In this document: positions 1 to 64,000 of the stretch, one piece after another | Layout of the letters: the number at the start of each line of letters is the position of its first letter | How positions within the stretch are numbered: the stretch's first letter is position 1 | Assembly: GCA_938038785.1 (NCBI GenBank) | Contig: CALHTB010000021.1 | Location: 6,279 to 70,278, forward strand | Direction: 5' to 3' | DNA: 64,000 bases | Origin: an uncultured Acidimicrobiales bacterium | GTDB taxonomy: Bacteria > Actinomycetota > Acidimicrobiia > Acidimicrobiales > SHLQ01 | Notes under the pieces: model-generated | The model's input: the letters and a program-made list of their open reading frames with translations, nothing else | Database searches by the model: none | What the model was told of the DNA's origin: nothing | Translations under genes and position numbers: made by a program

Positions 1-678
1 AGCGATGCGGCGCCGAATTCGCTCGACGGTCCACACCGCACCATTCTCGGGGGTGTCCTCGAGGACAAGAGCGTAGAGGCCCTTGCTGGTGCGACACGCG
101 GTGTCGGATTCGCGCAAGGTTTCGATGAGATGCTCGGAGACCATCTTCGGTTCAGCCTGGTGCCGGTCGTCGCCCGAACCTCCGGTGACTTCCACCAGGA
201 CTACGGCGACCGGACGAAGATGACGGCGAGCCGCGGCGACGCGAGCTTCGACGGCGGCTCGGAAGTACGTCTCGGTGTAGAGGCCGGTGGCGGAGTCGGT
301 GATTGCTTGGCGAGCGGTAGACCCGGTGAGCTGAACCTCGTTCTTGATCTCTTCCTCGACGCGTTCGGCACGGGCGACCTCGCTGGCTTGGGTGGCAGCG
401 AGTTCGGTTCCGAGAGAGCGAACAGCGTCTTCGGCGGTGATACGAGCCTGGACTTGGGATGTGACTGCATCCTCGAGGCCAGCAGACTGTTTGCGCTCGT
501 GTTCGAGTTCGACTTTCGTGGCCGAAAGGTCGCGGGCCAGCACAAACCCAGCAAACGCAGCCCCAAGCGCAGCAATACCAGCAAACAGGCCGGTCCACGC
601 GCCTTCGAACACGCTGAGGATGCCGAGCACGAAGCCGGTGACTCCGACCGTTAACGCAACAAAGGCGCGCGAATCCAT
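1..678 (-). CDS. Membrane-anchored coiled-coil protein with a degenerate GGDEF-like domain (N-terminus in window, C-terminus runs off the left edge)
   Basis: Hand translation of the minus strand from ATG at 678, with AGGAGG a few nt upstream. MDSRAFVALTVGVTGFVLGILSVFEGAWTGLFAGIAALGAAFAGFVLA gives two TM helices, followed by a coiled-coil stretch. Then DSATGLYTETYF...PVAVVLVEV...LRESDTACRTSKGLYALVLEDT follows GGDEF-domain order, but SKGLY replaces GG(D/E)EF. Absent from the ORF track because there is no stop in the window. Confidence 0.6.
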   Translation of the reverse strand, partial: MDSRAFVALTVGVTGFVLGILSVFEGAWTGLFAGIAALGAAFAGFVLARDLSATKVELEHERKQSAGLEDAVTSQVQARITAEDAVRSLGTELAATQASEVARAERVEEEIKNEVQLTGSTARQAITDSATGLYTETYFRAAVEARVAAARRHLRPVAVVLVEVTGGSGDDRHQAEPKMVSEHLIETLRESDTACRTSKGLYALVLEDTPENGAVWTVERIRRRIA

Positions 679-725
679 CACGCCTCCTGTTTCGGTCTGT
701 GCAGTTCGTTTCTCAAGACATTCCT

Positions 726-1391
726 CTAGCTCAGACCGTAGTTCCACCCAAAAGGCGACCGGTCGGTGTTTACCGCCTTATCCAATCGCCGAAGGTACTC
801 GCTTCGTGATAGGTCGATCGCGCCAAGTGATGATAAATGTGGGGTCATCCATTGCACGTCGAAGAGATCGATTCCGAGCTCTCTCAACCGGTTTGTTAGA
901 TACACGAGCGCAGCTTTCGAGGCGTCGGTTTCGGTGTGGAACATCGATTCGCCTGCAAACAAGTGCCCTATCGATAGCCCATACACCCCACCGACCAGTT
1001 CGCCGTCGGCGTTTCGGGTTTCGACCGAGTGGGCCCAACCGAGCTTGTGAAGCCGGATGTAGGCGGATCGAATTTGGCTGTCGATCCACCCATGTGGCCG
1101 ATCGGGGTTGGCACACGAATCGATCACTTCAATGAATGCGGTGTTGATCGTGAAGGTGAAGCGGCGCATCGATTTCACCAGCGACCGGGACATGTACATG
1201 TCGATGGGCAAGATTGCGCGGGGGTCTGGCGACCACCATGCGATCGGCCCATCAGGCTCGAGAGGCATTGGGAAGATTCCCTGTGAATACGCAGCAAGAA
1301 TGGTCTCGGGATCGAGGTCGGCGCCGATGCCGACGATTCCATGCTCGTCGGCGCTATCGGCTGGTGGGAAAACCCACGAGCTGCCGGTCAT
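726..1391 (-). CDS. aat: Leucyl/phenylalanyl-tRNA--protein transferase
   Basis: 221-aa ORF. GIFPMP, WWSPDPRAILP, AHSVE and LVGGVYGLSIGHLFAGESMF line up with E. coli Aat over the whole length. Confidence 0.9.
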   Translation of the reverse strand: MTGSSWVFPPADSADEHGIVGIGADLDPETILAAYSQGIFPMPLEPDGPIAWWSPDPRAILPIDMYMSRSLVKSMRRFTFTINTAFIEVIDSCANPDRPHGWIDSQIRSAYIRLHKLGWAHSVETRNADGELVGGVYGLSIGHLFAGESMFHTETDASKAALVYLTNRLRELGIDLFDVQWMTPHLSSLGAIDLSRSEYLRRLDKAVNTDRSPFGWNYGLS

Positions 1392-1397
1392 CGAAAC

Positions 1398-1496
1398 TTA
1401 AGCGGAAAACGCAATCGCGATGAGCGGGGCGAGTAGCCCGACGATGAGAAGGATTCCGATGATGAGGGTCCAACGGCGTTTGGTTTCAGGAGACAC
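1398..1496 (-). CDS. Possible small single-TM peptide (32 aa) upstream of aat
   Basis: GTG ORF ending 6 nt before the aat start: VSPETKRRWTLIIGILLIVGLLAPLIAIAFSA. Supported only by hydrophobicity and position. Confidence 0.25.
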   Translation of the reverse strand: MSPETKRRWTLIIGILLIVGLLAPLIAIAFSA

Positions 1497-1520
1497 AATG
1501 CAACGTTACCGTGATCTGCC

Positions 1521-2732
1521 GTGGCTCTCGTTGTTCAAAAGTTTGGTGGCACCTCCGTTGCTGATGCAGACCGCATCCGCGAGGTAGCCGATCACGTCCG
1601 TCGCTGTCGCAAGCGAGGCGATCAAGTCGTACTCGTCGTGTCCGCAATGGGCAAAGAAACCGACGTTCTGTTGCGTCTGGCCGACGAAGTATCAAAGACT
1701 CAGCCAGGCCGCGAAATGGACTTGCTCATCACCGCTGGCGAACGCAAGGCCTGTGCTCTTGTCGCCATGGCACTGACCGATCTCGACGTGCCCAGCGCAT
1801 CCTTCACGGGAAGCCAGGCTGGATTTCTCACCGACACGAACCATCGCAACGCCAAGATCCTCGAGATCAACCCATATCGAATCCGTGAAGCGATCGACGC
1901 CGGAATGGTGCCCATCGTCGCCGGTTCCCAGGGCGTATCGTCAGACAAGGACGTCACCTTTCTTGGACGGGGCGGTTCCGACACCACCGCAGTTGCGCTC
2001 GCTCATGCGCTCGAAGCCGATGCGTGCGAGCTCTACACCGACGTATCCGGCGTCTTCACCACCGACCCTCGTGTCGTATCCGATGCCCGAAAGATGCCAA
2101 CGATCAGCTTTGACGAGCTGCTCGAAATGACCGCCGTTGGCTGCCCGAAGCCAGTGATGCGCTCGGTCGAAGTTGCCCAACGATTCCGCGTGCCGCTGCA
2201 CGTACGATCCGCATTCACCTGGGAGCCTGGCACCTGGGTGGTCGAGGAGGACCCCGAAATGGAAGAAGCAATCGTCAAGGCCATCGTGCCCGATACCTCC
2301 GAGGCCAAGGTCACCGTCTGCGGTGTGCCCGACAAGCCTGGTATCGCCGCCGGCATGTTCCGCGCCCTCGCCGAAGCTGGCGTGAACGTCGACATGATCG
2401 TGCAAAACATCTCGGCCGAAGGCGTCACCGACATCAGCTTCACCTGCCCGCACGAAGAAGCTGACACCGCATCAAACATCTGCAGCTCGGTCACCACCGG
2501 CCATGACTGCAAGGTCATCACCGACTCCGATGTCGGCCGTGTATCAGTCGTGGGTGCCGGCATGAAAAGCAACCCTGGCGTTGCTGCCAAGATGTTCGAA
2601 ACACTCGCAGCCAACGACATCAACATCGAGATGATCTCGACCTCGGCGATCCGCATCAGCTGCGTGGTCCGAGCCGACGACGTCGACAAAGCCACCCAAG
2701 CCCTCCACGACGCCTTCGAGCTCGCGCTGTAA
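1521..2732 (+). CDS. lysC: Aspartate kinase (aspartokinase alpha subunit)
   Basis: 403-aa ORF with a GTG start. N-terminus MALVVQKFGGTSV, a kinase core and two C-terminal ACT-like regions. Full-length resemblance to actinobacterial Ask/LysC. Confidence 0.95.
   Translation: MALVVQKFGGTSVADADRIREVADHVRRCRKRGDQVVLVVSAMGKETDVLLRLADEVSKTQPGREMDLLITAGERKACALVAMALTDLDVPSASFTGSQAGFLTDTNHRNAKILEINPYRIREAIDAGMVPIVAGSQGVSSDKDVTFLGRGGSDTTAVALAHALEADACELYTDVSGVFTTDPRVVSDARKMPTISFDELLEMTAVGCPKPVMRSVEVAQRFRVPLHVRSAFTWEPGTWVVEEDPEMEEAIVKAIVPDTSEAKVTVCGVPDKPGIAAGMFRALAEAGVNVDMIVQNISAEGVTDISFTCPHEEADTASNICSSVTTGHDCKVITDSDVGRVSVVGAGMKSNPGVAAKMFETLAANDINIEMISTSAIRISCVVRADDVDKATQALHDAFELAL
2259..2732 (+). CDS. 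lysC: Putative in-frame aspartokinase beta subunit (internal start)
   Basis: In-frame ATG at 2259 lies 8 nt after GAGGAGG (2244-2250). The product MEEAIVKAIVPDTSEAKVTV... parallels the beta-subunit start described for Corynebacterium/Mycobacterium lysC. Confidence 0.5.
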   Translation: MEEAIVKAIVPDTSEAKVTVCGVPDKPGIAAGMFRALAEAGVNVDMIVQNISAEGVTDISFTCPHEEADTASNICSSVTTGHDCKVITDSDVGRVSVVGAGMKSNPGVAAKMFETLAANDINIEMISTSAIRISCVVRADDVDKATQALHDAFELAL

Positions 2733-2741
2733 CTTCTCGAC

Positions 2742-2766
2742 ACTTCCGGTCGAGATCCGCGGAAGT
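2742..2766 (+). terminator. Weak hairpin after lysC
   Basis: ACTTCCG (2742-2748) pairs with CGGAAGT (2760-2766) around an 11-nt loop, 10 nt after the lysC stop. No U-tract. Confidence 0.3.
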
Positions 2767-2870
2767 CGACTTGGTCGTACGCTTCGCTCCCTGCCCGCTC
2801 GCCTGAGGCGCTTCCTTTGGGCGTATACAGGCTTTCGTTTTGGGTGGGCTCAGCGACACTCCGCCTGTTT

Positions 2871-3755
2871 CTAGTCCCTGTCTTGGTCGAGGATGTTTTG
2901 GGCTTCTGGGCTTAGCTTTCGTGATGCTGTTCTCTTTTGGGACTGCTTGGTCATTGCGTCGCCGATGAACACGATTGCACCTATCGACGCAGCCATAAGG
3001 AAGGGCAGTACCAGGAACGACGGCCCGCCAATTGAACCGAGGATGACGAAGACCAAGATCAGCACGACGGCGAGGAACACGATGCGCCCGTTACTTATTT
3101 GGCGCAGGCCGTCGATGGCATCATCAGATGTCGGATCTGCCCGACCGGCCTGCACGTAATAGTCGCCCGCCTCATGCGTGCGGCCCTGCTTCGCCGTCGC
3201 CGCTGCAAGCAGATTGAGCGCCGCTGCATTATTGGGGTCGATGTTGAGCGCACGCCGTGCCGACACCTCAGCTGCAGTGACCTGCTTCTGCGCCAGATGC
3301 ACATGCCCGTCAGCCACGTGCATCGCCGAGCTGTTCGGGTGAGCAAGCACACCGGCATCGGCGACCTCGCGGGCCTCGGAGATCATCGACGTTCGTTCGC
3401 GACGCGACCCGCCGCTAAGCAAAATGTCAATCGAGACCAGCATCGCGAACCGGCTCGTGGGGTCGATAGCCCGTGCGGCCCGCACCGTCTCGACGGCCTT
3501 GCCGGTCGCATTACAGGCTCGTTGCATGTAGCCGAGCTCGGCAAGTAGCTCGGCGTCATGCGGCTCGATCGCCACCGCTTGTTCGGCGAACTTGAGTGCC
3601 TGAACCGGGTCTTCCATTCCTCGCAGTGAACGCGCTAGCGCACTCAATAGGTAGGCGTTGTTGGGATCTTCCGAAAGCCCTGCGAGGGCTGCCTCTTTGG
3701 CGTCGCGATATTGGCCACGGGCAAGAAGGATGTTGCATCGGGCGTACGCACTCAC
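2871..3755 (-). CDS. TPR-repeat protein with C-terminal transmembrane segments
   Basis: 294-aa ORF. Repeated A/L/Y-rich 34-residue-like units (DPNNAYLLSALARSL..., IDPNNAAALNLLAAA...). Hydrophobic tail IVFLAVVLILVFVILGSIGGPSFLVLPFLMAASIGAIVFIG. Confidence 0.7.
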   Translation of the reverse strand: MSAYARCNILLARGQYRDAKEAALAGLSEDPNNAYLLSALARSLRGMEDPVQALKFAEQAVAIEPHDAELLAELGYMQRACNATGKAVETVRAARAIDPTSRFAMLVSIDILLSGGSRRERTSMISEAREVADAGVLAHPNSSAMHVADGHVHLAQKQVTAAEVSARRALNIDPNNAAALNLLAAATAKQGRTHEAGDYYVQAGRADPTSDDAIDGLRQISNGRIVFLAVVLILVFVILGSIGGPSFLVLPFLMAASIGAIVFIGDAMTKQSQKRTASRKLSPEAQNILDQDRD

Positions 3756-3805
3756 ACATTTACGGTAGGTCGTGTCCGAGAGAGTCGTGGCTATCCTCGA
3801 CGTTC

Positions 3806-4528
3806 GTGACTAGCGCCAACTCCACCGCCGAGCTTCGTGTGGTGACGTGGAACATTGAGCACGGCGAGGCGGTAGAAGCTGCAATTCACCAACTCACGAC
3901 CAACCCAAAGCTCGCAGATGCCGATCTGGTACTGCTGCAGGAAATGGACGACGAAGGTCCAGCGCAGATCGCCGAAGCGCTGGGCATGACACACCGATAC
4001 TTCGCCGGATGCACCCACACCGGCACCGGCCGCCCGTTCGGCAATGCGATTCTGGCGCGAGGAACGATCTTGGACTGCGAGGCCATCGTGCTGCCACACT
4101 TGGCTCGGATCCTGGGGCAACGTCGAACCGCAGTGCAGGGAACGGTCCGCCTCGATCGGTTCGGCGGCGAGCCGCTGGTGGTCTGGAGCGTGCACGCCGA
4201 GGTCTCGACCCTCCCGCATCGCCGACAGGTGGCCCAGTACCACACCGTCGCCGATGCCGTGGCTGCGTCGAACGCCAAACGGGCCCTGGTCGGCGGTGAC
4301 TTCAACACCGCATCACCTCGTTCACTCCGAGCGCTGATCGCCGCGATGGCAAGCGTCGAAGCCGAGCGGGCGAACGCTGATGCAGGTCGCACGTTCACAC
4401 GGTTTGGGCGCGGCTTCGAGCTCGATCAGATCTTCACCCGCGGGTTCGACGTGGTCGAAGTTGGGGTTGTTCACGACCACGACGCGAGCGACCACGATCC
4501 GGTTTGGGCGACGCTTCGGGCCAGCTAG
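3806..4528 (+). CDS. Endonuclease/exonuclease/phosphatase (EEP) family protein
   Basis: VVTWNIEHGE near the N-terminus and SDHDPVWATL at the C-terminus are typical EEP motifs. I chose the in-frame GTG at 3806 because the longer ORF (from 3596) overlaps the TPR gene. Confidence 0.7.
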   Translation: MTSANSTAELRVVTWNIEHGEAVEAAIHQLTTNPKLADADLVLLQEMDDEGPAQIAEALGMTHRYFAGCTHTGTGRPFGNAILARGTILDCEAIVLPHLARILGQRRTAVQGTVRLDRFGGEPLVVWSVHAEVSTLPHRRQVAQYHTVADAVAASNAKRALVGGDFNTASPRSLRALIAAMASVEAERANADAGRTFTRFGRGFELDQIFTRGFDVVEVGVVHDHDASDHDPVWATLRAS

Positions 4529-6021
4529 GAAGCTCGCAACTTCGGAATGCAGTCGCATCCAATGCGCCCGGTGGCGTCCAAACGATCGGGCATCTCGCGG
4601 GGAGGGTTGTTACGGACGGTTCGAACCACAGTCTCGACGACCCGCCGATCCCATTGCGACCCTGCGTAGCGCTCCAGGATCTCGATCGCTGCTTCGCGGT
4701 CGAGGTCAGGGCGATACCTGCGGGTATTTGACAGGGCATCGAACGCGTCGCAGACCGAGACGATTCGAGCGTTCAGGGGAACCTGTGGGCCGAGGAGGCC
4801 TTTCGGGTATCCAGACCCGTCGATATGTTCATGGTGCGCCATGATCGCCGGTGCGATCGACTTCAAGGCCGGCGAGTCAGCCACGATTTCAGCGCCGTAA
4901 ATGGCGTGTCGTTTCACGATTGCGTAGTCGCGATCCTCAAGCTCGCCTGTGCTGTTCACGAGGGTGTCTGGAATGAGGAGCATCCCGATGTCGTGCAACA
5001 GCGCGGTAAGGCCGAGATCTCGTAGGTCCATTCCGCGTAGCCCGAGCTTGGGGCCGATGGTCATCGCCAGCTCGGTTGTGCGGACGATGTGATCGGCGGT
5101 AATTGGATCTTTGTCTTCGAGATCTGCGATGAACTTGTGAACCGAAGGCTCGATACCTACTTCGAGAGCGCATCGAGGGTCCACCAGGATGATCGATTCA
5201 ATCAGTGGACGTACATAGTTGGTCATGCGATACGCCGTGAGCGCGCCGATCGTTGCGGCGATGGTTCCGAACATGAGCAGAAAGTGCGACAACCAGAACG
5301 AGACCGAGTACGGCGCGGACTCAAGCCACATCAACATCGACGCCCCAACAAGGCCGTATCCAAGAGAAACGAGGAGAGGACTTGTTGATCGGGCGATCAA
5401 CGCAAGTTCGTAGTGACGCTTTGAGTACAACGCACAGCCCAACACGCTGATGACCACGATCGCCGTGGTGGCTTGAGAGCCAACGGTGGGCGATGGAAGC
5501 AGCTTGTCGAACGTGAGAACGAGGGCTCCGAACGCGACGATCGAGTATTGGATCGTGGTGACCCACTGCTGCCACTCGGCGTCGACGGATTGCCCAGCAA
5601 CTGTCCGTCCAAGTACCGCTGGTAGGCCAGCAACGAGCGCAGCAGGCACCGCCCAAAACACCGTCGGTGAGGCGGTCGAACTTGCTCCGAACAACACGCC
5701 GGGCGTCGTGATTCCGTGCGCAAGCGAAAGCACACTGATCGCGAAGAAGAAGAGACCCAAATAGCCGAGCTCAACTTCGTTTGTTCGCCTCGCTCTGCTG
5801 ATGAGCATGCCCGAGCTGATCGAGGCGAGTGCCATAACCGCCAGAACGATCACAAAGAGCGTCGTTGCTGATCCGATCGCATCCCCGCTCGAACCCAACA
5901 ATCTGGTCGGGAGAAGCTGGATCAAAATAGGCACGATGAGCGCCGCCAGCCAGAGGCTGCGAATCGACGAAGGTCGCGCAAATTCAGGGGAAGGGGCCGA
6001 CATTCTGGTCAATCGGCGCAA
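4525..6021 (-). CDS. Polytopic membrane protein with C-terminal HD-GYP domain (c-di-GMP phosphodiesterase family)
   Basis: About 260 aa of hydrophobic helices, then LLHDIGM and HHEHIDGSGYPKGL (HD and GYP motifs). The start could instead be the Met at 6003. Confidence 0.85.
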   Translation of the reverse strand: MRRLTRMSAPSPEFARPSSIRSLWLAALIVPILIQLLPTRLLGSSGDAIGSATTLFVIVLAVMALASISSGMLISRARRTNEVELGYLGLFFFAISVLSLAHGITTPGVLFGASSTASPTVFWAVPAALVAGLPAVLGRTVAGQSVDAEWQQWVTTIQYSIVAFGALVLTFDKLLPSPTVGSQATTAIVVISVLGCALYSKRHYELALIARSTSPLLVSLGYGLVGASMLMWLESAPYSVSFWLSHFLLMFGTIAATIGALTAYRMTNYVRPLIESIILVDPRCALEVGIEPSVHKFIADLEDKDPITADHIVRTTELAMTIGPKLGLRGMDLRDLGLTALLHDIGMLLIPDTLVNSTGELEDRDYAIVKRHAIYGAEIVADSPALKSIAPAIMAHHEHIDGSGYPKGLLGPQVPLNARIVSVCDAFDALSNTRRYRPDLDREAAIEILERYAGSQWDRRVVETVVRTVRNNPPREMPDRLDATGRIGCDCIPKLRAS

Positions 6022-6116
6022 AAAAGGTGAGAATGAGCCAAATTTCGCCCATTACGTGGCGAATCGCGTGGCAATTCGCGACATTCTGTGGCATCAATAG
6101 AGGGACGGGCGAAAGA

Positions 6117-7604
6117 GTGGAGTTTCGGGTGGGCAACCGTCGCCCCTTCGACATTAAGCCGACTGTATTTGTCGTAATCTTCAGCCTGGTTCTGGCCGGG
6201 GTCCTGATTGCGATCGAGAGTCGGTCGACAGATGCGGTAGAAACCGCAGCTGCGCGCGCTCTTGAAGAGGGCGCTGCACGCGTAAATGCTCGCCAGGTTG
6301 GAGTTCAACTCTCAGGCCGCCAGGTCGTTTCTCCCGACTTATCTCCCGAGACCGTTGCTTTGGCCGACGGCGCAGCGCCAGCTATCGCAGTCGACCCGGT
6401 TGACGTTGTCGTTGCTGGCGAAAACGAGAGCAACGAACTGCCAGAAGATGCTCCCGCTGTCGAAAGCAACGAAAGCGGCAACGACGACGGCAATGACATA
6501 ACGACAAGCTCTGATGACTCAGGCGATGCGGTGGAGGTAGCGGCACCACCTACGACGGTGGCAGCGACCACCACGGTTGCGCCAGCCCCCGAAGCCGTCA
6601 CGACCACCACGGCCGCACCTACAACCACGACCACCACAACAACCACTACTGCTGCGCCTCGAGTAACTACGACCCGAGCTCCTCGCACTACCACTACCCG
6701 AGCTCCACGGACCACCACCACCCGAGCTCCACGAACAACGACAACGACCACCACCACCACGACGACCACCACAACAACGACAACGACCACCACCACAGCG
6801 GCGCCGCCCCCGGTGAACGGACGTTGGAGCGTCGCCCAAGTTATCGATGGCACCATCGGCGCAGGAGACGGCAGCAACCCGAATGAAGAAGCGCCGATGG
6901 GACGTCACGACGCTCCGTTGTACCTGCCGCAAGGTTGGAACTGGGCCCAAGGCCCAACCCGAAACTCGCTCTGGGGAAACCTCGGATCAAACCAGTTCGC
7001 AGAGTTCCGATGCGCTGTCATTCCCGAAAACGGACACAACCCACCGGTGCCGTTCCGCGTAAACATCCGGTCTGGTGCGTACTACCAGTACGCCAACGGA
7101 AATTGGAACAAGGCGTTTGACGTTGCGCTCACGTCCACGGCCAACGGCGGCTACCTGGGCAAAGCGGGACAGCTGAACCCTGACCCGTTCAGCAGTGGCG
7201 GACCCGGACGAATCGAGTGGCGACGCGAGGCCGATGGCAGTTACTCAGCTCCATGGAACGCGCAAGCGCTGATGATGCACTTCTGGGCTGGCAAGCGTCA
7301 GTCGCCAGCATCGGGGCAGACCGCCGAGTTCCTCTCCTCCGAGATGCGCTTGCAGCAACCGGACGGTCAGACGGTCGACCTGTCCCAGGTGAAGGTGCTG
7401 TTCCAGTGCGGCATCGACTACTACAACTCTCGCGGTGGCCAGGGCACAAAGGTTCCGGGTCCCGGAATCGCGAAGTATCACCGCCTGACGCCCTCTTGGA
7501 CGGCTGGGCTATGGGTGACGCTGCCAGGCAATGCGCCGGCCGCATCCAGTGCTGACTTCCGGCGATGGCTCGAAGCAAACCTTCCACCCGACGTGAGGCC
7601 GTAA
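6117..7604 (+). CDS. N-terminally anchored or secreted protein with an acidic region, a Thr-rich linker and an unassigned C-terminal domain
   Basis: TM or signal segment TVFVVIFSLVLAGVLIAI. TTTRAPR x3 followed by a run of more than 20 Thr. The roughly 270-aa C-terminal domain (GRWSVAQVIDG...DYYNSRGGQGTKVPGP...) matches nothing I recognise. Start is uncertain (GTG 6117 chosen; the track ORF begins at 6027, 5 nt from the divergent gene). Confidence 0.6.
   Translation: MEFRVGNRRPFDIKPTVFVVIFSLVLAGVLIAIESRSTDAVETAAARALEEGAARVNARQVGVQLSGRQVVSPDLSPETVALADGAAPAIAVDPVDVVVAGENESNELPEDAPAVESNESGNDDGNDITTSSDDSGDAVEVAAPPTTVAATTTVAPAPEAVTTTTAAPTTTTTTTTTTAAPRVTTTRAPRTTTTRAPRTTTTRAPRTTTTTTTTTTTTTTTTTTTTTAAPPPVNGRWSVAQVIDGTIGAGDGSNPNEEAPMGRHDAPLYLPQGWNWAQGPTRNSLWGNLGSNQFAEFRCAVIPENGHNPPVPFRVNIRSGAYYQYANGNWNKAFDVALTSTANGGYLGKAGQLNPDPFSSGGPGRIEWRREADGSYSAPWNAQALMMHFWAGKRQSPASGQTAEFLSSEMRLQQPDGQTVDLSQVKVLFQCGIDYYNSRGGQGTKVPGPGIAKYHRLTPSWTAGLWVTLPGNAPAASSADFRRWLEANLPPDVRP
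6673..6744 (+). repeat. Three tandem 24-bp coding repeats (RAPRTTTT units) leading into a poly-Thr (ACN)n tract
   Basis: CCCGAGCTCC recurs at 6673, 6697 and 6721 (period 24 bp). ACC/ACG/ACA codons continue to about 6797. Confidence 0.85.
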
Positions 7605-7641
7605 CGCCCGAGAGCGCACCAACGCAAGGTTGGTGAGATTT

Positions 7642-8442
7642 CTACTTCTTCCAGTCGAAGAAGTGAAAGACCAGTGCTTCGAGCGATACCGCAAACAGCG
7701 TCCACGGCTCATCGCTGCCGCTACGTACGATGCCGGTTTGGCGATACGACGAAGCCAAGCGCAAGGCCAGGCCCTCGTTGATCGAGTACGCCGCCGCCGA
7801 GAACTGATCCATCTCGTACTCGGGCCGAAGCTCGAGCCCGAGGGCTTTGCCGGTTTCAGCATAGAACTGGGCGTACTCACGAATGAGATAGTCCTCACCC
7901 TTGGTCAACGAGTCCATCACCGCTGGATCGGCATCGGGTCGAGTTATTGCTGCGGCACGAAGGGCGGTATAGAGCCGCCAGTTCGCACTCTGGGCAAGCG
8001 CTTGGTGGTTGAACTCGCCCACCAGGCGGATCAGGTCGACGATGACTGCTTTGCGAGCGTCGAGATCGTCGGTGCGCAGCGCCTCACGGTTGGCGTCCAG
8101 CTGACGAGTCGTGTACTCACGAGTTGCTGGCAACCCCGCGACCGCCGGAATGCTGAGCAAGTCAAGCACGGTCGCGCGTCGAAAGGCATCCTGAGGAGTT
8201 TCATCTCCCTCGCGCCAGATCTTGTACGACATTCCTCGTGGAACGTCGGCATCGAGGATTGCTCCATCGAGCGTCACCGCATCGAGGCCCGACTCGACTC
8301 CGCTAACTCGCAGCGTCGCAATTGCGGCGTCGATTAGTCGGCGTCGAACTTCTGTCGGGGGATACTTCGGAGGACGACCGCGAGGTCGTTTGTCAGGGGC
8401 CACGGCTAGTGCTTTCTGTGCAAGGATTCCGCCGCCGCTCAC
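7642..8442 (-). CDS. Putative transcriptional regulator (TetR-like N-terminus), function unknown
   Basis: DKRPRGRPPKYPPTEVRRRLIDAAIATLRVSG resembles the start of TetR/AcrR-type HTH proteins, and the rest is helical. The first roughly 36 codons of the track ORF lie in AT-rich DNA and are probably non-coding. Start taken at GTG 8442; GTG 8403 is also possible. Confidence 0.4.
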   Translation of the reverse strand: MSGGGILAQKALAVAPDKRPRGRPPKYPPTEVRRRLIDAAIATLRVSGVESGLDAVTLDGAILDADVPRGMSYKIWREGDETPQDAFRRATVLDLLSIPAVAGLPATREYTTRQLDANREALRTDDLDARKAVIVDLIRLVGEFNHQALAQSANWRLYTALRAAAITRPDADPAVMDSLTKGEDYLIREYAQFYAETGKALGLELRPEYEMDQFSAAAYSINEGLALRLASSYRQTGIVRSGSDEPWTLFAVSLEALVFHFFDWKK

Positions 8443-8642
8443 CCGATTCTGCCACTCGGTGTCAATTGCTGTGTACCTATTCTGACCCTTGCCCAAAAAC
8501 AGGGACCGGCCTTTACATTCCCGAAACAAACATAAAAACGCCTTCCGCAAATGTCGACATCTGCCCTATATCGACTACGACGGCGCTGTGTCAATGCTCT
8601 GAATTCGCCAATCCCCGAAAGGGGTTGCGCTAGGTTGCCGAG

Positions 8643-9905
8643 GTGATTCGCGCACTTTGCCGACTGCTATTACACCTCTTCTTTTCGACGGTACGCGTCC
8701 ACAATCCCGAACGAATCCCCAGTAGTGGGGCAGTGCTCGTCGTGGCAAATCATCACTCGGGGCTTGTTGATCCGGCGGTGCTCATCTCGACGCTTCCCCG
8801 AACCCCACGCTTTCTTGCTAAGGCTGTCCTTTGGGACGCAAAATACCTTCCGCTTCGACCGCTTCTGGCGTTGGCTCGGGCAATTCCGGTACATCGACAA
8901 AAGGACGGCGGTGGCGACAACTCGTCGATGTTCGTAGCGACCCACGAAGCGCTACAACAAGGGGACGCCATTGCGCTCTTTGGGGAAGGTGTCTCCCACG
9001 ACATGCCCGGCCTGCTCGACCTGCGTACAGGCGCTGCTCGTATTGCGCTCGGCGTCGACGGACCGGTCACCATTCAACCGGTCGGACTGATCTACGACGA
9101 TCGTGCCCGCTACCGATCACAAGTTTCGGTGTATGTCGGTGAACCACTCGAGGTGCTTGGCACCATCGACGGAGACGAAGATCGCGACGCGGTGGTTGCG
9201 CTCACCGATCAACTCCACCAACGTCTTGAAGAGGTTGCTCCTTCGTGGGACAACTGGCGTCAACATGACAACGCCCGAATCGCCGCCCGGCTCACCGTTG
9301 CCGAACGTCCCGACCTCGACTACGCCGACGTGCTGACCAAGCTCAACAATACGGTTGATGACGAGCACCCCGAGGCGCGTCGCCTAGCGACCGCGATGTG
9401 CGACGCGGTGGAGCGCTTCGAAGACGAGGTCGACCGCATTGGAATCGATCTCGATGTTGTTGTCGACGAGCCGGTGGAACGACTCGAACAGGTCAACCGC
9501 CGGTCGCTACTCGAATCGCTTATTTGGTGGCCGGTCGTGTGGATCGGCCGACTGCTCAACCTCGTGCCGTTCTTTGCCATCCGGTTTGCGGCTCGAACAC
9601 AAAAGCTCAACATTCGAGCAACATTCAAGATTCTTGTCGGCATCTTCGCGTATCCACTGTGGTGGATTGGCCTTGGCGTGGTCGTGGGTTGGCTCGCCCA
9701 TCCGATCATCGGCCTTGTGGCGGCGATCAGCGCGCCAGTGCTCGGCTACCTGTCCGCGCGTGTGCACAATCGAATTCGCCACATTGCGAATCGCCTCTCC
9801 GTCGAGAGCTTCCGGGAGATCGACCCGGATGCGGGTAGTGCGCTAGTAGCTCACCGCTCACTGGTCGTTGCCGCGACCGAAGCGATCGTTAACCGGGCGA
9901 CCTAA
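8643..9905 (+). CDS. Lysophospholipid/glycerol-phosphate acyltransferase family protein with C-terminal membrane domain
   Basis: VVANHHSGLVDP (HX4D motif) and FGEGVSHD (the FPEG-like block). C-terminal hydrophobic helices. Confidence 0.8.
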   Translation: MIRALCRLLLHLFFSTVRVHNPERIPSSGAVLVVANHHSGLVDPAVLISTLPRTPRFLAKAVLWDAKYLPLRPLLALARAIPVHRQKDGGGDNSSMFVATHEALQQGDAIALFGEGVSHDMPGLLDLRTGAARIALGVDGPVTIQPVGLIYDDRARYRSQVSVYVGEPLEVLGTIDGDEDRDAVVALTDQLHQRLEEVAPSWDNWRQHDNARIAARLTVAERPDLDYADVLTKLNNTVDDEHPEARRLATAMCDAVERFEDEVDRIGIDLDVVVDEPVERLEQVNRRSLLESLIWWPVVWIGRLLNLVPFFAIRFAARTQKLNIRATFKILVGIFAYPLWWIGLGVVVGWLAHPIIGLVAAISAPVLGYLSARVHNRIRHIANRLSVESFREIDPDAGSALVAHRSLVVAATEAIVNRAT

Positions 9906-9963
9906 GGCCGTCATTCCCGAACTCGACAAGAGATCTGTCACGCGCCTGGGCCACCAGTTTTGA

Positions 9964-11028
<1,065 letters not shown>

Positions 11029-11066
11029 TCAGGCTCACCTTTGCGGTAAGCCCATAGTCTGACGTC

Positions 11067-11324
11067 GTGATGACACTCGATGAAGTTCAGACGTTGATGG
11101 AAGAGTTGTACGGCGAAGCTGACCGCGCGCGGGGAATGCCGGCAACGGTGGCGTGGCTATGTGAAGAGCTCGGTGAGCTCGCTCAAGCTGCCCGCAAAGG
11201 CACCAAAGAACAGCAGCTTCACGAACTTGGCGATGTTCTGGCCTGGCTGGCATCGCTTGCGAACCAACTCGATCTCACCCTCGACGACGCAATGGAGCGC
11301 TACCGGGAGAACCCTCCGGTCTAA
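11067..11324 (+). CDS. Small MazG-like nucleotide pyrophosphohydrolase domain protein
   Basis: 85 aa. LCEELGELAQA...ELGDVLAWLASLANQLDLTLDDA matches the EExGE...D MazG helix pair. Confidence 0.7.
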   Translation: MMTLDEVQTLMEELYGEADRARGMPATVAWLCEELGELAQAARKGTKEQQLHELGDVLAWLASLANQLDLTLDDAMERYRENPPV

Positions 11325-11350
11325 CCGGCAAGACCGGTAGCCTTCGACGC

Positions 11351-11731
11351 ATGGAAGACACGAACGTAAAGCCAGTCATCACCGTCCCGCAGGGCGCAGC
11401 CCCAACCGAACTCGTCATCGAAGACCTCATCGAGGGTGACGGCCAGGAAGCAACGGCTGGCATGCAGGTCACGGTTGACTACGCAGGAATTAGCTGGTCG
11501 AACGGCCGCGAGTTCGATGCGTCGTGGAACCGCAACGACACCTTCGCATTCGGCCTCGGCGCAGGCCAGGTCATTCCCGGCTGGGACCAGGGTGTTCAGG
11601 GCATGAAGGTTGGCGGACGCCGCCGCCTTACCATCCCGCCAGCAATGGCGTACGGCTCGAGCGGTGCCGGTGGCGTTATCGCACCTAACGAGACGCTTAT
11701 CTTCGTGGTCGATCTTCGCGGAGTCGGCTAA
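11351..11731 (+). CDS. FKBP-type peptidyl-prolyl cis-trans isomerase
   Basis: VDYAGISWSNGREFDASWNRNDTFAFGLGAGQVIPGWDQGVQGMKVGGRRRLTIPPAMAYG is the canonical FKBP core. Confidence 0.9.
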   Translation: MEDTNVKPVITVPQGAAPTELVIEDLIEGDGQEATAGMQVTVDYAGISWSNGREFDASWNRNDTFAFGLGAGQVIPGWDQGVQGMKVGGRRRLTIPPAMAYGSSGAGGVIAPNETLIFVVDLRGVG

Positions 11732-11739
11732 AGCGTCGG

Positions 11740-12630
11740 CTAACTAGCTGAGCGGCGCTCGCGCAGCTCGACGATTTCGGGCGGCGGCTCCATAATCCAA
11801 TTCAGCGCGCCTACCAGCGACTTGGCAGCGGGCGCCACCATGGCATCGCTCACGATGGGTATGCGCGGCGGAATCCACAGCTTTCGTCGAGCCCAACTTG
11901 GAAGCAGGTTGATCGCCGCGCTCAAAATGATCAAATAGGGTGCCTGAGCTGCTGGTTTGTTTGGCGGAAACATCAGCCACCGAAGCGCCTCGCGAGCCTG
12001 TGAATCGAACCGAAGCTCGGGGATGTAAGTGGCGAGCCGCGCGTCGAGCTCGGAAACTGATCGCGGAGCTTCGATGACGCCGAGCGCTTCACCAACCTTG
12101 GCCATCTCGGCCACGTATTGGTCGGCCTCGGCGTCGGTGATGTCCACCGAACCGTGTCGTCGGAAGCCGCGAAGGAAACCGTCGACCTCGGTGCAATGCA
12201 CCCAGGCGAGATTGTGCGGATCGTTCGCCTCGTACGGGTCGCCCGCTGGCGTTGTGCCAACAACCTTGCTGTGCACTTGGCGGATGATCTTGACCATGCG
12301 TTCAGCTTCAGCAGCGCTGCCGAAGGTGGTGGTGCCTACGAAGTTCGCCGTTCGATGCAGTCGGCCAAACGGATCCTCTTTGTACGAAGAATGCTGGGCA
12401 ACGCCCGACATGGTCGGCGGGTGGAGGACCTGGACGAGCAATGACTCAACCCCACCAATGATCGCTGCCCAATCCGATTGGATGAGCCAGGTAATGCTTT
12501 CTGGGCCAAACCAGCTGTCGGTCGCCAGATTGCCGGTCGCCTGAGGCTGCGGGTTTCCAGTGATGTAGGTGCGAACCGTGCGCTGCAACTCGCGACGGAT
12601 TCCCTCGGTGGGTGTAAGCATCTCGGCCAT
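11740..12630 (-). CDS. DUF2236 / MpaB-family oxygenase-like protein
   Basis: WFGPESITWLIQSDWAAIIGGVESLLVQVLHPPTMSGVAQHSSYKEDPFGRLHRT resembles the conserved N-terminal block of the family (from memory). Confidence 0.65.
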   Translation of the reverse strand: MAEMLTPTEGIRRELQRTVRTYITGNPQPQATGNLATDSWFGPESITWLIQSDWAAIIGGVESLLVQVLHPPTMSGVAQHSSYKEDPFGRLHRTANFVGTTTFGSAAEAERMVKIIRQVHSKVVGTTPAGDPYEANDPHNLAWVHCTEVDGFLRGFRRHGSVDITDAEADQYVAEMAKVGEALGVIEAPRSVSELDARLATYIPELRFDSQAREALRWLMFPPNKPAAQAPYLIILSAAINLLPSWARRKLWIPPRIPIVSDAMVAPAAKSLVGALNWIMEPPPEIVELRERRSAS

Positions 12631-12726
12631 TGCACAACGGTACGTCTGAACGTACTGCGATGTATGCCGCGGTCAAGGTTGCTTTGCTGAATGCCGAAAG
12701 AAAGGTGGGCGAGTGAGGAGACTGCA

Positions 12727-13413
12727 ATGCGAAGCCGTACTACCGCGTTACGGCTCACCCGTGCAGGCGTTGGCACCGCCAGCGTTGCCGGATTTGTAGG
12801 GGTTGTGGCATCGCTCGGCCCCGTTGCCTCACCGGACGCGAGCGAGGCTCTGACGGTTGAGGAATCAACCGCAACCGACGTGGCCTCGGCAATGGGCAAG
12901 ACGCTCGTGACGCCCGAGGCAATCAGCGCCCCCGCCACCACTGACGTACCGGCACCAAGCGCCCTCGCATTTCGATCGGACCGTTATGAACCGGGCCAAT
13001 CGCTGATCAACAGCCGAGTCGCCGGACGCTCCGATCAGTTGCCAGCAACCACGACGACCAGCACGACCATGGCTCCCACAACAACGGCCAGTGAGGCTGC
13101 GCCCGCATCGACAGTTGCGCCGACTACTGCAGCTCCCACCACTCAAGCTCCGACTACAACCACTGCACCAGCACAACCAGCTCCGACGTCCGAAGCCGTC
13201 GATTCAACTACGAGCACGCCATCTTCGGCCGCACCCACTACGACTGCGCCGACAACCGTGGCTCCGACTACCGCAGCGCCCACGACTGTTACTCCAACAA
13301 CGGCTACCCCAACGACAGCTCCCGCGACCACAGCTGCGCCAACGACCACCGTTGCCACCACAACGTCGACTCCGGCAACCACCTTGCCGCCACTCACCAA
13401 CCCCAGCGCATGA
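12727..13413 (+). CDS. Secreted Thr/Pro/Ala-rich low-complexity protein
   Basis: ATG 12727 lies 7 nt after GAGGAG. Signal-like MRSRTTALRLTRAGVGTASVAGFVGVVASLGPVASPDASEA, then (APTT)n-type low complexity. Stop overlaps the apbE start (ATGA). Confidence 0.5.
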   Translation: MRSRTTALRLTRAGVGTASVAGFVGVVASLGPVASPDASEALTVEESTATDVASAMGKTLVTPEAISAPATTDVPAPSALAFRSDRYEPGQSLINSRVAGRSDQLPATTTTSTTMAPTTTASEAAPASTVAPTTAAPTTQAPTTTTAPAQPAPTSEAVDSTTSTPSSAAPTTTAPTTVAPTTAAPTTVTPTTATPTTAPATTAAPTTTVATTTSTPATTLPPLTNPSA

Positions 13414-14333
13414 CCTCAACACTCCGCCTCCACGAAGTGACCTTCCGAGCGTTCGGCTCGGGATGTCGCGTGGTGTGCGATGTCGAGGAGGCAGAAGACC
13501 TGGCGATCAGCCGGCTCGAGGATCTTGAGGGTCGATGGAGTCGGTTCCGGGACAGCAGTGAGGTAAGCGAAGTGAACCGCAACGCCGGAGATTGGTGTGA
13601 GGTGTCAACGATTACGGCGCAGCTTTTCGAAGCGGGCGTTCGCGCCATCGAGCTGACCAATGGTGTGGTCAACCCGCTCATGCTGAAGCAGTTGCAAGGC
13701 CTTGGATACGTCGCCTCCCACGAGCATCTTGAACTCTCCACGGCCGAGCCGACCCATGCCACCTCAACTAGCGGTCGCGCCGAAACCGATATCGATGTCG
13801 CGGGAGGGTTGGTTCGAATACCGGCCGGGACCGGGTTTGATCCGGGTGGCATCGGCAAGGGTCTCGCTGCCGATCTCGTGACCGAAGACTTGGTCGATTC
13901 TGGCGCAACTTGGGTAATGGTCTCGCTGGGCGGCGACATCCGTTTCGCAGGAACCGCGTTGGCCAACTACGCACCGGTTGTCCATGTCGATGACCCGCGC
14001 ACTGCCGGTGCCCTGCTCGGCGCCACTCGAGTCGCCGGAGGCGCCCTCGCAACGAGTAGCACGACCAGCCGTCGATGGGCTATCGATGGCCAGGTGCACC
14101 ATCACCTCCTCGACCCACGAACCGGCGCGCCAACACAATCGCCGAGAATCGCAGCGTCGGTCTATGCCCCGAACGCCTGGCTTGCCGACGTGCTGGCAAA
14201 GGCCCTCGTGGTCAACCCCGATCTTGGCGAAGCTGACCTCACGGCGTGGGGAGCCGAAGCGATCGCCTTCACCCAGACCACGGTTGTCGACCTTGGCCTG
14301 CCGGTCGAACACATCACAGTGAGCGCCGCATGA
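13410..14333 (+). CDS. apbE: FAD:protein FMN transferase (ApbE family)
   Basis: 307 aa. FDPGGIGKGLAADLV and ATSSTTSRRW blocks typical of ApbE. Confidence 0.85.
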   Translation: MTSTLRLHEVTFRAFGSGCRVVCDVEEAEDLAISRLEDLEGRWSRFRDSSEVSEVNRNAGDWCEVSTITAQLFEAGVRAIELTNGVVNPLMLKQLQGLGYVASHEHLELSTAEPTHATSTSGRAETDIDVAGGLVRIPAGTGFDPGGIGKGLAADLVTEDLVDSGATWVMVSLGGDIRFAGTALANYAPVVHVDDPRTAGALLGATRVAGGALATSSTTSRRWAIDGQVHHHLLDPRTGAPTQSPRIAASVYAPNAWLADVLAKALVVNPDLGEADLTAWGAEAIAFTQTTVVDLGLPVEHITVSAA

Positions 14334-14986
14334 CCGCGACACTGCTGTCTCAGGTAGATGTTGGCGGCATCGAGTTCGTCGACCAGATCTGGTGGTTCGC
14401 CAGTCGCGCCGCGGGCAGCGTTGCCTGGGTGCTGCTCAGTTGTTCGATGATCATCGGCATGATGCAATCGCGCCGTGGCTCGGGACCGCTTCCCGCTGGC
14501 TGGTCGCTCGACCTTCACCGGTTTCTCTCCATGCTGTCGCTGATCTTTTTGACCATTCACCTCGGTGCGTTGGTGCCAGACAACTTTGTCGAGTTCGGGC
14601 TCGTCGAGCTCTTCGTACCAATGATGTCGACGTGGCAGCCAGCTGCGGTTGCATGGGGAGTTGTGGGGTTCTGGTTGCTGGTGTCGGTCGAACTGACATC
14701 AGTGCTCCGGGCACGCCTTCCACACCGAGTGTGGCGAGCAGTACACCTGCTCAGCTTCGTTGTCTGGATCTCGGCGACCGTTCATCTGTTCATGGCCGGG
14801 ACCGATGTTTCCCACCCGGTCTTCCGGGTTGTCCAGGTGGTGATGATCGGGCTCGTCTCTCTCATGTTCGTGAGCCGGATCGTCGATGTCGTGCGTTCGT
14901 CAGCTGCTGGTCGGACGCTGCCGGTCGAGGAACCGATAGACGTCGACGAGGTCGACTCCGGGAAACGGCGAGAACTCGCCGCTTGA
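14330..14986 (+). CDS. Ferric-reductase-like (MsrQ/YedZ-type) di-heme transmembrane protein, no reductase domain
   Basis: ATG at 14330 overlaps the apbE stop (ATGA). Six predicted helices. Two His-x13-His pairs (HRFLSMLSLIFLTIH and HLLSFVVWISATVH), as in the bis-heme FRD domain. Confidence 0.7.
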   Translation: MTATLLSQVDVGGIEFVDQIWWFASRAAGSVAWVLLSCSMIIGMMQSRRGSGPLPAGWSLDLHRFLSMLSLIFLTIHLGALVPDNFVEFGLVELFVPMMSTWQPAAVAWGVVGFWLLVSVELTSVLRARLPHRVWRAVHLLSFVVWISATVHLFMAGTDVSHPVFRVVQVVMIGLVSLMFVSRIVDVVRSSAAGRTLPVEEPIDVDEVDSGKRRELAA

Positions 14987-16354
14987 TGGAGGCAGCGCGG
15001 TCAGCACGTGGCTGCGTTGGGCCGCCGATGGCCACGCAACGTCCTCCCACCGTGCCACCAGGTCAGGGTCGGGAGCCGTTCTCGATGACCGAGCGTCGAG
15101 CTTGCGGATGGTGTCGCCGCCTCGAAAGTGCTTGGCCAGTTCTGACGTGGTGCCAATGCTCACCGCGTACGGGTTCGAGGAGGCGTCCTCGATGTAGGTG
15201 GCACACCACCAGTCGCCGCCGTCGGTTGTGGTGTGTTGGTAGTGCAGCATGAAGCTCTTGCTGGCTTGCCATGCCTGGCGCACTCCCCAGTGGCGCGAAA
15301 CACGCATACCTTCGACCGTGCCGTCCTCGTCTGCTGGATAGTCGATGCCGTCGTTCTCGTACGCCTTTGACACCACACCATCGGGGTTGCAGCGCAAGAA
15401 GTGAACCGGCAGCCCGAAGTGCTCGGTCGCGAGGTTGGTGAAGCGGTGCGCTGCCATCTCATACGACACGTAGAAGGCTTCCTTCAAATCCTCGATCGAC
15501 AGATCGTTCTGCTCGTGCAACCGGCCGAGCAGTTCGACGGCTGGCTGCTCGGGGATGAGCGCCGCCGCGGCGAAATAGTTCGATTCGACCCGTTGGCGTA
15601 GGTAGTCGCCGAAGTCCTTTGTGGCGGAATGATCGAGGGCATAGTGGCCGAGCGTCTGAAGGACGACCGACCGCGCAGCGCGAAGTTCGACCTCTTCGCG
15701 CAGTGGAATGTAGATGATGCGGTTTCGCTGGTCGGTGACCGACCGCGCCGAGCTGGGCATGCCGACCGCTCGTTCGAGCCGAAAACCGAAGTGGGCTGCG
15801 AGCTCGGTGATATGTCGCTCGGAGAGCGGGCCAGATCCCGGGTAGTCGATCGCGGATATCGCATCGGTGACGATCTTCTCGATGTTCTCGAAGTAGTTGT
15901 TCCGGTCACGCATTTCTTCGCGGAGCTCAGCGTTGGCGAGGCGGGCCTTGTCCTCGGCTCGCAGCGTTCGCTGACCATGACCTGCCGGGACAGAGTTCCA
16001 AAGCGCAACGAGATGTTCGAGCACGTCGTCGCCGAGCTTGGCGTTGGGCTTCAAGTAGGGGAGCCCAAGCGCCTGGTATCGCACATCTTCTTGTGCACGA
16101 GACAGTTCGAGTTCGAGTTCAGCTCGGCGGTTCGGCGCGCTGTTCTCGACCAGCTCGGCAACAGTGACGTCGAGGGCATCGGACAGCGAGTTAAGCAGGC
16201 CGATCTTGGGTTCGATGCGGCCGTTCTCAAGCTGAGACAAGTACGGGACGGGTTTGTCGACCTGTTCACCGAGCTCGGCGAGCGTCAGCTTTTGGCGCTT
16301 GCGAAAGTGACGAATGCGGTGTCCGAGCACTCCCAAATCCAATTCATCTGCCAT
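14900..16354 (-). CDS. XRE-family regulator with ImmA/IrrE-like and DUF2083-like regions (RamB / ScfR short-chain fatty acyl-CoA regulator family)
   Basis: N-terminal HTH LGHRIRHFRKRQKLTLAELGEQVDKPVPYLSQLENGR. About 480 aa, like mycobacterial/corynebacterial RamB. Sits next to a malate synthase remnant. Confidence 0.8.
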   Translation of the reverse strand: MADELDLGVLGHRIRHFRKRQKLTLAELGEQVDKPVPYLSQLENGRIEPKIGLLNSLSDALDVTVAELVENSAPNRRAELELELSRAQEDVRYQALGLPYLKPNAKLGDDVLEHLVALWNSVPAGHGQRTLRAEDKARLANAELREEMRDRNNYFENIEKIVTDAISAIDYPGSGPLSERHITELAAHFGFRLERAVGMPSSARSVTDQRNRIIYIPLREEVELRAARSVVLQTLGHYALDHSATKDFGDYLRQRVESNYFAAAALIPEQPAVELLGRLHEQNDLSIEDLKEAFYVSYEMAAHRFTNLATEHFGLPVHFLRCNPDGVVSKAYENDGIDYPADEDGTVEGMRVSRHWGVRQAWQASKSFMLHYQHTTTDGGDWWCATYIEDASSNPYAVSIGTTSELAKHFRGGDTIRKLDARSSRTAPDPDLVARWEDVAWPSAAQRSHVLTALPPSSGEFSPFPGVDLVDVYRFLDRQRPTSS

Positions 16355-16444
16355 TGGCGCTCCTGTACGTGTGCAACTTCCTTCATTTTTATCGCACGAA
16401 GAATGGTTTTGTTGAATTTTGGGCTGAACGCACTACGCGTGCCC

Positions 16445-16455
16445 GCAACTTTGAC
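16445..16455. promoter_or_regulatory. Candidate RamB-type operator
   Basis: GCAACTTTGAC (16445-16455) and TGCAACTTCC (16371-16380), in the AT-rich divergent region, resemble the AACTTTGCAAA RamB box reported in Corynebacterium (recollection). Confidence 0.25.
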
Positions 16456-16501
16456 GAGATTATGGATATCTGACAGTTGGCGGCTCACAGTGAGGTCTCA
16501 C

Positions 16502-17122
16502 ATGTTTTCACAGGCGACAGCAGTTCCAGATCACGCAAGTTCGGACAGTGCGACGTCTTCGCCGGGTGTCGAACTCGTTCTTCCAACCGTTGCAGATGAT
16601 TCGGCGCTCGATTCCCAGGCGTTGCGTCTGCTCGGAATTGCCCATCGTCGCACCTGGGGTCGCCGACGCGACATGATGGCCCGTCGCTCGATGGACAACG
16701 TAGCGATCCTTGCCAATCCGTTGGCGCCAATCGAACTTCATAAGCCCGTGGTTGCCGACCTGCTCAGTGCCGAAACGTGGGACGCACGTCTGCATGTGCT
16801 TCGCGCAGGGGTGAACGCAATCGCCGCTCCCGCTGGCCACTCGATCGTTGTTCGAACCCGCGGCTGGGACACCACCGAACCCGGCGTGCTCGTCGACAGC
16901 CGTGCGGTCACCGGCGCGGTCTTCGATGTGGCGATCATGGTGTCTGCCGCGGTGGACGAATTCCGTCGCGGTGAGCAGCCGTTCATCTTCCTCATCCCAG
17001 AACCCGACGATGCTGCGGCGGCCAAGCTGTGGCGTGAACTGATCTCCCTCGTCGAGGATCGTCTTGGAATTGATCGAGGCACCGTGCGGTATACCTCTCA
17101 CGTCGTTTCGTCGAAGGCGTAG
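16502..17122 (+). pseudogene. Decayed, truncated malate synthase A (aceB-like) remnant
   Basis: The 207-aa reading frame keeps LLGIAHRRTWGRRRDMMARR (compare HRRFTPRRDELLARR) and IVVRTRGWDTTEP...AVFDVAIMV...QPFIFLIPEPDDAAAAKLWRELISLVEDRLGIDRGTVRYTS (compare RPRGWHLxE...LxDFGLYFFHN...PYFYLPKxESxxEARLWNxxFxxAQDxxGIPxGTxRATVLIET). It lacks the ADFED block and everything after the LIET region. Confidence 0.65.
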
Positions 17123-17200
17123 CTTGATCGTCCGACCGCCGGTCTTTGCCATTGTGGGCTACAACTAGGTCATGGCTGATCGACGCGGAGGCTGAGCGCC

Positions 17201-17893
17201 ATGGGCATAGCGCAGGTAGATCGCGGCTCTCTTGAGCGGGCTGACGACCTGCTCACCTTGCGCGACGTCATTCAAACGTACGTGACCCATCGGTCACCTC
17301 AAGTCATGGCGGTCGGCATCGCGATCGCGGTCGTCCTTCGTGCCGTCGTAGGAGGCTTCGGGTGGGCCGACCTCGCGGTTGTTGTCGTCACCCTTGCCCT
17401 AACCGGTGTTGTTGAGTGGGTGCTGCACCTGTTTGTCCTTCACGCCCCCGACGACTCGATCCGCATGACGAAGTACAAGACCGGCGCGGGCCACAGAGAG
17501 CATCACCTCGATCCGTCCAACATCGGATGGCTGATGTTGGGTTGGCAAGACGTTGCGATCTTCCTGGTCATGTTGGCGGTGTGGAACCTCACGTGGCCGC
17601 TGGTTCTCGCCCTGGTCCTTGGCGCACCATTGTTGAGCACATACCTCACTGCGGTGTTGGCCTCGTACGTGATGCTGGCCCACTACGAATGGACCCACCT
17701 CTTGGTCCATGCCCGCTACCGGCCAACCTTTCGGTACTACAAGCGGTTGGCGGCGAACCACCGCCTGCATCACTACCGCAACGAGCACTATTGGCTAGGG
17801 GTTACCTCCAACCTGGGCGATCGGGCCCTCAAGACCCTCCCTGGGTCAAAGTCTGACGTGCCGTTGTCGGACACGGCTCGCACACTCTCATAG
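17201..17893 (+). CDS. Membrane His-box protein (fatty acid hydroxylase / sterol desaturase superfamily-like)
   Basis: Hydrophobic helices plus histidine clusters HLFVLH, HREHH, HYEWTHLLVH and HRLHHYRNEH. Confidence 0.5.
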   Translation: MGIAQVDRGSLERADDLLTLRDVIQTYVTHRSPQVMAVGIAIAVVLRAVVGGFGWADLAVVVVTLALTGVVEWVLHLFVLHAPDDSIRMTKYKTGAGHREHHLDPSNIGWLMLGWQDVAIFLVMLAVWNLTWPLVLALVLGAPLLSTYLTAVLASYVMLAHYEWTHLLVHARYRPTFRYYKRLAANHRLHHYRNEHYWLGVTSNLGDRALKTLPGSKSDVPLSDTARTLS

Positions 17894-17955
17894 CGGTGCA
17901 GCTGCAGCTTTGCCGTTGATCTCCACTGGTTCGCTCCATCGAGCAATAACCTGAC

Positions 17956-19644
<1,689 letters not shown>

Positions 19645-19654
19645 CTTCTCGGCC

Positions 19655-20518
19655 ATGGCGTTCGACTTGGCACCTCCAACCGGCCCGTTCCCTCGTCCGT
19701 CGTTTGACGCGTCATCCGGGGTTGTGACCGAAGATGCGGTGGCGGCCATCGAGCGAGATGGTGTCGTTTGCCTTCGCAACTTTCTGCCTTCGAACGATGT
19801 TGCGGCCATCCACGCTGGATGCGATCAGGCCCAGGCGAATCCGACGACTATGGCGACCACGATTGGTGAGCCTGGCGGTCCCTCGTTCTTCTACGACTTC
19901 AACGTCAGCGACCGCATCGAGGCGTTCCGGCGGTTGCGGGACGATACGGCAATGGCCGACCTCGCTCAGCAGCTAATGGGCTCGTCGATGGTGGCTCGAT
20001 ACTTCGACAATCTGTTCATCAAGGACGGTGGAGGTGGCGCGGCTTCGCCATGGCACGAGGACGCGTCGTTCCAACGCGTGACGGGTCGCGACTCGGTGAA
20101 CTTTTGGGTGGCTTTTGACCACATTCCCGCCCAAACGGCGCTGCAGTACTTGGCAGGGTCGCACCTTCGCGACGAGCCGATCTATCTGATGGGACATTTC
20201 GATGATGATGACGATTACGCCGGCATCATCACGCAGAACCGCGTTCCTAGCCCACCACCCGAAGAGCTCGGGGCTGAGTTCGAGAAGGTGTGGTGGGACC
20301 TCAACCCCGGTGACGCACTCGTGTGGTTTCACCGTACGTTGCATGGCGCACCGGCGAACACGCTCGACCAGGTGCGGCGGGCCATTGCCTACATCTGGGT
20401 TGGCGACGACGCGTACTACGACGCCTCACCTGGATACACCGACCCTGACTTTGTTGACCCGACTCTCTCCCACGGTGACCGGTTCTACAGCGACCGGTTC
20501 CCCAAGGTCCGCGGCTAG
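19655..20518 (+). CDS. Phytanoyl-CoA dioxygenase (PhyH) family Fe(II)/2-oxoglutarate oxygenase
   Basis: ERDGVVCLRNFL, PWHEDASF (HxD) and LHGAPAN blocks. Start taken at ATG 19655, after the glnS stop. Confidence 0.75.
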   Translation: MAFDLAPPTGPFPRPSFDASSGVVTEDAVAAIERDGVVCLRNFLPSNDVAAIHAGCDQAQANPTTMATTIGEPGGPSFFYDFNVSDRIEAFRRLRDDTAMADLAQQLMGSSMVARYFDNLFIKDGGGGAASPWHEDASFQRVTGRDSVNFWVAFDHIPAQTALQYLAGSHLRDEPIYLMGHFDDDDDYAGIITQNRVPSPPPEELGAEFEKVWWDLNPGDALVWFHRTLHGAPANTLDQVRRAIAYIWVGDDAYYDASPGYTDPDFVDPTLSHGDRFYSDRFPKVRG

Positions 20519-20530
20519 CGGTTCTGTCCG

Positions 20531-20842
20531 CTAAGAATCCAGCAGGGCCCGGCCTTCGTCGGTGAGCGACAGGATTTGGGGGCTGCCCGCTTTCTGCAGC
20601 CAGCCGTTGGCTTCGAGGTGGAGCTTCACCGAGGTGGTGAACCAGGCGCAGCTGTTGTTCCCCCACAATTCGGCGGGGGTTCGTTGTTCTACCTCGTCGA
20701 TGAGCTGCTTGTTGGGCAACTCACCAGCGTCGTCGATTGCTGAGAGGATCGCGTCGCGGGTTGGCTCGTAGATGGCGACGGCAATGGTCATGTCGTCGCG
20801 TCCCGTGTTGGGATTCATCATCATGATTCGTTCGTCGGTCAT
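20531..20842 (-). CDS. Hypothetical protein (possible winged-helix fold)
   Basis: 103-aa ORF in a consistent coding frame. The C-terminus WFTTSVKLHLEANGWLQKAGSPQILSLTDEGRALL is reminiscent of Mrr-N-like winged helices. Weak. Confidence 0.45.
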   Translation of the reverse strand: MTDERIMMMNPNTGRDDMTIAVAIYEPTRDAILSAIDDAGELPNKQLIDEVEQRTPAELWGNNSCAWFTTSVKLHLEANGWLQKAGSPQILSLTDEGRALLDS

Positions 20843-20909
20843 GGTTCATCAACGTATCTCTGGAGCAGGGCGCGCGAAAGCGACGCCGATCGAGGCTCGC
20901 GGTTAGCGT

Positions 20910-21404
20910 GTGCCCATGAACGAAATCGATCCAAAGTACTTCCGTCAGGTCATGGGTCAGGTGCCCACATGTGTCACGGTCGTGACCGCCATGGTCGACG
21001 ATGCACCTATCGCGATGGTCATCGGCAGTTTTGTGTCCGTCTCGCTGGACCCTCCGCTCGCCGGGTTCTTCTGCACGAACGATTCCTATAGCTGGGAGCA
21101 GCTCAAGAAGGCAGACACACTCGGTGTCAATGTGCTTGGCGAGCATCAGATCGACGTCAGCAACGCGTGTATGCGCGACCTCGGCGAGCGCTTCGACGGA
21201 CTTGACTGGGAAATGGCCGATGGTGCCCCCCGAATTGCCGACACCACAGCATGGATGACACTCACCGAGCATCAGATCATCCCCGCTGGCGACCACGAGT
21301 TTGGCCTGTACAACGTGATGACGATGAGCGTCCCCGACGAAGCGAAGCCGCCGGTCATCTTCTATGGCGGGGCATACCGCGACCTGTCTGAACTCGACGC
21401 TTAG
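20910..21404 (+). CDS. Flavin reductase-like (FMN-binding split barrel) protein
   Basis: FRQVMGQVPTCVTVVTA...GSFVSVSLDPPL pattern of the flavin reductase domain. Confidence 0.85.
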   Translation: MPMNEIDPKYFRQVMGQVPTCVTVVTAMVDDAPIAMVIGSFVSVSLDPPLAGFFCTNDSYSWEQLKKADTLGVNVLGEHQIDVSNACMRDLGERFDGLDWEMADGAPRIADTTAWMTLTEHQIIPAGDHEFGLYNVMTMSVPDEAKPPVIFYGGAYRDLSELDA

Positions 21405-21407
21405 CCC

Positions 21408-22439
21408 GTGAAGATCGTCCGCAGCGATGAGCATCGTAAGCACTTTCCAAATGGTGAGCTACACGATGGAAAATTGGTTCGACCCTTCGAGTGTCCCGAA
21501 CGAGTCGACTACATCAATGCGGCGCTTGACGCAGCTGGGCTTACCGACCAGGTAGCGCCGACTCCGGTCGAAGATGCGTTGTTGGCCCAAGTTCACGACG
21601 CTGGATATCTCGAGTTTCTCCGAACCGCGTGGGACGAATGGACTGCTCTCGGGCACACCGCCGACATGATCCCGTCGTGCCTGCCGACGCGCCGTATGAA
21701 CACCCACATCCCCGAACACATCGACGGCAAGCTCGGGTACTACGCGTTCGCAGCTGAGAGCTCGATTACGAACGGCACGTGGGAAGCCGCTCACGCTGGG
21801 GCTTCGTTGGCCCGAACCGCGCAACAATCCGTATCGAATGGAGCATCGTCGGCGTTTGCGCTTTGTCGCCCACCAGGGCATCACGCATCAACGGACTTCT
21901 TTGGTGGCTATTGCTATCTGAACAACGCCGCGATTGCGGCGCAAGGGTTCCGTAACGACGGCGCCGAACGTGTAGCGGTGCTCGATGTCGACTTTCATCA
22001 CGGCAACGGCACGCAAGACATCTTCTATGGCCGCAATGACGTATTCTTCGCGTCGCTTCACGGTGACCCGGCGCACGAGTTTCCATACTTCTTGGGCTAT
22101 GCCGATGAGGTCGGCAGCGGAGACGGTGAAGGCTTCACCGCCAACTACCCGCTGCTCCCAGGCACGACGTTCGATGTGTGGCTCTCGGCGCTTGACCAGG
22201 CACTTGAACGAATTGCTGACTTCGGTGCCGATGCACTAGTCGTGTCGCTTGGTGTTGACACGTTCGAAGCCGATCCGATCAGCAGTTTCAAGCTGAGCTC
22301 CGATGACTTCACTACGTACGGCGCCCGTCTCGGTGCCGCCGGGCTCCCCACCGTGTACGTGATGGAAGGCGGCTATGCGGTCGAAGAGATCGGAACAAAC
22401 GCGGTGAACGTGCTGACCGGACACGTTGACGCGTCATGA
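21408..22439 (+). CDS. Histone deacetylase-family amidohydrolase (acetoin utilisation / acetylpolyamine amidohydrolase-like)
   Basis: CRPPGHHA, DVDFHHGNGTQDIF and GGY motifs. 343 aa. Confidence 0.9.
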   Translation: MKIVRSDEHRKHFPNGELHDGKLVRPFECPERVDYINAALDAAGLTDQVAPTPVEDALLAQVHDAGYLEFLRTAWDEWTALGHTADMIPSCLPTRRMNTHIPEHIDGKLGYYAFAAESSITNGTWEAAHAGASLARTAQQSVSNGASSAFALCRPPGHHASTDFFGGYCYLNNAAIAAQGFRNDGAERVAVLDVDFHHGNGTQDIFYGRNDVFFASLHGDPAHEFPYFLGYADEVGSGDGEGFTANYPLLPGTTFDVWLSALDQALERIADFGADALVVSLGVDTFEADPISSFKLSSDDFTTYGARLGAAGLPTVYVMEGGYAVEEIGTNAVNVLTGHVDAS

Positions 22440-22608
22440 CCAACGGAGGAGTGCGTTGACACGCCTGTGGGATGAGGGCGAAGAGGACGAATCGCCGATC
22501 TGTCCAACGTGTGGTGTGAGTGCATTACCGGCCGAGGTACCCGGTGAAAGGCTGCGATGTGAGAACGCCAATTGTCCAGCATTTGAACAGGAGATATTCG
22601 AGAAATAG
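22426..22608 (+). CDS. Possible small zinc-ribbon protein
   Basis: 60 aa with CPTCG...CENANC. Overlaps the preceding stop by 14 nt. Weak support. Confidence 0.3.
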   Translation: MTRHDQRRSALTRLWDEGEEDESPICPTCGVSALPAEVPGERLRCENANCPAFEQEIFEK

Positions 22609-22685
22609 GCGCGACCTATATCGACTTGCATAGCTACATTTATTGGTAGCATTTGCCAAGAAATGGCCCGATACTATTTCCCCCT

Positions 22686-23309
22686 ATGGGGCTTGCAGTG
22701 TCGGTCGGATCGCTCTCTGAATTCAACAAGCTGGATGGCGAAGCAGCAGAGTGGATCGAGCGCGAAGTTGCGCAAATCAACCAGGCTCTGAGTGAGCGCA
22801 GTTACGGCAGTTTCCTCGAGCCGTCGGAGTTGCCCGAGCTTGGCAACCGTTGCTCCCTCTCTAGCTATCCCTATTCCTGGCTGCACTATCTGCGTCGTGC
22901 TTACGCCCACACGAAGGCGGGTATGACCCTCGAGCCCCTCCCGGATGGAGTCAACGCAGCCGATGACACCGTGACCCTGGACGAGTCGGCGAAGATGGAA
23001 AGTCACCTGTTGTGTCACAGCGATGCCGAGGGGTTCTTTGTTCCCATCGACTTTCCCGAGATCGTGTTCGATGATCGCATTGCCGGGTCGATGGTTGGGT
23101 CGAGCTTCCGGCTGCAAGACGAACTGAGGACGGTTGCCGGCGCACTTGGGATCACTCTCGAGGGCGACGGGCTATCCGATGCCGAAGCTGATCGGCTCAA
23201 CGCAACCGAAGTTGGTTCGCCCTTCGAGCGCGAAATTTGGACCTGGTTCAGTCATTGGGAAACGACTCGCTTAAGTATCGCCCACTCGACGATGGTGTTC
23301 TACATGTAA
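22686..23309 (+). CDS. Hypothetical protein, possibly Imm70-like immunity-type protein
   Basis: MGLAVSVGSL... start and LLCHSDAEGFFVPIDFPE resemble, from memory, the G-x-VGS and HSDCEG blocks of proteins annotated Imm70. Lies in locally AT-richer DNA. Confidence 0.4.
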   Translation: MGLAVSVGSLSEFNKLDGEAAEWIEREVAQINQALSERSYGSFLEPSELPELGNRCSLSSYPYSWLHYLRRAYAHTKAGMTLEPLPDGVNAADDTVTLDESAKMESHLLCHSDAEGFFVPIDFPEIVFDDRIAGSMVGSSFRLQDELRTVAGALGITLEGDGLSDAEADRLNATEVGSPFEREIWTWFSHWETTRLSIAHSTMVFYM

Positions 23310-23376
23310 GGCTGTCGTCGTCGTTTGGGGATCAGTCCCGAGGCAAACGGTGGTGCGCCTCACATAGGCTCGGGCC

Positions 23377-23655
23377 ATGGACACATGGGAGTACTTCACC
23401 ACAACACTCGCAACCAACGACGAGAATCTTGCCGTCCCAATTAGTGACGACATTCCACATGTCGAACATCCTCGCTACTCGACCTACAAGCTGATCCCGC
23501 AGCTGAACCACTTCGGGCGAAAGGGGTGGGAACTCATCTCACTTGAACCGGTTCAAGAAGGGAAGAATGGCGACCTCCGAACCTGCGACGCCTCCTCGTC
23601 ATTGTGGACTTACACGTACTTTGCGACGTTCAAGCGCCGGATCCCTGCTGGGTGA
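23377..23655 (+). CDS. DUF4177-like small protein
   Basis: MDTWEY...LNHFGRKGWELISLEP...FKRR fits the WEY...GxEGWELV...FKR pattern. Confidence 0.5.
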   Translation: MDTWEYFTTTLATNDENLAVPISDDIPHVEHPRYSTYKLIPQLNHFGRKGWELISLEPVQEGKNGDLRTCDASSSLWTYTYFATFKRRIPAG

Positions 23656-23697
23656 TGTGTCGTTACCCTTGGTGAAACCTTCGAGCAGGAACTGGGA

Positions 23698-24150
23698 ATG
23701 ACTGCGGATCCAAAGCCAAAACCGATCACCGAAGAGGAGCTCGGCGAGCTGTTCTCGTTCAACGCTGATCCGCAGACCATTGCCCAAGCCGATGGTGTTG
23801 TCACGGTGTGGGCAATGGCGTGGTTTCCCGAACACGAGTGGGCCAAGGCGATCGAGAAATGGCCCGCTCTACTCGAGACGATGCCCGAGGACCACGCTGC
23901 GTACTGTCTGCAGGTCGAGTCGCATCTACGCGCTGCAGCTGCGAACGAGCCGGGCTCTCCAGATGTCGCTCCGCTCAATGTCGACGACCTTATTGCTGAG
24001 TACGGCGATGAGGGCGGTGACGCTCGATATCGAGGGACGATGGGAGCCAACGTTGCTCGCAATGGTGGGGCGATCCCGTGGCCACCAACCCGCAACGACC
24101 CCTGTTGGTGTCAGTCAGGGCGCAAGTACAAGAATTGCTGCGGCGCCTAA
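23698..24150 (+). CDS. SEC-C motif domain protein
   Basis: C-terminal NDPCWCQSGRKYKNCCGA is the SEC-C metal-binding motif. The N-terminal roughly 125 aa are unassigned. Confidence 0.6.
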   Translation: MTADPKPKPITEEELGELFSFNADPQTIAQADGVVTVWAMAWFPEHEWAKAIEKWPALLETMPEDHAAYCLQVESHLRAAAANEPGSPDVAPLNVDDLIAEYGDEGGDARYRGTMGANVARNGGAIPWPPTRNDPCWCQSGRKYKNCCGA

Positions 24151-24365
24151 CGCCGAGGACCGCGGGTAGCGCGACCGTTCCAGCAGCCCTTGTGCCAATG
24201 CCGACGGAGGTCGGCTGCTTCGGGCGGAACCGCAACAATGTGGCCGGTACCGGGAGGAATGTCACGGTTGCATCCCGGGCACAGGTAGGTCTTGTTTGCC
24301 TGGTACGGCTGAATCATCCTGGTTTCGGCATCAGCCCAGAAGTCATGGGTTGGTCGTTTCGCCAC
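24147..24365 (-). CDS. Small Cys/His-containing conserved hypothetical protein
   Basis: GTG 24365. VAKRPTHDFWADAETRMIQPYQANKTYLCPGCNRDIPPGTGHIVAVPPEAADLRRHWHKGCW. The rest of the 252-aa track ORF is antisense to the next dioxygenase gene, so I discarded it. Confidence 0.45.
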   Translation of the reverse strand: MAKRPTHDFWADAETRMIQPYQANKTYLCPGCNRDIPPGTGHIVAVPPEAADLRRHWHKGCWNGRATRGPRR

Positions 24366-24467
24366 GGCTCCTCCTTCTGATTGCGTTGCCGGGTTCGCAG
24401 GGTAGCGATCAGCTGAAGTGAAACGGTCGCGGCCGCTAGTGTCGGGGTGCAACGCTGGAGGTCGGTG

Positions 24468-25637
24468 ATGCGTGGTTGGTTCGAGAACGTCCCACCAAAT
24501 GGATTTCAGAATCGTCCGAAGACGATCGAGTCGAACAACAACGAACTTGGCCTCGATACGCCCGAGCCCGACATCGAGATCGAGACGACGCCCGAACATC
24601 GCAACCTTGTACAGGGCGACCCGACCTGCGCAACGTGGGCACGACGTTCCGACGATCCAGGCGTAGTCGCTCTGCGCGAACAGCTTCGCGAGTCGAACGG
24701 CATTCCCGACCTCGAGCTGGTCGACCCCACCGACGTCGACCGAGCGGCCGAGCTCTTTCATCGGGACGGATTTGTTGCCGTGCGCAACGCGCTCTCGGGC
24801 GAGCGTCTGGCCGCATTGCAGGACGCGACGAACCGGGTGGTCGATGACATCCTGGCTGCCGACCCTGACGGGTCGATCGGTGGCGGTGCTGGAGGTTTGC
24901 CTCACCGTTACTCGTTCGGTTCCACGTCAGGCTCGCGGCATCGGCTGCACGAACCGGCGTGGGTTGATGTCATTGACATGGACACGACAACGCCAATCCT
25001 CACTGCAATCTTCGGCTCGCCCAACTACATCGTCGGCGGCGGCGGAGGGGATCTCGCACTGCCAGGTGCCATTGAATATCAGGGTCTTCACGCAGACAAC
25101 GTTTGGGCCGAGCCGCACGACCCCGTTGGTGGCACAACCACCCGTGACATGCCGGTCCCGGTCGTCACAATCAACTTTGCAATGGTGGACCTGACCTGGG
25201 AGAACGGCCCGATTCGACAGATCCCTGGTTCGCAGCGCTCGACCGAACGAATCCCGACCTTGGCCGATGAGCCGCTGTCAATGAAGCACAGCACCGTGTG
25301 CCCTGCACCCGCTGGGACCGCAGTGTTTCGAGACAACCGTGCATGGCACGGGGGAACCCCTAACCTGTCCGATCATGTTCGAGCGTTTCCGAACATCGAG
25401 TACTACGCCCCATGGTTTCGCAGCGAAGGCATCAACCGATGCATGCCGTTTGAGCAATGGGAGCGCCTTACCGAGCACGGCAAACGCATTTGCCGCTACG
25501 TGGTTTGTGACCCAGGCGCCCCCGTCATCGGCGCTGGCTTCACGCACCCGCGGGCCCGGGACCGTGACGCGTTCATCGCTGATCAACTGGCCGCGCTTGG
25601 CCCCGATGCCGAGGTGCACTGGCGTACCCGTCGGTAG
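24468..25637 (+). CDS. Phytanoyl-CoA dioxygenase (PhyH) family oxygenase
   Basis: FHRDGFVAVRNAL, GLHADN (HxD) and AWHGGTPN. ATG 24468 lies 6 nt after GGAGG. Confidence 0.75.
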   Translation: MRGWFENVPPNGFQNRPKTIESNNNELGLDTPEPDIEIETTPEHRNLVQGDPTCATWARRSDDPGVVALREQLRESNGIPDLELVDPTDVDRAAELFHRDGFVAVRNALSGERLAALQDATNRVVDDILAADPDGSIGGGAGGLPHRYSFGSTSGSRHRLHEPAWVDVIDMDTTTPILTAIFGSPNYIVGGGGGDLALPGAIEYQGLHADNVWAEPHDPVGGTTTRDMPVPVVTINFAMVDLTWENGPIRQIPGSQRSTERIPTLADEPLSMKHSTVCPAPAGTAVFRDNRAWHGGTPNLSDHVRAFPNIEYYAPWFRSEGINRCMPFEQWERLTEHGKRICRYVVCDPGAPVIGAGFTHPRARDRDAFIADQLAALGPDAEVHWRTRR

Positions 25638-25674
25638 ATGCGAGACCTCTCGATCCGCCTCGTATCCTGAAACC

Positions 25675-26991
25675 ATGATGCGTCAGCTGGTGTGGAACGA
25701 AATGACCGATGCCGATAAGGCATGGGTCCATCAGCGCGGCAGCGCGGCGCAGTCTGCAGATGAGCTGAAGCCAGCAATCCACGCATTGGTCGAGGATGTC
25801 CGCACCCGCGGCGACGCTGCCCTGCTCGATGCGTTGGCCCGCTTCGATCACATCGAGATCGACGCCTCGGGGATTGCGGTCACCCCCGAAGAGTTCGATC
25901 AGGCAATGGTTCGCATCGATCACGGCGTGCACACCGCGATCAAACAGATGCTCGGCAACATTCGTGCGTTCAACGAAGCGCTGCTCGAGCGCCGCCAAAG
26001 TTGGACTGCCGAGATTGCCCCTGGCCACACAATCGGCGAGAAGATCGGCCCAGTCGCCAACGCCGCACTGTTCTGCCCAAGCGGCAAGGCGAGCTACCCG
26101 TCGGTGCTCGCCCAAGTCGCTACCCCGGCAGTCGTTGCGGGAGTACCGCAGCTGTCGGTCATCGTGCCTCCTGCACCGGGAGGTGATGGTGCTGTCGATG
26201 ATGCAGTGCTGGTCGTGGCCCACGAACTTGGGCTCACAAACGTGTATCGAGTGAACGGTCCCGCAGGTGTCGCGGCGGCTGCGTTTGGTACCGAGACCAT
26301 CCCGGCTCACGGCATGATCATCGGACCGGGCAGCCCGCCGGTCGCCCTGGCCCAACTCGAAGTTCGCTCGCACGGTGTCGACACGGTCGTGCTCGGCCCG
26401 ACCGAGTCCATGGTCGTCGCTGACGAGTCCGCCGACCCAGTCCTCTTGGCGGCCGACCTACTCAACGAAGCCGAGCACGGCACCGACTCGACGGTGCTGT
26501 TGGTAACGGCGTCGCAGTCGGTCATCGATGCAGCCGCAGCCGAGGTCAAACGACAGGCCGCGCTACTTCCCGATGTTCGCCGCGAGGCTGCCGCTTCAGC
26601 GTTGGGCGCCAACGGGGGAGCGATCCTCGTCGACTCGATCGGCAAGGCGATTGACGTCGCGAATTGGTTCGCTGCCGAACACTGCCAACTTGCCGTCGCC
26701 GACCCGTGGGCGACCGCCGAGCTCATTGAGCATGCGGGTGAGCTCTTGCTCGGCCAGAACGTGCCGTTCTCTGTCGGCAACTTCACCCTTGGCGGTCCAG
26801 CAGCCCTTCCAACCGGCGGCTGGGCCAACCGTGCCGGCGGGATCACCGTCGAGCAGTTCCTCAAGGCAGGGGCCATTGGCCACCTGACCCCCGACGCACT
26901 CCGTGCCGTCGCCGACAGCACCATCGCACTCAGCGACCACGAAGGCTTCGACGCCCACGGCAACGCCATCCGCATCCGGGGCGGCAACTAG
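25675..26991 (+). CDS. Histidinol dehydrogenase family protein (possibly a paralogue with another substrate)
   Basis: 438 aa from ATG 25675. DLLNEAEHGTDS and the NAD/Zn-binding layout typical of HisD. The upstream 112 codons of the track ORF overlap the previous gene. Confidence 0.8.
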   Translation: MMRQLVWNEMTDADKAWVHQRGSAAQSADELKPAIHALVEDVRTRGDAALLDALARFDHIEIDASGIAVTPEEFDQAMVRIDHGVHTAIKQMLGNIRAFNEALLERRQSWTAEIAPGHTIGEKIGPVANAALFCPSGKASYPSVLAQVATPAVVAGVPQLSVIVPPAPGGDGAVDDAVLVVAHELGLTNVYRVNGPAGVAAAAFGTETIPAHGMIIGPGSPPVALAQLEVRSHGVDTVVLGPTESMVVADESADPVLLAADLLNEAEHGTDSTVLLVTASQSVIDAAAAEVKRQAALLPDVRREAAASALGANGGAILVDSIGKAIDVANWFAAEHCQLAVADPWATAELIEHAGELLLGQNVPFSVGNFTLGGPAALPTGGWANRAGGITVEQFLKAGAIGHLTPDALRAVADSTIALSDHEGFDAHGNAIRIRGGN

Positions 26992-27212
26992 CCGCCCTTT
27001 GCTCGCTTTGCTGCGGCCTTGCGTTCTTTGCGGACTTGGGCTCGTTCCCACTTGCGTTGGCGGCTGCGGCACGCCTTGCGGCAGAAGATCTGGTTCGAGG
27101 TCTTGGCTTCGAAGAGCTCTTCGCAGCGCCAGTACTGACAACCGCGTAGGCGGTCGGGGTTGAAGTCGTCTTCCCAGTCGTCGGGCAGGTCTCCAGCGAG
27201 TGGCTCAAGCAT
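26988..27212 (-). CDS. Small basic hypothetical protein (Cys-rich)
   Basis: MLEPLAGDLPDDWEDDFNPDRLRGCQYWRCEELFEAKTSNQIFCRKACRSRQRKWERAQ...; last gene of the minus-strand MMPL operon. Weak. Confidence 0.35.
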   Translation of the reverse strand: MLEPLAGDLPDDWEDDFNPDRLRGCQYWRCEELFEAKTSNQIFCRKACRSRQRKWERAQVRKERKAAAKRAKGG

Positions 27213-27945
27213 CGGAGGCTCCAAGAGTCTTCGCCCAGCGTTCGAGCTGGTCATCGATTTGTCGCCAGACCTGGTGGCTTGGGTCGACTACGTGAAAGTG
27301 GTCGACCTTCTTCGGGTCGATGAGGGTGATGTCGTCTCCTGAAGCCGTCGCAGCTTCCACATATTCGGGAGCCATTTCGTACGGGACGTCGGCGTCAGCT
27401 TTGCCGTGCACGACGAGCTGGGGAACACCTAACGGCAGGAGGTAGAGCGGGGATGCCGTGGCGTAGAGATCGGGGCGCTCCGCAGCGGTTTCGCCGAGCA
27501 GAGCCTTCGTCGCATGGTTGCTGAGCTCGAGGCCGTCGGCCAGAAACAGGTCGCACACAGGTGCCAGCGCTACGACCGCGTCGAGTTGGGCGTTTGGTTG
27601 TGCGGCCGCCCACAAGGCGAGCTGCCCACCCGCCGAATGACCGATTGCGATGGTGGGCCCAGGACGATCCTCAGCGAGGGCGCAGGCGTCGAGTACGTCA
27701 CTCGACATCTCGGCCCACATCGCTGGACCATCGGGTTCGACGCGGCGATATTCGATGTTGAAAACGGTCCAGCCGCGTCCCACCAAGTGTTTGGCGATTG
27801 GCTCGTGCAGGTCGAGGCCGTACTTCGATCGCCAATAGCCGCCATGGATAGAGATGATGGTGCCCGAAGCTTCGCCCGACGGTTCGTACACATGCACGAA
27901 CTGGTCGGTTTCATCGCCGTAGCGAACGACGTCGTGGGCGGGCAT
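27205..27945 (-). CDS. Alpha/beta hydrolase (esterase / arylformamidase-like)
   Basis: ISIHGGYW (HGG oxyanion block) and IGHSAGGQLA (GxSxG). Confidence 0.8.
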   Translation of the reverse strand: MPAHDVVRYGDETDQFVHVYEPSGEASGTIISIHGGYWRSKYGLDLHEPIAKHLVGRGWTVFNIEYRRVEPDGPAMWAEMSSDVLDACALAEDRPGPTIAIGHSAGGQLALWAAAQPNAQLDAVVALAPVCDLFLADGLELSNHATKALLGETAAERPDLYATASPLYLLPLGVPQLVVHGKADADVPYEMAPEYVEAATASGDDITLIDPKKVDHFHVVDPSHQVWRQIDDQLERWAKTLGASDA

Positions 27946-27949
27946 CGGG

Positions 27950-28894
27950 TTAGAACGTCCAGCTGATGCCGAGTAGTTCTTCGCTCAGCTCCCACAGCTT
28001 GCGTCCGGTCTCGATGTCCGTGGCCAAGTCGTTCACGATGTTCGAATCGCTGATCTTTCCACGGGCACCTTGCATGCCGATCGGGCCGTAGTAGCCGCCC
28101 GATCGGGCCTCGACACCGGCAGCCGCGAGCACGAGCGGTTGGGCGCCCCGCTCGGCCGGCTGGGCCATCAGCTTGTTGCTTACCTTGTAGACGGCCTTCC
28201 AGATTCCTGTTGGGCCGGTGCTTTGCAAGTTGGTCGCGGCATAGCCCGGGTGGCACGTGATCGAAGCGACACTGCTACCAGCAGCCTCGAGGCGGCGATG
28301 AAGTTCAAGGCCGTAGACCAGGTTTGCGAGCTTCGATTGCCCATAGGCGTTTGTTGGCGAGTAGTTCCCCTCGAACATGATGTTGTCGAAGTTGATCTTC
28401 GCCGGCGGCCGGTGCGCAATGCTCGACACCGGCACGATTCGCCCGTTGCGGGCCGCCACGAGGTCAAAGAGCAGATGGTTCATGTAGAAGTGGCCAAGGT
28501 GGTTGGTGCCGAACTGCATCTCGAAGCCGTCGGCGGTCTTCTGCTCGGGGGTCTGCATGACCCCCGCGTTGTTGACGATTGCATCGAGCCCGTCAGGTGC
28601 CAGCCCTCGGACTGCTTCAGCTGCACTATCGATCGAGCTCTTATCGGCGAGGTCGATCTTGACGAACTCGACGCCTCCCGTTCCAGATACGGCCGAGATG
28701 TTTGAGACGGCCCCGCGTCCCTTGCCTTCGTTTCGGCTACCGACGAGGACGTGTGCGTTCTTCGCTCGAAGCATCTTGGCTGCCTCGAACCCGAGGCCCG
28801 CATTTGCACCGGTGATGAAGAAACGCTTGTCGGTTAGGTCGGGAAGTCGGGACGGGTCCCAGTCCGAGAAGCCGCTATCAAACGTCGTTGCCAT
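27950..28894 (-). CDS. Short-chain dehydrogenase/reductase (SDR)
   Basis: FFITGANAGLGFEAA (TGxxxGxG) and YGQSKLAN (YxxxK). Confidence 0.9.
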   Translation of the reverse strand: MATTFDSGFSDWDPSRLPDLTDKRFFITGANAGLGFEAAKMLRAKNAHVLVGSRNEGKGRGAVSNISAVSGTGGVEFVKIDLADKSSIDSAAEAVRGLAPDGLDAIVNNAGVMQTPEQKTADGFEMQFGTNHLGHFYMNHLLFDLVAARNGRIVPVSSIAHRPPAKINFDNIMFEGNYSPTNAYGQSKLANLVYGLELHRRLEAAGSSVASITCHPGYAATNLQSTGPTGIWKAVYKVSNKLMAQPAERGAQPLVLAAAGVEARSGGYYGPIGMQGARGKISDSNIVNDLATDIETGRKLWELSEELLGISWTF

Positions 28895-28927
28895 TTCGTA
28901 CCTCCACGAGTGACAGCAGTCTAGGAG

Positions 28928-31174
28928 TCAGGCGTTGGCGAATTCGGGCTCTTCCATGAGGCGGACGTCTGAGTCTTGGATGATGTCTGGCCCGGCTTCG
29001 AGGTCGAGGGTCGGCAAGATCCGGTCGAGCCAGGCTGGTAGCCACCAGTTGGCGTCACCCATGAGCTTCATGGTTGCGGGAACAAGCACGATTCGCACGA
29101 TGGTGGCATCGACGAAGATGGCGGTGGCCAGGCCCAGGCCGAACATCTTGATCGCCGGGTCTGATCCGAGAACGAAGCCTCCGAACACCGAGATCATGAT
29201 GAGCGCCGCCGACGTGATGACTCGGGCGGTGCTGGCGATGCCATGGATGACCGAGCTGTCGTTGTCGCCGGTGCGCAAGTACTCCTCGCGCACCCGGCTG
29301 AGGAGGAACACCTCGTAGTCCATGGACAGGCCGAACAAGATGGCGAACATGAACATCGGGATGAACGAAACGATGGGCACGGTGGTCTCGAGGCCGATGA
29401 GCTCTTTGCCCCAGCCCCACTGGAACACCATGACCAGCACGCCGTAGGCGGCACCGATGCTGAGCAGGTTGAGGATCGCGGCCTTGAGCGGAACGAGGAT
29501 CGACCGGAACACGATCATGAGCAGCAGGAACGACAACGCGATCACGCCGCTAATGAACAGTGGCAGTCGTGAGGTGATCTTGGCCCCGATGTCGGCGAAC
29601 GATGCTGTCGGCCCGCCGACGTGAGCGCTCACCGCGGCATCTCCAAGAACGGCAGGGAAGACATCTGCGCGCAGCCGCTTCACGGTGTCGAGTGTGGCTT
29701 CGTCCTGGGGCGAGGTGGTGGGGAAGGCAAAGATGCTTGCCACTCCGGCATCGACGTTGATGTCGGGCGGGGCGACCGCGGCGACACCGGGATCAGCCGT
29801 GATAGCGGCCATCAAGGGTTCGAGAAGATCCGTGGCACCAGCGACTGCACCTGGGCCTTCGGTGTTGAGGTCAACTGCGACGATCAGTGGGCCGTTGATG
29901 CCCTCGCCGAATCCATCAGCGACGAGGTCGTAAGCACGACGCTCGCTACGGGTTTCTGGGAGTGACCCATCGTCGGGGAAGCCAAGCTGCAGTCCGAGCA
30001 CTGGGGCACTGAGGGCCAACAGCAGGATCGTGACGCCAATGGCATATGGCCATGCGTGCTTCGACACGTGGGTGCCCCAACGAGTCCATCCAGGGCTGAC
30101 TTCGCTCGACACCTTGCTGCGGCCAATTGTCCACTTGTCGATTCGAGCCCCGGCCAAGCCAAGCAGCGCGGGGAGGAGCGTGATGGAGGCGATGACCATG
30201 ATCAACACCACGGCCGAAGTGGCGACGCCTGCGGCGGTCATGAACGACACGCCCGAGAAGCCGAGGCCAAGGATTGCGATAACGACGGTGCCGCCGGCGA
30301 ACACCACGGCCTGCCCAGCCGTTGCGACAGAGCGACCAACCGACTCGACAATGTCCATGCCGTCTGCGAGGTGCTCACGGTGGCGTGTGACGAGGAACAG
30401 CGCGTAGTCAATGCCCACTCCGAGGCCCACCATGCTGCCAACCTCTGGCGCCCAGCTCGGAATGTCGATCAGGTACGTGATCAGCGACATGGACGTGATG
30501 CCAATTGCGAGGCCGAAGAGCGCGATGCCGATCGGAAGGCCCATGGCGATTACCGAACGGAACGCGACGATCAAGATGATGACCGCTGCGAGGAGGCCGA
30601 TCATTTCGCCGGTGCCCGTCTCTGCTTCGGCGAACGTTTGTGACAGTTCGCCGCGGGCCTCGATCTGCAGGCTTGAGCCGTCACGAGTTTCGGTAAGGAA
30701 CTCGGTGAGGCGTTCGAAGTCTTCGCTGCTGAGCTCTTCGAGCTGCCGGTACTGCACCTGGATCAGCGCGACGCTTCCGTCGGGCGAAATCGCTCCAGAG
30801 CGAGCGGCGAGCTCGGGGCCAGCCGCCAATGCTCCGCTCGGGTCAGAGGTGCCAACAACGTTTGGCAGCTCGCCAGCACCTGCTTGAAGCTCGGCCAGGT
30901 CAGCTTGGGCGTCGGGCGAGGTGAAGAAGGACTCGCCGCTGGTCGGCGTCGCAACGATCTGCGTGGACAGGCCCGCCGCATCGGACTGCGCTTCGGACAG
31001 CAAGTCGAGAGCTGTCTGTGAATCGAGTCCGGGCACATCGAACGCGTCCTCGAGAGTGCGGCCAAATGCCTGGGATGATCCGATGATTGTGACTGCGGCG
31101 AGCAGCCAGAGGGCGATGACTCGCCATGGATGGATGGCCGCAAAGCGACCGAGACGGTAGAGCAGGTTCGACAT
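28928..31174 (-). CDS. MMPL-family (RND superfamily) membrane transporter
   Basis: 748 aa. MSNLLYRLGRFAAIHPWRVIALWLL start. Two 6-TM bundles, each preceded by a large extracytoplasmic domain. Confidence 0.9.
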   Translation of the reverse strand: MSNLLYRLGRFAAIHPWRVIALWLLAAVTIIGSSQAFGRTLEDAFDVPGLDSQTALDLLSEAQSDAAGLSTQIVATPTSGESFFTSPDAQADLAELQAGAGELPNVVGTSDPSGALAAGPELAARSGAISPDGSVALIQVQYRQLEELSSEDFERLTEFLTETRDGSSLQIEARGELSQTFAEAETGTGEMIGLLAAVIILIVAFRSVIAMGLPIGIALFGLAIGITSMSLITYLIDIPSWAPEVGSMVGLGVGIDYALFLVTRHREHLADGMDIVESVGRSVATAGQAVVFAGGTVVIAILGLGFSGVSFMTAAGVATSAVVLIMVIASITLLPALLGLAGARIDKWTIGRSKVSSEVSPGWTRWGTHVSKHAWPYAIGVTILLLALSAPVLGLQLGFPDDGSLPETRSERRAYDLVADGFGEGINGPLIVAVDLNTEGPGAVAGATDLLEPLMAAITADPGVAAVAPPDINVDAGVASIFAFPTTSPQDEATLDTVKRLRADVFPAVLGDAAVSAHVGGPTASFADIGAKITSRLPLFISGVIALSFLLLMIVFRSILVPLKAAILNLLSIGAAYGVLVMVFQWGWGKELIGLETTVPIVSFIPMFMFAILFGLSMDYEVFLLSRVREEYLRTGDNDSSVIHGIASTARVITSAALIMISVFGGFVLGSDPAIKMFGLGLATAIFVDATIVRIVLVPATMKLMGDANWWLPAWLDRILPTLDLEAGPDIIQDSDVRLMEEPEFANA

Positions 31175-31242
31175 GAGTCCTCCTTAGTGGATGAACTCAT
31201 CGTCGTTAGGTCTTGGCGATTGCGCATCGGGGAAACGGCTGA

Positions 31243-31263
31243 AACCGTACCGCCCATACGGTT
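31243..31263. promoter_or_regulatory. Inverted repeat in the MMPL / two-component divergent promoter region
   Basis: AACCGTA-ccgccca-TACGGTT (7-bp arms). Confidence 0.2.
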
Positions 31264-31323
31264 GGCCCCGGGTTCATACTTTCGGCCGATCCGCGATTCT
31301 CGATCGTCACTTACTGTGGACGT

Positions 31324-32460
31324 ATGCACGCATCACTTGAGGAGTTCTTTGCAGAACCCGCTGTTCCCGACCCGCCAGCGCGCGTTGCACGTGACTGGTG
31401 GTTGGCCGCAGCGGTACTCGTCGCGGCGATCGCCGAATGGATCTTCAACGAGCAGCTGATCTGGCGAACGTTCCACATCGCAGTCACGATTGCTGTTATT
31501 CCGACCGTGCTGTGGCGCCGGACTCGACCGTTGCTCATGTTGGCAATCGTGTTCGTGTCGATGAACAGCCTTCTGCTCTTCGACGCAATCTTCGCCGAAA
31601 TTCCCGAAGGTCCCTACAGCGCAATCTTTGTGGTCGTGCTGATCTACAGCCTGTTCAGGTGGGGTTCGGGCCGGCATTGCGCATTCGGCATTGGGATCAT
31701 CGTTGCGGCCACGCTGCTGAACCTGATCATCGACCCCGGCACGGTCGGCGACTTCATCGGCGGAGTCATCTTCGCCTTCCTGCCAGCTGAGGCGGGAGTG
31801 CTTGTTCGCTACCAGAAACGATCAGCCGAGCAGCGCGAAGCAAGTGCCCGGTCGGTCGAGCGCGAACAGATCGCTCGTGAGCTGCACGACTCGGTGGCTC
31901 ACCATGTGTCGGCGATTGCCATCCAGGCGCAGGCAGCTCGCGCAGTGGCAGCGAACAACCCCGACGCGGTCATGGGGTCGTTGGAAGCAATCGAGGAATC
32001 CGCGGCACGGGCGCTCTCCGATATGCGATCGATGGTTGGATCGCTTCGCGATGGTGCCGACGCCGAGCTTGTGCCGCAGCAGAGCTTGGCTGACATCGCG
32101 ACTTTGGCGGGAGCGCAGGGTGATCTCGAGGTTGCGGTCGATCCGTTGCCGAGTAGCAACCCATCTGCCGCAGTCGGCGCAGCGCTCTTCCGCATCGCCC
32201 AAGAATCGGTGACGAACGCAGTCCGCCATTCAACGGACGCATCGACTGTCCGAGTGCAAGTGTCCAACGGTGACGGCAGCTACCGTCTGAGCGTGCACGA
32301 CAACGGGCGGCGAGTCACCGATCAGAACATCACCGGCTACGGCCTTATCGGCATGGCCGAGCGTGCCCGCCTACTTGGGGGGACGTTCAACGCTGGCCCC
32401 GCAACCGGCGGGGGATGGCTCGTTGTGGCTGAGCTGCCAATGGACTCGGTCACCGCATGA
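31324..32460 (+). CDS. Sensor histidine kinase (HisKA_3 / NarL-partner type)
   Basis: N-terminal TM helices, ARELHDSVAHHVSAIAIQA (H box) and GYGLIGMAERARLLGG (G box). Confidence 0.85.
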   Translation: MHASLEEFFAEPAVPDPPARVARDWWLAAAVLVAAIAEWIFNEQLIWRTFHIAVTIAVIPTVLWRRTRPLLMLAIVFVSMNSLLLFDAIFAEIPEGPYSAIFVVVLIYSLFRWGSGRHCAFGIGIIVAATLLNLIIDPGTVGDFIGGVIFAFLPAEAGVLVRYQKRSAEQREASARSVEREQIARELHDSVAHHVSAIAIQAQAARAVAANNPDAVMGSLEAIEESAARALSDMRSMVGSLRDGADAELVPQQSLADIATLAGAQGDLEVAVDPLPSSNPSAAVGAALFRIAQESVTNAVRHSTDASTVRVQVSNGDGSYRLSVHDNGRRVTDQNITGYGLIGMAERARLLGGTFNAGPATGGGWLVVAELPMDSVTA

Positions 32461-33116
32461 CCATCCGAGTCCTGATCGCTGACGACCAAGATCTCGTTCG
32501 AGTCGGGCTGCAGATGATCCTCGACAACGAAGATGACATCGACGTGGTCGGCATGGCCTCCGATGGTCGCGAGGCCGTTGAGATGGCCCGGACACTTCGC
32601 CCGGACGTGTGCCTGTTCGACATTCGAATGCCCGAACTCGACGGAATCGCAGCGACGGAAATCTTGGCCGGCCCAGACGTTGACGACCCGCTGGCCATCG
32701 TCATTATCACCACGTTCGATCTGGACGAATACGTGCATGGCGCCCTCAAGGCCGGCGCCCGTGGCTTCCTGCTCAAAGATGCGGGTCCTGAACTGCTCGT
32801 GCAAGCAATTCACGCGGCCGCGCGCGGTGACGCGCTGATCGCACCGAGCGTCACGGTTCGATTGTTGAGTACCTTCGCCGACGCAAGCTCACCGAGCACC
32901 GCGGTGCAGCCAATCGACGCGCTCACCGATCGGGAAGAAGAGGTGTTGCTGTCCGTTGCGGCCGGACACACCAACGACGAAGTGGCCCGCGAGCTGTTCA
33001 TCAGCCTGAGCACTGTCAAGACCCACCTCGCCAGCTTGATGAGCAAGCTCGGTGCCCGGAACCGCGTCGAGATCGCCATGTGGGCGTACGAAACCGGCCG
33101 GGTCCCGAAGATCTAG
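32457..33116 (+). CDS. Response regulator, NarL/LuxR family
   Basis: RVLIADDQDLVR...DIRMPELDG receiver domain. C-terminal LTDREEEVL...STVKTHL HTH. Start overlaps the kinase stop (ATGA). Confidence 0.9.
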   Translation: MTIRVLIADDQDLVRVGLQMILDNEDDIDVVGMASDGREAVEMARTLRPDVCLFDIRMPELDGIAATEILAGPDVDDPLAIVIITTFDLDEYVHGALKAGARGFLLKDAGPELLVQAIHAAARGDALIAPSVTVRLLSTFADASSPSTAVQPIDALTDREEEVLLSVAAGHTNDEVARELFISLSTVKTHLASLMSKLGARNRVEIAMWAYETGRVPKI

Positions 33117-34000
33117 CCCCAGAGGGTCGGGAACAGGCTTTCGGGCATACGGTCGCCCGGCAAGAGGTCGAGGTCGAGCGGTGGTGAGGTGACCCCGAGA
33201 CGTTCGACGTAGCGCACATCGTCGCCCAGCCACCGGGTCGAAAATGCTCGTCGACGGCCAGCCACTGGTGCGGGCGTTGTGCCGTGCAGCGTGCGGAAGT
33301 CGAACACGATCGCATCGCCAGCCGAGAGCGCTCCGGAGATGATTCGTGCCTCACCGCCGTCCGGAGGTGCTGTCGGTGCGCTGACCATGGACGGGTCGTC
33401 GTAGTCGTAATCCTCGCCGGTGCGAAAGCGCCGGGGCACGTAGGTGTTGCCATCGCGGTGCGATTCGGCCAGGAACCGAACAGCGGTGTCCTCGGGCGTG
33501 TCGTCGAGGGCTACATACACACTGGCGGTCTGGGTTCCGTCCACGCAGTAGTAGGGCAGGTCGTGATGCCACGGCGTTGCCTTCTGTGTGCCAGCTTCCT
33601 TGGCAAAGGAGTGCTCGTGAAAGAACTGTGCCGTGCTCGACTGCATGCACTGTGCAGCCAAAAACGCGGCAGACGAGGTGAGTGCAAAGGCACTGAATTC
33701 AGGCACTCGTTGCCAGTTGCAGTACGTGTCGAAGAAGCGGCCAGGTTCGCCCGGTTCAGCGCTGTCGCTGGTGAACGCATAGTCGCCGGGCGAATCCATG
33801 ATGCGGTCAAGGCCCGACCGAAGCGGCTCGACCCAATCGGTGAACAGCCCGGGCACGTAGCACACGCCATCGCGCTGAAAGGTGTCGACCATGGCAGTGT
33901 CGAGCTCGATCTGACGACGCTCGGTCGCGTGAGCAAGCGCGGCGGCATCGTCGAGCACATTCCACTTCACCGAAGCGACACGAGACTGGGGATTCAGCAT
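33113..34000 (-). CDS. Phytanoyl-CoA dioxygenase (PhyH) family oxygenase
   Basis: FQRDGVCYVPGLF, PWHHDLPYY and TLHGTTP blocks. Confidence 0.75.
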   Translation of the reverse strand: MLNPQSRVASVKWNVLDDAAALAHATERRQIELDTAMVDTFQRDGVCYVPGLFTDWVEPLRSGLDRIMDSPGDYAFTSDSAEPGEPGRFFDTYCNWQRVPEFSAFALTSSAAFLAAQCMQSSTAQFFHEHSFAKEAGTQKATPWHHDLPYYCVDGTQTASVYVALDDTPEDTAVRFLAESHRDGNTYVPRRFRTGEDYDYDDPSMVSAPTAPPDGGEARIISGALSAGDAIVFDFRTLHGTTPAPVAGRRRAFSTRWLGDDVRYVERLGVTSPPLDLDLLPGDRMPESLFPTLWG

Positions 34001-34009
34001 GAAAACGAA

Positions 34010-34068
34010 CCTGGTACCTTTCGGCGAAAAGGTACCACGTTCCCTTTGGGTGAAAGGAGCGTGGTACC
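34010..34068. repeat. Cluster of three GGTACC-core motifs including a perfect inverted repeat
   Basis: GGTACCTTT (34013-34021) and AAAGGTACC (34028-34036) are exact reverse complements separated by 6 nt. A third GGTACC is at 34063-34068. The 12-mer CCGAAAGGTACC recurs at 59572-59583. Confidence 0.6.
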
Positions 34069-34119
34069 TCTGGCGTAAATCGTGGGATTAATGTCATTGA
34101 CGCCAACGACCGATAGCGG

Positions 34120-35106
34120 TTGGATGGGTCCATGCACACCGTGGCCATCCCGCTCTACCCCGGGTTTCAACCGCTCGATGTTTCGGGACCCAATGAGGTC
34201 TTCGTCGGAGCGAACCATGCCATGGACGAACTCGGCATCGATGCCGAACGTTACGAGGTAATACTTCCGGCTCTCACACTCGACCCGGTGCCAAGCGAGA
34301 GCGGGCTTACCTTTGGCCCCACCCAAACGTTCACCCCATCGACGATCGACACGCTGCTCGTGCCAGGTGGGCTCATCACCGCAGTGACCCACGAACATCC
34401 CGAACTCCTCGAATGGTTGCAGGCAAACGCGCCGACCGAAGGTCGTGTGGGCTCGGTATGTACTGGCACCTTTCTGCTCGCCGCTGCAGGCCTCATCACC
34501 GACCAGAAGGTCACGACACACTGGGCCAGGGCTGGCTTGCTGGCGAAGCGCTTTCCCGACCTCGACGTCGACCCCGACCCGATCTACCGCGTCGACGGCA
34601 ACATCTGGACATCAGCCGGAGTTACCGCAGGTATCGATCTTGCATTGGCCATGGTTGAGGCTGACTGCGGCGCATCGGTCGCAAAGCTCGTCGCCCGCCA
34701 CCTGGTCGTGTACCTGCACCGGCCCGGTGGACAGAGCCAGTTCAGCTCACCAGTGTGGAGCGAACCAACCGAAGTGCAGCCCATTCGTGAGGCGTGCGAC
34801 ATCATCCACAGGTCGCCCGACGCCGACCTTTCGGTGGCGGCACTGGCCGAGTCAGTTGGTATGTCCGAGCGCAACTTCACTCGGGTCTTCCGATCCGAGA
34901 TCGGAGAGTCGCCGGCACGATACGTCGATCGTGTCCGCGTCGACGTCGCCCGGACCATTCTCGAACGTGAGGTCACGAGCCTCGATCATGTCGCTACACG
35001 AGCGGGCTTTTCGAGTGCCGAGGTGCTTCGTCGAGCGTTCCATCGCAGGCTTGGAGTTTCGCCAGCGGCCTATCGCCGCAACACCAGAACCAAAGCAACC
35101 ACTTAA
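34120..35106 (+). CDS. GlxA-type AraC-family regulator with N-terminal DJ-1/PfpI (GATase1-like) domain
   Basis: N-terminal LDVSGPNEVF...SVCTGTFLLAAAGL. C-terminal AraC HTH (LAESVGMSERNFTRVFR...FSSAEVLRRAFHRRLG). Confidence 0.85.
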   Translation: MDGSMHTVAIPLYPGFQPLDVSGPNEVFVGANHAMDELGIDAERYEVILPALTLDPVPSESGLTFGPTQTFTPSTIDTLLVPGGLITAVTHEHPELLEWLQANAPTEGRVGSVCTGTFLLAAAGLITDQKVTTHWARAGLLAKRFPDLDVDPDPIYRVDGNIWTSAGVTAGIDLALAMVEADCGASVAKLVARHLVVYLHRPGGQSQFSSPVWSEPTEVQPIREACDIIHRSPDADLSVAALAESVGMSERNFTRVFRSEIGESPARYVDRVRVDVARTILEREVTSLDHVATRAGFSSAEVLRRAFHRRLGVSPAAYRRNTRTKATT

Positions 35107-35807
35107 TGAGTAGGAGACAACACCCCATGGTCCAATGGCCTGAACACGCAGATGTCGAACGGGAACCGCTCGACATCGTCATTCCCATCTACGAACGCTT
35201 TACCGCACTCGATGCCATCGGCCCGTACGAAACGTTGCAACGGCTCCCTGGCGCCACGGTCACGTTCGTTGCAAACAAAGCGGGCGAAGTGCGCACCGAG
35301 AACGGCTTTCTTGGGGTCACCGCCGACGCGAGCTTTGCCGACAAGCCCACGCCTGACGTCATCGTCGTGCCCGGAGGAGTTGGCTCGCGCCAGGCAATGT
35401 TGGACGAAGACTTGCTTGTCTGGATCCAGTCAGCGCATGCCACTACGCAGTTCACGACGTCGGTGTGCACCGGCTCGATCATCCTCGGGGCAGCTGGCCT
35501 GCTCGACGGTCTCTCAGCAACAACCCACTGGGGCGCCTACGCCGCACTTGAGAAGACAGGCGCAACCGCCACCGGAACCCGCGTTGTCGAACACCTCGAC
35601 CAACGCATCATCACCGCAGCCGGAGTATCGGCCGGAATCGACATGGCGCTCCGCCTCTCCGAGCTCCTCGTTGACGATGTCGCGGCGAAGGCAATGCAGC
35701 TGATGATCGAATACGATCCGCAACCACCGTTCGACGACGGAGCATTTGAGAAGTCGTCCGAAGAGGTCATCAACCGTCTGCTGGAGTACTCGGTCGACAA
35801 GGACTGA
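35106..35807 (+). CDS. DJ-1/PfpI family protein
   Basis: ALDAIGPYE...SVCTGSIILGAAGLLDG nucleophile-elbow Cys. Start overlaps the previous stop (TAATG); exact start uncertain. Confidence 0.8.
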   Translation: MSRRQHPMVQWPEHADVEREPLDIVIPIYERFTALDAIGPYETLQRLPGATVTFVANKAGEVRTENGFLGVTADASFADKPTPDVIVVPGGVGSRQAMLDEDLLVWIQSAHATTQFTTSVCTGSIILGAAGLLDGLSATTHWGAYAALEKTGATATGTRVVEHLDQRIITAAGVSAGIDMALRLSELLVDDVAAKAMQLMIEYDPQPPFDDGAFEKSSEEVINRLLEYSVDKD

Positions 35808-35823
35808 CGTCTACGCTGCGGCC

Positions 35824-36432
35824 ATGGCTAAGACGGTCACCGCGAAGGTTCGCCACGAGGGTGGGCCGATCAAAGGCTCTCGCTTCATCGCAACCGTCGT
35901 TCCCGCTACCGATGAGGAATCGGCGAAGCAGGCACTCGCTGTTGTCCGAGCGGAAATGCCAGACGCAGGTCATCACTGCTCGGCATGGCGCCTCGCCTCA
36001 CCGGCAATCGAGCGCGCCAGCGACGACGGCGAACCCGGAGGCTCGGCAGGGCGCCCGATCCTCGCCCAACTCACCGGACGAGACCTCGTCGACACGGCGG
36101 TCATCGTGTCCCGATTCTGGGGTGGCACGAAGCTCGGCGTCGGCGGGCTCGCGCGGGCCTACGGGGGAGCGGCGGGCCTCGCACTCGACCTGGCTCCACT
36201 CGAACAGTGGGTTGCTCGGACCGCGGGTGTGATCATCCACGAACATGGAGACACCGACGCGGTGGTGCGGGCCATGAGTGGGGTCCGGTCGAGCGATGTC
36301 GACGTCGTCTACGCCGCGACGGTGACTCGACACATCGAGCTCGCAGTCGACGACGTTACTGAGCTCACCGGGGCCATCGCAGATGCGACCGCTGGACGAG
36401 CGAGCGTCAACTTCGGGGAGGACGAGGGATGA
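35824..36432 (+). CDS. YigZ / IMPACT (UPF0029) family protein
   Basis: GSRFIATVVP...AGHHCSAWRL...DDGEPGGSAGRPIL are the hallmark blocks. Confidence 0.8.
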   Translation: MAKTVTAKVRHEGGPIKGSRFIATVVPATDEESAKQALAVVRAEMPDAGHHCSAWRLASPAIERASDDGEPGGSAGRPILAQLTGRDLVDTAVIVSRFWGGTKLGVGGLARAYGGAAGLALDLAPLEQWVARTAGVIIHEHGDTDAVVRAMSGVRSSDVDVVYAATVTRHIELAVDDVTELTGAIADATAGRASVNFGEDEG

Positions 36433-37282
36433 GGACAGGCGTTGCTGCCTTGTACGCCTCGTAATCGGCTTGGCCGCCCCACTTCTTGTTGGCCCTGCGC
36501 TCGAGCATTGGTAGCCCACTGATCTTCGTCAACAGCACGGTGACGAAGATGGGTGAAATCAAGGTGACGTGCTGCCATCCGACGAGGGCGGGGAGCGCCA
36601 GGATCGCCATGCCGGTCCAGAGCGTGATCTCGCCGAAGTAGTTCGGGTGCCGCGACCACGACCACAACCCCACGTCGATGAACTTGCCGTCGTTGGCGGG
36701 GTCCTTCTTGAACGCGGTCTTCTGATTGTCCGACACCGCTTCGATCCCGAACCCGAGAATCCACACGGCAAGCCCGAGAATCCCGACGATGCCCAACGAC
36801 TTCTTCTCGCCCGAGGAGATCGCCGCGAACGCTGCGCCCGCAGTAACGGTGACCCAAAGACCTTGCAGCACCCAGGTCATTAGGAACCGAAGCCAACTCT
36901 GTTTGATCTTGTCGAACCGGCCATCTCCACCAGACCGCTTCACTCGTTGAAACAAGAACGTGCCGAGGCGTCCGGCCCAGATCAAGACGAGCAAAGCGAT
37001 GATCACCGATCGGGTGTCTCGGTTGCTGGACAACACGAGCGCCAGGATCGTTGTGGTGATGTAGGTGAGCGACCCGGTCAGGTCGTAGTAGTGCTCGGTT
37101 CGCTTGAGATACGACGGTACGAACGCCAGCACGTTTACGGCGAAGGCGATAATGGTGAGCACGGCAAACAGCGACAGGCCACCGACTTGCTCGGCGCCAT
37201 CGCCGCCAGCCCACCCAATCAGTGCTCCAAGGGCGAGCGCAATGACAATGCCGATGGCCGCAGTTCTCTCTGCCGTATTCAT
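36407..37282 (-). CDS. DUF1295 / steroid 5-alpha-reductase-like membrane protein
   Basis: Polytopic. WSWSRHPNYFGEITLWTG signature. Confidence 0.8.
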   Translation of the reverse strand: MNTAERTAAIGIVIALALGALIGWAGGDGAEQVGGLSLFAVLTIIAFAVNVLAFVPSYLKRTEHYYDLTGSLTYITTTILALVLSSNRDTRSVIIALLVLIWAGRLGTFLFQRVKRSGGDGRFDKIKQSWLRFLMTWVLQGLWVTVTAGAAFAAISSGEKKSLGIVGILGLAVWILGFGIEAVSDNQKTAFKKDPANDGKFIDVGLWSWSRHPNYFGEITLWTGMAILALPALVGWQHVTLISPIFVTVLLTKISGLPMLERRANKKWGGQADYEAYKAATPVLIPRPPRS

Positions 37283-37362
37283 CTCGCCGACCCTAGGTGG
37301 AGCGAAGCGCCACGCGCTGGTCTAAACGAGAACCGACCGTTGCTCGCTGTAAAGCTTGTGGT

Positions 37363-38772
37363 TTATGAAGCGGTGGTAACGGTGAGGGTTCTGCTCGCCT
37401 TGTTTCCGTTGCCCTTGCCGGCGCCGTTGGCTTCGACGGTGATCGTGATCACGTAGACCGTGTTCGGCTTGAGTCGGTTTGTCCAGAACCCAGGGATCGC
37501 CAGGTGTCGAGTGGTGCAGCCCGCCGCTTGTCCAGAATTGCTACCGACCTGGCCTCCGCCCTGCTCGCGAATGACGAATGAACCGTTAGCGCAAATGTTT
37601 GAGGTGTAGTTGACCTGGAAGCGGTCGGCACGTACGTCGACGACTTCGACTCCACCCAGAGTCACTGCCGTAGCGATGGGTTCGGGTTCACCTCCAGAGG
37701 TGCGGAACGCAACTCGTGGCGAGGTGGCGACCGGGGGACCGTTGAGGGTGACCTGCACGGTGTAGTCGGTTCCTGGTGTGAGACCCGAAACGGTTTGGTT
37801 GACGAGAACACCAGCGTTGGCCGAACCCGACAGTGTCTTCGCCACGCTAGAACCAGACCGAACGGTCACCGTGTAGCCAGTGGTTGCTGCGGATGTGAAT
37901 CGGAACTGCAAGGTCGTGTCACCAATACGGCCAATGTCGATCCGCTGAGAGAACTCCACCGGCTCGACCTTTGGAGCCTCGGTAGTTGTTGTTGTGGTGG
38001 TGGTTGTCGACGTCGTGGTTGTCGAGGTCGTCGTCGTGCTCGTGGTTGATGTCGGAGCGGTCGTCGTTGTTTCTTTCGCGGCTGCCTCGGCCGTGGTCGT
38101 GGTGGCTGGCCTTGCGGTGGTGGTTGTTGTTGATGTCGTCGTGGACGTCGTGCTGTCTACGGCAGGAGCGCCAGTATTGTCATCGCCGTTTCTCGTTCCC
38201 GCTGCGTTGGCGTTGCTGTCTCCGGATTCGCCCGAGACGGTCACCCCAATGGCGCCGGTAGCGCCGTCGGCGGTCTCGGCCCCGGAGTTCGTGTTGTTGG
38301 CGCCGTCGTCGATCGGTTCGTCGTCGGCGAGACTCAGCGCAGGACTGGTGGCTGCGTCGGTTCCGTTGTCCGTGGCTTGCGCACTTGCTGATGCGACCTG
38401 TTGTTCTGCGTCGCCAGTTTCGACTTCGACAGGTTCGGGCGAACCACTTTCTTCGCCTGCCTGCTGCGTCTCGCCTTCGACTTCGACTGGCACAGGGGCA
38501 CCGTCGACCGTCTCGACTTCCTGGCCGCTGACATCGAGGCGGTCAAGACCGGTTCCGGTGGAGGCGTCGCCGGTCGCGCTCGTGAACGGACCGTTGTTCG
38601 GCAGGGTGATTGCCAGGATGATCAAGAGCGGAAGGGCAAGTGCGAACAACGACGCAAGGTAGAGGCCTGCACGCTCTTCACGGTCCTCTTCTTCTTCGAC
38701 AGCGGCGATGGGCGCGACCGCGTAGTCGATCGGGGCCGCCTCAGCTTCGTGCGATTCGATTTCGGGATCCAA
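37363..38772 (-). CDS. N-terminally anchored surface protein with Thr-rich linker and two FN3/Ig-like beta domains
   Basis: Acidic cytoplasmic head, TM ERAGLYLASLFALALPLLIILAITL, Asp/Glu/Gly-rich region and a Thr/Ser run (about 37981-38160). Then two roughly 90-aa beta-rich modules (LQFRFTSAATTGYTVTV...GTDYTVQV; FQVNYTS...NTVYVITITV). Confidence 0.6.
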   Translation of the reverse strand: MDPEIESHEAEAAPIDYAVAPIAAVEEEEDREERAGLYLASLFALALPLLIILAITLPNNGPFTSATGDASTGTGLDRLDVSGQEVETVDGAPVPVEVEGETQQAGEESGSPEPVEVETGDAEQQVASASAQATDNGTDAATSPALSLADDEPIDDGANNTNSGAETADGATGAIGVTVSGESGDSNANAAGTRNGDDNTGAPAVDSTTSTTTSTTTTTARPATTTTAEAAAKETTTTAPTSTTSTTTTSTTTTSTTTTTTTTTEAPKVEPVEFSQRIDIGRIGDTTLQFRFTSAATTGYTVTVRSGSSVAKTLSGSANAGVLVNQTVSGLTPGTDYTVQVTLNGPPVATSPRVAFRTSGGEPEPIATAVTLGGVEVVDVRADRFQVNYTSNICANGSFVIREQGGGQVGSNSGQAAGCTTRHLAIPGFWTNRLKPNTVYVITITVEANGAGKGNGNKASRTLTVTTAS

Positions 38773-38859
38773 CCGTTACTCGCTTCATCTCCGCCCGCCT
38801 CATTTGCTTACCGTACCGCGTCTCTCGCCGTTCGAAAAAAGACCCCACCCAAGTTGGGG

Positions 38860-39756
38860 TCAGTTGAACTCGATCGGCACTCGGGCGATTTCCACATCGC
38901 CGAGCGCAATTACGACGACGTTCTCGCCAGCACCGGTGTCGCCAGCTCGTACGGTCGCAAGCGATGACGAGCCGACTGGCAACGTGTCGTGAACGAATCG
39001 TGTCGATGTGGTCGCCGGCGTGCCGTTAGCGTCTTCGACAACAACGGAGAACAGGCTCGTGTCAATGTCAACCGGTGTTGCGAGGCTCTTCAACCGAAGG
39101 GCGAACGAGTACTCGCCGTCTGCGGGCGGGGTCTCGTCGTAGACGAACACCTCGATGCTGTTCGGTGTGATGAGGCTGAGATCAACCGTTGGTGTTGGCG
39201 GATCGTCCGAGACGATTGGCTCAACCGCGTCGACAGGTTCGGTTGTGACCTCGTCGGCGTCGGGTGCAGCTACTGCCACGCCTGCAACGTCGGTGGTGAT
39301 CTCATCGACTGTGGTTTCTGCGGCCACGGCGTCATCGAGTGGGGCGTCATCGAGTGGGGCGTCGTCGAGCGCGGGCTCGTCGACCGGGGTGTCGATGCGC
39401 TCAGGCACCTCAGAACTGTCGAGGCCGACGGGTGCTGCTTGTTCAATCCGCGGATCGACTGTGGTGGATGCGGAACGACCTGGCATAAGGAAGGCAAGGA
39501 CGATGATCGATGGCACCGCTAGGGCGACCAATGCGGCTAGGTAGATTCCAGCTCGCTCGCCCTGAACAGGCTGCGCTGCGTGCTCGTGGGAGTCGTCGTC
39601 AACATCAGTGACGTCGCCGTTGACGTACTCGATCAGGTCTTCTTCTATTACTGACAACGCACTGTTTCTTTCCGCCCGCACTGGTATTTCGCTCCGTCTC
39701 TGACGGTATCGCACTCGTTCCGCAACTTTTCCAGCCGATCGCCCGATGACCCCCAA
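38860..39756 (-). CDS. N-terminally anchored surface protein, paralogous at its membrane anchor to the downstream gene
   Basis: ERAGIYLAALVALAVPSIIVLAFLMP matches ERAGLYLASLFALALPLLIILAITLP of 37363-38772. Acidic repeats (DDAPLDDAPLDDAV) and a C-terminal beta-rich domain. Start uncertain (TTG 39756 in the track). Confidence 0.5.
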   Translation of the reverse strand: MGVIGRSAGKVAERVRYRQRRSEIPVRAERNSALSVIEEDLIEYVNGDVTDVDDDSHEHAAQPVQGERAGIYLAALVALAVPSIIVLAFLMPGRSASTTVDPRIEQAAPVGLDSSEVPERIDTPVDEPALDDAPLDDAPLDDAVAAETTVDEITTDVAGVAVAAPDADEVTTEPVDAVEPIVSDDPPTPTVDLSLITPNSIEVFVYDETPPADGEYSFALRLKSLATPVDIDTSLFSVVVEDANGTPATTSTRFVHDTLPVGSSSLATVRAGDTGAGENVVVIALGDVEIARVPIEFN

Positions 39757-39820
39757 TTTAGGGTAGCTTCTCGATATAGGTCATGCCGTATGGGGAAATT
39801 GCCCGCCGTTTGCCGTTGCA

Positions 39821-39859
39821 ACTACGACAGCGAACTACGACAGCGAACTACGACAGCGC
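39821..39859. repeat. Three tandem copies of a 13-bp unit (ACTACGACAGCGA) spanning the stop codon of the oxidoreductase gene
   Basis: Copies at 39821-39833, 39834-39846 and 39847-39859 (last base differs). On the minus strand each copy carries TAG, so stops fall in all three frames. Confidence 0.9.
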
Positions 39860-41284
39860 TGTGTCGAGCGCTCTCCTGGCGGCACCTGCGCCGGCCATGC
39901 CATGGACACCTCCGCCGGGCGCGGCACTTGCGCTGGCGATGAACATCGTCGGGTCGGGCGTCGAATACAGGTTGGCCTGCGGTCGTGGACGCAGGAAGAG
40001 CTGGAGCCCACCATGGCTTCCTCCGCCGACATCTCCACCCACCAAGTTCGCGTTCTGTTGCTCGAGTGTTGGCGTGAGCGAAACGTGCGTGGCCCGAATG
40101 ACATCGCGGACGCCGGGAGCGAATCGCTCGATCTGTTGAATGATCGCCTCGGACTGATCAACTGTCGATCCGTTGGGAACGTGGCAATACGCCCAGGCGG
40201 TGTGGCTTCCCGACGGAGCTCGAGTTGGGTCGAACATGGTGTGTTGTGCGAGTAGGACGAACGGCTTGGCTGGGTGGCCACCGTCAGCCACCTCCTGCTC
40301 GGCAGCAACGACCTCATCGAGGGTGCCGCCGAGATGCACAGTTCCCGCTTCGGCAATGCTCGGGTTTGTCCAAGGAATCGGACCGTCGAGGGCGAGGTCG
40401 ACCTTGCATGCACCAGGTCCGTAGCGGAAGTTCGCCAGACCCTCCCGGTATTTGGGAGCAAAGTGATCTCCGGTGATGCGCAAGATTTGTCTCGGCGTGA
40501 GCGCAAACAGCGTGGCTTTGGCATTGGGGATATCGGACAACGACTCGACACGCTCGTTGGTTCTGATCTCACCGCCGAGGCTCGTCAGCAACGACACCAT
40601 CGCATCGATGATCGATTGTGCCCCGCGTTCGGGAAAACCCCAGCCTCCACAATGGACTAGTGAGCCCAACAGCAATCCGAACGACGTCGTTAGCGGTGAT
40701 GTCAGCGGCAGGATCGAATGGGCGGCGTGCCCGGCGAACAAGCTTTGCGCTTCGTCGGTGTTCCAGACCCGACGGGCAGTCGTGGCTGCGGGAAGCGCCG
40801 ACACCGCGCCGAAGCGGGCAGCGAACAGCGGGCGCTTTGGCACTCGGAGCACCGGGTTCAACGAGAGGTCGATGAGGTCGTCGATGGACGCGATCCAGTG
40901 TTCGTAGAAGCGGCGGTAGGCCTCGCCGTCAGCGCCTAGTTCGGCGACGGTTCGATCGAGGTCGTTCCACGCAACCCCCGCCCGGCCCCCGTCTAGTGGG
41001 TGCGCTGCAGCCGCGGGAGGTACTACCCATTGAAGGCCGTGAGCTTCGAGCTCGGAGAAGAGCGGCGCGAAGAATGGTGACGCCTTGACCATCGGGTGAA
41101 TCGCCGAACCCATGTCGTGAATGAACCCCGGTTCGGTGAGCTCGGCCGAACGCGCTGCACCGCCGATCGTGTCGTTAGCCTCCAACACCACAACCGAGCG
41201 CCCCGCCTTGGCCAGCGTGATCGCAGCAGCCAGGCCGTTGGGCCCCGAACCGATAATGACGGCATCGGTCGAGGTCGGTGACAT
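39848..41284 (-). CDS. Phytoene-desaturase-family NAD(P)/FAD-dependent oxidoreductase (COG1233-like)
   Basis: DAVIIGSGPNGLAAAITLAKAGRSVVVLEANDTIGGAARS dinucleotide fold. About 480 aa with a conserved C-terminal GGGVHGMAG block. Confidence 0.8.
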   Translation of the reverse strand: MSPTSTDAVIIGSGPNGLAAAITLAKAGRSVVVLEANDTIGGAARSAELTEPGFIHDMGSAIHPMVKASPFFAPLFSELEAHGLQWVVPPAAAAHPLDGGRAGVAWNDLDRTVAELGADGEAYRRFYEHWIASIDDLIDLSLNPVLRVPKRPLFAARFGAVSALPAATTARRVWNTDEAQSLFAGHAAHSILPLTSPLTTSFGLLLGSLVHCGGWGFPERGAQSIIDAMVSLLTSLGGEIRTNERVESLSDIPNAKATLFALTPRQILRITGDHFAPKYREGLANFRYGPGACKVDLALDGPIPWTNPSIAEAGTVHLGGTLDEVVAAEQEVADGGHPAKPFVLLAQHTMFDPTRAPSGSHTAWAYCHVPNGSTVDQSEAIIQQIERFAPGVRDVIRATHVSLTPTLEQQNANLVGGDVGGGSHGGLQLFLRPRPQANLYSTPDPTMFIASASAAPGGGVHGMAGAGAARRALDTALS

Positions 41285-41328
41285 GCCTCGATCGTACGGT
41301 TGCGCCGTTCACTCGGCATGCTGGAGCG

Positions 41329-42267
41329 ATGTCGATTCTGGTGAACCCGTGGTCGAGCGGTGACAAATGGATGGCCGAACTTCAGTCGAACCTGCCCGAT
41401 GAGCAGTTTGTTCTGTGGTCCGACGTAGACGATAGCTTCGATCGCCAGTCGGTAGAGATGGTCGTGGCCTGGCGGATGAAACGTGCCGACCTCCAGACGT
41501 TCACTAACCTCCACACGATCTTGTCGATGGGTGCAGGCACCGAGCAATGGCAACGCGATGGCACCCCTGCAGTGCGAATCGTCCGGCTCGCCGACCCGGC
41601 CATGAGCGATGAGATGGCCGCCTACGCGCTGCATTGGGTCACTCACTTCCAACGCGACTTCGACAGTCGATTTGGGGCCGATGATCTCGGCCGTTGGGGG
41701 TCGAGCAGCGGCACCTACCCGGCGCCATCGGAGCATCGAGTTGGAATCCTTGGGTACGGCACGATCGGGCGTCGCATCGGCCGGTCGTTCGCCGAGCTCG
41801 GCTATCCAATCAGTGCATGGTCACGAAGTGGTACCGATGACGAGGGCGTTTCGTCGTTCGCAGGGGTGGACGAACTCGCCAACTTCCTCGGTAGTTGCGA
41901 CGCGGTCATCAACGTTTTGCCAAATACCCCTGCGACTTCGGGTCTGCTGACCGCCGAACGGTTTGCGCAGTTCGCTAATGGTTCGATCTTCATCAACATT
42001 GGTCGTGGCACGGTTGTGGCCGATGAGGCCGAACTGGTCGCAGCTCTCGACTCGGGGCCGTTACGTGCAGCGGTGCTCGACGTGACAAACCCCGAACCAC
42101 CTTCGGCGAGTTCTCCGCTGCTCACTCACCCACAGGTGTGGCTCACCCCGCACATTGCCGGGAGCACCCAGGTGCGTTCAGCGGCCAAGCTCATTTCCGA
42201 CAACATCACTCGAATTCGAACCGGTGAAGAGCCGTTCCCCGTCGTCGACCCTGCCACCGGGTACTAG
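41329..42267 (+). CDS. D-2-hydroxyacid dehydrogenase family (glyoxylate/hydroxypyruvate reductase A-like)
   Basis: GILGYGTIGRRIGRSF (NAD site), INIGRGTVV and TPHIAGST blocks. Start taken at ATG 41329. Confidence 0.8.
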   Translation: MSILVNPWSSGDKWMAELQSNLPDEQFVLWSDVDDSFDRQSVEMVVAWRMKRADLQTFTNLHTILSMGAGTEQWQRDGTPAVRIVRLADPAMSDEMAAYALHWVTHFQRDFDSRFGADDLGRWGSSSGTYPAPSEHRVGILGYGTIGRRIGRSFAELGYPISAWSRSGTDDEGVSSFAGVDELANFLGSCDAVINVLPNTPATSGLLTAERFAQFANGSIFINIGRGTVVADEAELVAALDSGPLRAAVLDVTNPEPPSASSPLLTHPQVWLTPHIAGSTQVRSAAKLISDNITRIRTGEEPFPVVDPATGY

Positions 42268-42274
42268 AGGTCGC

Positions 42275-43054
42275 TCAATCTCGGTCTAGGTCGTCACCGT
42301 CTTCGGCGACGATGTCGTTCCATCGTGCGGTGATGTCCGCGTCCCAGTTGGCCGCTGTTGTTCGAACCAACTCTCGACACGTCGATCGCAAGAGCGGTGA
42401 AAGGGAGAGCTCGTGTTCGACATCGTCCAATTCGTCTTCGGTGCGAATCGACAGCGCCGCGTCCTCCAACGGACCCGTTGCGATCCATGCCAACTCATCT
42501 TCAGTCTCGGCAAGCTCTAGCCCGACTCGAATAAAGCGAAGTCTCCGTGCGATCGAGAAGCCGTTGAGCACCGTGTCTTGGAAGTCGGTAGCACGCACGA
42601 GCGCGGCGTCTTCCTCCTTGGTGAGATGCTGACGCCGGCTCTCGGATTGTGCGCGCAAGATTGCACGCCAGTCGTCGAATTGCTTCCGTGCACGTTGACG
42701 TGGGCTAAGCCGGATCGTTACTCCGAGGAATCTCGCGAGCCGGGCGGGCAGGAGGGGATTGCTCCCTGGTTGTTCAAACACCTCTGTCTCGTCATGCAGG
42801 AGGTCAGTTGCCAGTCCGTAGTCGGGGAGCTTGCGTTGCAGCGCGCGATAGTCACTAGGAAACAGTGCGAGCCGGAGCTCGTGAAATTCCCTCGTCTGGA
42901 GCTCCATGTCGAAGAGGTTCGATGTCCAGAAAGGTGTTTGCCTCGGGCAGAGTGCAGCGATTCCTATGGCGACGAAACGGAGTTCAAGCGCGCTAGGTCC
43001 AATGAGATAATCACTATCGATTTTGAATCGCCGGAGCTTGTCGGTCACCTTCAT
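42275..43054 (-). CDS. Hypothetical helical protein, paralogue B of a tandem pair
   Basis: Shares DYLIGP, LSPRQRARKQFDDWR, ARRLRFIRVGLELAE and ARWNDIV blocks with the upstream gene. ATG 43054 overlaps the upstream stop (ATGA at 43051-43054). Confidence 0.6.
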   Translation of the reverse strand: MKVTDKLRRFKIDSDYLIGPSALELRFVAIGIAALCPRQTPFWTSNLFDMELQTREFHELRLALFPSDYRALQRKLPDYGLATDLLHDETEVFEQPGSNPLLPARLARFLGVTIRLSPRQRARKQFDDWRAILRAQSESRRQHLTKEEDAALVRATDFQDTVLNGFSIARRLRFIRVGLELAETEDELAWIATGPLEDAALSIRTEDELDDVEHELSLSPLLRSTCRELVRTTAANWDADITARWNDIVAEDGDDLDRD

Positions 43055-43767
43055 GAGCGGCTCACGATCGATGACCAGCGCTCGGAGATGTCGGTGTCCC
43101 ACCGAGCATGTTCGATATCTGCGAGGTACCGGCAGGCTTGGCTCAGTTGCGGCGAAACCAGGAGCTCGGTCTCTACTTCGTCCAACTCTGAGAGCACCGA
43201 GATCGAGGTGACTGCGTTCTGCAAGGGACCGGCCACGATCTGAGCCGTCTCCTCATCGTCTTCAGCGAGCTCGAGACCAACATGTATGAACCGTAGCTGT
43301 CGTGCGAGCGTGAGCTGTTTCTGTTGGGTCTCCTCGAACGCGGTCACGCGACCAAAGGCTGCAACCTCGTCCTTGTTCAGCTTCTCGAGCCGGTAGGCGG
43401 CCTGGGCCTGCTGGATACTCCTGCGGTCGTCGAAGTGCTTCCTGGCACGTTGTCTCGGACTCATCGAAACGTCGACCGCAAGTGATTGTTTGACGCGATC
43501 AGAAATCGACTTGTCGCTGCGTGGCGGCTCGTAGATGTCACGCGCATGATGGAGGAGATCGATAGGTAGACCCTGGCGGGGGAATACCCGTCGAAGCTTC
43601 TCGAAATCGTCGACTTCGAGGTGGAGATAGCGGAAGGCGAACTTGCCGGGATGCCAGTACGCCTTGGCCTCCGGCACAAGCTGGGCAACTCGGTCACGCA
43701 GGGACCGCACCTTCAGTCGACGGGGCCCGACGAGGTAGTCGTTGTCGACCACATACTGCTCGGCCAT
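43051..43767 (-). CDS. Hypothetical helical protein, paralogue A of a tandem pair
   Basis: 238 aa. DYLVGP, MSPRQRARKHFDDRR, ARQLRFIHVGLELAE and ERWSSIV. Start abuts the IclR stop with no spacer. Confidence 0.6.
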   Translation of the reverse strand: MAEQYVVDNDYLVGPRRLKVRSLRDRVAQLVPEAKAYWHPGKFAFRYLHLEVDDFEKLRRVFPRQGLPIDLLHHARDIYEPPRSDKSISDRVKQSLAVDVSMSPRQRARKHFDDRRSIQQAQAAYRLEKLNKDEVAAFGRVTAFEETQQKQLTLARQLRFIHVGLELAEDDEETAQIVAGPLQNAVTSISVLSELDEVETELLVSPQLSQACRYLADIEHARWDTDISERWSSIVSRS

Positions 43768-44538
43768 TCAGACCTCTGGAAGCAATGCGTTGGCTCGCTC
43801 TGTGACGAGCGCGAGCAGTTCGTCGGCTAGCCGTGGGCGCTGCTGCGGATTGAGCCGATATGCCGGGCCGAAGAGGCTGACGGTTGCGACCAGTTCTTCG
43901 TTGCGAACTAGCGGAACCGCCAATCCGTTGACGCCAACGTCGAGCTCCTGATCGGTCCAGCAGTATCCGTCGGTGCGAATCTTGGCCACGCGCTTCTTCA
44001 GTCGGGCCGGGGTCGTCATCGAGTGTTCGGTCGATGCGTCGAGTTGATGGAGTAGTGATTCTCTGAGACGGTCAGCCGGCCACCACGCCATGGTCACAAG
44101 TCCGGGAGCTACGAGATGAAAGCGATGGCGCTCGCCGGTGACATCGGGAACGGATACGGCGTGTTCGGCCGACACCTGCGACAGGTAGAGCAACGCATCG
44201 CCATCGTCGACCGAGAGCGCAGCATTCTCGTCGAAGGTCTGAACTAGCTCAGCGAGCAGCGGGCGTAGCTGGTCTCCAATCATGGGTTCGGCGCCGGTGT
44301 CGGGCTGCAGTGTGGCGAGCGCGCTCCCTGCGATGACCGACCCGTCGCTGGTGCGAGCGACCATGCCGAGCTGCGTGAGCGTGCCGATGAGCCTGCTGAC
44401 CGTAGAGCGCGGCAGGCCGCTACGACGCCCGAGCTCTCGAACACCGAGGGACTCTTGCGCGGCGACGACAATCTGCAGGAGGCGAAACGCCCGCTCGATG
44501 GGGCTCTCTCCTATTGACGTGTTGTCGGTCACAGCCAT
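43768..44538 (-). CDS. IclR-family transcriptional regulator
   Basis: SPIERAFRLLQIVVAAQESLGVRELGRRSGLPRSTVSRLIGTLTQLGMV HTH plus an effector domain. Start at ATG 44538, because the longer track ORF overlaps the divergent gene. Confidence 0.85.
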   Translation of the reverse strand: MAVTDNTSIGESPIERAFRLLQIVVAAQESLGVRELGRRSGLPRSTVSRLIGTLTQLGMVARTSDGSVIAGSALATLQPDTGAEPMIGDQLRPLLAELVQTFDENAALSVDDGDALLYLSQVSAEHAVSVPDVTGERHRFHLVAPGLVTMAWWPADRLRESLLHQLDASTEHSMTTPARLKKRVAKIRTDGYCWTDQELDVGVNGLAVPLVRNEELVATVSLFGPAYRLNPQQRPRLADELLALVTERANALLPEV

Positions 44539-44562
44539 ACACTTAATCCTACTGAACAGGAC

Positions 44563-44579
44563 GTCCCATTCAACGGGAC
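44563..44579. promoter_or_regulatory. Palindrome in the IclR / gamma-butyrobetaine operon divergent region
   Basis: GTCCC-attcaac-GGGAC within the 79-bp intergenic region. Confidence 0.25.
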
Positions 44580-44617
44580 ACTTGGGAATCTGCTCACCGA
44601 ACACAAGTGGGGTCTCC

Positions 44618-45826
44618 ATGGCCATCGTTGAACATGGCGAACACCAGCTGCCACCAACTCCCGACTTCTACGAGTATCCGTGGACGCCGATCGAGTCGGT
44701 GTCGGTCGACGGTCGGTTCGTAGTTGTTCGGTGGGCTGACGGTGTTGAGCTCGAGGCATTCGACTGGTGGTTGCTCGAGAATGTGGTCGACCGTGGTTTT
44801 GATCTGGCGACGCGTGAACAGCTGATCGATCCGGCTGCGCTTACCAACGATGTCGCCGTCGAGTCCGCTGTCGTCGTCGACGATGGTGCACTACAAGTCA
44901 CCTTCACCGGATCGACACCGGCGACGTTTCACCCGGGGTGGCTTCGCCATGTCGCCGACGACCAGCACCTAGCCCAAAGCTGGCTTCCCGAGCCGACGAG
45001 CTGGACTCCCGCCACGTTCACCGAACCGCCAACGCACGACGGCTCGGTGGTGCTCGATGACGATGCGACGTTCGGCGCGTGGCTCGACGACCTCGTTCGC
45101 TATGGCATTGCCCGCCTCCGTGGATGCCCAACCGACGAAGGTTTCAACGCGGTACTCGCCGGGAAAATCGGGGCCGTGCGCGACACGAATTTTGGTCCGT
45201 TCTGGGATGTGAAGGCTGACGTCGAGATGGCCGGTTCGGCCGACACGAACTCGACGGCCAACACCAACCTCCGCTTAGGCCCCCATACCGATCTCCCCAC
45301 CCGGGAGACGCCGCCGGGCTTTCAATTTCTTCATTGTGTTGTGAACGAAGCCGGGGGTGGCTTCTCGACAATGGCCGACGGTGCCGCGGTCGTCGATGCT
45401 CTGCGCGAACAGCACCCCGAACACTACGAGGCGTTGACCACTCTCAACTGGGTGTTCTTTAACCGAGGTCCAGGCATTGACCATCGGTGGTCGGGTCCGT
45501 TCATTGACCACGGTGTCGCCAACGCCCCGCTCACGCTTCGCGCCTTCTATCCCGTCCGGGCCTTCCCCGACATGGCGCCTGCCGACCAACCGCGTGCGTA
45601 CGAAGCAATGCGGTGCTTTAGCCAGATGGCCGACAGTGCTCGCTTCAAAATCGCGTACCCGTTCAAGCCCGGAGACCTCGTCGGCTTCGACAACCGACGT
45701 ATTCTGCACGGGCGAGATGCCTTTGAATCGGGTGGTCGGCGCCACCTCCGGGGCATGTATATCGATCAGGACGAAATCCGCTCGACGGGCCGAGTTATTA
45801 ACCGGCGACTAGCCAACCAGATCTAA
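44618..45826 (+). CDS. Gamma-butyrobetaine hydroxylase / trimethyllysine dioxygenase family (DUF971 + TauD-fold) Fe(II)/2OG oxygenase
   Basis: N-terminal VSVDGRFVVVRWADGVELEAFDWWLLEN (DUF971-like). LRLGPHTDLPTRETPPGFQFLHCV (HxD plus the QxLHC block characteristic of BBOX/TMLH). ATG at 44618. Confidence 0.75.
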   Translation: MAIVEHGEHQLPPTPDFYEYPWTPIESVSVDGRFVVVRWADGVELEAFDWWLLENVVDRGFDLATREQLIDPAALTNDVAVESAVVVDDGALQVTFTGSTPATFHPGWLRHVADDQHLAQSWLPEPTSWTPATFTEPPTHDGSVVLDDDATFGAWLDDLVRYGIARLRGCPTDEGFNAVLAGKIGAVRDTNFGPFWDVKADVEMAGSADTNSTANTNLRLGPHTDLPTRETPPGFQFLHCVVNEAGGGFSTMADGAAVVDALREQHPEHYEALTTLNWVFFNRGPGIDHRWSGPFIDHGVANAPLTLRAFYPVRAFPDMAPADQPRAYEAMRCFSQMADSARFKIAYPFKPGDLVGFDNRRILHGRDAFESGGRRHLRGMYIDQDEIRSTGRVINRRLANQI

Positions 45827-45841
45827 GGAAAGTAGATACCA

Positions 45842-46738
45842 ATGACAATCCATGATGGTGTATTCATCACCTGCGCCGTGACCGGCGGCGGTGCGACCAC
45901 GGCCAAGTCCGACAAGGTTCCGATCACCCCCGAGGAGATCGCCGACGCGTGCATCGAGGCCGCAAAGGCCGGAGCTGCGATCACCCACGTGCACGTTCGC
46001 GAAGACAACGGCGCGCCCTCACGAGACATTGGCAAGTACGCCGAGGTAGTGGAGCGTGTTCGCGAGAGTGACACCGACGTCGTGTTGAACCTCACTGCGG
46101 GCATGGGCGGCGACATCGTGCTCGGTGGTGTCGAAACCCCCTTGCCTCCAGCCGAGGATGGCACCGACATGGTGGGTGCAACCGAACGGGTCGAGCACGT
46201 CCGCCAGCTCAAGCCCGAAATCTGCACGCTCGACTGCGGCACGATGAACTTCGGTGAGGGCGACTACATCATGACGAACACGCCTAGTCAGCTCGAAGAG
46301 ATGGCCAAGCAAATGACCGAGATCGGCACCCGCATCGAGATCGAAGCCTTCGACACCGGCCACTTGGCCCACGCCAAGAGCCTGGTGTCGCGCGGCATCA
46401 TCCCGAACCCGGTCATGGTGCAGCTGTGCATGGGCATCCCATGGGGTGCGCCCGACGACCTCAACACGTTTATGGCGATGCGCAACAACATCCCCGACGA
46501 CTGGACCTTCTCGGCGTTCAGCATCAGCCGCAACCAGCTCAAGTATGTGTCGCTCGCGGCCATGGCCGGGGGCAACGTACGCGTCGGCCTTGAAGACAAC
46601 ATCTACCTCGACCGTGGCGTGCTCGCCACCAACGGCGACCTCGTCGAGCGCGCGGTCACCATTCTCGAAGCGCAGAACTACAACCTGCTGACGCCGCAGC
46701 AGGTTCGCGAGAACCTCGACCTTACGAAGCATGGCTGA
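45842..46738 (+). CDS. BKACE family (3-keto-5-aminohexanoate cleavage enzyme-like; dehydrocarnitine cleavage enzyme candidate)
   Basis: FITCAVTGGGATTAKSDKVPITPEEIADACIEAAKAGAAITHVHVRE is the typical DUF849/BKACE N-terminus. 298 aa. Confidence 0.85.
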   Translation: MTIHDGVFITCAVTGGGATTAKSDKVPITPEEIADACIEAAKAGAAITHVHVREDNGAPSRDIGKYAEVVERVRESDTDVVLNLTAGMGGDIVLGGVETPLPPAEDGTDMVGATERVEHVRQLKPEICTLDCGTMNFGEGDYIMTNTPSQLEEMAKQMTEIGTRIEIEAFDTGHLAHAKSLVSRGIIPNPVMVQLCMGIPWGAPDDLNTFMAMRNNIPDDWTFSAFSISRNQLKYVSLAAMAGGNVRVGLEDNIYLDRGVLATNGDLVERAVTILEAQNYNLLTPQQVRENLDLTKHG

Positions 46739-46743
46739 TCAAC

Positions 46744-47775
46744 ATGAGTGACCTTGAAGACGAGTCAGCAGAGCAGTCCGAGCGAAGCGAATCTGCGATT
46801 GCGAGAGTGACAGTAGAGCGTGCCGCTGTCGTTGGTTGCGGTGTGATCGGTGCTGCGTGGGCCAGCCGAATGCTGCTCAACGGCGTCGACGTCGCCATTA
46901 GCGACCCGTCTGAGAACGCCGAGCAGATCCTCACCGAGGTTCTGGCCAACGCAGTTGCCGCGTACGACGACCTCGGCCTGCCGACCAATCGCCAAGGCAC
47001 CTACCGGATGGCGATGTCGGTTGCTGACGCCGTCACCGACGCGCAGTTCATCCAAGAGAGCGTTCCCGAACGGCCCGACATCAAAGCCGCGGTCCTGGCC
47101 GAGATCGAGGCGGCCGCGCCGGTCGACACGATCATCGGGTCGTCCACCTCGGGCATCAAGCCATCGACCATGCAGGCAACAATGACCAACCCTGAGCGGC
47201 TCGTGGTCGGCCATCCATACAACCCGGTGTACCTGCTGCCGGTGGTCGAGGTCGTCGGTGGCGAACACACTCCCATCGAGGTCATTCGCAAGGCGCAAGG
47301 CATCTATGCGGGCATCGGCATGAAGCCCGTGCACGTGCGCGTTGAGATCGACGCCTTTGTCGGCGACCGCCTGCTCGAAGCCGTGTGGCGCGAGGCGCTA
47401 TGGCTCGTCAATGACGGTGTGGCGACCACCCAAGAGATCGACGACATCATGACCCACGGCTTCGGTCTGCGATGGGCACAGATGGGCTTGTTCGAGACGT
47501 ATCGGGTTGCTGGCGGCGCGGGCGGGTTCCGTCACTTCATCGAACAGTTCGGCCCGACGCTCGAATGGCCGTGGACCAAGCTGATGGATACGCCCGACTT
47601 CACCCCCGAGCTGGTCGACACGCTCGTCGAGCAGAGCGACGCGCAGTCCGGTGAGCACACGATCCGCGAGCTCGAACGAACCCGCGATCAGAACGTTGTC
47701 GGCTTTCTGAAGGTTCTCGAAGCAAACAACTGGGGCGCCGGCACCACAATCGCGGAGCACCGAAACGCCACCTGA
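46744..47775 (+). CDS. L-carnitine dehydrogenase-like 3-hydroxyacyl-CoA dehydrogenase family protein
   Basis: AAVVGCGVIGAAWASRMLLNGVDVAISDPSENAEQILTEVLANA closely resembles the LcdH/CdhA N-terminus as I recall it. C-terminal HAD dimerisation domain. Confidence 0.75.
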   Translation: MSDLEDESAEQSERSESAIARVTVERAAVVGCGVIGAAWASRMLLNGVDVAISDPSENAEQILTEVLANAVAAYDDLGLPTNRQGTYRMAMSVADAVTDAQFIQESVPERPDIKAAVLAEIEAAAPVDTIIGSSTSGIKPSTMQATMTNPERLVVGHPYNPVYLLPVVEVVGGEHTPIEVIRKAQGIYAGIGMKPVHVRVEIDAFVGDRLLEAVWREALWLVNDGVATTQEIDDIMTHGFGLRWAQMGLFETYRVAGGAGGFRHFIEQFGPTLEWPWTKLMDTPDFTPELVDTLVEQSDAQSGEHTIRELERTRDQNVVGFLKVLEANNWGAGTTIAEHRNAT

Positions 47776-47867
47776 CATCCGGGCTCAGGCCCCACATGTC
47801 AGCTAGCGCCGTACGATCGAATCACTAGGTTTGGAGAGCTGATCTACGGAAAGGTTCCTGTAGTCGA

Positions 47868-48239
47868 ATGAGGCGCAAGGAGACGCTGGCCGAACGACGT
47901 ATCCGTGAGGCCCGCGAACGCGGCTTGTTCGACGGCCTCGAAGGGACCGGCGAACCCATCTCGGATCTGCACATTGAGCGTCCTGCGGGCTGGTGGGCCA
48001 ACCGGCTGCTCAAAACCGAGCGCAGCAAGCTGAAGCGTTCGAACCTCGACCATACGATTCAGTCATCGATGGCTCAGATCTGGCGTTTGCCGAGCGAACT
48101 GGAGGTTCGCAAGCGGGTTGTCGAACTGAATGCGCTGATCCGCGACTACAACGTGGTCACCAATCTCGACCCACGGGATCTCCTTGATGCGACTGAAGTC
48201 GTTGCCACCTGGCGGCGTCTTGGTCTGGCCGGCACGTAG
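47868..48239 (+). CDS. DUF1992 (DnaJC28-like) protein
   Basis: AERRIREARERGLFDGLEGTGEPI signature. Confidence 0.7.
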   Translation: MRRKETLAERRIREARERGLFDGLEGTGEPISDLHIERPAGWWANRLLKTERSKLKRSNLDHTIQSSMAQIWRLPSELEVRKRVVELNALIRDYNVVTNLDPRDLLDATEVVATWRRLGLAGT

Positions 48240-48281
48240 ACCGCCCGCTCACGTCTTGACTTATCCTGTTCACTCTCGGGC

Positions 48282-48310
48282 AGGTTGGCCGTCGAGCAAA
48301 AGGCCAACCT
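48282..48310 (+). terminator. Perfect 9-bp stem hairpin after the DUF1992 gene
   Basis: AGGTTGGCC (48282-48290) pairs with GGCCAACCT (48302-48310) around an 11-nt loop. Weak T content downstream. Confidence 0.45.
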
Positions 48311-48337
48311 CTATTCGCCAGCGAGTCTCGCAACTTT

Positions 48338-48580
48338 GTGATGACACGGTGGATGGCCGCGGTTGCACTGTTCGCCGTCGGAGGCATCGTTCGGACGTTT
48401 CTTCGGGGCCCCATTGGAGATGCCTTGGACATTGCCGAAGTCGGCCTCAGTCCTGATGACGACTTCGATCTCTTTGTCTTCGATCTGCCGTTCGGCGTTC
48501 TGATCTTCGGGTCGTTGATTTTGGGATGGGTGATGAATCAGGGCGCTGCCGTCCAGGCCCAGACCGAGGACATCGTCTAG
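48338..48580 (+). CDS. Small two-TM membrane protein
   Basis: 80 aa. WMAAVALFAVGGIV and LPFGVLIFGSLILGWV helices. Stop overlaps the GTG of the next gene (TAGTG). Confidence 0.45.
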   Translation: MMTRWMAAVALFAVGGIVRTFLRGPIGDALDIAEVGLSPDDDFDLFVFDLPFGVLIFGSLILGWVMNQGAAVQAQTEDIV

Positions 48581-49050
48581 TGCCACCTGAGTCGGTTCCG
48601 GGATGGATCGTGGTTCATCTCGATGCACTACTGCGCGAGCGGAATATGACCGCGACCGAGCTCGCCGAGCGCATCGGCATCACTCAGGCGAACGTGTCGA
48701 TCTTGAAGACAGGCAAGGCCAAAGCAATACGGTTCACGACCCTCATGGCGATCTGTGACGTGCTCAGCTGTCAGCCCGGCGACCTTCTGTCGTTCGAACG
48801 TGATGGGTCGTCCAGTCCCCAAGACGGTTCGGCTCGCGTCGGCGGTGGAGGCGTGAAGTTACTCGATTCAGGAGATCGACCTGTCGCCGTCATCAAGGTA
48901 ATGAGGCAGCTCGGAGGTCTCGGACTACGAGAAGCAAAGGAGCTGGTCGAGGGGGCTCCTTGTGTTGTCTTGACCGGAATGGAGAAGGCCGACGCGTACT
49001 CGGCCATGGTGAAGTTGCGCTCGGCTGGCGCCACGGTGGAGCCGATGTAA
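48580..49050 (+). CDS. YozG-like XRE-family HTH regulator fused to a ribosomal protein L7/L12 C-terminal-like domain
   Basis: IVVHLDALLRERNMTATELAERIGITQANVSILKTGKAKAIRFTTLMAICDVLSCQPGDLLSFE is near-collinear with B. subtilis YozG. After a Gly/Ser linker, PVAVIKVMRQLGGLGLREAKELVEGAPCVVLTGMEKADAYSAMVKLRSAGATVE parallels the L7/L12 CTD ([26 protein letters not shown]...AEALKKALEEAGAEVE). Confidence 0.65.
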   Translation: MPPESVPGWIVVHLDALLRERNMTATELAERIGITQANVSILKTGKAKAIRFTTLMAICDVLSCQPGDLLSFERDGSSSPQDGSARVGGGGVKLLDSGDRPVAVIKVMRQLGGLGLREAKELVEGAPCVVLTGMEKADAYSAMVKLRSAGATVEPM

Positions 49051-49131
49051 GCGACATTTCTGCAAAACAAACTTGGGAACTTTTTCGGCGTTTGCTGCAA
49101 CCAACAGGCAAACCAAGAAAAAGGAGAAGTC

Positions 49132-50418
49132 ATGTTCAGCAGAAATACAGCTCAATCATCGAAAGTGGTAGCCCTTCTTTCAGCACTGGCAATGGTGGTT
49201 GCTCTACTCGCTACGGCTGCGCCAGCGGGGGCTCAAGACAACCCGTTGGAAGGTCTGGAGGAGTTTGGGTGCGAGTGGACGTCGGTTGTGGAGAATCGGC
49301 CGATTCGGTACGTGCAACCTGGGCAGACGTTTCGCGGTACCCCGGGCCGAGACATCATTGTCGGCACATCGGGAAATGACCGGATCATCGGACGCTCCGG
49401 AGATGATGTGATCTGTGGACGAGGTGGCAACGACACCATCAGCGGGGGTGACGGCGACGATCGCCTGCTCGGTGGCGGTGGTAACGACTTCCTTAGCGGC
49501 GGTGCCGGAGGCGACCACATCTTTGGCCGAACAGGCCACGACACCATCCGAGGCGGAGACGGAAGCGACACGATTGGGGGCGACGGAGGCTGGGACAAGC
49601 TGTTCGGCGAAAATGGCGATGACGACATCACCGGTGAGGCTGGCAACGACACCATTGAAGGTGGTTCAGGCAACGATGACATCATTGCGGGATCGGGCAA
49701 TGACACTGTGCGCGGAGGCACCGGCAACGACAGGATGGACGGCGGCGAGGGCAACGATTCTCTAGCAGGTGGTAGCGGCACCGACCGGGCCAACGGGGGT
49801 CCCGGCATCGATACGTGCAAGGCCGAGCGAGGGCTGAATGGGGAACCGCGCCCGACAAACTGTGAAGCGGCGAACGCCCAACAGTCCACCAGCACTCAAT
49901 CTCAGCAACCAACCTCGTCAGGCGTTCGCTTGGCAAAGCATCCGAACGCATCTGATGCCCACATGATTTATCCAGGTCAAGGAGTGCGTCGCTGGGTCGA
50001 CGCCAGCTGTCTCGGTCAGATTTACCAGGCACAGCTGCCGGTTGGGTCGTTCCAGAATTGGAACACCGAGGTGGCTATCTACTCGGCGAGCAACACAAAG
50101 TCATGCGGCGAGTACAAGGCAGACCTTGGCGGCTCATCGAGCAATTCACCAACGCCAAGCCAACCGTCGAACCCAAGCACGCCGAGCCAGCCGTCTGGCA
50201 GTGTCGGCGAGTTCGCGGCGGTTGCCGGAGACAATCATGAGGCGTGGATCTTGATGTCGGACGGCACCCGTCACTGGATCAACCAGTCGTGTCGCAATCA
50301 GCTCACCGCTGCGCTGGGAGCGCCGCGATACGTGTCCTACAACGCCGAGTTGCGTAACCGCTCCGACACCCCGGGCAGCAATCGTCTCAGCTGCGGCCAA
50401 TTGCAGGCACAGCTGTAA
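49132..50418 (+). CDS. Secreted calcium-binding RTX-repeat (hemolysin-type nonapeptide) protein with a duplicated Cys-containing C-terminal module
   Basis: AAAGGAG RBS. Sec signal MFSRNTAQSSKVVALLSALAMVVALLATAAPAGAQD. About 18 consecutive GxxGxDxxx nonapeptides. Two related roughly 60-aa modules (RRWVDASC...SCGEY and RHWINQSC...SCGQL) separated by a Ser/Pro linker. Confidence 0.8.
   Translation: MFSRNTAQSSKVVALLSALAMVVALLATAAPAGAQDNPLEGLEEFGCEWTSVVENRPIRYVQPGQTFRGTPGRDIIVGTSGNDRIIGRSGDDVICGRGGNDTISGGDGDDRLLGGGGNDFLSGGAGGDHIFGRTGHDTIRGGDGSDTIGGDGGWDKLFGENGDDDITGEAGNDTIEGGSGNDDIIAGSGNDTVRGGTGNDRMDGGEGNDSLAGGSGTDRANGGPGIDTCKAERGLNGEPRPTNCEAANAQQSTSTQSQQPTSSGVRLAKHPNASDAHMIYPGQGVRRWVDASCLGQIYQAQLPVGSFQNWNTEVAIYSASNTKSCGEYKADLGGSSSNSPTPSQPSNPSTPSQPSGSVGEFAAVAGDNHEAWILMSDGTRHWINQSCRNQLTAALGAPRYVSYNAELRNRSDTPGSNRLSCGQLQAQL
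49336..49821 (+). repeat. About 18 tandem 27-bp coding repeats (RTX nonapeptides)
   Basis: GTPGRDIIV GTSGNDRII GRSGDDVIC GRGGNDTIS GGDGDDRLL ... GGPGIDTCK read directly from the translation. Confidence 0.85.
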
Positions 50419-50432
50419 ACAGAAAAATGGTG

Positions 50433-50469
50433 GTCCGGCTGTCGGCATTCGACCTGTTGGCAGCCGGAC
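50433..50469 (+). terminator. Hairpin after the RTX gene
   Basis: GTCCGGCTG (50433-50441) pairs with CAGCCGGAC (50461-50469) around a 19-nt loop. No clear U-tract. Confidence 0.4.
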
Positions 50470-50561
50470 TCGCCCATGCATAGCGGCATCGACTTAAAGG
50501 CAGGTGCCAACCTTGCCAGTGACAACGGAATGATCTGTCAACGCCTCAGGGTTGGTTCGGC

Positions 50562-51359
50562 ATGCGATCTCCGGGACTTCCTGCACTCCTCACCGCCCTT
50601 GCGCTGCTCGCAGCCGCATGTTCGGCGACTTCCAACTCCGAATCCACCAGCGAGACGTCCGATCCCGAAACTACCGAGGCGCCAGCTGCGACCGTTCCAG
50701 CGACACCGCCTGCAATCGAAGCTGGTGGTACCGCCGTGGGCTTAGTCGAGATCGATGGCACCGAGATCGAGTACGTCACTTCGGTTCCCGCTGGATTCAG
50801 CATTGGCGACGAGGCGCCACTGCTACTCGCCTTCCCACCCGGAGGTCAAGATCTCAGGCTCACCCAATCGCTCGTTGAAGGAACCTACGCCCCCGAAGCC
50901 CAACGCCTCGGATGGGTCGTGGTGAGCCCAGCTGCCCCCGCCGGCGTGAAGTACTTCGATGGCAGCGAAGCGCTCGTGCCAGGCCTTCTCGACTGGGTCG
51001 AGACCTGGATCGCGCCCGAAGGCGGCGCTCCTCATGTCGCTGGCGTGAGCAACGGTGGCATCAGCTCGTTCCGGTACGCCGCGCAGAACCCCAATCGAGT
51101 TCGGTCGGTCATCAGCTTCCCCGGTTTCCCGCGATCATCGGGCGATCAAGAAGCACTTGCCGACCTGGTGGGTGTGCCGATCCGCATGTACGTCGGCGAG
51201 TCCGACACCAGCTGGATCCCGCCTGCCGAAGAGGCAGTTGCCTCCTTCACCGAAGCCGGCGGCGACATCGAACTCACCATCTTCCCGGGCGAAGGCCACG
51301 TGATGGCGTCGACCCGCGACGGCACGCTCATCTTTGAACAGCTCGAGTTGTTCCGCTAA
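50562..51359 (+). CDS. Lipoprotein alpha/beta hydrolase (esterase / PHB-depolymerase-like)
   Basis: Lipobox LLAAAC in MRSPGLPALLTALALLAAACSAT. GVSNGG nucleophile elbow. Confidence 0.7.
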   Translation: MRSPGLPALLTALALLAAACSATSNSESTSETSDPETTEAPAATVPATPPAIEAGGTAVGLVEIDGTEIEYVTSVPAGFSIGDEAPLLLAFPPGGQDLRLTQSLVEGTYAPEAQRLGWVVVSPAAPAGVKYFDGSEALVPGLLDWVETWIAPEGGAPHVAGVSNGGISSFRYAAQNPNRVRSVISFPGFPRSSGDQEALADLVGVPIRMYVGESDTSWIPPAEEAVASFTEAGGDIELTIFPGEGHVMASTRDGTLIFEQLELFR

Positions 51360-52258
51360 CGCGAGTTGATCTCGACGGCGCCGAGATCTCCAATGAACGG
51401 ATGCGCCTGCCTCAGGTCGAGGAGATGCCGTGCCGGGTGCATCGACAGCAGCTTTGCTGCACGCTCCCGATCGATCGTGTGGTTGCGATCTCGCTGGCAG
51501 GTTGTGCACCAGGCGGTTCGACGCTGCCACGGCGACTGTGATCCGGACATTTTCTTCACGTCCCCTCCGCACAGCGGGCAGTCACGACGCTTGATGTTCA
51601 GCATCCAATGTTCGGTCAGGTGGAGTCGGCGCCCGGTTGTGTTCTGCGGCCCTCGGACAGCGTTGGTCCGAATCAGCGCTGCGCCGATGGCGATGAGCGC
51701 ACCAACGTCGTCGACATCGCCAACCCGAGTGAAGGGTGAAACGCCACAAATGAACGGTGTGTCGACGGCATAGATATTGCCGAAGCCAGCGACGTTGCGC
51801 TGGTCGAGCAGCGCTGCGCTGAGGTGTCGACCTGGGTCTCGGCCGACCTTGGTCGTCGCAAGCTCAAGGTCGAGATCACCGCACAGGTCGGTGCCGAGAT
51901 GTCCGACGAAGTCATCCGTCGAGCTCGACGAAACGTGATGCAGGAGTGGAATGTCGATACCGACGACCGTCTCGCCCGTGTTGAACCTGATCTCGAAACG
52001 GCGACGCCACTCCTCAACCTCACGGGCACGCCCGAAGACGACCTTGCCCTGCATTAACAGATGTATGTGCAGCGCTTTGCCATCGTCGAAGTGAAGAAAG
52101 AGATGCTTGCCGTGGGAGCTGGTTTTGGTGAGCGTCGAACCGGTGAGGTCGACTGTCGCCAACCTGGGGTGGCGCACGATCATCGATTCGACCGTAGCCC
52201 CAGCCACACGCTCGCGAACTGAGGCTGCGAGCCGCGCAATAGTGTCTCCCTCAGGCAT
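51356..52258 (-). CDS. Fpg/Nei family DNA glycosylase (endonuclease VIII-like)
   Basis: MPEGDT N-terminus, H2TH region, and a C-terminal zinc finger CPLCGG...CTTCQ. Confidence 0.85.
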   Translation of the reverse strand: MPEGDTIARLAASVRERVAGATVESMIVRHPRLATVDLTGSTLTKTSSHGKHLFLHFDDGKALHIHLLMQGKVVFGRAREVEEWRRRFEIRFNTGETVVGIDIPLLHHVSSSSTDDFVGHLGTDLCGDLDLELATTKVGRDPGRHLSAALLDQRNVAGFGNIYAVDTPFICGVSPFTRVGDVDDVGALIAIGAALIRTNAVRGPQNTTGRRLHLTEHWMLNIKRRDCPLCGGDVKKMSGSQSPWQRRTAWCTTCQRDRNHTIDRERAAKLLSMHPARHLLDLRQAHPFIGDLGAVEINSR

Positions 52259-52352
52259 AGCGGGCCAGCGTCGTCATCGAGGTGAACCTATCGCTTCGCG
52301 CCTTTGGGCTACGGCTTGAGCCAGGAGCGAAACCGTCTGGCATGATCGGTAG

Positions 52353-53930
52353 ATGTCCACCTATGACGGAACCGTTCGAGCGAGCAGCCACATGGTGGCG
52401 AGTGCTGATCAGCTGGCCACAACCGCTGGCAATGCGATGTTCGCTGCAGGCGGAAACGCCGTCGACGCAGCCATCGCCACCAATGCGGTTATCACGGTCG
52501 TCGGGCCGCACCTGTGTGGCATGGGCGGAGACCTCTTTGCCCTCGTCTACGCCGGGGGCGAGGTGTTCTCGCTGAACTCGAGCGGCTGGGCCGGTTCGGG
52601 TGCATCGGCCGACGAGCTCCGCGCCGAGGGCCTGACCGAGATGCCTTACCGTCACGACATACGGTCGGTGACGGTGCCGGGGTGTGTTGATGGTTGGCTT
52701 GCGCTGCACGAGCGATTCGGCTCGTTGCCACTCATGCAGATTCTCGAGCCCGCCCAGCGTTTGGCCGCGAATGGCTTTCCTGCGGGGCCGCCGCTCACGG
52801 GCGGGTTGGCCTCGTTGGATGAAGCCAGCCGAGCACAACTCCATGAGATGGCGAACCAATCGAACAACGTCGGTGATCGCATCCGCCGGCCCGGTGTCGC
52901 GGCAGCGCTTGCGGGCATTGCCGAGTCTGGGCGCTCAGCGTTCTACGGCGGTGCCTTTGGAGCAGGGCTGATCGAGCTGGGGAAGGGCTTGTTCACTGAG
53001 GACGATCTCGCGACCCCGATCGCTCGATGGGAAGAGCCACTCACCACGACAGCGTTTGGCGTCGAACTGTCGACCGCAAGCCCGAACAGCCAGGGCTACC
53101 TCGCCTTGGCGGGCGCTCGGCTCGCCGAGCAGCTCGACCTTCCCGACGCCGACGATGCGCGGTGGGCCCACCTTCTCGCCGAAGCGGCCAAGGCGGCCGG
53201 GCGAGATCGTCCAACGCAGCTCTTCGAAGGCGCGGGCGGCTCGGCGATCATCGAGGAGATTGCAGGCCGCGTCGGTGAGATCGATGCGGACGTGGCGTCG
53301 ACCTCGCCCGCTCCGGGCCGCGATGGAGACACGACCTACCTCTGCACCGCCGGCAGGGGAGTCGACGGTCAAATGATGGCGGTCTCGCTCATCCAATCGA
53401 ATGCGGCCGGGTTCGGAAGCCACCTTGTCGAACAGAACACTGGCATCAACCTGCACAACCGTGGGCTTGGGTTCAATCTGACGCCCGGCCACCCGGCGGA
53501 AGTGGCACCCGGACGACGACCACCGCACACACTCGTACCAGCGATTGCCGTTCGCAATGGCGAGCTGTTGTCGGTGTTCGGAACGATGGGTGGTGACGCG
53601 CAACCGCAGATCTTGCTGCAGCTCATCGTGCGTATGTTTCATCACGAGCAAACGCCAGGCGTGGCGATCAACGCTGGACGTTGGGCGTTGCGCGGCGCGG
53701 CGACCGGGTTCGATGCTTGGGCAACACCACTCGATCTCCTGCTGGCCGTTGAGGGCCAGACGCCAGCTAGTTGGGACTCGGCTCTGGCCGATCGAGGTCA
53801 CCGCACCGAGCGGCTCGACGTCAACGACTCACGATTTGGGCACGCACACGCAATCGTGGTCGAACCAACCGGCATGCTCGCAGGCGCGGCCGATCCGCGA
53901 ACGATCATTGGCAGCTGCGCCGGCGGCTAA
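52353..53930 (+). CDS. ggt: Gamma-glutamyltransferase
   Basis: 525 aa. GGNAVDAAIA, the GDTTYL autoprocessing Thr block, and TMGGDAQPQ. Confidence 0.9.
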   Translation: MSTYDGTVRASSHMVASADQLATTAGNAMFAAGGNAVDAAIATNAVITVVGPHLCGMGGDLFALVYAGGEVFSLNSSGWAGSGASADELRAEGLTEMPYRHDIRSVTVPGCVDGWLALHERFGSLPLMQILEPAQRLAANGFPAGPPLTGGLASLDEASRAQLHEMANQSNNVGDRIRRPGVAAALAGIAESGRSAFYGGAFGAGLIELGKGLFTEDDLATPIARWEEPLTTTAFGVELSTASPNSQGYLALAGARLAEQLDLPDADDARWAHLLAEAAKAAGRDRPTQLFEGAGGSAIIEEIAGRVGEIDADVASTSPAPGRDGDTTYLCTAGRGVDGQMMAVSLIQSNAAGFGSHLVEQNTGINLHNRGLGFNLTPGHPAEVAPGRRPPHTLVPAIAVRNGELLSVFGTMGGDAQPQILLQLIVRMFHHEQTPGVAINAGRWALRGAATGFDAWATPLDLLLAVEGQTPASWDSALADRGHRTERLDVNDSRFGHAHAIVVEPTGMLAGAADPRTIIGSCAGG

Positions 53931-54952
53931 ACACCGCTCAGGCTCGTCGAAGCGACACGAGCCGAGACCCGAGCGAAGACCTCAGCGGTGGTCGCAAAAT
54001 CATCCTCGTCGTGGGGAATGTCGAGGATGAGCGTGCGGTGACCGCGAGCCCAATACGACGTGAGCTCGGCTGCCACTTCATCGAAGTCACCAACGAGGTA
54101 CGGACAGAACGTGTTGTAGTTCTGGAACGGGCCAAGCCAATACGCGTTGCCTCCAGCTGCCGACTCGTCGGCGAGCTTCGACAGGGTGGCGTGCCATTGG
54201 GAGTCTGACTTTGCCATCGCCATCTCATGGAGCATCTCGCCCCGGCGATCAGGCGGGAACCGTTCGTGGGCGATGCGCCAGGCGTCTTCGCTTCGCTCTC
54301 GGGCAATGATGCCAACACGTATCCCGGTGGCGGTCCCAGTGGCCGGCGCGGTTGTCTCCTGGCCAGCTGGCTCCGGATACTGAATCGCAGTCGCTCCCAA
54401 GACGCTGGCCGTTGCTAGCCCTGCATCCGATGAGCCCGACATGAGTAAGCCGGGTTGTAGCTCGACCGGCATTGGAGGGGCAAGCTTCAAGGTGTTCGCG
54501 GTGTACCACTCGCCCTCTACCGAAACCGTCTCACCGGCCGTCAAACCAAGAACGATTTCGGTGAACTCTCGCAGCCGGTCGTATCTGCGATCGTGTGGCG
54601 TGGTATCACCGATCGATTCCAGGTCGCCGCGAAATCCGCCAGCGATCATGTTCAGATGCACGCGCCGCTCGTAGAGATGGGCAATGGACGACAACATCTT
54701 GGCAACTCCGTATGGAGGCATTGCCGTTGGCTGCACCGCAACGAGTGGCGACACTGACGTCGTCGCCTTGATGATCTCCGTTGCGACTAACCAAGGGTCG
54801 ATCAAGCTGTGGTCGTAGTAGACGAGAATGCCGTCGTAGTCGTAGTCCTGACACCAACCTGAGATTTTCCGTACACGGCCGAGATAGTCGGGTCGGTCGA
54901 TCTTGCTTGACTGAGGGCAGGTCGAGAAGACCTCGAATCGCTCCATGCTCAT
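53927..54952 (-). CDS. LLM-class (luciferase-like) flavin-dependent oxidoreductase
   Basis: 342 aa from ATG 54952 (MSMERFEVFSTCPQS...YDGILVYYDH...). TIM-barrel LLM pattern similar to the SsuD/SfnG group. ATGA overlap with the upstream stop. The long N-terminal extension in the track is rejected. Confidence 0.75.
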   Translation of the reverse strand: MSMERFEVFSTCPQSSKIDRPDYLGRVRKISGWCQDYDYDGILVYYDHSLIDPWLVATEIIKATTSVSPLVAVQPTAMPPYGVAKMLSSIAHLYERRVHLNMIAGGFRGDLESIGDTTPHDRRYDRLREFTEIVLGLTAGETVSVEGEWYTANTLKLAPPMPVELQPGLLMSGSSDAGLATASVLGATAIQYPEPAGQETTAPATGTATGIRVGIIARERSEDAWRIAHERFPPDRRGEMLHEMAMAKSDSQWHATLSKLADESAAGGNAYWLGPFQNYNTFCPYLVGDFDEVAAELTSYWARGHRTLILDIPHDEDDFATTAEVFARVSARVASTSLSGV

Positions 54953-55818
54953 ACCATTACCTTTCGTGCCTTGATGACGTCGATCCATCGATCTCGGGCG
55001 GACACCGAGATCATTCCGTTCTCGTTGCGTAGATGCCCCGGCGACGCGTCCGACTCGTCGCCAATCGCGACTTCGATCAGGTCGAAGAGCTCTCCGTCGA
55101 TCCGTGCTCGAGGGACGGTCCAAGGGCTTGTGAATGGACGGAAGTCGGCGGCGCGGACGTGGGCGTCGATCTCCGATGCCGGGGCTGCCCAGTCGATCAT
55201 CCCTTCGTTGGGCTGTCCTCGTCCGAAATACTGCCGGCGCGTCAACTCTTGAGGCGTATGTGGAACAGAGCCAGGGTCCTCCGCAAGCTGATCGAGCAAC
55301 GCAGCGACGAGCCGCAACCCACGGCTGGCGCACTCCGCCGACAGTGAGAGGCCGGTCGCGTTGTCACGAATCGAGAATCGATCCTCGTAGGTGAGATGAC
55401 CAGCGTCGTACTCCGGCGTCATTTGATGGAGGCTCACGCCGTACTCTCGCCACCCAAGCGCCACCGCCCAGCTAGGAGCATTGATCCCCGCCGCTTCGGG
55501 CAGCGGTCCCGGGTGCAGATTCCACGCCCCCACTTCGAAGACATCAAGAACCTCGGTGCACACCTTCGGAAGCGAGTGCACATTGAGCAAGACGTCAGGA
55601 GCCGCTGCCTCAACCACACGAGCGGAGTCGGGTCGGCTCAACTCGCGGGCGTCCATCAAGGGCACAGCCATGTCGCTGGCAATGGAGCGCATCGCAGTCC
55701 CAGCGTCAGTCGGTGACGTCGCCACCAACACCAGTTCATGCTCTGAACGCTCGATCAACCTGAGGGCTCGCTGACCAGCGGACTCATCGGCGGCGAGGAT
55801 GATTCGCAATCCGCTCAC
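54949..55818 (-). CDS. Formyltransferase (Fmt/PurN-fold with C-terminal Fmt-like domain)
   Basis: LLNVHSLPK...NLHPGPLPEAAGINAPSWAVALG...HQMTPEYDAGHL preserves the N...H...D catalytic pattern of N10-formyl-THF transferases. GTG start overlaps the upstream stop (GTGA). Confidence 0.7.
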   Translation of the reverse strand: MSGLRIILAADESAGQRALRLIERSEHELVLVATSPTDAGTAMRSIASDMAVPLMDARELSRPDSARVVEAAAPDVLLNVHSLPKVCTEVLDVFEVGAWNLHPGPLPEAAGINAPSWAVALGWREYGVSLHQMTPEYDAGHLTYEDRFSIRDNATGLSLSAECASRGLRLVAALLDQLAEDPGSVPHTPQELTRRQYFGRGQPNEGMIDWAAPASEIDAHVRAADFRPFTSPWTVPRARIDGELFDLIEVAIGDESDASPGHLRNENGMISVSARDRWIDVIKARKVMV

Positions 55819-56927
55819 CGTGGTACCGCCGACACGGGGTTGATGAGGAACTCACCTTCGAGCGGGCTGAGCAATGCACGTCCCTGCTGGAAGCAATCGA
55901 GCAACTTTGGCTTCGACGTGTGAATCGAGGTCGCCTCAGACGAGGTCACGGTGCACCCGAGGTCGCTCGCCGGGTAGATCAGGTCGAGGGGCAAGCGGCC
56001 TTCGACTATCACTGCGTTATTGATCTGGGCTTGCGTTAGTGCTTGCAGCAGCACCGTCCGTCGATGCGCGTCGACGGCCATCATCTGAACGACTTCGGCG
56101 TGACCGAACTCGTTGATGTCCATGATGTACCAGCCGAGGGTGCGACCCCGAGGGTTGAGGACCGCATGGGCGATGATCGAGCTATTCGGCCTGCTTCGCT
56201 CGATCAATCTCCAGGTGTGTTCGAGATGACCGATGTCGGAGAAGTCGGGGTGCAGATCGGCGGCGGTGAGCATGTTCGACAGGTTGTCGGCGACATGTTC
56301 GGTCGTAAGCTCCTCGATCGAGATGCCACGGGGACTCTCCGGAAGTTCTGCATGCAATGATCGTCGAAGAAGTCGCCCGGCCAAACGTTCCCCTTGCTGG
56401 GCCACGTCGGTCGCCCGGCTAATGGAGATGCGCGTGCGGCTTGCAAGTTGCTGACTCCGCGCCGTACCTCGTTGAAGAACCTTCCGCCATCGCAGGCTTG
56501 AGGCCGGGAGTTGTTCAAAACCAGCGGCTTGAAGTGCGACGCGCCCAGCAGTGTTCGAACGGTCCACGAACACAAGATCTTGCGGTCCCTCGATGACAGC
56601 ACGAAGAAGATGTACTGCGGCCAGCGACGACCGGGCATTCGGGTCGACCATCAAGTGAGAAGTTGAGGCGGACCACAAACGTTCACCGCTGAAGACCACC
56701 GGCTGACAGCCCACGAGCACAAACCCGTGCACGTCACCGTCTTGTTCGAAGACCAGTGACGGGCTGGCGTGGGCAGAGTATCGGTGGTTGAGGATCAGCT
56801 CCGGCACCTTGACGGTGTACCCCCGAACGACCTCGTCGACCGTGTTGCCAATATGGCCTTGGGCGTTGAGGTGTACCTGCGCCATCTGCTCAAGGTCGGC
56901 TTCACGGACCGCTCGAACTTCACCCAT
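55815..56927 (-). CDS. Protein of unknown function with GNAT-like N-terminal half
   Basis: 370 aa. VRAVREADLEQMAQVH...VHGFVLVG...HLMVDPNARSSLAAVHLLRAVIEG looks like a divergent GNAT fold. The C-terminal half is unassigned. Confidence 0.4.
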   Translation of the reverse strand: MGEVRAVREADLEQMAQVHLNAQGHIGNTVDEVVRGYTVKVPELILNHRYSAHASPSLVFEQDGDVHGFVLVGCQPVVFSGERLWSASTSHLMVDPNARSSLAAVHLLRAVIEGPQDLVFVDRSNTAGRVALQAAGFEQLPASSLRWRKVLQRGTARSQQLASRTRISISRATDVAQQGERLAGRLLRRSLHAELPESPRGISIEELTTEHVADNLSNMLTAADLHPDFSDIGHLEHTWRLIERSRPNSSIIAHAVLNPRGRTLGWYIMDINEFGHAEVVQMMAVDAHRRTVLLQALTQAQINNAVIVEGRLPLDLIYPASDLGCTVTSSEATSIHTSKPKLLDCFQQGRALLSPLEGEFLINPVSAVPR

Positions 56928-57171
56928 TGGTCACCTCGGAAGACGCGAGCAACTCCCCGAACGCTTTCGTCATGCGCCGTGGCGTGCGCAGATCGTCCAG
57001 GTTCAGATCGCCCACGGTCAGCTTCTGGCCCGTTCGTTGCTCGACTGCCAGCAGCAGCTCGACGAAGCGCAGCGAATCGAGCTCGCCGGTGTCGATGAGG
57101 TCGTGGTCGGGGCTATCGATGAGCAGAAAGAGCTCGTCTTCGAGGATTTCGATAATGGTCTCGAGGGTCAT
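56920..57171 (-). CDS. Stand-alone carrier protein (PCP / DltC-like)
   Basis: 83 aa. DTGELDSLRFVELLLAVE contains the DSL phosphopantetheine-attachment motif. ATGA overlap with the adenylation gene. Confidence 0.75.
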   Translation of the reverse strand: MTLETIIEILEDELFLLIDSPDHDLIDTGELDSLRFVELLLAVEQRTGQKLTVGDLNLDDLRTPRRMTKAFGELLASSEVTNG

Positions 57172-58751
57172 TTGGATACCTCTTTCTGCAGGAATCGTGA
57201 TCGAAGTTCAGGCCGGTCGATCTTGCCGTTCACGTTCTTGGGCAATTCATCGAGCTGAATCCACCGATGGGGAAGCATGTACTTGGGGACCAGACCGCCC
57301 AATGCCTTCGCAAGCCGTGCGGGCCTGATCGGCTCGGGAGCGGTATAGGCAGCTGCAATCGCCGAACCATCGACGTGGTCGAGCTCGATAGCGACGATGG
57401 CCGAGTCGGTCAGTTCGTCGAGCGTTTGAAGAGCCGACTCGATTTCGCCAAGCTCGATTCGGTAGCCGCGGCTCTTGATTTGGGTGTCCTCGCGGCCAAT
57501 GAAGGTTGCAACGTTGTGCTCGTCGAGCGAGGCGAGATCGCCCGTCTTGTAGACACGTCGGTTGGGAAGAAGATCCGTCCTGAACACGGCGGCGGTCTTC
57601 GTCGGGTCCTTCCAATAGCCAGGGCTGAGGCCAACACCTTCGATGTACAGGTTTCCAATCTCTCCAGGGTCGGCATGGCTACCGTCGTCGCGCAGTACGA
57701 GTAGCGCCTCCCCAGCACATGCAACGCCAATGGGAATCGAAGCTGTTGGGTCGTCTGGTTTGTGCTCAACTCGATGCCAGCTACTTGCGATCGTGGCTTC
57801 GGTTGGTCCGTAGAGATTCGTGAATTCGACGTGAGGCATGGCCGTCATGAGCGCGATGAGCGTGGGCGTTGGGAGCACTTCTCCGCACCACATCAGACGC
57901 CGCAAGCTAGCAAAGGGTTCTTGGGGCAACTCGCCGACGCGAGTCAAGTGATTGAGTGCCGACGGTACGGAGAACCATTGGGTGAGTTGGTTGGTGTGGA
58001 TCCACTCGATCAGGTCGGCAGGGTTGGCGTTGACGTTCTTCGGTACTGGGTGCAGCGTGGCTCCTGCTGCGAACGTTGCATAGATATCCATCGTGGACAG
58101 ATCGAAGTGCAGTGGTGAGTGGCCCGAGATGTGGTCGTCGGCGAGGTAACAAAAGTGTTCGACTACCCAATCGACGTACGCCAACACGTTTTCGTGGGTG
58201 ATGATCACTCCCTTTGGTTCACCCGTTGACCCCGAGGTGAACAGAATGTGAGCGGTGTCCCTTGGCGTGATATCGGGTCGCCCAAGAGCTACCTCGCCGT
58301 CGTATGCGTCAACTTCGGCTGCGCCGAACGCAGGCTCGACCGGCCACGTGGGCAGTGCTCCTTCGATCCAACCAAGAGCGACGTTGGGGTTCGCAGCCAG
58401 TGACGCCTCGACCGTCGTGATCGCAGAAGCATCGGCAATGACGACGGCTGGGTCAGCCGACGTGAGGATGCGGGTAATTCTTGCCGCTGGTGAATCTGGA
58501 TCGATCGGAACGTAGGGTGCTCCGAGCTTGGCCGCGGCAAGCATCGCCGCGATAGCACCGGCACCCTTAGGCATGGCGATCGCAACCCGATCGCCCGCAC
58601 CCACACCGAGGTCGATCAGCAGTCGAGCAATCTGGTTCGACCGCCGGTGCAGGTCTCGATAGGTCGATGTCGAGTCTTCCTCGCACACCGCGACCTTGTT
58701 GGGCGCATCTTTCGCCCAACCTACAACGTCGTCAAATAACAGCCTCGCCAT
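57168..58751 (-). CDS. Stand-alone amino-acid adenylation enzyme (DltA / NRPS A-domain family)
   Basis: TSGSTGEPKGV (A3), HFDLS (A4, with the Asp that binds an alpha-amino group), YGPTE, YKTGDL, GREDTQIKSRGYRIELGEIE (A8) and NGKIDR (A10). Confidence 0.9.
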   Translation of the reverse strand: MARLLFDDVVGWAKDAPNKVAVCEEDSTSTYRDLHRRSNQIARLLIDLGVGAGDRVAIAMPKGAGAIAAMLAAAKLGAPYVPIDPDSPAARITRILTSADPAVVIADASAITTVEASLAANPNVALGWIEGALPTWPVEPAFGAAEVDAYDGEVALGRPDITPRDTAHILFTSGSTGEPKGVIITHENVLAYVDWVVEHFCYLADDHISGHSPLHFDLSTMDIYATFAAGATLHPVPKNVNANPADLIEWIHTNQLTQWFSVPSALNHLTRVGELPQEPFASLRRLMWCGEVLPTPTLIALMTAMPHVEFTNLYGPTEATIASSWHRVEHKPDDPTASIPIGVACAGEALLVLRDDGSHADPGEIGNLYIEGVGLSPGYWKDPTKTAAVFRTDLLPNRRVYKTGDLASLDEHNVATFIGREDTQIKSRGYRIELGEIESALQTLDELTDSAIVAIELDHVDGSAIAAAYTAPEPIRPARLAKALGGLVPKYMLPHRWIQLDELPKNVNGKIDRPELRSRFLQKEVSK

Positions 58752-58838
58752 GACCCCCGCCTACCGTGCTGTCCCGCATGCTCAGCACAAAGACGACCAT
58801 AGTCCTCGGGTCCGATGGCCCGCAATGGCAATTTTTGG

Positions 58839-59468
58839 TTAGGGGCGTTCGCCGAAGTTTGGGCCCTCGGTGCGGGTGCGCTTGAGTTCCCAGAAGCCGT
58901 CCATAGTGCTCATGGTGACCATGGCATCCCAGAGAGCGAGACCTTCGTCGCCTTGAGGTGCTCGGCTGATGACCGGGCCAAAGATGCCGATCTTGCCTGA
59001 GTCAGAGGGGAAGGCAATGATCGGTGTGCCGACGTCTTGTCCGACCAGGGCAAGTCCTTTGTCCATTTTTTCGCGGATGACCGCGTCGAAAGACTCGTCG
59101 TCGTAGGCCGCTGCAAGCGCGGTGTCGAGGCCTGCATTCGAGAGCAGACGCTCGGCCGACACAGCCTCGTCGGCTACATCGCTGACCCCGTCGTGATGGA
59201 TATTGCGACCGCATTCCCAATAGAACTGGAACGCCGCGTCCATGCCATCGGCAGCCTTCACGGCTTCAAACACGCGCAACAGTTTGTGCGTGTGTTCGAC
59301 GGGAGCGAAGTAGTCGCTGTCCTCGGGCGGCTGGTTCTTGAACAGCAAGCTGATCGGTTGCCACGTGATATTCAGATCACGCTCTGGCTGCACAACGTCG
59401 ACGACCCAACGAGCCGTCACCCAACACCAAGGTCAAATCGGATCTACCCAGAATTCAATGTCTGTCAT
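58839..59468 (-). CDS. DsbA-like thiol oxidoreductase (Rv2466c family) interrupted by an in-frame TGA at the first Cys of the CxxC motif (selenoprotein candidate or pseudogene)
   Basis: Hand translation from ATG 59468 gives MTDIEFWVDPI-TGA-PWCWVTARWVVDVV..., which then continues as the 193-aa track ORF. The family N-terminus, as I recall it for Rv2466c, is FWFDPLCPWCWITSRW. C-terminal FWELKRTRTEGPNF also matches the family. Confidence 0.6.
59400..59418 (-). other. Small hairpin 15 nt downstream of the in-frame TGA (possible SECIS-like element)
   Basis: RNA GACGGC-UCGUUGG-GUCGUC: a 6-bp stem (one G-U pair) with a 7-nt G-containing loop. Drawn by eye only. Confidence 0.25.
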
Positions 59469-59547
59469 GCGTCGACACTACTGGTCACATCCGCGCTGGC
59501 CTACATGTTCGCTCCGCGAGCTCCGCTCAGCCATGGCCGGCTCTCAC

Positions 59548-59590
59548 CAAAAGGTACCTGGTACCTAACGCCCGAAAGGTACCTGGCACC
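59548..59590. repeat. Direct repeat of a 16-mer containing GGTACC cores
   Basis: AAAGGTACCTGGTACC (59550-59565) and AAAGGTACCTGGCACC (59575-59590), period 25 bp. Shares CCGAAAGGTACC with 34013-34024 (reverse strand). Confidence 0.6.
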
Positions 59591-59659
59591 CTTCGATGCA
59601 TCGGTTCCGCTGAGCGGAACGAGTGGACGATATGTTCCGCTGGGTGGTTTACTATCGGG

Positions 59660-60376
59660 ATGGGACTTCTTGCGGTTGATCGGGTTGCGGCGGTGCTCGA
59701 AGCACTTGGTTCGGGGGCGAGGACGCTGCCTGAGGTGTGTGACGGTGCCGGGCTTCCGAAGTCGACCGCATCGCGGCTCATTGCCGCACTTGAGGAACAC
59801 GGCCTTGTGCACCGAGCCAGTGACGGGTCTCTGTCACTCGGCGCCACCCTTGGTTCCCTCGGCTCGCAACCGCCAGCGCTCGGCCGGTTGATCGACGCGG
59901 CCCGAACGCCAGCGCGCCGGTTGGCTGAAGCTACCGACGAGGCTGTGTGTCTGTCGGTGATCGCCGCTGGTGAGACCCACACCGTGTTCCAAGTCGATAC
60001 GCCAAAGGCCGTGTTCGCTCAGGATTGGGTCGATCGACGATGGCCCATCGAAGAGACCGGTTCGGCGATCTCGATTTTGTCGACCTGGTCACCTACTGAG
60101 GTAGCTGACGTCCTCGGTCCATTCGGCGCTCGCACACGGAAGAAGTTGTACGAGGCCATTGATGTCGCCCGGCGTCAACCGATCTCCTGGTCGGTCGACA
60201 ACTACGTCGATGGCTTGACGAGCGTCGCTGCTCCCATCGTCTCGGATCGAGGTCGGGCAACAAGCGCGTTGATCATCTACGGACCGAGCTACCGGTTCCC
60301 GACGACGAAGATGCGATTGAGGGTCGAGAGCTTGCTGGCGGGCGCTGCAGCCGAAATAGGGAAGGACCTGTACTGA
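59660..60376 (+). CDS. IclR-family transcriptional regulator
   Basis: VDRVAAVLEALGSGARTLPEVCDGAGLPKSTASRLIAALEEHGLV HTH plus an effector domain. Stop overlaps the next start (TGATG). Confidence 0.85.
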   Translation: MGLLAVDRVAAVLEALGSGARTLPEVCDGAGLPKSTASRLIAALEEHGLVHRASDGSLSLGATLGSLGSQPPALGRLIDAARTPARRLAEATDEAVCLSVIAAGETHTVFQVDTPKAVFAQDWVDRRWPIEETGSAISILSTWSPTEVADVLGPFGARTRKKLYEAIDVARRQPISWSVDNYVDGLTSVAAPIVSDRGRATSALIIYGPSYRFPTTKMRLRVESLLAGAAAEIGKDLY

Positions 60377-61893
60377 TGGCCCGACGAGGACGAGCACGTT
60401 CGACTGCTACCGAACCACGAGTTCGTCAGCTCCCGTGGCGCCAGGTAGAGATGACTCACGGACCACTACCGATTCTCGACGAGGAGGGTGTCGACCGAAT
60501 CCACAATGCGTCGATTCGGGTGCTCGAAGACCTCGGCATCGAACTGTGGAGCGAGGAAGCCCGGCAACTGTTCGCCGACGCGGGGGCGATAGTTGACGGT
60601 GAAGTCGTGCGGGTTGGTCGCGACATCATCGAGGAAGCGTTGACGACGGCGCCGAGCCGCTTCAATCTCACTAGTCGCAACGAGGCCAAACAGATCGAGC
60701 TTGGCGGCAACAAAATCGCGTTCGGCTTGGTCGCAGGCCCACCGTCGATCCACGACGAGATCCGTGGACGTCGACCGTCGAACATGGACGACTACAAGAA
60801 CTTCACGAAGCTGGCGCACTACTTCAACGCCATCCACATCATTGGTAACCAGGTGGCATCACCGCTCGAGCTGCCGGCCAATAACCGGCACCTCGACACC
60901 TACCTGGCAAACCTCACGCTGTCGGACCTCTGCTTTCACACACTGTCGATCGGGCGCGGTCGGGCCCGAGACGGCATTGAGATGATGGCGATTAGCCGAG
61001 GCATCTCGGTCGAGGAGATGGCCGAGTCACCCGGCGTTATCACGGTCATCAATGTGAACTCACCTCGTCGGTTCGACGAGGAGATGGCCAATGGCCTGAT
61101 GGAGATGTCGTCGAACGGCCAGGTCGTGTCGGTCACGCCCTTCACGCTCATGGGAGCGATGACCCCGGTGACGCTCGCCGCGGGCCTGACCCAACAAAAC
61201 GCCGAGGCGCTCTTCGGGATTGCACTCACTCAACTCACCAAGCCCGGTGCGCCAGTGGTCTACGGATCGTTCACCTCGAACGTCGACATGCGTTCTGGCG
61301 CCCCGGCCTTTGGTACCCCCGAACACACCAAAGCCAACGTGGTGTCGGGGCAACTCGCCCGTCGATACGGCCTGCCGTACCGCAGCTCGAACTCGAGCGC
61401 ATCGAATGTCGTGGACGCCCAGGCCGCGTACGAAACGCAGATGTCGCTGTGGGGGAGTGTGCTCGGCGGTACCAACCTGCTGTATCACGCCGCGGGCTGG
61501 ATGGAAGGCGGCCTTCAGGCCAGCTACGAAAAGCTCGTGCTCGATGTCGAGATGCTCCAGCAGATGATGGAGTTCCTGACCCCGATCGACCTCAGCGACG
61601 AAGCCCTGGCATTCGACGCCATGGAGCGAGTTCCAACCGGCGGCCATTTCTTCGGCGACGAGCACACGCTGGAGCGCTATGAGCATGCGTTCTACTCTCC
61701 GCTCATTTCCGACTGGCAGAACAACGGCGCCTGGCAAGAAGCCGGCAGTCTGACAGCTACCCAACGCGCCACGGCAGTGTGGCAAACCGCGCTCGACGAC
61801 TACAGCGAGCCTTCCATCCCCGACGATCGACGCGAGGCACTCGATGACTACGTAGCTCGCCGCAAGGAAGCAATCGGTGACGGCGAACCATGA
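60376..61893 (+). CDS. MttB-superfamily (trimethylamine methyltransferase-like) protein, non-pyrrolysine type
   Basis: 505-aa uninterrupted ORF. N-terminal PILDEEGVDRIHNASIRVLEDLGIELWSEEARQLFADAGA and the overall length are typical of COG5598 members. No in-frame TAG. Confidence 0.8.
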   Translation: MARRGRARSTATEPRVRQLPWRQVEMTHGPLPILDEEGVDRIHNASIRVLEDLGIELWSEEARQLFADAGAIVDGEVVRVGRDIIEEALTTAPSRFNLTSRNEAKQIELGGNKIAFGLVAGPPSIHDEIRGRRPSNMDDYKNFTKLAHYFNAIHIIGNQVASPLELPANNRHLDTYLANLTLSDLCFHTLSIGRGRARDGIEMMAISRGISVEEMAESPGVITVINVNSPRRFDEEMANGLMEMSSNGQVVSVTPFTLMGAMTPVTLAAGLTQQNAEALFGIALTQLTKPGAPVVYGSFTSNVDMRSGAPAFGTPEHTKANVVSGQLARRYGLPYRSSNSSASNVVDAQAAYETQMSLWGSVLGGTNLLYHAAGWMEGGLQASYEKLVLDVEMLQQMMEFLTPIDLSDEALAFDAMERVPTGGHFFGDEHTLERYEHAFYSPLISDWQNNGAWQEAGSLTATQRATAVWQTALDDYSEPSIPDDRREALDDYVARRKEAIGDGEP

Positions 61894-62600
61894 GGCCCCG
61901 CGTTCACCGCTACGGTCGGTTCATGATTGCTCGGCGTACAGTTCTCGCAGCAGGTGCTGGCCTCACTCTCGGAGCATGCGGGACCGCCAGCAGAGCGGAC
62001 AGGGATTCCCTGCTGGCGGCAAGCGCAACCTCCACGACGACCGTTGACGCGCTCGCCGCCGATACGACGAGTCAAGAGCCCATTGTCATCGCGCTCACGT
62101 TGCACCGACTCCTCGACGATGGCGAGTTGGGAACGATGCGAACTTCGGGCGAGCTCGACGACATCGGTCAGCGCATCAACGAGATTTGGGCGCAAGCCAA
62201 CATTGTCTTCGAACCACTTCTCGTACGCGATCTCGTCGTTCCCACGGCGGTGCTGGCTCCAATCGTCTCAAACGGGAACATCGATCCGTTGATCGACGCC
62301 TTTCGTTCATCTATCGAGATTTCGGATCCCGGAGTGTTTAACGGCTTCTTCTTGAGCTCAGCCTTCGGGGTTAATGGGTTTGCACCATCGGGGGTCCGAG
62401 CCTTCTTCGTTGTCGATGAGCCGACGGTGCATGATGAGCGGGTCACCAGCCACGAGATCGGCCATTTGCTCGGGCTGCACCACAACGCTGACGATCCCGA
62501 GCGGCTGATGTTCTCGGGCACCAACGGAACCACGCTCGATTCGGTCGAGCAAGTCGTGGCCCGCTACATCGCACAAGGAGTTCTCGATGGACAACGCTGA
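61890..62600 (+). CDS. Tat/lipoprotein-signal metzincin-type zinc metalloprotease
   Basis: MIARRTVLAAGAGLTLGAC (twin-Arg plus lipobox). HEIGHLLGLHH (HExxHxxGxxH) followed by LMF (a possible Met-turn). The start may be 61923. Confidence 0.65.
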   Translation: MRPRVHRYGRFMIARRTVLAAGAGLTLGACGTASRADRDSLLAASATSTTTVDALAADTTSQEPIVIALTLHRLLDDGELGTMRTSGELDDIGQRINEIWAQANIVFEPLLVRDLVVPTAVLAPIVSNGNIDPLIDAFRSSIEISDPGVFNGFFLSSAFGVNGFAPSGVRAFFVVDEPTVHDERVTSHEIGHLLGLHHNADDPERLMFSGTNGTTLDSVEQVVARYIAQGVLDGQR

Positions 62601-63270
62601 GTTTCGAGCTCGGTGGTCGCGCCGACTTCTGCTTTTGTTGGGCGGTGTGGTGCTGTTGGCGGCGTGTGGCAGCGACGACGTGCCGAGCGAATCCGCCAAC
62701 GACCCAACCGCGCCAGCAACCTCCTCTGTCTCTGCGACGGCTCTCGATTCGTCGGTGACAATTCCAAACGACGGTGGCTCGCTCGAAGGACACACCCCGC
62801 GGGGCTTCAATGGCATGGGTACCGGGTTGTTTGCGGGCGACGAGCTCAACTCGAATTTTCCGCCTGACGACGGGGTGCAAATTTGGCTGACATTCGCGTT
62901 CCCGGCCGATGTCGCAACCGCCGAGACCGCCGAACTACGTTCCGACGCGTTGACCGTTCGTGGCAACCCGTTTGAGGCGCTCGGTCCGCTCGAGATTGCT
63001 CCTGTTCAGTTCGCCGAGTTCAGCCCGGCCGTAGTCGACCTTGAGCCGGTCGGCCCGACGGTGACGTGCCCGATGCCGGAAGGATCATCGTTTCGATGCG
63101 ACGCCACGGATGCGGTTCAGACGGCCCTCGACGCGGGGGACGAACGTGTACAACTTCGTCTTCGCTTTGCTGGCGTCTCTGATCCCGACGGCGAACAGGA
63201 CATGGCATTGTTCTTCCTTAGTGATTCGAATACCAACGAACCGGGCATCTTCGAACTCGTAATTGAGTAA
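62587..63270 (+). CDS. Lipoprotein of unknown function
   Basis: RRLLLLLGGVVLLAACGSDD lipobox. The remainder is unassigned. Confidence 0.5.
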   Translation: MDNAEFRARWSRRLLLLLGGVVLLAACGSDDVPSESANDPTAPATSSVSATALDSSVTIPNDGGSLEGHTPRGFNGMGTGLFAGDELNSNFPPDDGVQIWLTFAFPADVATAETAELRSDALTVRGNPFEALGPLEIAPVQFAEFSPAVVDLEPVGPTVTCPMPEGSSFRCDATDAVQTALDAGDERVQLRLRFAGVSDPDGEQDMALFFLSDSNTNEPGIFELVIE

Positions 63271-63302
63271 CACCCGCCACATCAAACGCTAGGTTCTCGA
63301 CC

Positions 63303-64000
63303 ATGGACATTATTGAGGAGATTGTCGACGCTGAGACCGCCGACGGGACGATGGCGGTGTTGGTCAAGTACCCAGACGATGGTCAGCGGCATCCGACGAT
63401 TGCTGTCTTCCAGGATGCACCGGGTATACGGCAGTCGATCCACGACTTCACCCGACGGCTCGCCGCCGAGGGATATCGGGTCGTGACCCCCGATCTGCAT
63501 CACCGTCACGGACGGATGCTTGGTTGGGAGGCCAGTGAGGCCACCGATGAGACCCGAGCGAAGGTCATGGAGATGTTGGGCTCGATGACCGACGATCAAA
63601 TCCAAAGCGATCTCGATGATGCACTCGCCCTTATCGACCTCGATGCTGACGAACAGCTCGGTGTGCTCGGGTTCTGCCTTGGCGCCCGTGCGATGTTCCG
63701 TACGTTGATGCGCCTGCCTGACCGATTCGCGGTCGGAGCAACGTGGCACCCGTCGCTCCTCGTCTATGAACCCGACCCTCCGCATCTCACCGCTGCTCGG
63801 CTGAAGCAACCGGTGTACATCGGAATTGGTACTGCCGACGAAATTCAGTCGATCGAACTCCAACAACCATTCTTCGATGCTGTGGCCGACCTCGAGAACG
63901 TCGAGGTCGCGATTTTCGACGGGGCAGATCACGGCTTCACCTGGCCGCTGAGTCCGACTTACCACGAGCTCGCGGCAACGACCTCCTGGGATAAGACGAC
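63303..64000 (+). CDS. Dienelactone hydrolase family protein (3' end beyond window)
   Basis: Hand translation from ATG 63303: MDIIEEIVDAETADGTMAVLVKYPDDGQRHPTIAVFQDAPGIRQSIHDFTRRLAAEGYRVVTPDL...GVLGFCLGAR...ADHGF. The GFCxG nucleophile and HGF blocks are present. Absent from the ORF track because there is no stop in the window. Confidence 0.7.
   Translation, partial: MDIIEEIVDAETADGTMAVLVKYPDDGQRHPTIAVFQDAPGIRQSIHDFTRRLAAEGYRVVTPDLHHRHGRMLGWEASEATDETRAKVMEMLGSMTDDQIQSDLDDALALIDLDADEQLGVLGFCLGARAMFRTLMRLPDRFAVGATWHPSLLVYEPDPPHLTAARLKQPVYIGIGTADEIQSIELQQPFFDAVADLENVEVAIFDGADHGFTWPLSPTYHELAATTSWDKT

Follow-up and report, generated by a model that had tools for sequence, protein, structure and literature searches.

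Why should a small repressor of the Cro/C1 type carry the C-terminal domain (CTD) of the ribosomal protein bL12 (L7/L12)? This question is raised by a single gene in the stretch of DNA analysed here (64,000 nucleotides, in the following called the window). Bacteria universally use the bL12 CTD as a "fishing hook" for translational GTPases, and nearly all studies of this domain have dealt with it on the ribosome. An earlier note, made from the sequence alone, had described the gene product as an XRE/YozG-type repressor that is joined by a Gly/Ser linker to an L7/L12 CTD, and had added that no characterised example was known. The architecture is borne out by Pfam matches to both domains and by the 1ctf fold of the CTD, and our literature searches (YozG, PF00542, bL12 moonlighting) likewise brought up no HTH-bL12 CTD fusion.

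The fusion gene and its product

The fusion gene and the parts of its product are located as follows.

48580..49050, + strand: fusion gene, 156 amino acids, HTH repressor, hinge and bL12 CTD (Pfam, family alignment and model)
48566..48570, + strand: Shine-Dalgarno sequence GAGGA of the fusion gene, 9 nt before GTG 48580 (read from the sequence)
48616..48804, + strand: HTH_26 (Cro/C1, YozG/VanU-type) DNA-binding domain, residues 13-75 (Pfam)
48805..48852, + strand: flexible Gly/Ser/Ala-rich hinge, residues 76-91 (low pLDDT and family variation)
48853..49041, + strand: bL12 (L7/L12) CTD, residues 92-154, beta-alpha-alpha-beta-alpha-beta (Pfam, PDB search and Foldseek)

The listed open reading frame 48526..49050 (+) is present and ends with the stop codon TAA at 49048-49050, and its real start is GTG 48580. 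Ten family proteins, that of the window and those of nine related loci, have a common start at (M/V)P..GW(I/V)VVHLD. The public gene call (P0001) starts at ATG 48646 and therefore yields a protein of 134 amino acids without the first strand and helix of HTH_26. GTG 48580 overlaps the TAG (48578-48580) of the upstream reading frame by one base, and the Shine-Dalgarno sequence sits within the conserved E-D-I-V codons of this upstream gene, the membrane partner described below. The start/stop overlap agrees with the translational coupling to an upstream membrane-protein reading frame that had been proposed earlier.

The N-terminal part is collinear with YozG-type HTH proteins, as the earlier note had it: the HTH_26 model is matched over its full length (positions 1-63 of 63, residues 13-75, E 7.1e-24, 84 bits), and the local identity to plain 85-amino-acid proteins of the YozG type reaches 80%. 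The fold matches found with Foldseek include VanUg (3tyr) and CylR2 (2xiu/1utx). The homology of the C-terminal part to the L12 CTD held up in the profile search, where Ribosomal_L12 (PF00542) was matched at model positions 3-65 of 67 with E 1.6e-17 and 64 bits, the gathering cut-off being 25.9. The CTD by itself has 53-63% identity to genuine bL12 proteins. A PDB sequence search led to bL12 (E 3e-11), and the predicted structure, with a pLDDT of 86-92 in this domain, superposes on E. coli 1ctf with a TM score of 0.93, an rmsd of 1.0 Å and 46% identity. The hinge is the fastest-evolving segment and differs in length and sequence across the family. Residues 77-88 have a pLDDT below 50, and the AlphaFold model (pTM 0.45) has a disordered hinge and no contact between the domains.

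The protein is not rplL, as it has neither the stalk-anchor domain nor ribosomal neighbours. Pfam gave no match to the N-terminal dimerisation/uL10-binding domain PF16320 in the fusion protein, and the equivalog model TIGR00855 was covered only at positions 61-123 and scored 57.7 against a cut-off of 84.4. A search of the word-indexed database with the CTD only returned genuine bL12 alone and did not recover the fusion family; every genuine bL12 matched there carries both PF16320 and PF00542. That the genuine rplL lies elsewhere had been put forward as a point to check. No genuine rplL is found within the window, where tblastn with five bL12 proteins matched 48805-49041 only. The neighbouring genes in the window encode IclR, TauD, BKACE, 3HCDH, a DJC28_CD protein and an RTX-repeat protein, and an rplKAJL-rpoBC region is not among them. 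A search of the window against Rfam gave no match.

A fusion of this kind could also have arisen artefactually, by a frameshift, a misassembly or the reading of two genes as one, or the copy in the window could be a dead remnant. The locus in the window is in fact damaged, with the operator and half of the partner gene deleted, and the partner gene also decays in two related loci (L081 and L094). Nevertheless the fusion is found as a single reading frame in 20 independent homologous clusters (P0002-P0021; 51-73% identity, 147-161 amino acids, both Pfam domains). The junction between HTH and CTD is spanned without indels by contigs of separate sequencing runs, X1, which covers the whole stretch, and X3, which covers 48606-48889. 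In both domains pN is well below pS. In the window copy 0 of 44 conserved HTH sites and 2 of 19 family-conserved CTD sites are changed, the latter two conservatively. The fusion is thus no frameshift or assembly artefact, and that reading is already refuted; the reading as a dead remnant is very improbable. The HTH domain has a dN/dS of 0.04-0.15. For the CTD, pN is 0.13-0.35 versus a pS of 0.45-0.80, and dN/dS is 0.20 in the least saturated pair; judged by these rates, the CTD is under purifying selection. The HTH-CTD architecture is very rare: in a set of 1.84 billion clusters (50% identity) it is represented by two full-length members and one fragment. The occurrence of a bL12 CTD away from the ribosome is not unique to the fusion protein. 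The fusion is conserved within a small lineage of uncultured bacteria. Its family is found in marine metagenomes, has a GC content of about 61% and has leaderless promoters of actinobacterial appearance.

The membrane partner, the palindrome and a deletion in the window

Upstream of the fusion gene the window contains the following features.

48260..48580, + strand: 5'-truncated remnant of the partner gene, 106 in-frame codons plus stop (BLASTP and alignment)
48338..48580, + strand: reading frame of 80 amino acids with two predicted transmembrane helices, starting at GTG 48338, the first canonical start (predicted from the sequence)
48256..48265, + strand: relic of promoter and operator, -35 box TTGACT (48256-48261) and TATC of the left palindrome arm (comparison with L094)

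A partner gene of about 200 codons adjoins the fusion gene in seven of the nine relatives' loci (L084, L086, L088, L090, L091, L092 and L095), and in these other loci its stop abuts or overlaps the start of the fusion gene. The full-length partners have four hydrophobic segments, as compared to two in the window, and an acidic C-terminal tail, QxDxEDIV. The remnant in the window corresponds to about residues 100-202 of the partner, that is the end of TM2, the PLF loop, TM3, the DDDF loop, TM4 and the tail ...QTEDIV; it has 54% identity to these residues of the L090 partner (BLASTP, E 1e-37). The homology extends for 26 codons ahead of GTG 48338, the first canonical start of the remnant. The 80-amino-acid reading frame itself matches no Pfam or NCBIfam family. 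The small membrane protein of the earlier note thus exists as a reading frame with two hydrophobic segments, but it is not a native small gene, being the 3' remnant of the partner of about 200 amino acids.

For comparison, 80 plain YozG loci without the fusion were collected from a genome-contig scan with a pattern inside the HTH. The canonical partners of the plain YozG genes match DUF2975 (PF11188) at 28-142 bits. Neither the window reading frame nor the full-length partners of the fusion genes match PF11188, even at E values up to 10, and a profile search with the full-length partners returned eight metagenomic matches without Pfam domains. An hhalign comparison of the partner with the canonical partners gave 83.6% probability and E 8e-6, with the register kept to the last residue. 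On the strength of this profile-profile comparison, which is the only link between them, the partner appears to be a distant relative of DUF2975/YoaS.

At the start of the partner gene, all nine related loci contain, once per locus, an AT-rich palindrome of 35 bp, CATATCGAAAAACGAT-N3-ATCGTTTTTCGATATG, which can be read as two ATCG-N5-CGAT sites and whose last ATG is the partner start codon. Five loci match it at 27-30 of 30 positions and the remaining ones have a variant form. The palindrome has a GC content of 31% within DNA of about 60% GC. The palindrome covers the operon promoter, which is apparently leaderless; in L088 it reads TTGACC-17 nt-TATCGT-8 nt-ATG. We consider it probable that the repressor binds this palindrome. 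Inverted repeats as putative operators of YoaS-YozG operons are also described, independently, in a 2026 preprint.

The window contains no copy of the palindrome; the best match there (17 of 30) is no better than background. The closest relative, L094, reads TTGACTTATCGAAAAACAATGTTATTGTTTTTCGATATG, and the window reads TTGACTTATC and then continues at about codon 97 of the partner. By this alignment a deletion of about 300 bp, with its junction after 48265, took away the palindrome together with the -10 box and some 96 codons at the 5' end of the partner gene, joining the -35 box of the partner's promoter to about codon 97. A promoter scan found no sigma-70 consensus upstream of the remnant, which is consistent with the loss of the -10 box. 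Since the operator is deleted, the copy in the window can no longer autoregulate in cis; if active, it would depend on read-through transcription and act on sites elsewhere. A search for RNA-seq runs gave none.

Other candidates in the window were rejected. Short operator-like matches at 40604 and 55370 both lie in GC-rich coding sequence and are chance matches. A 9-nt inverted repeat at 48282-48310 is no operator: it falls within the reading frame of the remnant and lacks both a T-run and conservation in L094. The upstream DJC28_CD gene was considered as a component of the family, but its counterpart by position in L092, a gene of 144 amino acids, is unrelated to it, and the gene in the window is therefore a local insertion.

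The two faces of the C-terminal domain

In E. coli bL12 the contacts to translation factors are made by V66-V68, K70, L80 and E82 (PMC5887453). In the window protein, positions 66, 67, 68, 70, 80 and 82 are occupied by V, A, V, K, L and E. The face was compared in 21 fusion CTDs, with the following outcome (E. coli L7/L12 numbering).

Position 66: I or V in 21/21 fusion CTDs
Position 68: V in 21/21
Position 69: I or V in 21/21
Position 70: K in 21/21
Position 73: R in 21/21
Position 80: L in 20/21
Position 81: K or R in 20/21
Position 84: K in 19/21

E82 is present in only 13 of the 21 domains, and K65, which is invariant in genuine bL12, is mostly Pro. The net charge of region 64-88 is +1.0 in the fusion CTDs versus +1.3 in genuine bL12. 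By contrast, region 95-113 has only 30% identity to the bL12 consensus, and its charge is flipped from -1.8 in bL12 to +0.7. On the helix 6 face K107 is replaced by M or L in all 21 domains, K108 by V or A, and E111 by R in 20 of 21. The divergence of region 95-113, the charge flip and the changes at K107 and E111 indicate that a new interface has evolved. Judging from the aligned residues, the CTD thus preserves the helix 4/5 face, with which bL12 contacts EF-G, EF-Tu and IF2, but has remodelled the other one.

More than 100 clusters of non-ribosomal proteins with tandem bL12 CTDs preserve the helix 4/5 signature just as well, so that its presence in the fusion CTDs is a weak argument for GTPase binding. 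Some of these tandem-CTD proteins have signal-peptide-like N-termini and look secreted, so that the signature may serve the fold itself and not GTPase binding. The CTD of the fusion protein is nearer to genuine bL12 (57-62% identity) than to the tandem-repeat CTDs (43-54%). All in all, we regard binding of the CTD to translation factors as plausible, if somewhat more doubtful than not.

The remodelling bears on a different explanation, in which the CTD has taken on a new task as a general protein-protein or oligomerisation module that has nothing to do with translation factors. It would bridge two operator-bound dimers or bind another cytoplasmic ligand, and its likeness to bL12 would reflect origin and fold. 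The helix 6 face is consistently remodelled family-wide, with its charge flipped, the operator resembles two adjacent dimer sites, and the reuse of the bL12 CTD in the tandem-repeat clusters with the same signature fits as well. However, K70, R73 and K84 at the surface show little or no variation while pairs of CTDs differ by up to 66% of their amino acids, which argues for a function on the helix 4/5 face, and the AlphaFold model without interdomain contact also speaks against this explanation. We consider this explanation rather unlikely, though it has to be taken seriously.

Alternatively, the CTD could be a docking site for the membrane partner, which would capture the repressor or set it free by way of its cytoplasmic loops or its acidic tail. 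In most loci the two genes are immediate neighbours with coupled translation, the acidic tail could fit the basic helix 4/5 face, and the CylR1/CylR2 model is a precedent for a membrane protein that controls a small HTH repressor. On the other hand, canonical YozG proteins have no CTD and yet function together with DUF2975 partners whose tail is similarly acidic, the partner is independently truncated or broken in three loci (the window, L081 and L094) while the CTD is intact and conserved, and the conservation of the tail is partly due to the Shine-Dalgarno sequence and the start overlap in the same bases. Docking of the partner to the CTD is thus an improbable explanation.

Still less probable, and in our judgement very unlikely, is that the CTD is a decoy or sensor for attackers of the ribosomal stalk (a toxin, a phage protein or a bL12-docking nuclease) that reports to a transcriptional switch. 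The bL12 CTD does dock proteins other than factors, and 8phj, "cA4-bound Cami1 in complex with 70S ribosome", is among the fold matches; the closeness of the CTD to genuine bL12 in sequence would suit a decoy. Yet no defence or phage genes are found around any of the loci, PADLOC and PHROGs gave generic HTH matches only, and the neighbours TauD, BKACE, 3HCDH and IclR are catabolic.

Proposed role and comparison with known systems

The reading that we favour, tentatively, is that of a YozG-like autorepressor whose tethered CTD binds translational GTPases. In its family the Cro/C1-type repressor is encoded by the second gene of a two-gene operon, with the four-helix membrane protein of about 200 amino acids as the first. 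As a dimer or a pair of dimers on the palindrome it most likely shuts off its own operon, and most likely the membrane partner modulates it. What is new in this lineage is the bL12 CTD, hung from the HTH on a hinge of about 15 residues; the anchor-hinge-CTD layout of bL12 would thereby be copied, with DNA in place of uL10 as the anchor. The CTD is most likely a tethered protein-binding module that still uses its ancestral helix 4/5 face. It would bind one or more translational GTPases (EF-G, EF-Tu, IF2, RF3), and through this binding the occupancy or activity of the repressor would depend on the state of the translation apparatus. Free EF-Tu is very abundant and the affinities of isolated CTDs for the factors are weak, so that it is not evident how simple sensing of factor availability could work.

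A bolder version of the favoured reading, which we hold to be quite unlikely, is a DNA-anchored mimic of the ribosomal stalk that would physically link transcription of the operon with the state of translation. Bound to the double ATCG-N5-CGAT site, one or two repressor dimers would display two to four CTDs, a number equal to that on the bacterial ribosome. Positioned at the promoter and the start codon of the leaderless mRNA, these CTDs would capture IF2, EF-Tu or EF-G. Either accumulated free factors would titrate the repressor off the DNA, or factors and 70S ribosomes would be handed to the nascent leaderless transcript.

Non-ribosomal biology of the bL12 CTD appears to be unexplored in the literature that we searched. 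A conserved, selected transcription factor with a near-native CTD is a natural experiment on whether translation status can be signalled to DNA-bound regulators. It also offers a first handle on the widespread YoaS-YozG (DUF2975-HTH) operons, with operator, promoter and partner unusually well defined, and together with the tandem-CTD proteins it points to the bL12 CTD as a mobile protein-interaction module. If the CTD is merely a structural add-on, the finding is a rare domain shuffle in one marine lineage.

When compared with known systems, the fusion operon appears to be of the YoaS-YozG type with an added domain. In this type, represented by Bacillus subtilis yoaS/yozG and by relatives across phyla, a DUF2975 membrane protein is combined with an HTH_26 Cro/C1-type repressor. 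As there, the fusion gene lies downstream of, and overlaps, a multi-pass membrane gene with an acidic ...E-x-x-V tail, and an inverted repeat is found at the operon promoter (in the family; it is deleted in the window). In contrast to plain YozG, a single-domain protein of about 85 amino acids, the fusion repressor has an extra bL12 CTD of 65 amino acids. YoaS-YozG itself has no experimentally known function, and DUF2975 is rarely mentioned in the literature searched. The longer plain YozG proteins that we inspected look like read-through junk.

The cytolysin operon of Enterococcus faecalis encodes a comparable pair, the small membrane protein CylR1 and the Cro/C1-type repressor CylR2 of about 66 amino acids, which form a switch without a phosphorelay; how CylR1 acts on CylR2 is unsettled in the literature. 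Among the structures that match the fusion HTH best is CylR2 (TMt 0.88-0.89), at an identity of only 14-16%. Unlike the fusion operon, CylR1 has three helices and is not a DUF2975 protein, and CylR2 has no extra domain.

Free mitochondrial MRPL12, which binds POLRMT, is a precedent within the L12 family for a role in transcription off the ribosome. It is a whole ribosomal protein that moonlights on a phage-type polymerase in a eukaryotic organelle and not a fused domain, and there is no indication that the fusion protein contacts RNA polymerase. The tandem bL12-CTD proteins, for which we found no study in the literature searched, contain 2-9 copies, sometimes with LRV/HEAT repeats, and unlike the fusion protein they have no HTH; an example is WP_346660302.1 of Nannocystis pusilla (593 amino acids, 7 copies, annotated as "ribosomal protein L7/L12"). 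With bL12 itself the fusion protein shares the layout of anchor, flexible hinge and CTD as well as the sequence, the fold and the helix 4/5 contacts of the CTD. It differs from bL12 in the remodelled helix 6 face and in a domain that is neutral to basic instead of acidic.

A YozG-type repressor joined to an L7/L12 C-terminal domain

The forward strand of the window carries two overlapping ORFs at 48338-49050. The downstream one, listed from ATG 48526, has its true start at GTG 48580, which shares one base with the upstream stop codon TAG 48578-48580 (TAGTG), lies 9 nt 3' of a Shine-Dalgarno sequence (GAGGA, 48566-48570) and corresponds to the (M/V)P..GW(I/V)VVHLD start position common to ten family proteins, i.e. 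those of the window and of nine related loci. The public call P0001 (134 aa, from ATG 48646) is too short, as it omits the first 22 residues (48580-48645) and with them strand 1 and helix 1 of the HTH_26 domain. Internal ATG starts, with the same loss, are also used in the public calls P0007, P0008, P0014 and P0015 for several relatives.

Residues 13-75 match the full HTH_26 model (Pfam, E 7.1e-24) and residues 92-154 match Ribosomal_L12, i.e. the L7/L12 C-terminal domain or CTD (Pfam, E 1.6e-17, 64 bits vs a cut-off of 25.9). The NCBIfam equivalog for the whole ribosomal protein stayed below threshold (57.7 vs 84.4), with the C-terminal half alone matched. Genuine bL12 proteins are 53-63% identical to the CTD, and a PDB sequence search retrieved bL12 at E 3e-11. 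An AlphaFold2 model based on a 22-sequence family alignment predicts two independent domains connected by a hinge (residues 77-88, pLDDT < 50), with a CTD of beta-alpha-alpha-beta-alpha-beta topology (pLDDT 86-92). Its top Foldseek match in the PDB is the E. coli L7/L12 CTD 1ctf (TM 0.93, rmsd 1.0 Å, 46% identity), followed by bL12 of M. tuberculosis and bL12 in ribosome structures; the N-terminal half matched VanUg (3tyr) and CylR2. The earlier note, which had described a YozG-type HTH, a Gly/Ser linker and an L7/L12 CTD and had suggested structure prediction, is thus confirmed in its observation.

The same architecture is encoded by a single ORF in 20 protein clusters (P0002-P0021; 51-73% identity, 147-161 aa), all of metagenomic origin, one of them also present in NCBI. 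Furthermore, the window sequence is present in marine metagenome runs, where one contig spans the whole stretch and a contig from a second run, at 48606-48889, reads through the HTH-CTD junction with zero indels. The artificial joining of two genes, which the earlier note had considered, is thereby excluded. In both domains pN is far below pS (CTD: pN 0.13-0.35 vs pS 0.45-0.80), and the least saturated pair gives a dN/dS of 0.20 (CTD) and 0.07 (HTH). The window copy departs from the family at none of 44 conserved HTH sites and at two of 19 conserved CTD sites, both conservatively. A reading of this copy as a dead remnant is unlikely because its ORF is intact and conserved.

The protein contains the bL12 CTD but does not belong among the bL12 ribosomal proteins, as the bL12 N-terminal domain is absent (Pfam, NCBIfam) and the neighbours are catabolic genes (IclR, TauD, BKACE, 3HCDH). 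No second L12-like sequence was found within the 64-kb window, and the genuine rplL, which the earlier note had proposed to place, must be located elsewhere in the genome.

In an exhaustive profile search, 1.84 billion representative proteins yielded the fusion only as two full-length proteins (P0021, P0008) and one fragment, which makes the architecture very rare. Among the best matches, the majority were proteins of 2-9 tandem bL12 CTDs, which form over 100 clusters at a 50% identity level (P0248-P0393) with lengths from about 140 to more than 1000 aa, some with signal-peptide-like N-termini and some with LRV/HEAT repeats. The only annotation that any of them bears is "ribosomal protein L7/L12", and no study of them was found in the literature searched.

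Examples of tandem-CTD proteins
P0248: 692 aa, 8 matched stretches
P0249 (WP_346660302.1, Nannocystis pusilla): named only "ribosomal protein L7/L12"
P0251: six CTD copies and LRV/HEAT repeats
P0252: 1056 aa, 9 matched stretches

The CTD itself is thus reused more widely than had been assumed. With 57-62% identity to genuine bL12 and 43-54% to the tandem repeats, the sequence of the window CTD suggests a separate capture from rplL.

The membrane partner and a putative operator in related loci

Nine related loci were retrieved for comparison. Seven of them (L084, L086, L088, L090, L091, L092, L095) have, ahead of the fusion gene, an ORF of about 200 aa whose stop codon abuts or overlaps the fusion start. 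The full-length product has four hydrophobic segments, no Pfam match and a conserved C-terminal tail (...GW.W.RG..LQ.D.EDIV); part of this conservation may be due to the fusion gene, whose Shine-Dalgarno sequence and start codon occupy the same nucleotides. In cultured genomes, the genes ahead of plain YozG-type HTH genes encode proteins with a similar C-terminus (...REDLEGTV or ...ENELTV), and these do match DUF2975. Profile-profile alignment of the partner with this set (83.6% probability, E 8e-6) is in register to the last residue, and the system is therefore probably a divergent YoaS-YozG operon. This operon type is widespread and preceded by inverted-repeat putative operators (2026 preprint). 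Apart from that preprint, DUF2975 appears in just three papers of the literature searched, none of them functional.

Every related locus contains exactly one copy of an AT-rich 35-bp palindrome, CATATCGAAAAACGAT-N3-ATCGTTTTTCGATATG (31% GC vs about 60% in the surrounding DNA), whose last ATG is the partner start codon. It matches at 27-30 of 30 positions in L081, L084, L088 and L090 and, judged by eye, about equally well in L094 and L095; L086, L091 and L092 have variant forms.

Palindrome positions within the related loci
L081: 4553-4631
L084: 4376-4406
L088: 5361-5395
L090: 5313-5347
L092: 1836-1870
L094: about 2213-2247
L095: about 2083-2117

The layout TTGACC-17 nt-TATCGT-8 nt-ATG in L088 suggests a leaderless promoter wholly beneath the palindrome, which can be read as two ATCG-N5-CGAT sites with room for two HTH dimers. 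That it has stayed nearly identical between loci with saturated synonymous sites argues strongly, if indirectly, for a role as operator of the repressor.

Deletion and rearrangement in the window

No copy of the palindrome is present anywhere in the window; two short look-alikes were rejected as GC-rich coding sequence. Where the closest relative, L094, reads TTGACTTATCGAAAAACAATG... at the promoter and palindrome, window positions 48256-48265 read TTGACTTATC, directly followed by sequence homologous to the partner from about residue 100 onward. Translated, 48260-48577 is 54% identical to residues 100-202 of the L090 partner (E 1e-37). Homology extending 26 codons 5' of the first canonical start codon (GTG 48338) points to a deletion of about 300 bp, which took most of the operator, the -10 box and the start codon together with TM1, the external loop and most of TM2 of the partner. 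This leaves the window copy with half a partner and no operator. The small membrane protein gene noted earlier therefore exists as an ORF overlapping the fusion gene, but it is a two-helix remnant of the ~200-aa partner rather than a native small gene.

Features of the region (window positions)
43768-47775: divergent IclR regulator, then TauD-family dioxygenase, BKACE and 3-hydroxyacyl-CoA-dehydrogenase-family (3HCDH) genes
47868-48239, + strand: DJC28_CD-type gene, 123-aa ORF (DnaJ-C28 conserved domain, E 7e-10)
48260-48580, + strand: partner remnant
48282-48310, + strand: 9-nt perfect inverted repeat, AGGTTGGCC-N11-GGCCAACCT
48580-49050, + strand: fusion gene, 156 aa
49132-50418, + strand: RTX-repeat gene, 428 aa (seven RTX calcium-binding nonapeptide matches, E 3.7e-36)
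50562-51359: conserved 265-aa gene

The inverted repeat lies in the untranslated 5' part of the remnant, lacks a T-run and is not conserved in L094. Compared with its relatives, the window has two insertions flanking the fusion region. The DJC28_CD gene, between the 3HCDH gene and the promoter relic, is absent there in related loci; L092 has a 144-aa gene in this position, but the two are unrelated. The DJC28_CD gene may be a source of read-through transcription for the fusion gene. The RTX-repeat gene separates the fusion gene from the 265-aa gene, which in L081 directly follows the fusion gene; its product has a signal-peptide-like N-terminus and Ser/Pro/Gln-rich linkers. Synteny of the TauD/BKACE/3HCDH trio upstream of the fusion operon extends to L081, L088 and L090, and 3HCDH also lies upstream in L092 and L095; by family names alone, the set resembles a catabolic cluster of the carnitine or gamma-butyrobetaine type.

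In L081 (4547-4935) an internal deletion has put the ancestral partner ATG out of frame with the remaining 80-100 or so codons, and L094 (2245-2669) shows a frameshift and has lost TM4 and the tail. Both lesions are independent of the deletion in the window, and the fusion gene is intact in all three loci. That the CTD serves as a dock for the membrane partner is thus improbable, as the partner decayed three times while the CTD persisted, and CTD-less YozG proteins work with similar partners.

The CTD surface and its possible role

For comparison, 21 fusion CTDs were set against 117 genuine bL12 CTDs in E. coli numbering, with the E. coli sequence checked against PDB 3j7z. IF2, EF-Tu, EF-G, RF3 and LepA all interact with the bL12 CTD (review), whose reported EF-G contacts are V66-V68, K70, L80 and E82 (PMC5887453). 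These residues and their helix 4/5 neighbours are largely retained, with losses at E82 (kept in only 13 of 21) and K65 (mostly Pro).

Residues retained in the 21 fusion CTDs (E. coli position: residue, count)
66: I/V, 21
68: V, 21
69: I/V, 21
70: K, 21
73: R, 21
80: L, 20
81: K/R, 20
84: K, 19
91: P, 21

The other face is consistently rebuilt across the family: K107 is M/L in all 21 CTDs, E111 is R in 20, K108 is V/A, and further replacements affect E96, K100, E112 and K120. Identity to the bL12 consensus is 30% in region 95-113, where the charge shifts from -1.8 to +0.7, and 64% in region 64-88, where it is unchanged.

In the preferred reading, the CTD would remain a tethered binder of at least one translational GTPase, in a protein that repeats the bL12 layout of dimeric anchor, flexible hinge of about 15 residues and CTD. 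We propose such binding, of one or more of these GTPases, only tentatively. The signature K.xVIKxVR...[12 protein letters not shown].AP is also kept in the tandem copies inspected (strict pattern in 51 of 115 tandem-CTD proteins), and its retention alone is therefore no proof of GTPase binding; it may be required for the fold or for another shared partner. A CTD re-purposed as a module for oligomerisation or for some other partner would agree with both the remodelled face and the double operator, and is only slightly less probable than GTPase binding. Very improbable is a decoy for stalk-targeting proteins, for which the context offers no support, PADLOC and PHROGs yielding generic HTH matches only. 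The original interpretation is partly supported.

Overall, the architecture would surprise ribosome specialists and its predicted function is directly testable. The only precedent found for a transcriptional role of an L12-family protein is free MRPL12, which binds POLRMT, and CylR1/CylR2 is the best-studied comparable pairing of a membrane protein with a small HTH repressor. By its HTH domain and probable operon layout the fusion is grouped with the YoaS-YozG family, like which it would work; it is a putative YoaS-YozG-type regulator, itself of an uncharacterised kind, to which a new domain has been added.

What the first reader, a model, noticed from the sequence alone, without database searches (positions are those of the whole stretch)
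53927..58751. Five-gene translationally coupled cassette: stand-alone A domain, carrier protein, GNAT-like protein, formyltransferase and LLM oxidoreductase
All four junctions overlap (ATGA at 57168-57171, 8 nt at 56920-56927, GTGA at 55815-55818, ATGA at 54949-54952), so the cassette reads as one operon. The adenylation enzyme has the FDLS Asp characteristic of amino-acid (not fatty-acid) activation and pairs with an 83-aa DSL carrier protein, as in DltA/DltC. There is no condensation or thioesterase domain and no DltB/DltD. Instead there is a formyltransferase with the N/H/D catalytic pattern (formyltransferase domains are known to act on aminoacyl-S-carrier intermediates in some NRPS initiation modules), a 370-aa GNAT-like protein that could be the transferase to a final acceptor, and a luciferase-like monooxygenase. 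This combination does not match any pathway I know. It may make an N-formylated or oxidised aminoacyl product, or modify a cell-envelope component.
Basis: partly seen in the sequence, partly recalled or inferred. Interest (0 to 1): 0.7.

Follow-up and report, generated by a model that had tools for sequence, protein, structure and literature searches.

The report
Carrier-protein amino-acid tailoring and transfer cassette
Five overlapping genes in an uncultured marine actinobacterium form a rare, self-contained unit that most likely loads a small amino acid onto a carrier protein, formylates and oxygenates it, and passes it to an unknown acceptor through a previously undescribed double-GNAT transferase.

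Summary
Five minus-strand genes (53927-58751) are joined by ATGA, ATGGGTGA, GTGA and ATGA overlaps. They encode:
- a stand-alone amino-acid adenylation enzyme;
- an 83-aa phosphopantetheine carrier;
- a 370-aa protein with no Pfam or NCBIfam match, which a pLDDT-96.6 model shows to be a tandem GNAT;
- a formyltransferase with an intact Asn/His/Asp triad;
- an SsuD-like luciferase-like monooxygenase (LLM).

The set recurs in about 11 metagenomic loci, in five gene orders and with unrelated flanks, so it is an autonomous module. It was found in one of 185,579 species genomes (an Ilumatobacter MAG), in no cultured organism, and in no searched paper.

Independent links tie the parts together:
- a natural carrier::tandem-GNAT fusion;
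- tandem-GNAT relatives next to adenylation and carrier genes in polysaccharide loci, one fused to a MurJ flippase;
- LLM relatives beside stand-alone A/carrier/PPTase genes;
- single proteins in Ruegeria, Shinella and Deinococcus with Fmt-A(LLM-interrupted)-PCP architecture.

Best reading: a dissociated NRPS-like initiation module with a new GNAT-type off-loader. The amino acid, the oxygenation site and the acceptor remain inferred. I rate it a new variant of a known kind, of moderately high interest.

The parts
57168..58751 (-). Stand-alone amino-acid adenylation enzyme (527 aa). Pocket code is D-L-M-F-M-C-L-I-A-K, with Asp217 and A10 Lys510.
   Evidence: TIGR01733 scores 360.1 bits against a cutoff of 317.4; DltA models fall below cutoff. 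Best single-domain PDB relatives are PltF (1e-77) and DltA (3e-64). The pocket was read from alignments to DltA and PltF. It is invariant in 8 orthologues and in a broader ~50%-identity family.
56920..57171 (-). 83-aa acidic phosphopantetheine carrier protein; the attachment Ser33 lies in GELDSLRF.
   Evidence: PF00550 scores 35.1 bits against a cutoff of 20.8. DltC models fall below cutoff. The Ser is conserved in all 9 orthologous carriers. Start and stop overlap the neighbouring genes.
55815..56927 (-). 370-aa tandem-GNAT protein ('GNAT2'), the proposed carrier-protein-dependent acyl/aminoacyl transferase (off-loader).
   Evidence: No Pfam or NCBIfam hit. The AF2 model has pLDDT 96.6 and pTM 0.93. 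Foldseek gives probability 1.0 to Eis-like tandem GNATs and N-myristoyltransferase, TM 0.46-0.58. Ten close homologues were found among 5.8e9 proteins. The profile finds 1547 representative clusters. Fusions exist with PP-binding, MurJ, a FemAB-like domain and ATP-grasp.
54949..55818 (-). 289-aa formyltransferase-fold enzyme (N- and C-terminal domains) with Asn100/His102/Asp138.
   Evidence: PF00551 and PF02911 both score above cutoff. Closest solved relatives are the ArnA formyltransferase domain (2e-20), GDP-perosamine N-formyltransferase and Fmt; the triad aligns. It is invariant in 8 orthologues. A cassette-specific clade of about 27 clusters shares >=50% identity.
53927..54952 (-). 341-aa luciferase-like (SsuD-like, presumably FMNH2-dependent) monooxygenase.
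   Evidence: PF00296 scores 93.6 bits. SsuD models score about 100 bits, far below cutoffs above 500, and there is no TIGR04020 hit. It is the most conserved cassette protein, 61-75% identity. Nearest annotated relatives (40-46% identity) sit beside stand-alone A, carrier, PPTase, halogenase and NRPS genes.

Best explanation
The cassette is a dissociated ('type II') NRPS-like initiation and tailoring module with its own off-loading enzyme.

1. The adenylation enzyme activates a small, neutral alpha-amino acid. Its pocket is a hybrid of DltA (D-Ala) and PltF (L-Pro). It then thioesterifies the amino acid onto the phosphopantetheine arm on Ser33 of the 83-aa carrier.
2. The formyltransferase uses N10-formyl-tetrahydrofolate to N-formylate the tethered amino acid.
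3. The SsuD-like LLM uses reduced flavin and O2 to oxygenate the tethered substrate. The alpha-carbon is the most plausible site, as in the MOX domains of MtaG/MelG.
4. The tandem GNAT takes the acyl-S-carrier as donor in place of acyl-CoA and transfers the modified acyl group to an amine (or hydroxyl) of an acceptor encoded outside the cassette.

Shown:
- gene structure;
- family and fold assignments;
- conserved catalytic residues;
- conserved co-occurrence;
- natural fusions.

Inferred:
- the substrate amino acid;
- that formylation and oxygenation occur on the carrier;
- the order of steps;
- the site of oxygenation;
- the acceptor.
For: **Operon structure.** Four start/stop overlaps.

**A and carrier.** A passes the amino-acid adenylation model with Asp217 and Lys510. 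The carrier has its Ser.

**Co-occurrence.**
- A-Fmt-LLM co-occur in all 11 loci.
- Carrier plus GNAT2 are present in all but one locus.
- There are five gene orders and the flanks are unrelated.

**GNAT2-carrier link.**
- The carrier gene lies directly upstream of GNAT2 in the window-type loci, L005 and L011.
- P0190 is a natural PP-binding::GNAT2 fusion next to an AMP-binding gene.
- GNAT2 relatives sit next to A-PCP-TE (L015) and ACP plus an adenylate-forming enzyme (L021).

**Fmt-A-LLM-carrier link.**
- Ruegeria and Shinella encode one 1538-1540-aa protein with Fmt, A(N), LLM, A(C) and PCP.
- Deinococcus encodes a FemAB-like GNAT, an Fmt 41% identical to the window's, and an A(LLM)-PCP.

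**LLM subfamily.** Members are found beside stand-alone A, carrier, PPTase, halogenase and P450 genes in four cultured bacteria.

**Precedents.**
- The LgrA F domain formylates Val-S-PCP (established knowledge; LgrA is also the top PDB match of the A enzyme).
- The MtaG/MelG A-MOX-A domain alpha-hydroxylates a carrier-bound glycyl unit (PMC11411415).
Against: - No enzyme was assayed.
- The window's LLM is not a member of the MOX family TIGR04020 and shows no significant BLAST similarity to those domains. The MOX analogy is therefore functional, not homologous.
- The formyltransferase is closer to sugar-nucleotide and tRNA formyltransferases than to the NRPS F domain: no LgrA chain appears among its PDB hits.
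- The GNAT motif that binds the CoA pyrophosphate is degenerate (RSSLAA), and no acceptor is identifiable.
- One locus (L023) has A-Fmt-LLM without a dedicated carrier or GNAT2.
- The cassette encodes no PPTase, flavin reductase, thioesterase or transporter.
Confidence: 0.5

Rival explanations
1. Dlt/Alm-like envelope modification. The cassette aminoacylates a cell-envelope glycan or lipid-linked precursor, possibly with a formylated amino acid. The tandem GNAT acts on the cytoplasmic face, as FemX-type enzymes act on lipid II. This shares steps 1-3 of the best explanation but fixes the acceptor.
For: - The pocket shares 7 of 10 positions with B. subtilis DltA, including the DltA Cys.
- GNAT2 relatives lie in polysaccharide loci. 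L015 has Bac_transf, GT28, a FemAB-like gene, A-PCP-TE and a MurJ::GNAT2 fusion. L021 is a Shinella EPS locus.
- The Fmt/A(LLM)-PCP relatives lie in glycan loci with flippase, Wzy and GT2 genes.
- In L004 an OatA-like Acyl_transf_3-SGNH gene is divergent from the cassette, and an Acyl_transf_3 gene lies near it in L010.
Against: - No glycosyltransferase, flippase or membrane acyltransferase is conserved next to the cassette itself.
- The window flanks are a gamma-glutamyltranspeptidase and an Rv2466c-like DsbA.
- All five proteins look soluble.
- DltA and DltC models are below cutoff, and no DltB or DltD was found in the part of the window that was scanned.
Confidence: 0.3
2. Specialised-metabolite building block. 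The cassette makes a modified aminoacyl unit that is attached to a small molecule, a ribosomal peptide (RiPP) or a non-ribosomal peptide.
For: - In L010 the cassette follows lasso-peptide genes on the same strand: Asn-synthase-like cyclase, PqqD and Transglut_core3.
- In L023 A-Fmt-LLM lie 5 kb from an NRPS C-A-PCP-TE, TauD, ornithine cyclodeaminase and a BTAD regulator.
- LLM relatives lie in halogenase, P450 and NRPS clusters.
Against: - Most cassette loci, the window included, have no other biosynthetic, regulatory or export gene nearby.
- The two suggestive contexts differ from each other.
Confidence: 0.3
3. Oxidative deamination route. Alpha-hydroxylation of the N-formyl-aminoacyl-S-carrier gives a carbinolamide that collapses to formamide plus an alpha-ketoacyl-S-carrier (glyoxylyl or pyruvoyl). 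The tandem GNAT then transfers that group.
For: This is the chemistry proposed for MtaG/MelG, where the TE releases the alpha-keto acid (PMC11411415). The Deinococcus A(LLM)-PCP relative carries a glycine-type pocket, D-I-L-Q-L-G-M-V-W-K, read; the Gly assignment is from memory of the specificity-code tables.
Against: The window LLM is not of the MOX family. Spending a formyl group only to discard it seems wasteful. There is no direct evidence.
Confidence: 0.12
4. Formyl-thioester route. The formyltransferase formylates the phosphopantetheine thiol itself, as in 10-formyl-THF dehydrogenase and HypX. The GNAT then uses formyl-S-carrier as the acyl donor.
For: FDH and HypX/HoxX N-terminal domains appear among the PDB relatives of the formyltransferase, at E of about 1e-5. 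Locus L005 has two carrier genes.
Against: This leaves the always-present, pocket-conserved adenylation enzyme without a role. Most loci have a single carrier. ArnA and Fmt, which formylate amines, are much closer relatives.
Confidence: 0.06

Closest known systems
DltA/DltC (D-alanyl carrier protein ligase and carrier) and Vibrio AlmE/AlmF/AlmG
   Same: A stand-alone adenylation enzyme loads a small amino acid on a small dedicated carrier, and a separate transferase moves it to an acceptor, with no condensation domain. The pocket shares D, L, M, M, C, A and K with B. subtilis DltA.
   Different: It scores below the DltA and DltC equivalog cutoffs. There is no MBOAT (DltB), DltD or LpxL-type AlmG. 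The transferase is a tandem GNAT. A formyltransferase and an LLM are added.
NRPS formylating initiation module (LgrA F-A-PCP; F-A-PCP loading of oxazolomycin/conglobatin-type lines)
   Same: A formyltransferase-fold catalyst works together with an A domain and carrier, and an N-formyl-aminoacyl-S-carrier is the expected intermediate. LgrA is the top PDB match of the A enzyme.
   Different: The parts are separate proteins. The formyltransferase is nearer to ArnA, sugar formyltransferases and Fmt than to the LgrA F domain. There is no downstream condensation domain.
Fmt-A(LLM-interrupted)-PCP proteins annotated 'MupA/Atu3671 family LLM' (Ruegeria conchae, Shinella zoogloeoides; split form in Deinococcus actinosclerus), and MtaG/MelG A-MOX-A modules
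   Same: The same four activities (formyltransferase, adenylation, LLM monooxygenase, carrier) are combined. In Deinococcus there is also a tandem-GNAT-fold FemAB-like gene, and its Fmt is 41% identical to the window's.
   Different: Their LLM is TIGR04020 and is inserted in the A domain. The window LLM is a free-standing SsuD-like subfamily with no TIGR04020 hit. They feed a type I PKS in glycan loci. Their A pocket is glycine-type. I found no paper describing these fused proteins.
Type II NRPS tailoring systems (e.g. PltF/PltL/PltE/PltA)
   Same: Stand-alone A, stand-alone carrier and trans-acting flavoenzymes work on the tethered amino acid. PltF is the best single-domain structural relative of A (1e-77). 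LLM relatives sit in such clusters.
   Different: There is no ACAD-type dehydrogenase or halogenase. Formylation is added. Off-loading is by a tandem GNAT rather than a KS, C or TE.
Tandem GNAT acyltransferases (Eis-like proteins, N-myristoyltransferase, MshD, FemX family, clavulanate Orf14)
   Same: Two fused GNAT folds. Foldseek probability is 1.0, TM 0.46-0.58. Relatives hit Acetyltransf_9 weakly.
   Different: Sequence identity is at most 16%, and there is no Pfam or NCBIfam hit for the window protein or most relatives. The donor is inferred to be an acyl-carrier protein, based on a natural PP-binding fusion, rather than acyl-CoA or aminoacyl-tRNA.

Membership tests
Amino-acid adenylation domain (ANL superfamily, TIGR01733) | Score above the curated cutoff, with core motifs including the A4 Asp that binds the alpha-amino group and the A10 Lys | tested here: met
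   360.1 bits against a cutoff of 317.4. TSGSTGEPKG, NLYGPTE, YKTGD, GREDTQIKSRGYRIELGEIE, Asp217 and Lys510 are all present and conserved in orthologues.
DltA (TIGR01734 / NF003417) | Equivalog score above cutoff | tested here: not met
   313.8 bits against 559.85, and 316.6 against 476.
DltA (TIGR01734 / NF003417) | Partner genes dltB (MBOAT) and dltD | tested here: not met
   Pfam scans found no MBOAT or DltD domain in the cassette or among the ORFs scanned between 44 and 64 kb. Only ten large ORFs were scanned in the rest of the window.
DltC (NF003464 / TIGR01688) | Equivalog score above cutoff | tested here: not met
   35.4 bits against 68, and 28.1 against 52.35.
Phosphopantetheine carrier protein (PF00550) | Domain score above cutoff and a conserved Ser in the DSL motif | tested here: met
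   35.1 bits against 20.8. Ser33 lies in GELDSLRF and is invariant in 9 orthologous carriers. Actual phosphopantetheinylation cannot be tested here.
Formyltransferase fold (PF00551 + PF02911) | Both domains above cutoff, with the Asn/His/Asp catalytic triad | tested here: met
   47.6 and 29.0 bits, both above cutoff. WNLHPG and YDAG align with the ArnA FNLHGS and ADAG motifs. Asn100, His102 and Asp138 are invariant in 8 orthologues.
Methionyl-tRNA formyltransferase (TIGR00460) / ArnA (NF005998) | Equivalog score above cutoff | tested here: not met
   63.4 bits against 201.5, and 80.8 against 777.
NRPS F domain (LgrA type) | Closest sequence relationship to F domains of NRPS initiation modules | tested here: not met
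   No LgrA chain appears among the PDB sequence hits at E<=1e-3; ArnA, WbkC-type enzymes and Fmt are the best.
Luciferase-like monooxygenase (PF00296) | Domain score above cutoff | tested here: met
   93.6 bits against 27.9.
Alkanesulfonate monooxygenase SsuD (TIGR03565) | Equivalog score above cutoff | tested here: not met
   101.6 bits against 518.2. In the alignment, the SsuD residues I recall as catalytic (His228, Cys54; numbering from memory) align with Gly and Leu.
MupA/Atu3671 natural-product LLM (TIGR04020; the MOX domain of A-MOX-A modules) | Domain score above cutoff | tested here: not met
   There is no hit at E<=0.01 for the window LLM, whereas the Ruegeria and Deinococcus fused proteins score about 480 bits against a cutoff of 244. 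There is no significant BLAST match.
Tandem GNAT acyltransferase | Two GNAT folds in one chain | tested here: met
   AF2 gives pLDDT 96.6 and pTM 0.93. Foldseek gives probability 1.0 to Eis-like tandem GNATs and NMT over about 360-385 aligned columns.
Tandem GNAT acyltransferase | Acyl-CoA pyrophosphate-binding motif Q/R-x-x-G-x-G/A | tested here: inconclusive
   The corresponding segment is R99-S-S-L-A-A. Arg99 is conserved (81% across the family), but the first Gly is Leu. This is compatible with an acyl-carrier donor but proves nothing.
Carrier-protein-dependent transferase (proposed property of the GNAT2 family) | Physical or genetic coupling to a carrier protein | tested here: met
   P0190 is a PP-binding::GNAT2 fusion. 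The carrier gene is directly upstream of GNAT2 in the window-type loci, L005 and L011. A-PCP-TE overlaps the MurJ::GNAT2 gene in L015. Biochemical use of the acyl-carrier as donor cannot be tested here.

The most novel reading that the evidence does not exclude
The tandem GNAT founds a new class of carrier-protein-dependent N-acyltransferases, with about 1500 clusters at 50% identity and no curated family. In this cassette it would install an N-formylated, oxygenated aminoacyl group on a macromolecular acceptor: a protein or peptide N-terminus or lysine, or an envelope glycan. Examples of such a group are an alpha-hydroxy or N-hydroxy formamide, which could act as a metal-binding or reactive 'warhead'. 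That would be a previously unknown modification system that bypasses both ribosomal and NRPS condensation chemistry.
Probability: 0.2. Interest if true: 0.8.

Novelty: new variant of a known kind. Interest (0 to 1): 0.6.

Why it matters
If the model holds, three things follow.
1. There is a new off-loading solution for carrier-protein pathways: a tandem GNAT in place of a C, TE or KS domain. It belongs to a sizeable protein family that currently has no annotation.
2. Formyltransferase, LLM oxygenase, A domain and carrier form a recurrent functional unit. The unit exists both fused (in proteobacterial and Deinococcus glycan/PKS loci) and dissociated (in Acidimicrobiia-like actinobacteria). None of these forms appears to have been studied.
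3. The five soluble proteins are compact and directly testable in vitro. They could reveal a new small-molecule or envelope modification in abundant uncultured marine actinobacteria.

Tried and rejected
- **Low-molecular-weight-thiol idea.** Suggested by the Rv2466c-like DsbA in the window, an MDMPI/DinB gene in L001 and a disulfide reductase in L003. Dropped: the flanks are inconsistent across loci and the A pocket is not Cys-like.
- **L017 LLM-GNAT2 adjacency.** That LLM is not orthologous to the window's and the neighbouring AMP-binding gene is a fatty-acyl type.
- **L023 359-aa ORF as a diverged GNAT2.** Rejected (hhalign probability 0.1). It looks like part of a BTAD/NB-ARC regulator.
- **The '75-aa carrier' called in L011.** It is the frameshifted C-terminus of the A gene.
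- **Formyltransferase relatives at ~40% identity.** One example (Actinomycetospora P0082) is not in a cassette, so only the >=50% clade is cassette-specific.
- **Searches for more loci.**
  - The species-genome scan found 1 locus.
  - The metagenome scan found 2 small ones.
  - The plasmid collection holds no cassette orthologue of A; the best hit is 39% identical.
- **Regulatory signals.** No promoter-like site, no terminator excess over shuffles, and no Rfam hit around the cassette.
- **Literature.** Seven full-text searches for combinations of the five families returned nothing relevant.
- **Shallow-alignment AF2 model (pLDDT 73.6).** Superseded by the deep-alignment model.

Full report
**Observation**

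The minus strand of 53927-58751 carries five consecutive ORFs of 527, 83, 370, 289 and 341 codons.
- ATGA at 57168-57171;
- ATGGGTGA at 56920-56927;
- GTGA at 55815-55818;
- ATGA at 54949-54952.

Each start is preceded by a purine-rich stretch. The fifth gene starts at the ATG at 54952, inside a longer mechanical ORF. The fourth starts at a GTG. Orthologue alignments begin at the same residues.

No sigma-70-like promoter was found around the cassette. Terminator-like sites do not exceed the shuffled expectation, and there is no Rfam element. All five products look soluble.

**What each gene is**

*Adenylation enzyme.* The 527-aa protein passes the curated amino-acid adenylation model (TIGR01733, 360 bits against a cutoff of 317). 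It fails the DltA equivalogs. It has all core motifs, the alpha-amino-binding Asp217 (FDLS) and the A10 Lys510.

Its best single-domain solved relatives are the prolyl-carrier ligase PltF (1e-77) and DltA (about 3e-64). Both A domains of LgrA also score highly.

I read the ten specificity positions from the alignments:

| Enzyme | Pocket code |
|---|---|
| Window A | D-L-M-F-M-C-L-I-A-K |
| DltA | D-L-M-T-(L/M)-C-T-V-A-K |
| PltF | D-L-L-Y-L-A-L-V-C-K |

The window pocket is small and fully hydrophobic, a hybrid of a D-Ala and an L-Pro pocket. It retains the Cys that, from my memory of the DltA literature, contributes to D-Ala selection. The code is invariant, apart from M/F and M/I exchanges, in eight cassette orthologues. 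It is also invariant in sampled members of a much larger ~50%-identity family of stand-alone A enzymes from several phyla.

*Carrier.* The 83-aa protein is an acidic PP-binding carrier with Ser33 in GELDSLRF. It scores below the DltC cutoffs.

*Formyltransferase.* The 289-aa protein has both formyltransferase domains. Its Asn100/His102/Asp138 triad aligns with that of ArnA and is invariant in orthologues. Its nearest solved relatives are ArnA, a GDP-perosamine N-formyltransferase and Fmt, not the LgrA F domain.

*LLM.* The 341-aa protein is a luciferase-like monooxygenase. It most resembles SsuD but scores far below the equivalog cutoffs, and it is not a TIGR04020 (MupA/Atu3671) member.

*Tandem GNAT.* The 370-aa protein has no Pfam or NCBIfam match. 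A first model from nine sequences was mediocre (pLDDT 73.6). A model from a 141-sequence alignment reached pLDDT 96.6 and pTM 0.93. Against the PDB it matches tandem GNAT proteins over its full length, with probability 1.0 and TM 0.46-0.58. These include Eis-like acetyltransferases and N-myristoyltransferase.

**Conservation and autonomy**

The word-indexed search found only ten close homologues of the tandem GNAT among 5.8 billion proteins. One of 185,579 species genomes has it, an uncultured Ilumatobacter MAG. The JGI metagenome scan added two fragments.

I mapped all five families onto every fetched locus with profiles built here. This gave about 11 distinct cassette loci in five arrangements:

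| Arrangement | Loci |
|---|---|
| A-CP-GNAT2-Fmt-LLM | window, L001, L003, L004, L009; fragments L019 and L020 are consistent |
| CP-GNAT2-A-CP-Fmt-LLM | L005 |
| GNAT2-A-CP-Fmt-LLM | L010; its GNAT2 is only 23% identical but hhalign probability is 99.8 |
| A-Fmt-LLM-CP-GNAT2 | L011, where the A gene is split by a frameshift |
| A-Fmt-LLM alone | L023 |

Flanking genes differ in every case:
- gamma-glutamyltranspeptidase and an Rv2466c-like DsbA in the window;
- an MDMPI/DinB gene and xanthine-dehydrogenase genes in L001;
- an alcohol dehydrogenase in L003;
- an OatA-like acyltransferase in L004;
- recA in L005;
- lasso-peptide genes in L010;
- an NRPS in L023.

The five genes therefore behave as one self-contained, shuffled but co-inherited unit. 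Its core is A-Fmt-LLM, with a CP-GNAT2 pair attached. All members come from metagenomes or MAGs and none carries a source name.

**Independent links between the parts**

*GNAT2 and the carrier.* A profile search of 1.84 billion representatives shows the tandem GNAT belongs to a sizeable unannotated family: 1547 clusters at E<=1e-3 and 258 at E<=1e-30. Sampled members have no NCBIfam and only weak Acetyltransf_9 hits. Four fusions are informative:
- PP-binding::GNAT2 (P0190);
- MurJ::GNAT2 (P0157);
- GNAT2::FemAB-like Acetyltransf_6 (P0254);
- GNAT2::ATP-grasp (P0228).

P0190 lies directly after a short AMP-binding gene. The MurJ fusion overlaps an A-PCP-TE gene in a locus that also holds a priming glycosyltransferase, a GT28 gene, a FemAB-like gene and an aminotransferase.

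A Shinella EPS locus has the order GNAT2, asnB, ACP, adenylate-forming enzyme, nadE. This resembles the S. meliloti asnB-smb20651-smb20650-nadE1 operon; the asnB and nadE1 members are from my memory of the original report. In that operon the ligase loads the ACP (PMC7232532).

Together with the conserved CP-GNAT2 adjacency, this supports an acyl-carrier donor for the family.

*The LLM.* Its nearest annotated relatives (40-46% identity) are on plasmids of Rhizobium, Tritonibacter, Gemmobacter and Streptomyces. They sit beside stand-alone AMP-binding and carrier genes, PPTases, flavin halogenases, acyl-CoA-dehydrogenase-like genes, P450s or an NRPS. NCBIfam treats them the same way as the window LLM, with only sub-threshold SsuD hits.

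*The formyltransferase.* Its closest annotated relative (41% identity) is in a Deinococcus actinosclerus polysaccharide locus. There it lies between a FemAB-like GNAT and a 1387-aa A(LLM-interrupted)-PCP protein, followed by a PKS.

In Ruegeria conchae and Shinella zoogloeoides the formyltransferase domain is the N-terminus of one 1538-1540-aa protein. Its domain order is Fmt, A(N), LLM, A(C), PCP. That protein sits next to a type I PKS, GT2, a PPTase, and Wzy/flippase genes.

The embedded LLMs are TIGR04020 members (about 480 bits). They are not specifically similar to the window LLM. The four activities are thus combined repeatedly, but with LLMs of different subfamilies.

**Mechanism proposed**

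The A enzyme loads a small neutral alpha-amino acid on the carrier. Formylation must come after adenylation, because the pocket keeps the Asp that binds a free alpha-amine. Next comes oxygenation by the LLM, using reduced flavin from a housekeeping reductase.

The precedent for an LLM acting on an N-acyl-aminoacyl-S-carrier is the A-MOX-A module of MtaG/MelG, which alpha-hydroxylates a glycyl unit (PMC11411415). The precedent for formylating an aminoacyl-S-carrier is the LgrA F domain (established knowledge).

The tandem GNAT then off-loads the product onto a nucleophile. The order of the Fmt, LLM and GNAT2 steps is not established, and neither is the acceptor.

Two acceptor classes remain open:
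- An envelope glycan or lipid-linked precursor. This is favoured by the glycan-locus contexts of GNAT2 and Fmt relatives and by the DltA-like pocket.
- A small molecule or peptide. This is favoured by the lasso-peptide and NRPS neighbours in L010 and L023 and by the contexts of the LLM relatives.

Minor rivals are oxidative loss of formamide to give an alpha-ketoacyl donor, and formylation of the Ppant thiol as in FDH/HypX.

**Comparison and novelty**

The cassette works like a Dlt/Alm-type aminoacyl-carrier system combined with an NRPS formylating initiation module and type II NRPS tailoring.
- It fails the curated membership tests for DltA, DltC, Fmt, ArnA, SsuD and TIGR04020.
- It has no condensation, thioesterase, MBOAT or LpxL-type partner.
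- No paper in the searchable library mentions the combination, and no cultured organism carries it.

I therefore file it as a new variant of a known kind: carrier-protein-dependent amino-acid tailoring and transfer. The genuinely new element is a carrier-linked tandem-GNAT off-loader from an unannotated family.

**Limits**

Nothing was assayed. The substrate call rests on ten pocket positions read from pairwise alignments. The taxonomic assignment (Acidimicrobiia-like actinobacterium) rests on one MAG relative and on actinobacterial-type neighbours: MMPL and an Rv2466c-like gene in the window, and an RpfB-like gene in L010.

Noticed in passing
window 44282-47775 (+): A TauD-family dioxygenase (514 aa, with a long N-terminal extension), a BKACE beta-keto acid cleavage enzyme and a 3-hydroxyacyl-CoA dehydrogenase lie in a row. 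This is the gene trio typical of carnitine/betaine-type catabolism.
   Followed up: no
window 59660-63270 (+): An IclR regulator overlaps an MttB-family methyltransferase (667 bits). Two ORFs follow with little or no Pfam signal, one with a faint zinc-metallopeptidase motif.
   Followed up: no
window 48526-49050 (+): A 174-aa protein combines a Cro/C1-type HTH (HTH_26) with a ribosomal protein L7/L12 C-terminal domain. This is an unusual fusion. The gene callers on the source contigs called it shorter, at 134-156 aa.
   Followed up: no
window 53927-53930: The stop of the LLM gene (-) and the stop of the convergent gamma-glutamyltranspeptidase gene (+, 52353-53930) overlap by 4 nt, so the two converging transcription units share their ends.
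   Followed up: partly
window 58839-59420 (-): An Rv2466c-like (mycothiol-dependent DsbA-like) gene lies 87 nt upstream of the cassette on the same strand. It is not conserved next to the cassette elsewhere, so it is probably not part of it.
   Followed up: partly
L010 2087-7924: In a 6.3-Mb genome the cassette directly follows lasso-peptide-type genes: a 56-aa ORF, an Asn-synthase-like cyclase, PqqD and Transglut_core3. A FemAB-like Acetyltransf_6, an Acyl_transf_3 and a second AMP-binding gene lie downstream.
   Followed up: partly
L023 1-11946: A-Fmt-LLM orthologues occur without a dedicated carrier or tandem GNAT. They lie 5 kb from an NRPS C-A-PCP-TE, TauD, ornithine cyclodeaminase and a BTAD regulator.
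   Followed up: partly
L005 2767-6003; L011 8394-9994: L005 carries two closely similar carrier genes, one before the tandem GNAT and one after A. In L011 the A gene is split by a frameshift, and the gene caller reported its C-terminal piece as a separate 75-aa protein.
   Followed up: yes
L029 8824-13440; L030 9001-13623; L031 7939-14324: Proteobacterial and Deinococcus glycan/PKS loci encode Fmt-A(LLM-interrupted)-PCP proteins annotated only as 'MupA/Atu3671 family LLM'. The Deinococcus A pocket reads as glycine-type. I found no paper on them.
   Followed up: partly
proteins P0293-P0398, alignment A3: A very large family of stand-alone ~530-aa adenylation enzymes at ~50% identity keeps the same specificity pocket as the cassette enzyme. 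Members come from Actinomycetospora, Solirubrobacterales, Planctomycetota and many soil metagenomes. Their genomic context was not examined.
   Followed up: no

Follow-up and report, generated by a model that had tools for sequence, protein, structure and literature searches.

Does the in-frame TGA codon at positions 59433–59435 (minus strand) of the window, the 64,000-nucleotide stretch of DNA from an uncultured Acidimicrobiales bacterium analyzed here, interrupt a gene or encode a catalytic residue? The initial annotation had read the minus strand from an ATG at 59468 as MTDIEFWVDPI-TGA-PWCW, and the frame and translation confirm that reading. The TGA is followed by CCT TGG TGT TGG GTG (P-W-C-W-V), the ORF downstream of it is intact, and the 193-residue ORF that starts at GTG 59420 does, as had been proposed, share the frame of ATG 59468 and run to a TAA stop at 58841–58839. 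The sequence comparisons described below leave little doubt that the TGA is a true selenocysteine (Sec) codon, its host being a marine-type actinobacterium of the class Acidimicrobiia. We assign a probability of roughly 0.93 to the reading in which the product of the gene at 58839–59468 (minus strand) is a cytoplasmic thiol-disulfide reductase of the Rv2466c or 'DsbA-Mrx1' type, with a predicted Sec as the nucleophile of the C-P-W-C active site, which thereby becomes U-P-W-C.

Reading frame, fold and active site

The predicted coding sequence comprises 209 codons, the UGA included. Its ATG start codon (59466–59468) was assigned from the coding periodicity between the start and the TGA and from the spacing of the two across loci, most of which have a start codon 10–12 codons ahead of the TGA. 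Ten codons, TDIEFWVDPI (59436–59465), lie between the ATG and the UGA and are omitted by gene callers. No Shine-Dalgarno sequence had been noticed before the ATG, an observation borne out by comparison of the start region across loci. A −10-like TANNNT hexamer, TAGTGT (59475–59480, minus strand), ends 6 nt ahead of the ATG, and a TANNNT hexamer is found within a nucleotide or two of −12 from the start in 40 of 82 loci, the window included, and mostly at exactly −12; most of the remaining loci have a GGAGG- or AAGGA-like Shine-Dalgarno sequence in its place. The TAGTGT hexamer suggests that the mRNA is leaderless.

When the TGA is translated as Cys, the protein matches PF22234 (Rv2466c-like) at 131.3 bits (cutoff 27) over all 180 positions of the profile (1–180) and PF01323 (DSBA) at 31.7 bits (cutoff 25.6), and residues 5–206 align with the crystal structures of Rv2466c (4ZIL, 4NXI and 5XUR) at E ~1e-39, all in agreement with the Rv2466c/DsbA-like assignment made initially; NCBIfam holds no model for the Rv2466c-like protein encoded at 58839–59468. 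The TGA lines up with the first Cys of C-P-W-C both in the Rv2466c structures and in 11 Cys-type orthologues. In Rv2466c the nucleophile is Cys19 and the resolving residue Cys22, so the TGA does occupy the position of the nucleophilic Cys, as had been claimed; the resolving Cys of U-P-W-C is encoded by the TGT at 59424–59426. The C-P-W/F-C signature of the Rv2466c-like, or DsbA-Mrx1, cluster has been defined previously (PMC8280269). In the window protein it reads U-P-W-C, the UGA specifying the first residue, and the relatives of this protein have U-P-W-C, U-P-F-C, C-P-W-C or C-P-F-C.

The gene callers used at NCBI, ENA and JGI all return the 193-residue protein from GTG 59420, and the ~50 database proteins nearest to the gene product are all called at 188–197 residues, starting at MTARW. 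If these calls were correct, the 11 codons upstream would form a short ORF of their own or belong to an untranslated leader. We consider this very unlikely. Every Cys homologue, like Rv2466c, has the strand and nucleophilic residue of the thioredoxin-fold active site, both of which the shorter protein would be missing; the omitted codons show protein-level conservation in the reading frame of the TGA (see below); and GTG 59420 is the codon for Val in the conserved sequence C-W-V-T-A-R-W.

Conservation of the UGA codon and the downstream hairpin

To the product that begins at ATG 59468 we compared orthologues from 80 species-representative Acidimicrobiia genomes, the best 80 of 566 relatives. 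Together with the window these make a sample of 81 genomes that includes members of Ilumatobacter, Microthrix and the sponge-associated Poriferisodalis clade. The codon at the TGA site is TGA in 70 of the 81, TGC in seven and TGT in four, and protein identity to the window extends down to ~58%. Of the four MAGs in the sample that are labelled Ilumatobacter, three have TGA, and the TGA form also occurs on complete chromosomes, among them OZ241331.1, OZ243946.1, NZ_OZ242344.1 and JAWPMS010000001.1. In the 70 TGA loci, the first and second positions of the eight codons upstream of the TGA are nearly fixed and the third is free, a pattern which indicates that these codons are translated in frame. 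In a neighbor-joining tree the Cys forms are scattered between Sec clades.

These data bear directly on two simpler explanations. A single base change separates TGA from TGC or TGT, and the remaining ORF is intact, as would be expected had a nonsense mutation only recently turned the gene into a pseudogene, the alternative raised initially. However, the same codon is TGA in 70 of the 81 genomes (the window and the best 80 of 566 relatives), the upstream codons are under in-frame purifying selection, and a downstream hairpin is conserved with covariation in the TGA forms only. With TGA present in orthologues at identities down to ~58%, a recent pseudogene is ruled out, and we regard this explanation as extremely improbable. 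The chance that the TGA reflects a sequencing or assembly error at 59433–59435 is vanishingly small, given that an independent ENA assembly (ERZ6864144, contig c_000002573877; 99.83% identity over 15,163 nt, that is, different at 0.17% of positions) agrees with the window both in the TGA and in the sequence upstream of it and that 69 other genomes also have the TGA.

The hairpin occupies 59400–59418 (minus strand), within the coding sequence, and comprises a 5′ arm at 59418–59411 (GACGGCUC), a GUU loop at 59410–59408 and a 3′ arm at 59407–59400 (GGGUCGUC). It thus has 8 base pairs, two of them G-U, and a 3-nt loop. The initial annotation had the coordinates right, but the 6-bp stem with a 7-nt loop that it described is only the outer part of this helix. 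The hairpin begins at the 15th nucleotide past the UGA (14 nt between), and the G-U of the loop falls at positions 26–27 counted from the U of UGA. A bacterial selenoprotein gene is characterized by a stem-loop that follows closely on the UGA and has a G in its small apical loop; the candidate SECIS element at 59418–59400 has such a form, with its 8-bp stem, its GUU loop and compensatory changes among relatives.

Folded alone, the window hairpin shows no extra stability (z = 0.0 for a 59-nt fold against dinucleotide shuffles), and its −10.7 kcal/mol is the weakest energy among the Sec sequences. The single-sequence fold is unexceptional, and the hairpin owes its significance solely to the comparative data. 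All 63 distinct Sec-type sequences retain 7–8 of the 8 pairs, with energies of −10.7 to −16.4 kcal/mol, and 98.6% of their pair cells are paired, versus 75% in the 11 Cys-type sequences, whose pairing does not exceed that of shuffles and whose mean energy is −6.7 kcal/mol. Slid registers of the hairpin give 14–63% pairing. Neither the observed pairing nor the covariation score of the 63 Sec sequences was reached by any of 500 shuffles, counts that are not probabilities because the sequences are phylogenetically related. The comparison of orthologues proposed with the initial annotation thus finds the hairpin kept in the Sec forms and degraded in the Cys forms, which still retain 4–7 of the 8 pairs.

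The invariant peptide T-A-R-W-V-V in part dictates the potential to form the hairpin, so independent information comes from synonymous sites only. At two pairs built of such sites, compensatory changes from G-C to A-U are seen among the 63 Sec sequences: pair 21/33 is GC in 54, AU in four, GU in four and UG in one, and pair 18/36 is GC in 59, GU in three and AU in one. Third-position entropy is 0.1–0.66 bit within the hairpin versus 1.6–1.8 bit outside it. The loop includes an Arg codon, which is CGU in 55 of the 63 Sec forms, AGG in the remaining eight (loop GGU), versus CGU in one of the 11 Cys forms and CGC, CGG or CGA in the rest; in the Poriferisodalis clade the loop is AGGUG. Searches of Rfam returned no match in the window at the gathering threshold, nor in 59330–59480 at E ≤ 10, an expected result since bacterial SECIS elements are scarcely represented there.

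Selenium machinery and a second candidate Sec gene

The near-identical ENA contig ERZ6864144 c_000002573877 carries, ~16.5 kb from the reductase gene, a gene for a 728-residue Pyr_redox_2-SelD fusion. A 755-residue orthologue of this fusion is encoded by the divergent neighbor of the reductase gene in one relative (locus L007), and in five further cases SelD-fusion and Sec-DsbA proteins are encoded on contigs of equal size. SelD alone is no proof of Sec decoding. With ARAGORN, no tRNA-Sec was detected in the window or in 82 Acidimicrobiia loci (L001–L080, L083 and L084), and in tblastn searches of the window and 80 loci with SelA, SelB and SelD of E. coli MG1655 the sole match was the SelD in L007. 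Among cultured Acidimicrobiia, Ilumatobacter coccineus, I. nonamiensis and Ca. Microthrix parvicella have SelD, SelA and SelB together with 15, 10 and 7 selenoproteins, respectively (Peng et al. 2016, PMC5029168). In Actinomarina (order Actinomarinales), selC, selA and selD are found in 84 of 84 complete genomes, according to one preprint.

A second gene with a TGA at a catalytic Cys was found by a scan for U/C conservation across all loci, performed after dropping sites that lie under long ORFs in other frames. Nine relatives of the nearest clade, including the closest (L001), have a glutathione peroxidase (GPx) gene with a TGA at the codon for the peroxidatic Cys, 2–10 kb from the reductase gene. 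The hairpin of this GPx gene is invariant, its 10-nt core GCAGGUCUGC is identical to that of the E. coli fdhF SECIS, and its loop G-U falls at positions 26–27, just as far from the UGA as that of the DsbA-like gene. The other survivors of the scan were ordinary stop codons between adjacent genes, and the matches of a first U/C scan had mostly been off-frame shadows of the DsbA-like gene itself. Within the window, GC3-based scans and scans for CxxU/UxxC motifs were too noisy and no second selenoprotein gene was identified; the two best read-throughs in the window, at 23377–24150 and 62374–63270, are merely adjacent genes.

In some Geodermatophilaceae, a SelB-like factor together with a tRNA-Sec-like tRNA delivers Cys at UGA. 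Recoding of the UGA through the hairpin to a residue other than Sec, by such SelB-like delivery of Cys or by near-cognate read-through with Trp or Cys, would fit with SelA, SelB and tRNA-Sec not having been found in the window or the fetched loci, and the inserted residue is not readable from sequence alone. We nevertheless consider it quite unlikely. SelD is encoded on the near-identical contig and by the adjoining gene in L007, cultured Acidimicrobiia have SelA, SelB and SelD and 7–15 selenoproteins (PMC5029168), and GPx, a classical Sec/Cys family, also has a TGA in nine of the TGA-form relatives. Moreover, TGA is the normal stop codon of many genes in the window, and a general reassignment is therefore excluded.

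In the mechanism that we propose for Sec insertion, the mRNA would probably be leaderless, translation would begin at ATG 59468, and the ribosome would fail to terminate at the UGA (59435–59433) as the hairpin at 59418–59400 acts as a bacterial SECIS element. SelB, loaded with Sec-tRNA(Sec), would bind the hairpin and deliver selenocysteine for incorporation at this codon. In the resulting enzyme, the selenolate would attack mixed or intramolecular disulfides and Cys15 would resolve the product, as in the Cys19/Cys22 pair of M. tuberculosis Rv2466c, with mycothiol or another thiol as the presumed physiological reductant.

Relation to known systems and evolutionary reading

Sec decoding at the TGA is no new mechanism, and DsbA-like selenoproteins with a UxxC motif ('DsbA-like protein form 1') have been known since 2005 (Zhang and Gladyshev 2005, PMC1088965; Peng et al. 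2016, PMC5029168; a 2026 review, PMC13188914), so the window gene adds to a known type. The first of these reports, on the Sargasso Sea, bears out the initial statement that DsbA-like selenoproteins occur in marine metagenomes, where form 1 was first seen; its Cys homologues are widespread. Form 1 and the window protein have in common a DsbA fold, a Sec as the first residue of UxxC and a SECIS hairpin with a small loop just downstream, and the U-P-W-C of the window protein lies in a PF01323 domain (31.7 bits, cutoff 25.6). The two were compared by family description, form 1 being filed under PF01323/COG2761 whereas the best model for the window protein is PF22234. The published representatives of form 1 are NIP15863.1 and AACY01178397; NIP15863.1 is absent from the listed members of the protein cluster of the gene product.

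With Rv2466c (mycoredoxin-2) of M. tuberculosis the window protein shares the Pfam family, the fold, the x-P-W-C signature and the position of the nucleophile. C. glutamicum NCgl2339 and NCgl2478 are proteins of the 'DsbA-Mrx1 cluster' and, like Rv2466c, Cys-based. All three depend on mycothiol and use Cys, whereas the window protein uses a predicted Sec; its host is an environmental member of the Acidimicrobiia, that of Rv2466c a mycobacterium. A text search of the literature found no paper that pairs 'Rv2466c' with 'selenocysteine'. The window hairpin, for its part, resembles the SECIS of E. coli fdhF in lying within the coding region soon after the UGA and in having a G-U in a small apical loop. 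It differs in its loop (GUU, or AGGUG in the Poriferisodalis clade, versus GGUC in fdhF), in the distance of the loop G-U from the UGA (26–27 versus 23–24, or one codon further) and in having no evident bulged U.

Of the flanking genes, the IclR and MttB neighbors are retained in the closest clade alone, and the AMP-binding/PCP cluster downstream shows no conservation among loci. A broader evolutionary reading, which we offer tentatively as possible rather than probable, is that the Rv2466c-like ('mycoredoxin-2') clade of Acidimicrobiia forms a selenoprotein family of its own, apart from the known 'DsbA-like' selenoproteins of the FrnE/COG2761 type, and that within this family Sec is the majority and probably the ancestral state and Cys forms have arisen repeatedly. 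A 'latent SECIS' may ease such switches: the T-A-R-W-V-V peptide already encodes most of the hairpin, so a change between Sec and Cys would need few synonymous substitutions.

For annotation, the locus exemplifies a systematic error. NCBI, ENA, JGI and Logan all call proteins of 188–197 residues that lack the catalytic residue, and the shortened proteins are publicly named 'hypothetical protein' or 'DsbA'. The locus also shows that a true recoding event can be recognized from the raw sequence. For the family, the predicted selenoenzyme would be a natural selenium counterpart of Rv2466c, the prodrug-activating reductase of M. tuberculosis, and Sec and Cys forms of the same fold would provide a clean system in which to measure the benefit of selenium in a mycoredoxin-type enzyme. 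For the organisms, the dominance of Sec (70 of 81 genomes, the window and the best 80 of 566 relatives) adds to the evidence for Acidimicrobiia as selenium users.

UGA at the nucleophilic position of an Rv2466c-type reductase

The DsbA-like gene lies on the minus strand of the window (58839-59468) and opens with an ATG at 59468-59466, ten further codons (together MTDIEFWVDPI) and an in-frame TGA at 59435-59433, after which CCT TGG TGT TGG GTG ACG GCT CGT TGG... continues in an unbroken frame to a TAA stop at 58841-58839. The 193-aa ORF starting at GTG 59420 in the mechanical ORF listing shares the frame of ATG 59468, and minus-strand translation confirmed the initial annotation's reading of MTDIEFWVDPI-TGA-PWCW. 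With the TGA translated as Cys for profile searches, the resulting 209-aa protein covers the entire PF22234 "Rv2466c-like" profile at 131.3 bits (cutoff 27) and matches PF01323 "DSBA" at 31.7 bits; NCBIfam has no model for it. The M. tuberculosis Rv2466c structures 4ZIL, 4NXI and 5XUR match residues 5-206 with E about 1e-39, and in the structure alignment the first Cys of DPLCPWCW is found opposite the TGA. Rv2466c uses Cys19 as its nucleophile and Cys22 to resolve the intermediate (PMC8280269; PMC6178380). The conserved in-frame UGA occupies the nucleophilic position of an Rv2466c-type reductase, and the proposal that TGA stands in for the nucleophilic Cys was correct in every detail with respect to reading frame, family and structure alignment.

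Each of the ~50 closest database proteins (identity from 99% to about 62%) has an annotated length of 188-197 aa and begins at MTARW, the exact truncation point of the window ORF; remoter homologues, at about 60% identity, are complete and have C-P-W/F-C. We read the codon directly in orthologue DNA from the best 80 of 566 relatives, in a collection with one genome per species. Among the 81 genomes comprising these relatives and the window, the codon is TGA in 70, TGC in 7 and TGT in 4, and the peptide x-I-E/D-F-W-V/I-D-P-I precedes it in frame in all 81. Across the eight codons 5' of the TGA in the 70 TGA loci, positions 1 and 2 are nearly fixed and position 3 varies freely (for example C33/T32/G4/A1, A31/G25/C8/T6 and C29/A17/T16/G8), the signature of translated sequence, so translation starts upstream and passes through the TGA. 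Judged by this codon pattern, both sides of the UGA are translated.

The initial annotation had offered a recent nonsense mutation, and hence a pseudogene, as its alternative to selenocysteine. The presence of TGA in 70/81 genomes, with Cys codons in the other 11, and the in-frame constraint on the upstream codons contradict this alternative, rule out an accidental or recent TGA and favor selenocysteine. The 193-aa ORF was found again (48942-49523) on the ENA contig ERZ6864144 c_000002573877 (74,804 bp), which, at 99.83% identity to window 48839-64000 over 15,163 nt, represents a very close strain that was assembled independently; it carries the identical TGA, which excludes a sequencing error.

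The window has a G+C content of about 61%, and the closest relatives of the DsbA-like gene are all metagenome-assembled genomes of Acidimicrobiia, from Acidimicrobiales, Ilumatobacter, Ca. Microthrix, Ca. Poriferisodalis and Ca. Aldehydirespirator. Three relatives' loci, L004, L033 and L059, are on contigs labelled Verrucomicrobiales, Ca. Azotimanducaceae and Gammaproteobacteria; they contain the same Acidimicrobiia-type Sec gene (61-76% identity), these genes group within Acidimicrobiia clades, and the contigs are probably mis-binned. In a neighbor-joining tree of the 81 proteins (no support values), Cys forms occur at at least four places among the Sec clades, which indicates that Sec/Cys exchange has been repeated. 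Paralogues are found within single genomes: Cys-type L037 (TGC) with Sec-type L038 (TGA) in MAG CAYGQE01, and two Sec-type genes, L066 and L071, in NZ_CBDCEO01.

A hairpin downstream of the UGA

Beginning 14 nt 3' of the UGA, a helix of 8 bp is formed on the minus strand by a 5' arm at 59418-59411 (GACGGCUC) and a 3' arm at 59407-59400 (GGGUCGUC) enclosing a GUU loop (59410-59408); the initial annotation had the same coordinates but described a 6-bp stem with a 7-nt loop. Folded alone, the window hairpin is only as stable as its shuffles (z = 0.0), so that the single sequence proves nothing and the evidence comes from the comparison of orthologues. RNAalifold predicted the same helix for the 63 distinct TGA sequences, in which 98.6% of cells are standard pairs for the 8-bp structure. 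Much of this pairing is forced by the invariant peptide T-A-R-W-V-V, with Cys forms still keeping 4-7 of the 8 pairs, and therefore only synonymous sites count as independent evidence. Both pairs built from two synonymous sites change on both sides, the Thr/Val third-position pair being GC in 54 sequences, AU in 4, GU in 4 and UG in 1, and the Val/Val third-position pair GC in 59, GU in 3 and AU in 1. In pairing, covariation score and number of double changes alike, the TGA set exceeded all of 500 shuffles, although such counts are not probabilities because the sequences are phylogenetically related. In slid registers of the hairpin, pairing was 14-63%.

In the 11 Cys-type sequences, by comparison, pairing is 75%, not above shuffles (234/500), and hairpin energy averages −6.7 kcal/mol; Sec-set hairpins lie between −10.7 and −16.4 kcal/mol, that of the window being the weakest. 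Third codon positions have an entropy of 0.1-0.66 bit within the hairpin, versus 1.6-1.8 bit in the codons that flank it. Of the 63 Sec forms, 55 encode the loop Arg by CGU and 8 (mostly the Poriferisodalis clade) by AGG, whereas 10/11 Cys forms use CGC, CGG or CGA; selection on the loop G-U is therefore confined to Sec forms. The loci with AGG (L055, L062, L064, L066, L071, L073, L075, L076, L077 and L079; mostly Ca. Poriferisodalis) have a 7-bp hairpin with the 5-nt loop AGGUG, and the distance from G-U to UGA is unchanged. On this comparative evidence, the hairpin is conserved, covarying and at a fixed distance from the UGA.

Selenium genes, a glutathione peroxidase and gene neighborhood

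All fetched loci were scanned for TGA codons that lie opposite a TGA or Cys codon elsewhere in the set and between conserved flanks, sites within a long ORF of another frame being discarded beforehand. Besides the DsbA-like gene, the scan recovered a glutathione peroxidase (GPx) in nine loci (L001, L002, L003, L004, L006, L008, L009, L011 and L012). All nine belong to the window's nearest clade, and a distance of 2-10 kb separates their GPx and DsbA-like genes. In L001, the closest relative, the GPx gene is at 3372-3845 on the minus strand (Pfam GSHPx, 127.6 bits), with its TGA (3741-3743) at the peroxidatic Cys position of the motif NVASxUGATPQY...LGFPCNQFG. The hairpin 3' of the UGA reads GUACGCA-GGUC-UGCGUAC; in eight of the nine sequences none of its synonymous sites varies, and the ninth has a single difference (U-A to U-G). 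A lower stem takes in the UGA and shows one C-G/G-C swap. The 10-nt core of the GPx hairpin, GCAGGUCUGC, is identical to that of the E. coli fdhF SECIS (read from MG1655), but its distance from the UGA is greater by one codon: in numbering that begins at the U of UGA, the G and U of the loop fall at 26-27 in both the GPx and DsbA-like genes, against 23-24 in fdhF. A G-U loop equally far from a conserved UGA in two unrelated genes is predicted by a common SelB-dependent mechanism. Beyond the DsbA-like gene, nine relatives in the window's nearest clade thus carry another gene of Sec type, whose SECIS resembles that of fdhF; neither the window nor the near-identical contig's flanks (L083/L084) contain GPx.

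The window has no tRNA gene, no Rfam match and no tblastn match to E. coli SelA, SelB or SelD. The same tblastn over the 80 loci gave one SelD match, in L007, where a 755-aa protein (7665-9932, minus strand), directly adjacent to and divergent from the TGA gene, consists of an N-terminal pyridine-nucleotide-disulfide oxidoreductase domain fused to a Cys-type SelD (active site ...CGGCGAK...). A search with this fusion gave orthologues whose longest contigs match TGA-gene contigs in length (84,701, 156,694, 518,459 and 34,751 bp, and further 111,574 bp, L011, and 74,804 bp, the ENA contig). On the latter, a 728-aa fusion lies at 30302-32488 (L084 10001-12187), about 16.5 kb from the Sec gene and, in projected window coordinates, about 12-14 kb past position 64000. 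Given the 99.83% identity, selenophosphate synthetase is encoded nearby in a genome essentially identical to the window's, that is, in the same strain-level genome. Outside Acidimicrobiia, the closest homologues of the fusion belong to Rhodobacteraceae, Ruegeria among them, and have about 54% identity. SelA, SelB and tRNA-Sec were not found in the window, the relatives' loci or the near-identical contig pieces. Ilumatobacter coccineus, I. nonamiensis and Ca. Microthrix parvicella are listed as SelD+, SelA+ and SelB+, with 15, 10 and 7 selenoproteins, and Acidimicrobium ferrooxidans as having none (Peng et al. 2016, Tables S1 and S2; PMC5029168). According to a 2026 preprint, every one of 84 complete Actinomarina genomes has selC, selA and selD together with a divergent selB.

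Divergent from the Sec gene, on the plus strand, are a regulator of the IclR family (59660-60376) and a full-length methyltransferase of the MttB family (60376-61893; Pfam MTTB, 666.8 bits), whose frame contains no internal stop and which is thus a non-pyrrolysine MttB. MttB accompanies the Sec gene in L001-L005, L008 and L010, as does the IclR gene except in L002; neither is kept further out. On the 3' side, a small NRPS-like set (53927-58751, minus strand) comprises an AMP-binding enzyme (57168-58751), a carrier protein (56920-57171), a formyltransferase (54949-55818), an unknown 370-aa protein and a luciferase-like monooxygenase, and is not conserved beside the Sec gene even in the closest relative. 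One sub-clade (L015, L035, L044, L045, L049, L065, L072 and L080) has a tRNA-Arg(CCG) gene ~1.3-3.9 kb upstream of the Sec gene on its strand, and L029 has one on the other strand; this serves only to mark local synteny. At window 23377-24150 (plus strand), a SEC-C-motif protein (…CWCQSGRKYKNCCGA) shares its frame with a 92-aa ORF, and only the TGA that ends this ORF stands between them; we rejected this as a selenoprotein and judged it two ordinary adjacent genes.

Initiation, proposed mechanism and significance

The lack of a clear SD before the ATG, remarked on from the outset, would be accounted for by a leaderless mRNA. A −10-like TANNNT hexamer, TAGTGT (59480-59475, minus strand), ends 6 nt 5' of the ATG; such a hexamer is found within 1-2 nt of −12 from the start codon in 40/82 loci, mostly exactly at −12, and most loci without it have a GGAGG-like SD instead. 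This pattern points to a transcript that lacks a leader, and to initiation by two alternative architectures inside one orthologue group. In the proposed mechanism, SelB with Sec-tRNA(Sec) would bind the hairpin and insert Sec at the UGA, the selenolate would attack mixed or intramolecular disulfides, and Cys15 would resolve them by analogy with Cys19/Cys22 of Rv2466c, with mycothiol or another low-molecular-weight thiol system as the putative reductant.

We put the probability that the DsbA-like gene is a genuine selenoprotein gene at roughly 93%: the conserved TGA, upstream coding signature, covarying hairpin, SelD and GPx all support the selenocysteine reading of the initial annotation. DsbA-like UxxC proteins were among the new Sargasso Sea selenoprotein families (9 sequences, COG2761), with a SECIS having a small loop containing G (PMC1088965). 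DsbA-like selenoproteins were later found in 41 organisms (Peng et al. 2016; PMC5029168), and a 2026 review lists "DsbA-like protein form 1" (PF01323, UxxC; PMC13188914). Our literature search found nothing joining "Rv2466c" with "selenocysteine" and no substantive link between mycoredoxins and selenoproteins. This kind of selenoprotein has been known since 2005, and the bacterial class was already known as selenoprotein-rich; what may be new is the gene's explicit assignment to the Rv2466c / DsbA-Mrx1 family, the predominance of Sec forms among Acidimicrobiia, a "latent SECIS" imposed by the conserved peptide and the uniform mis-annotation as a truncated protein.
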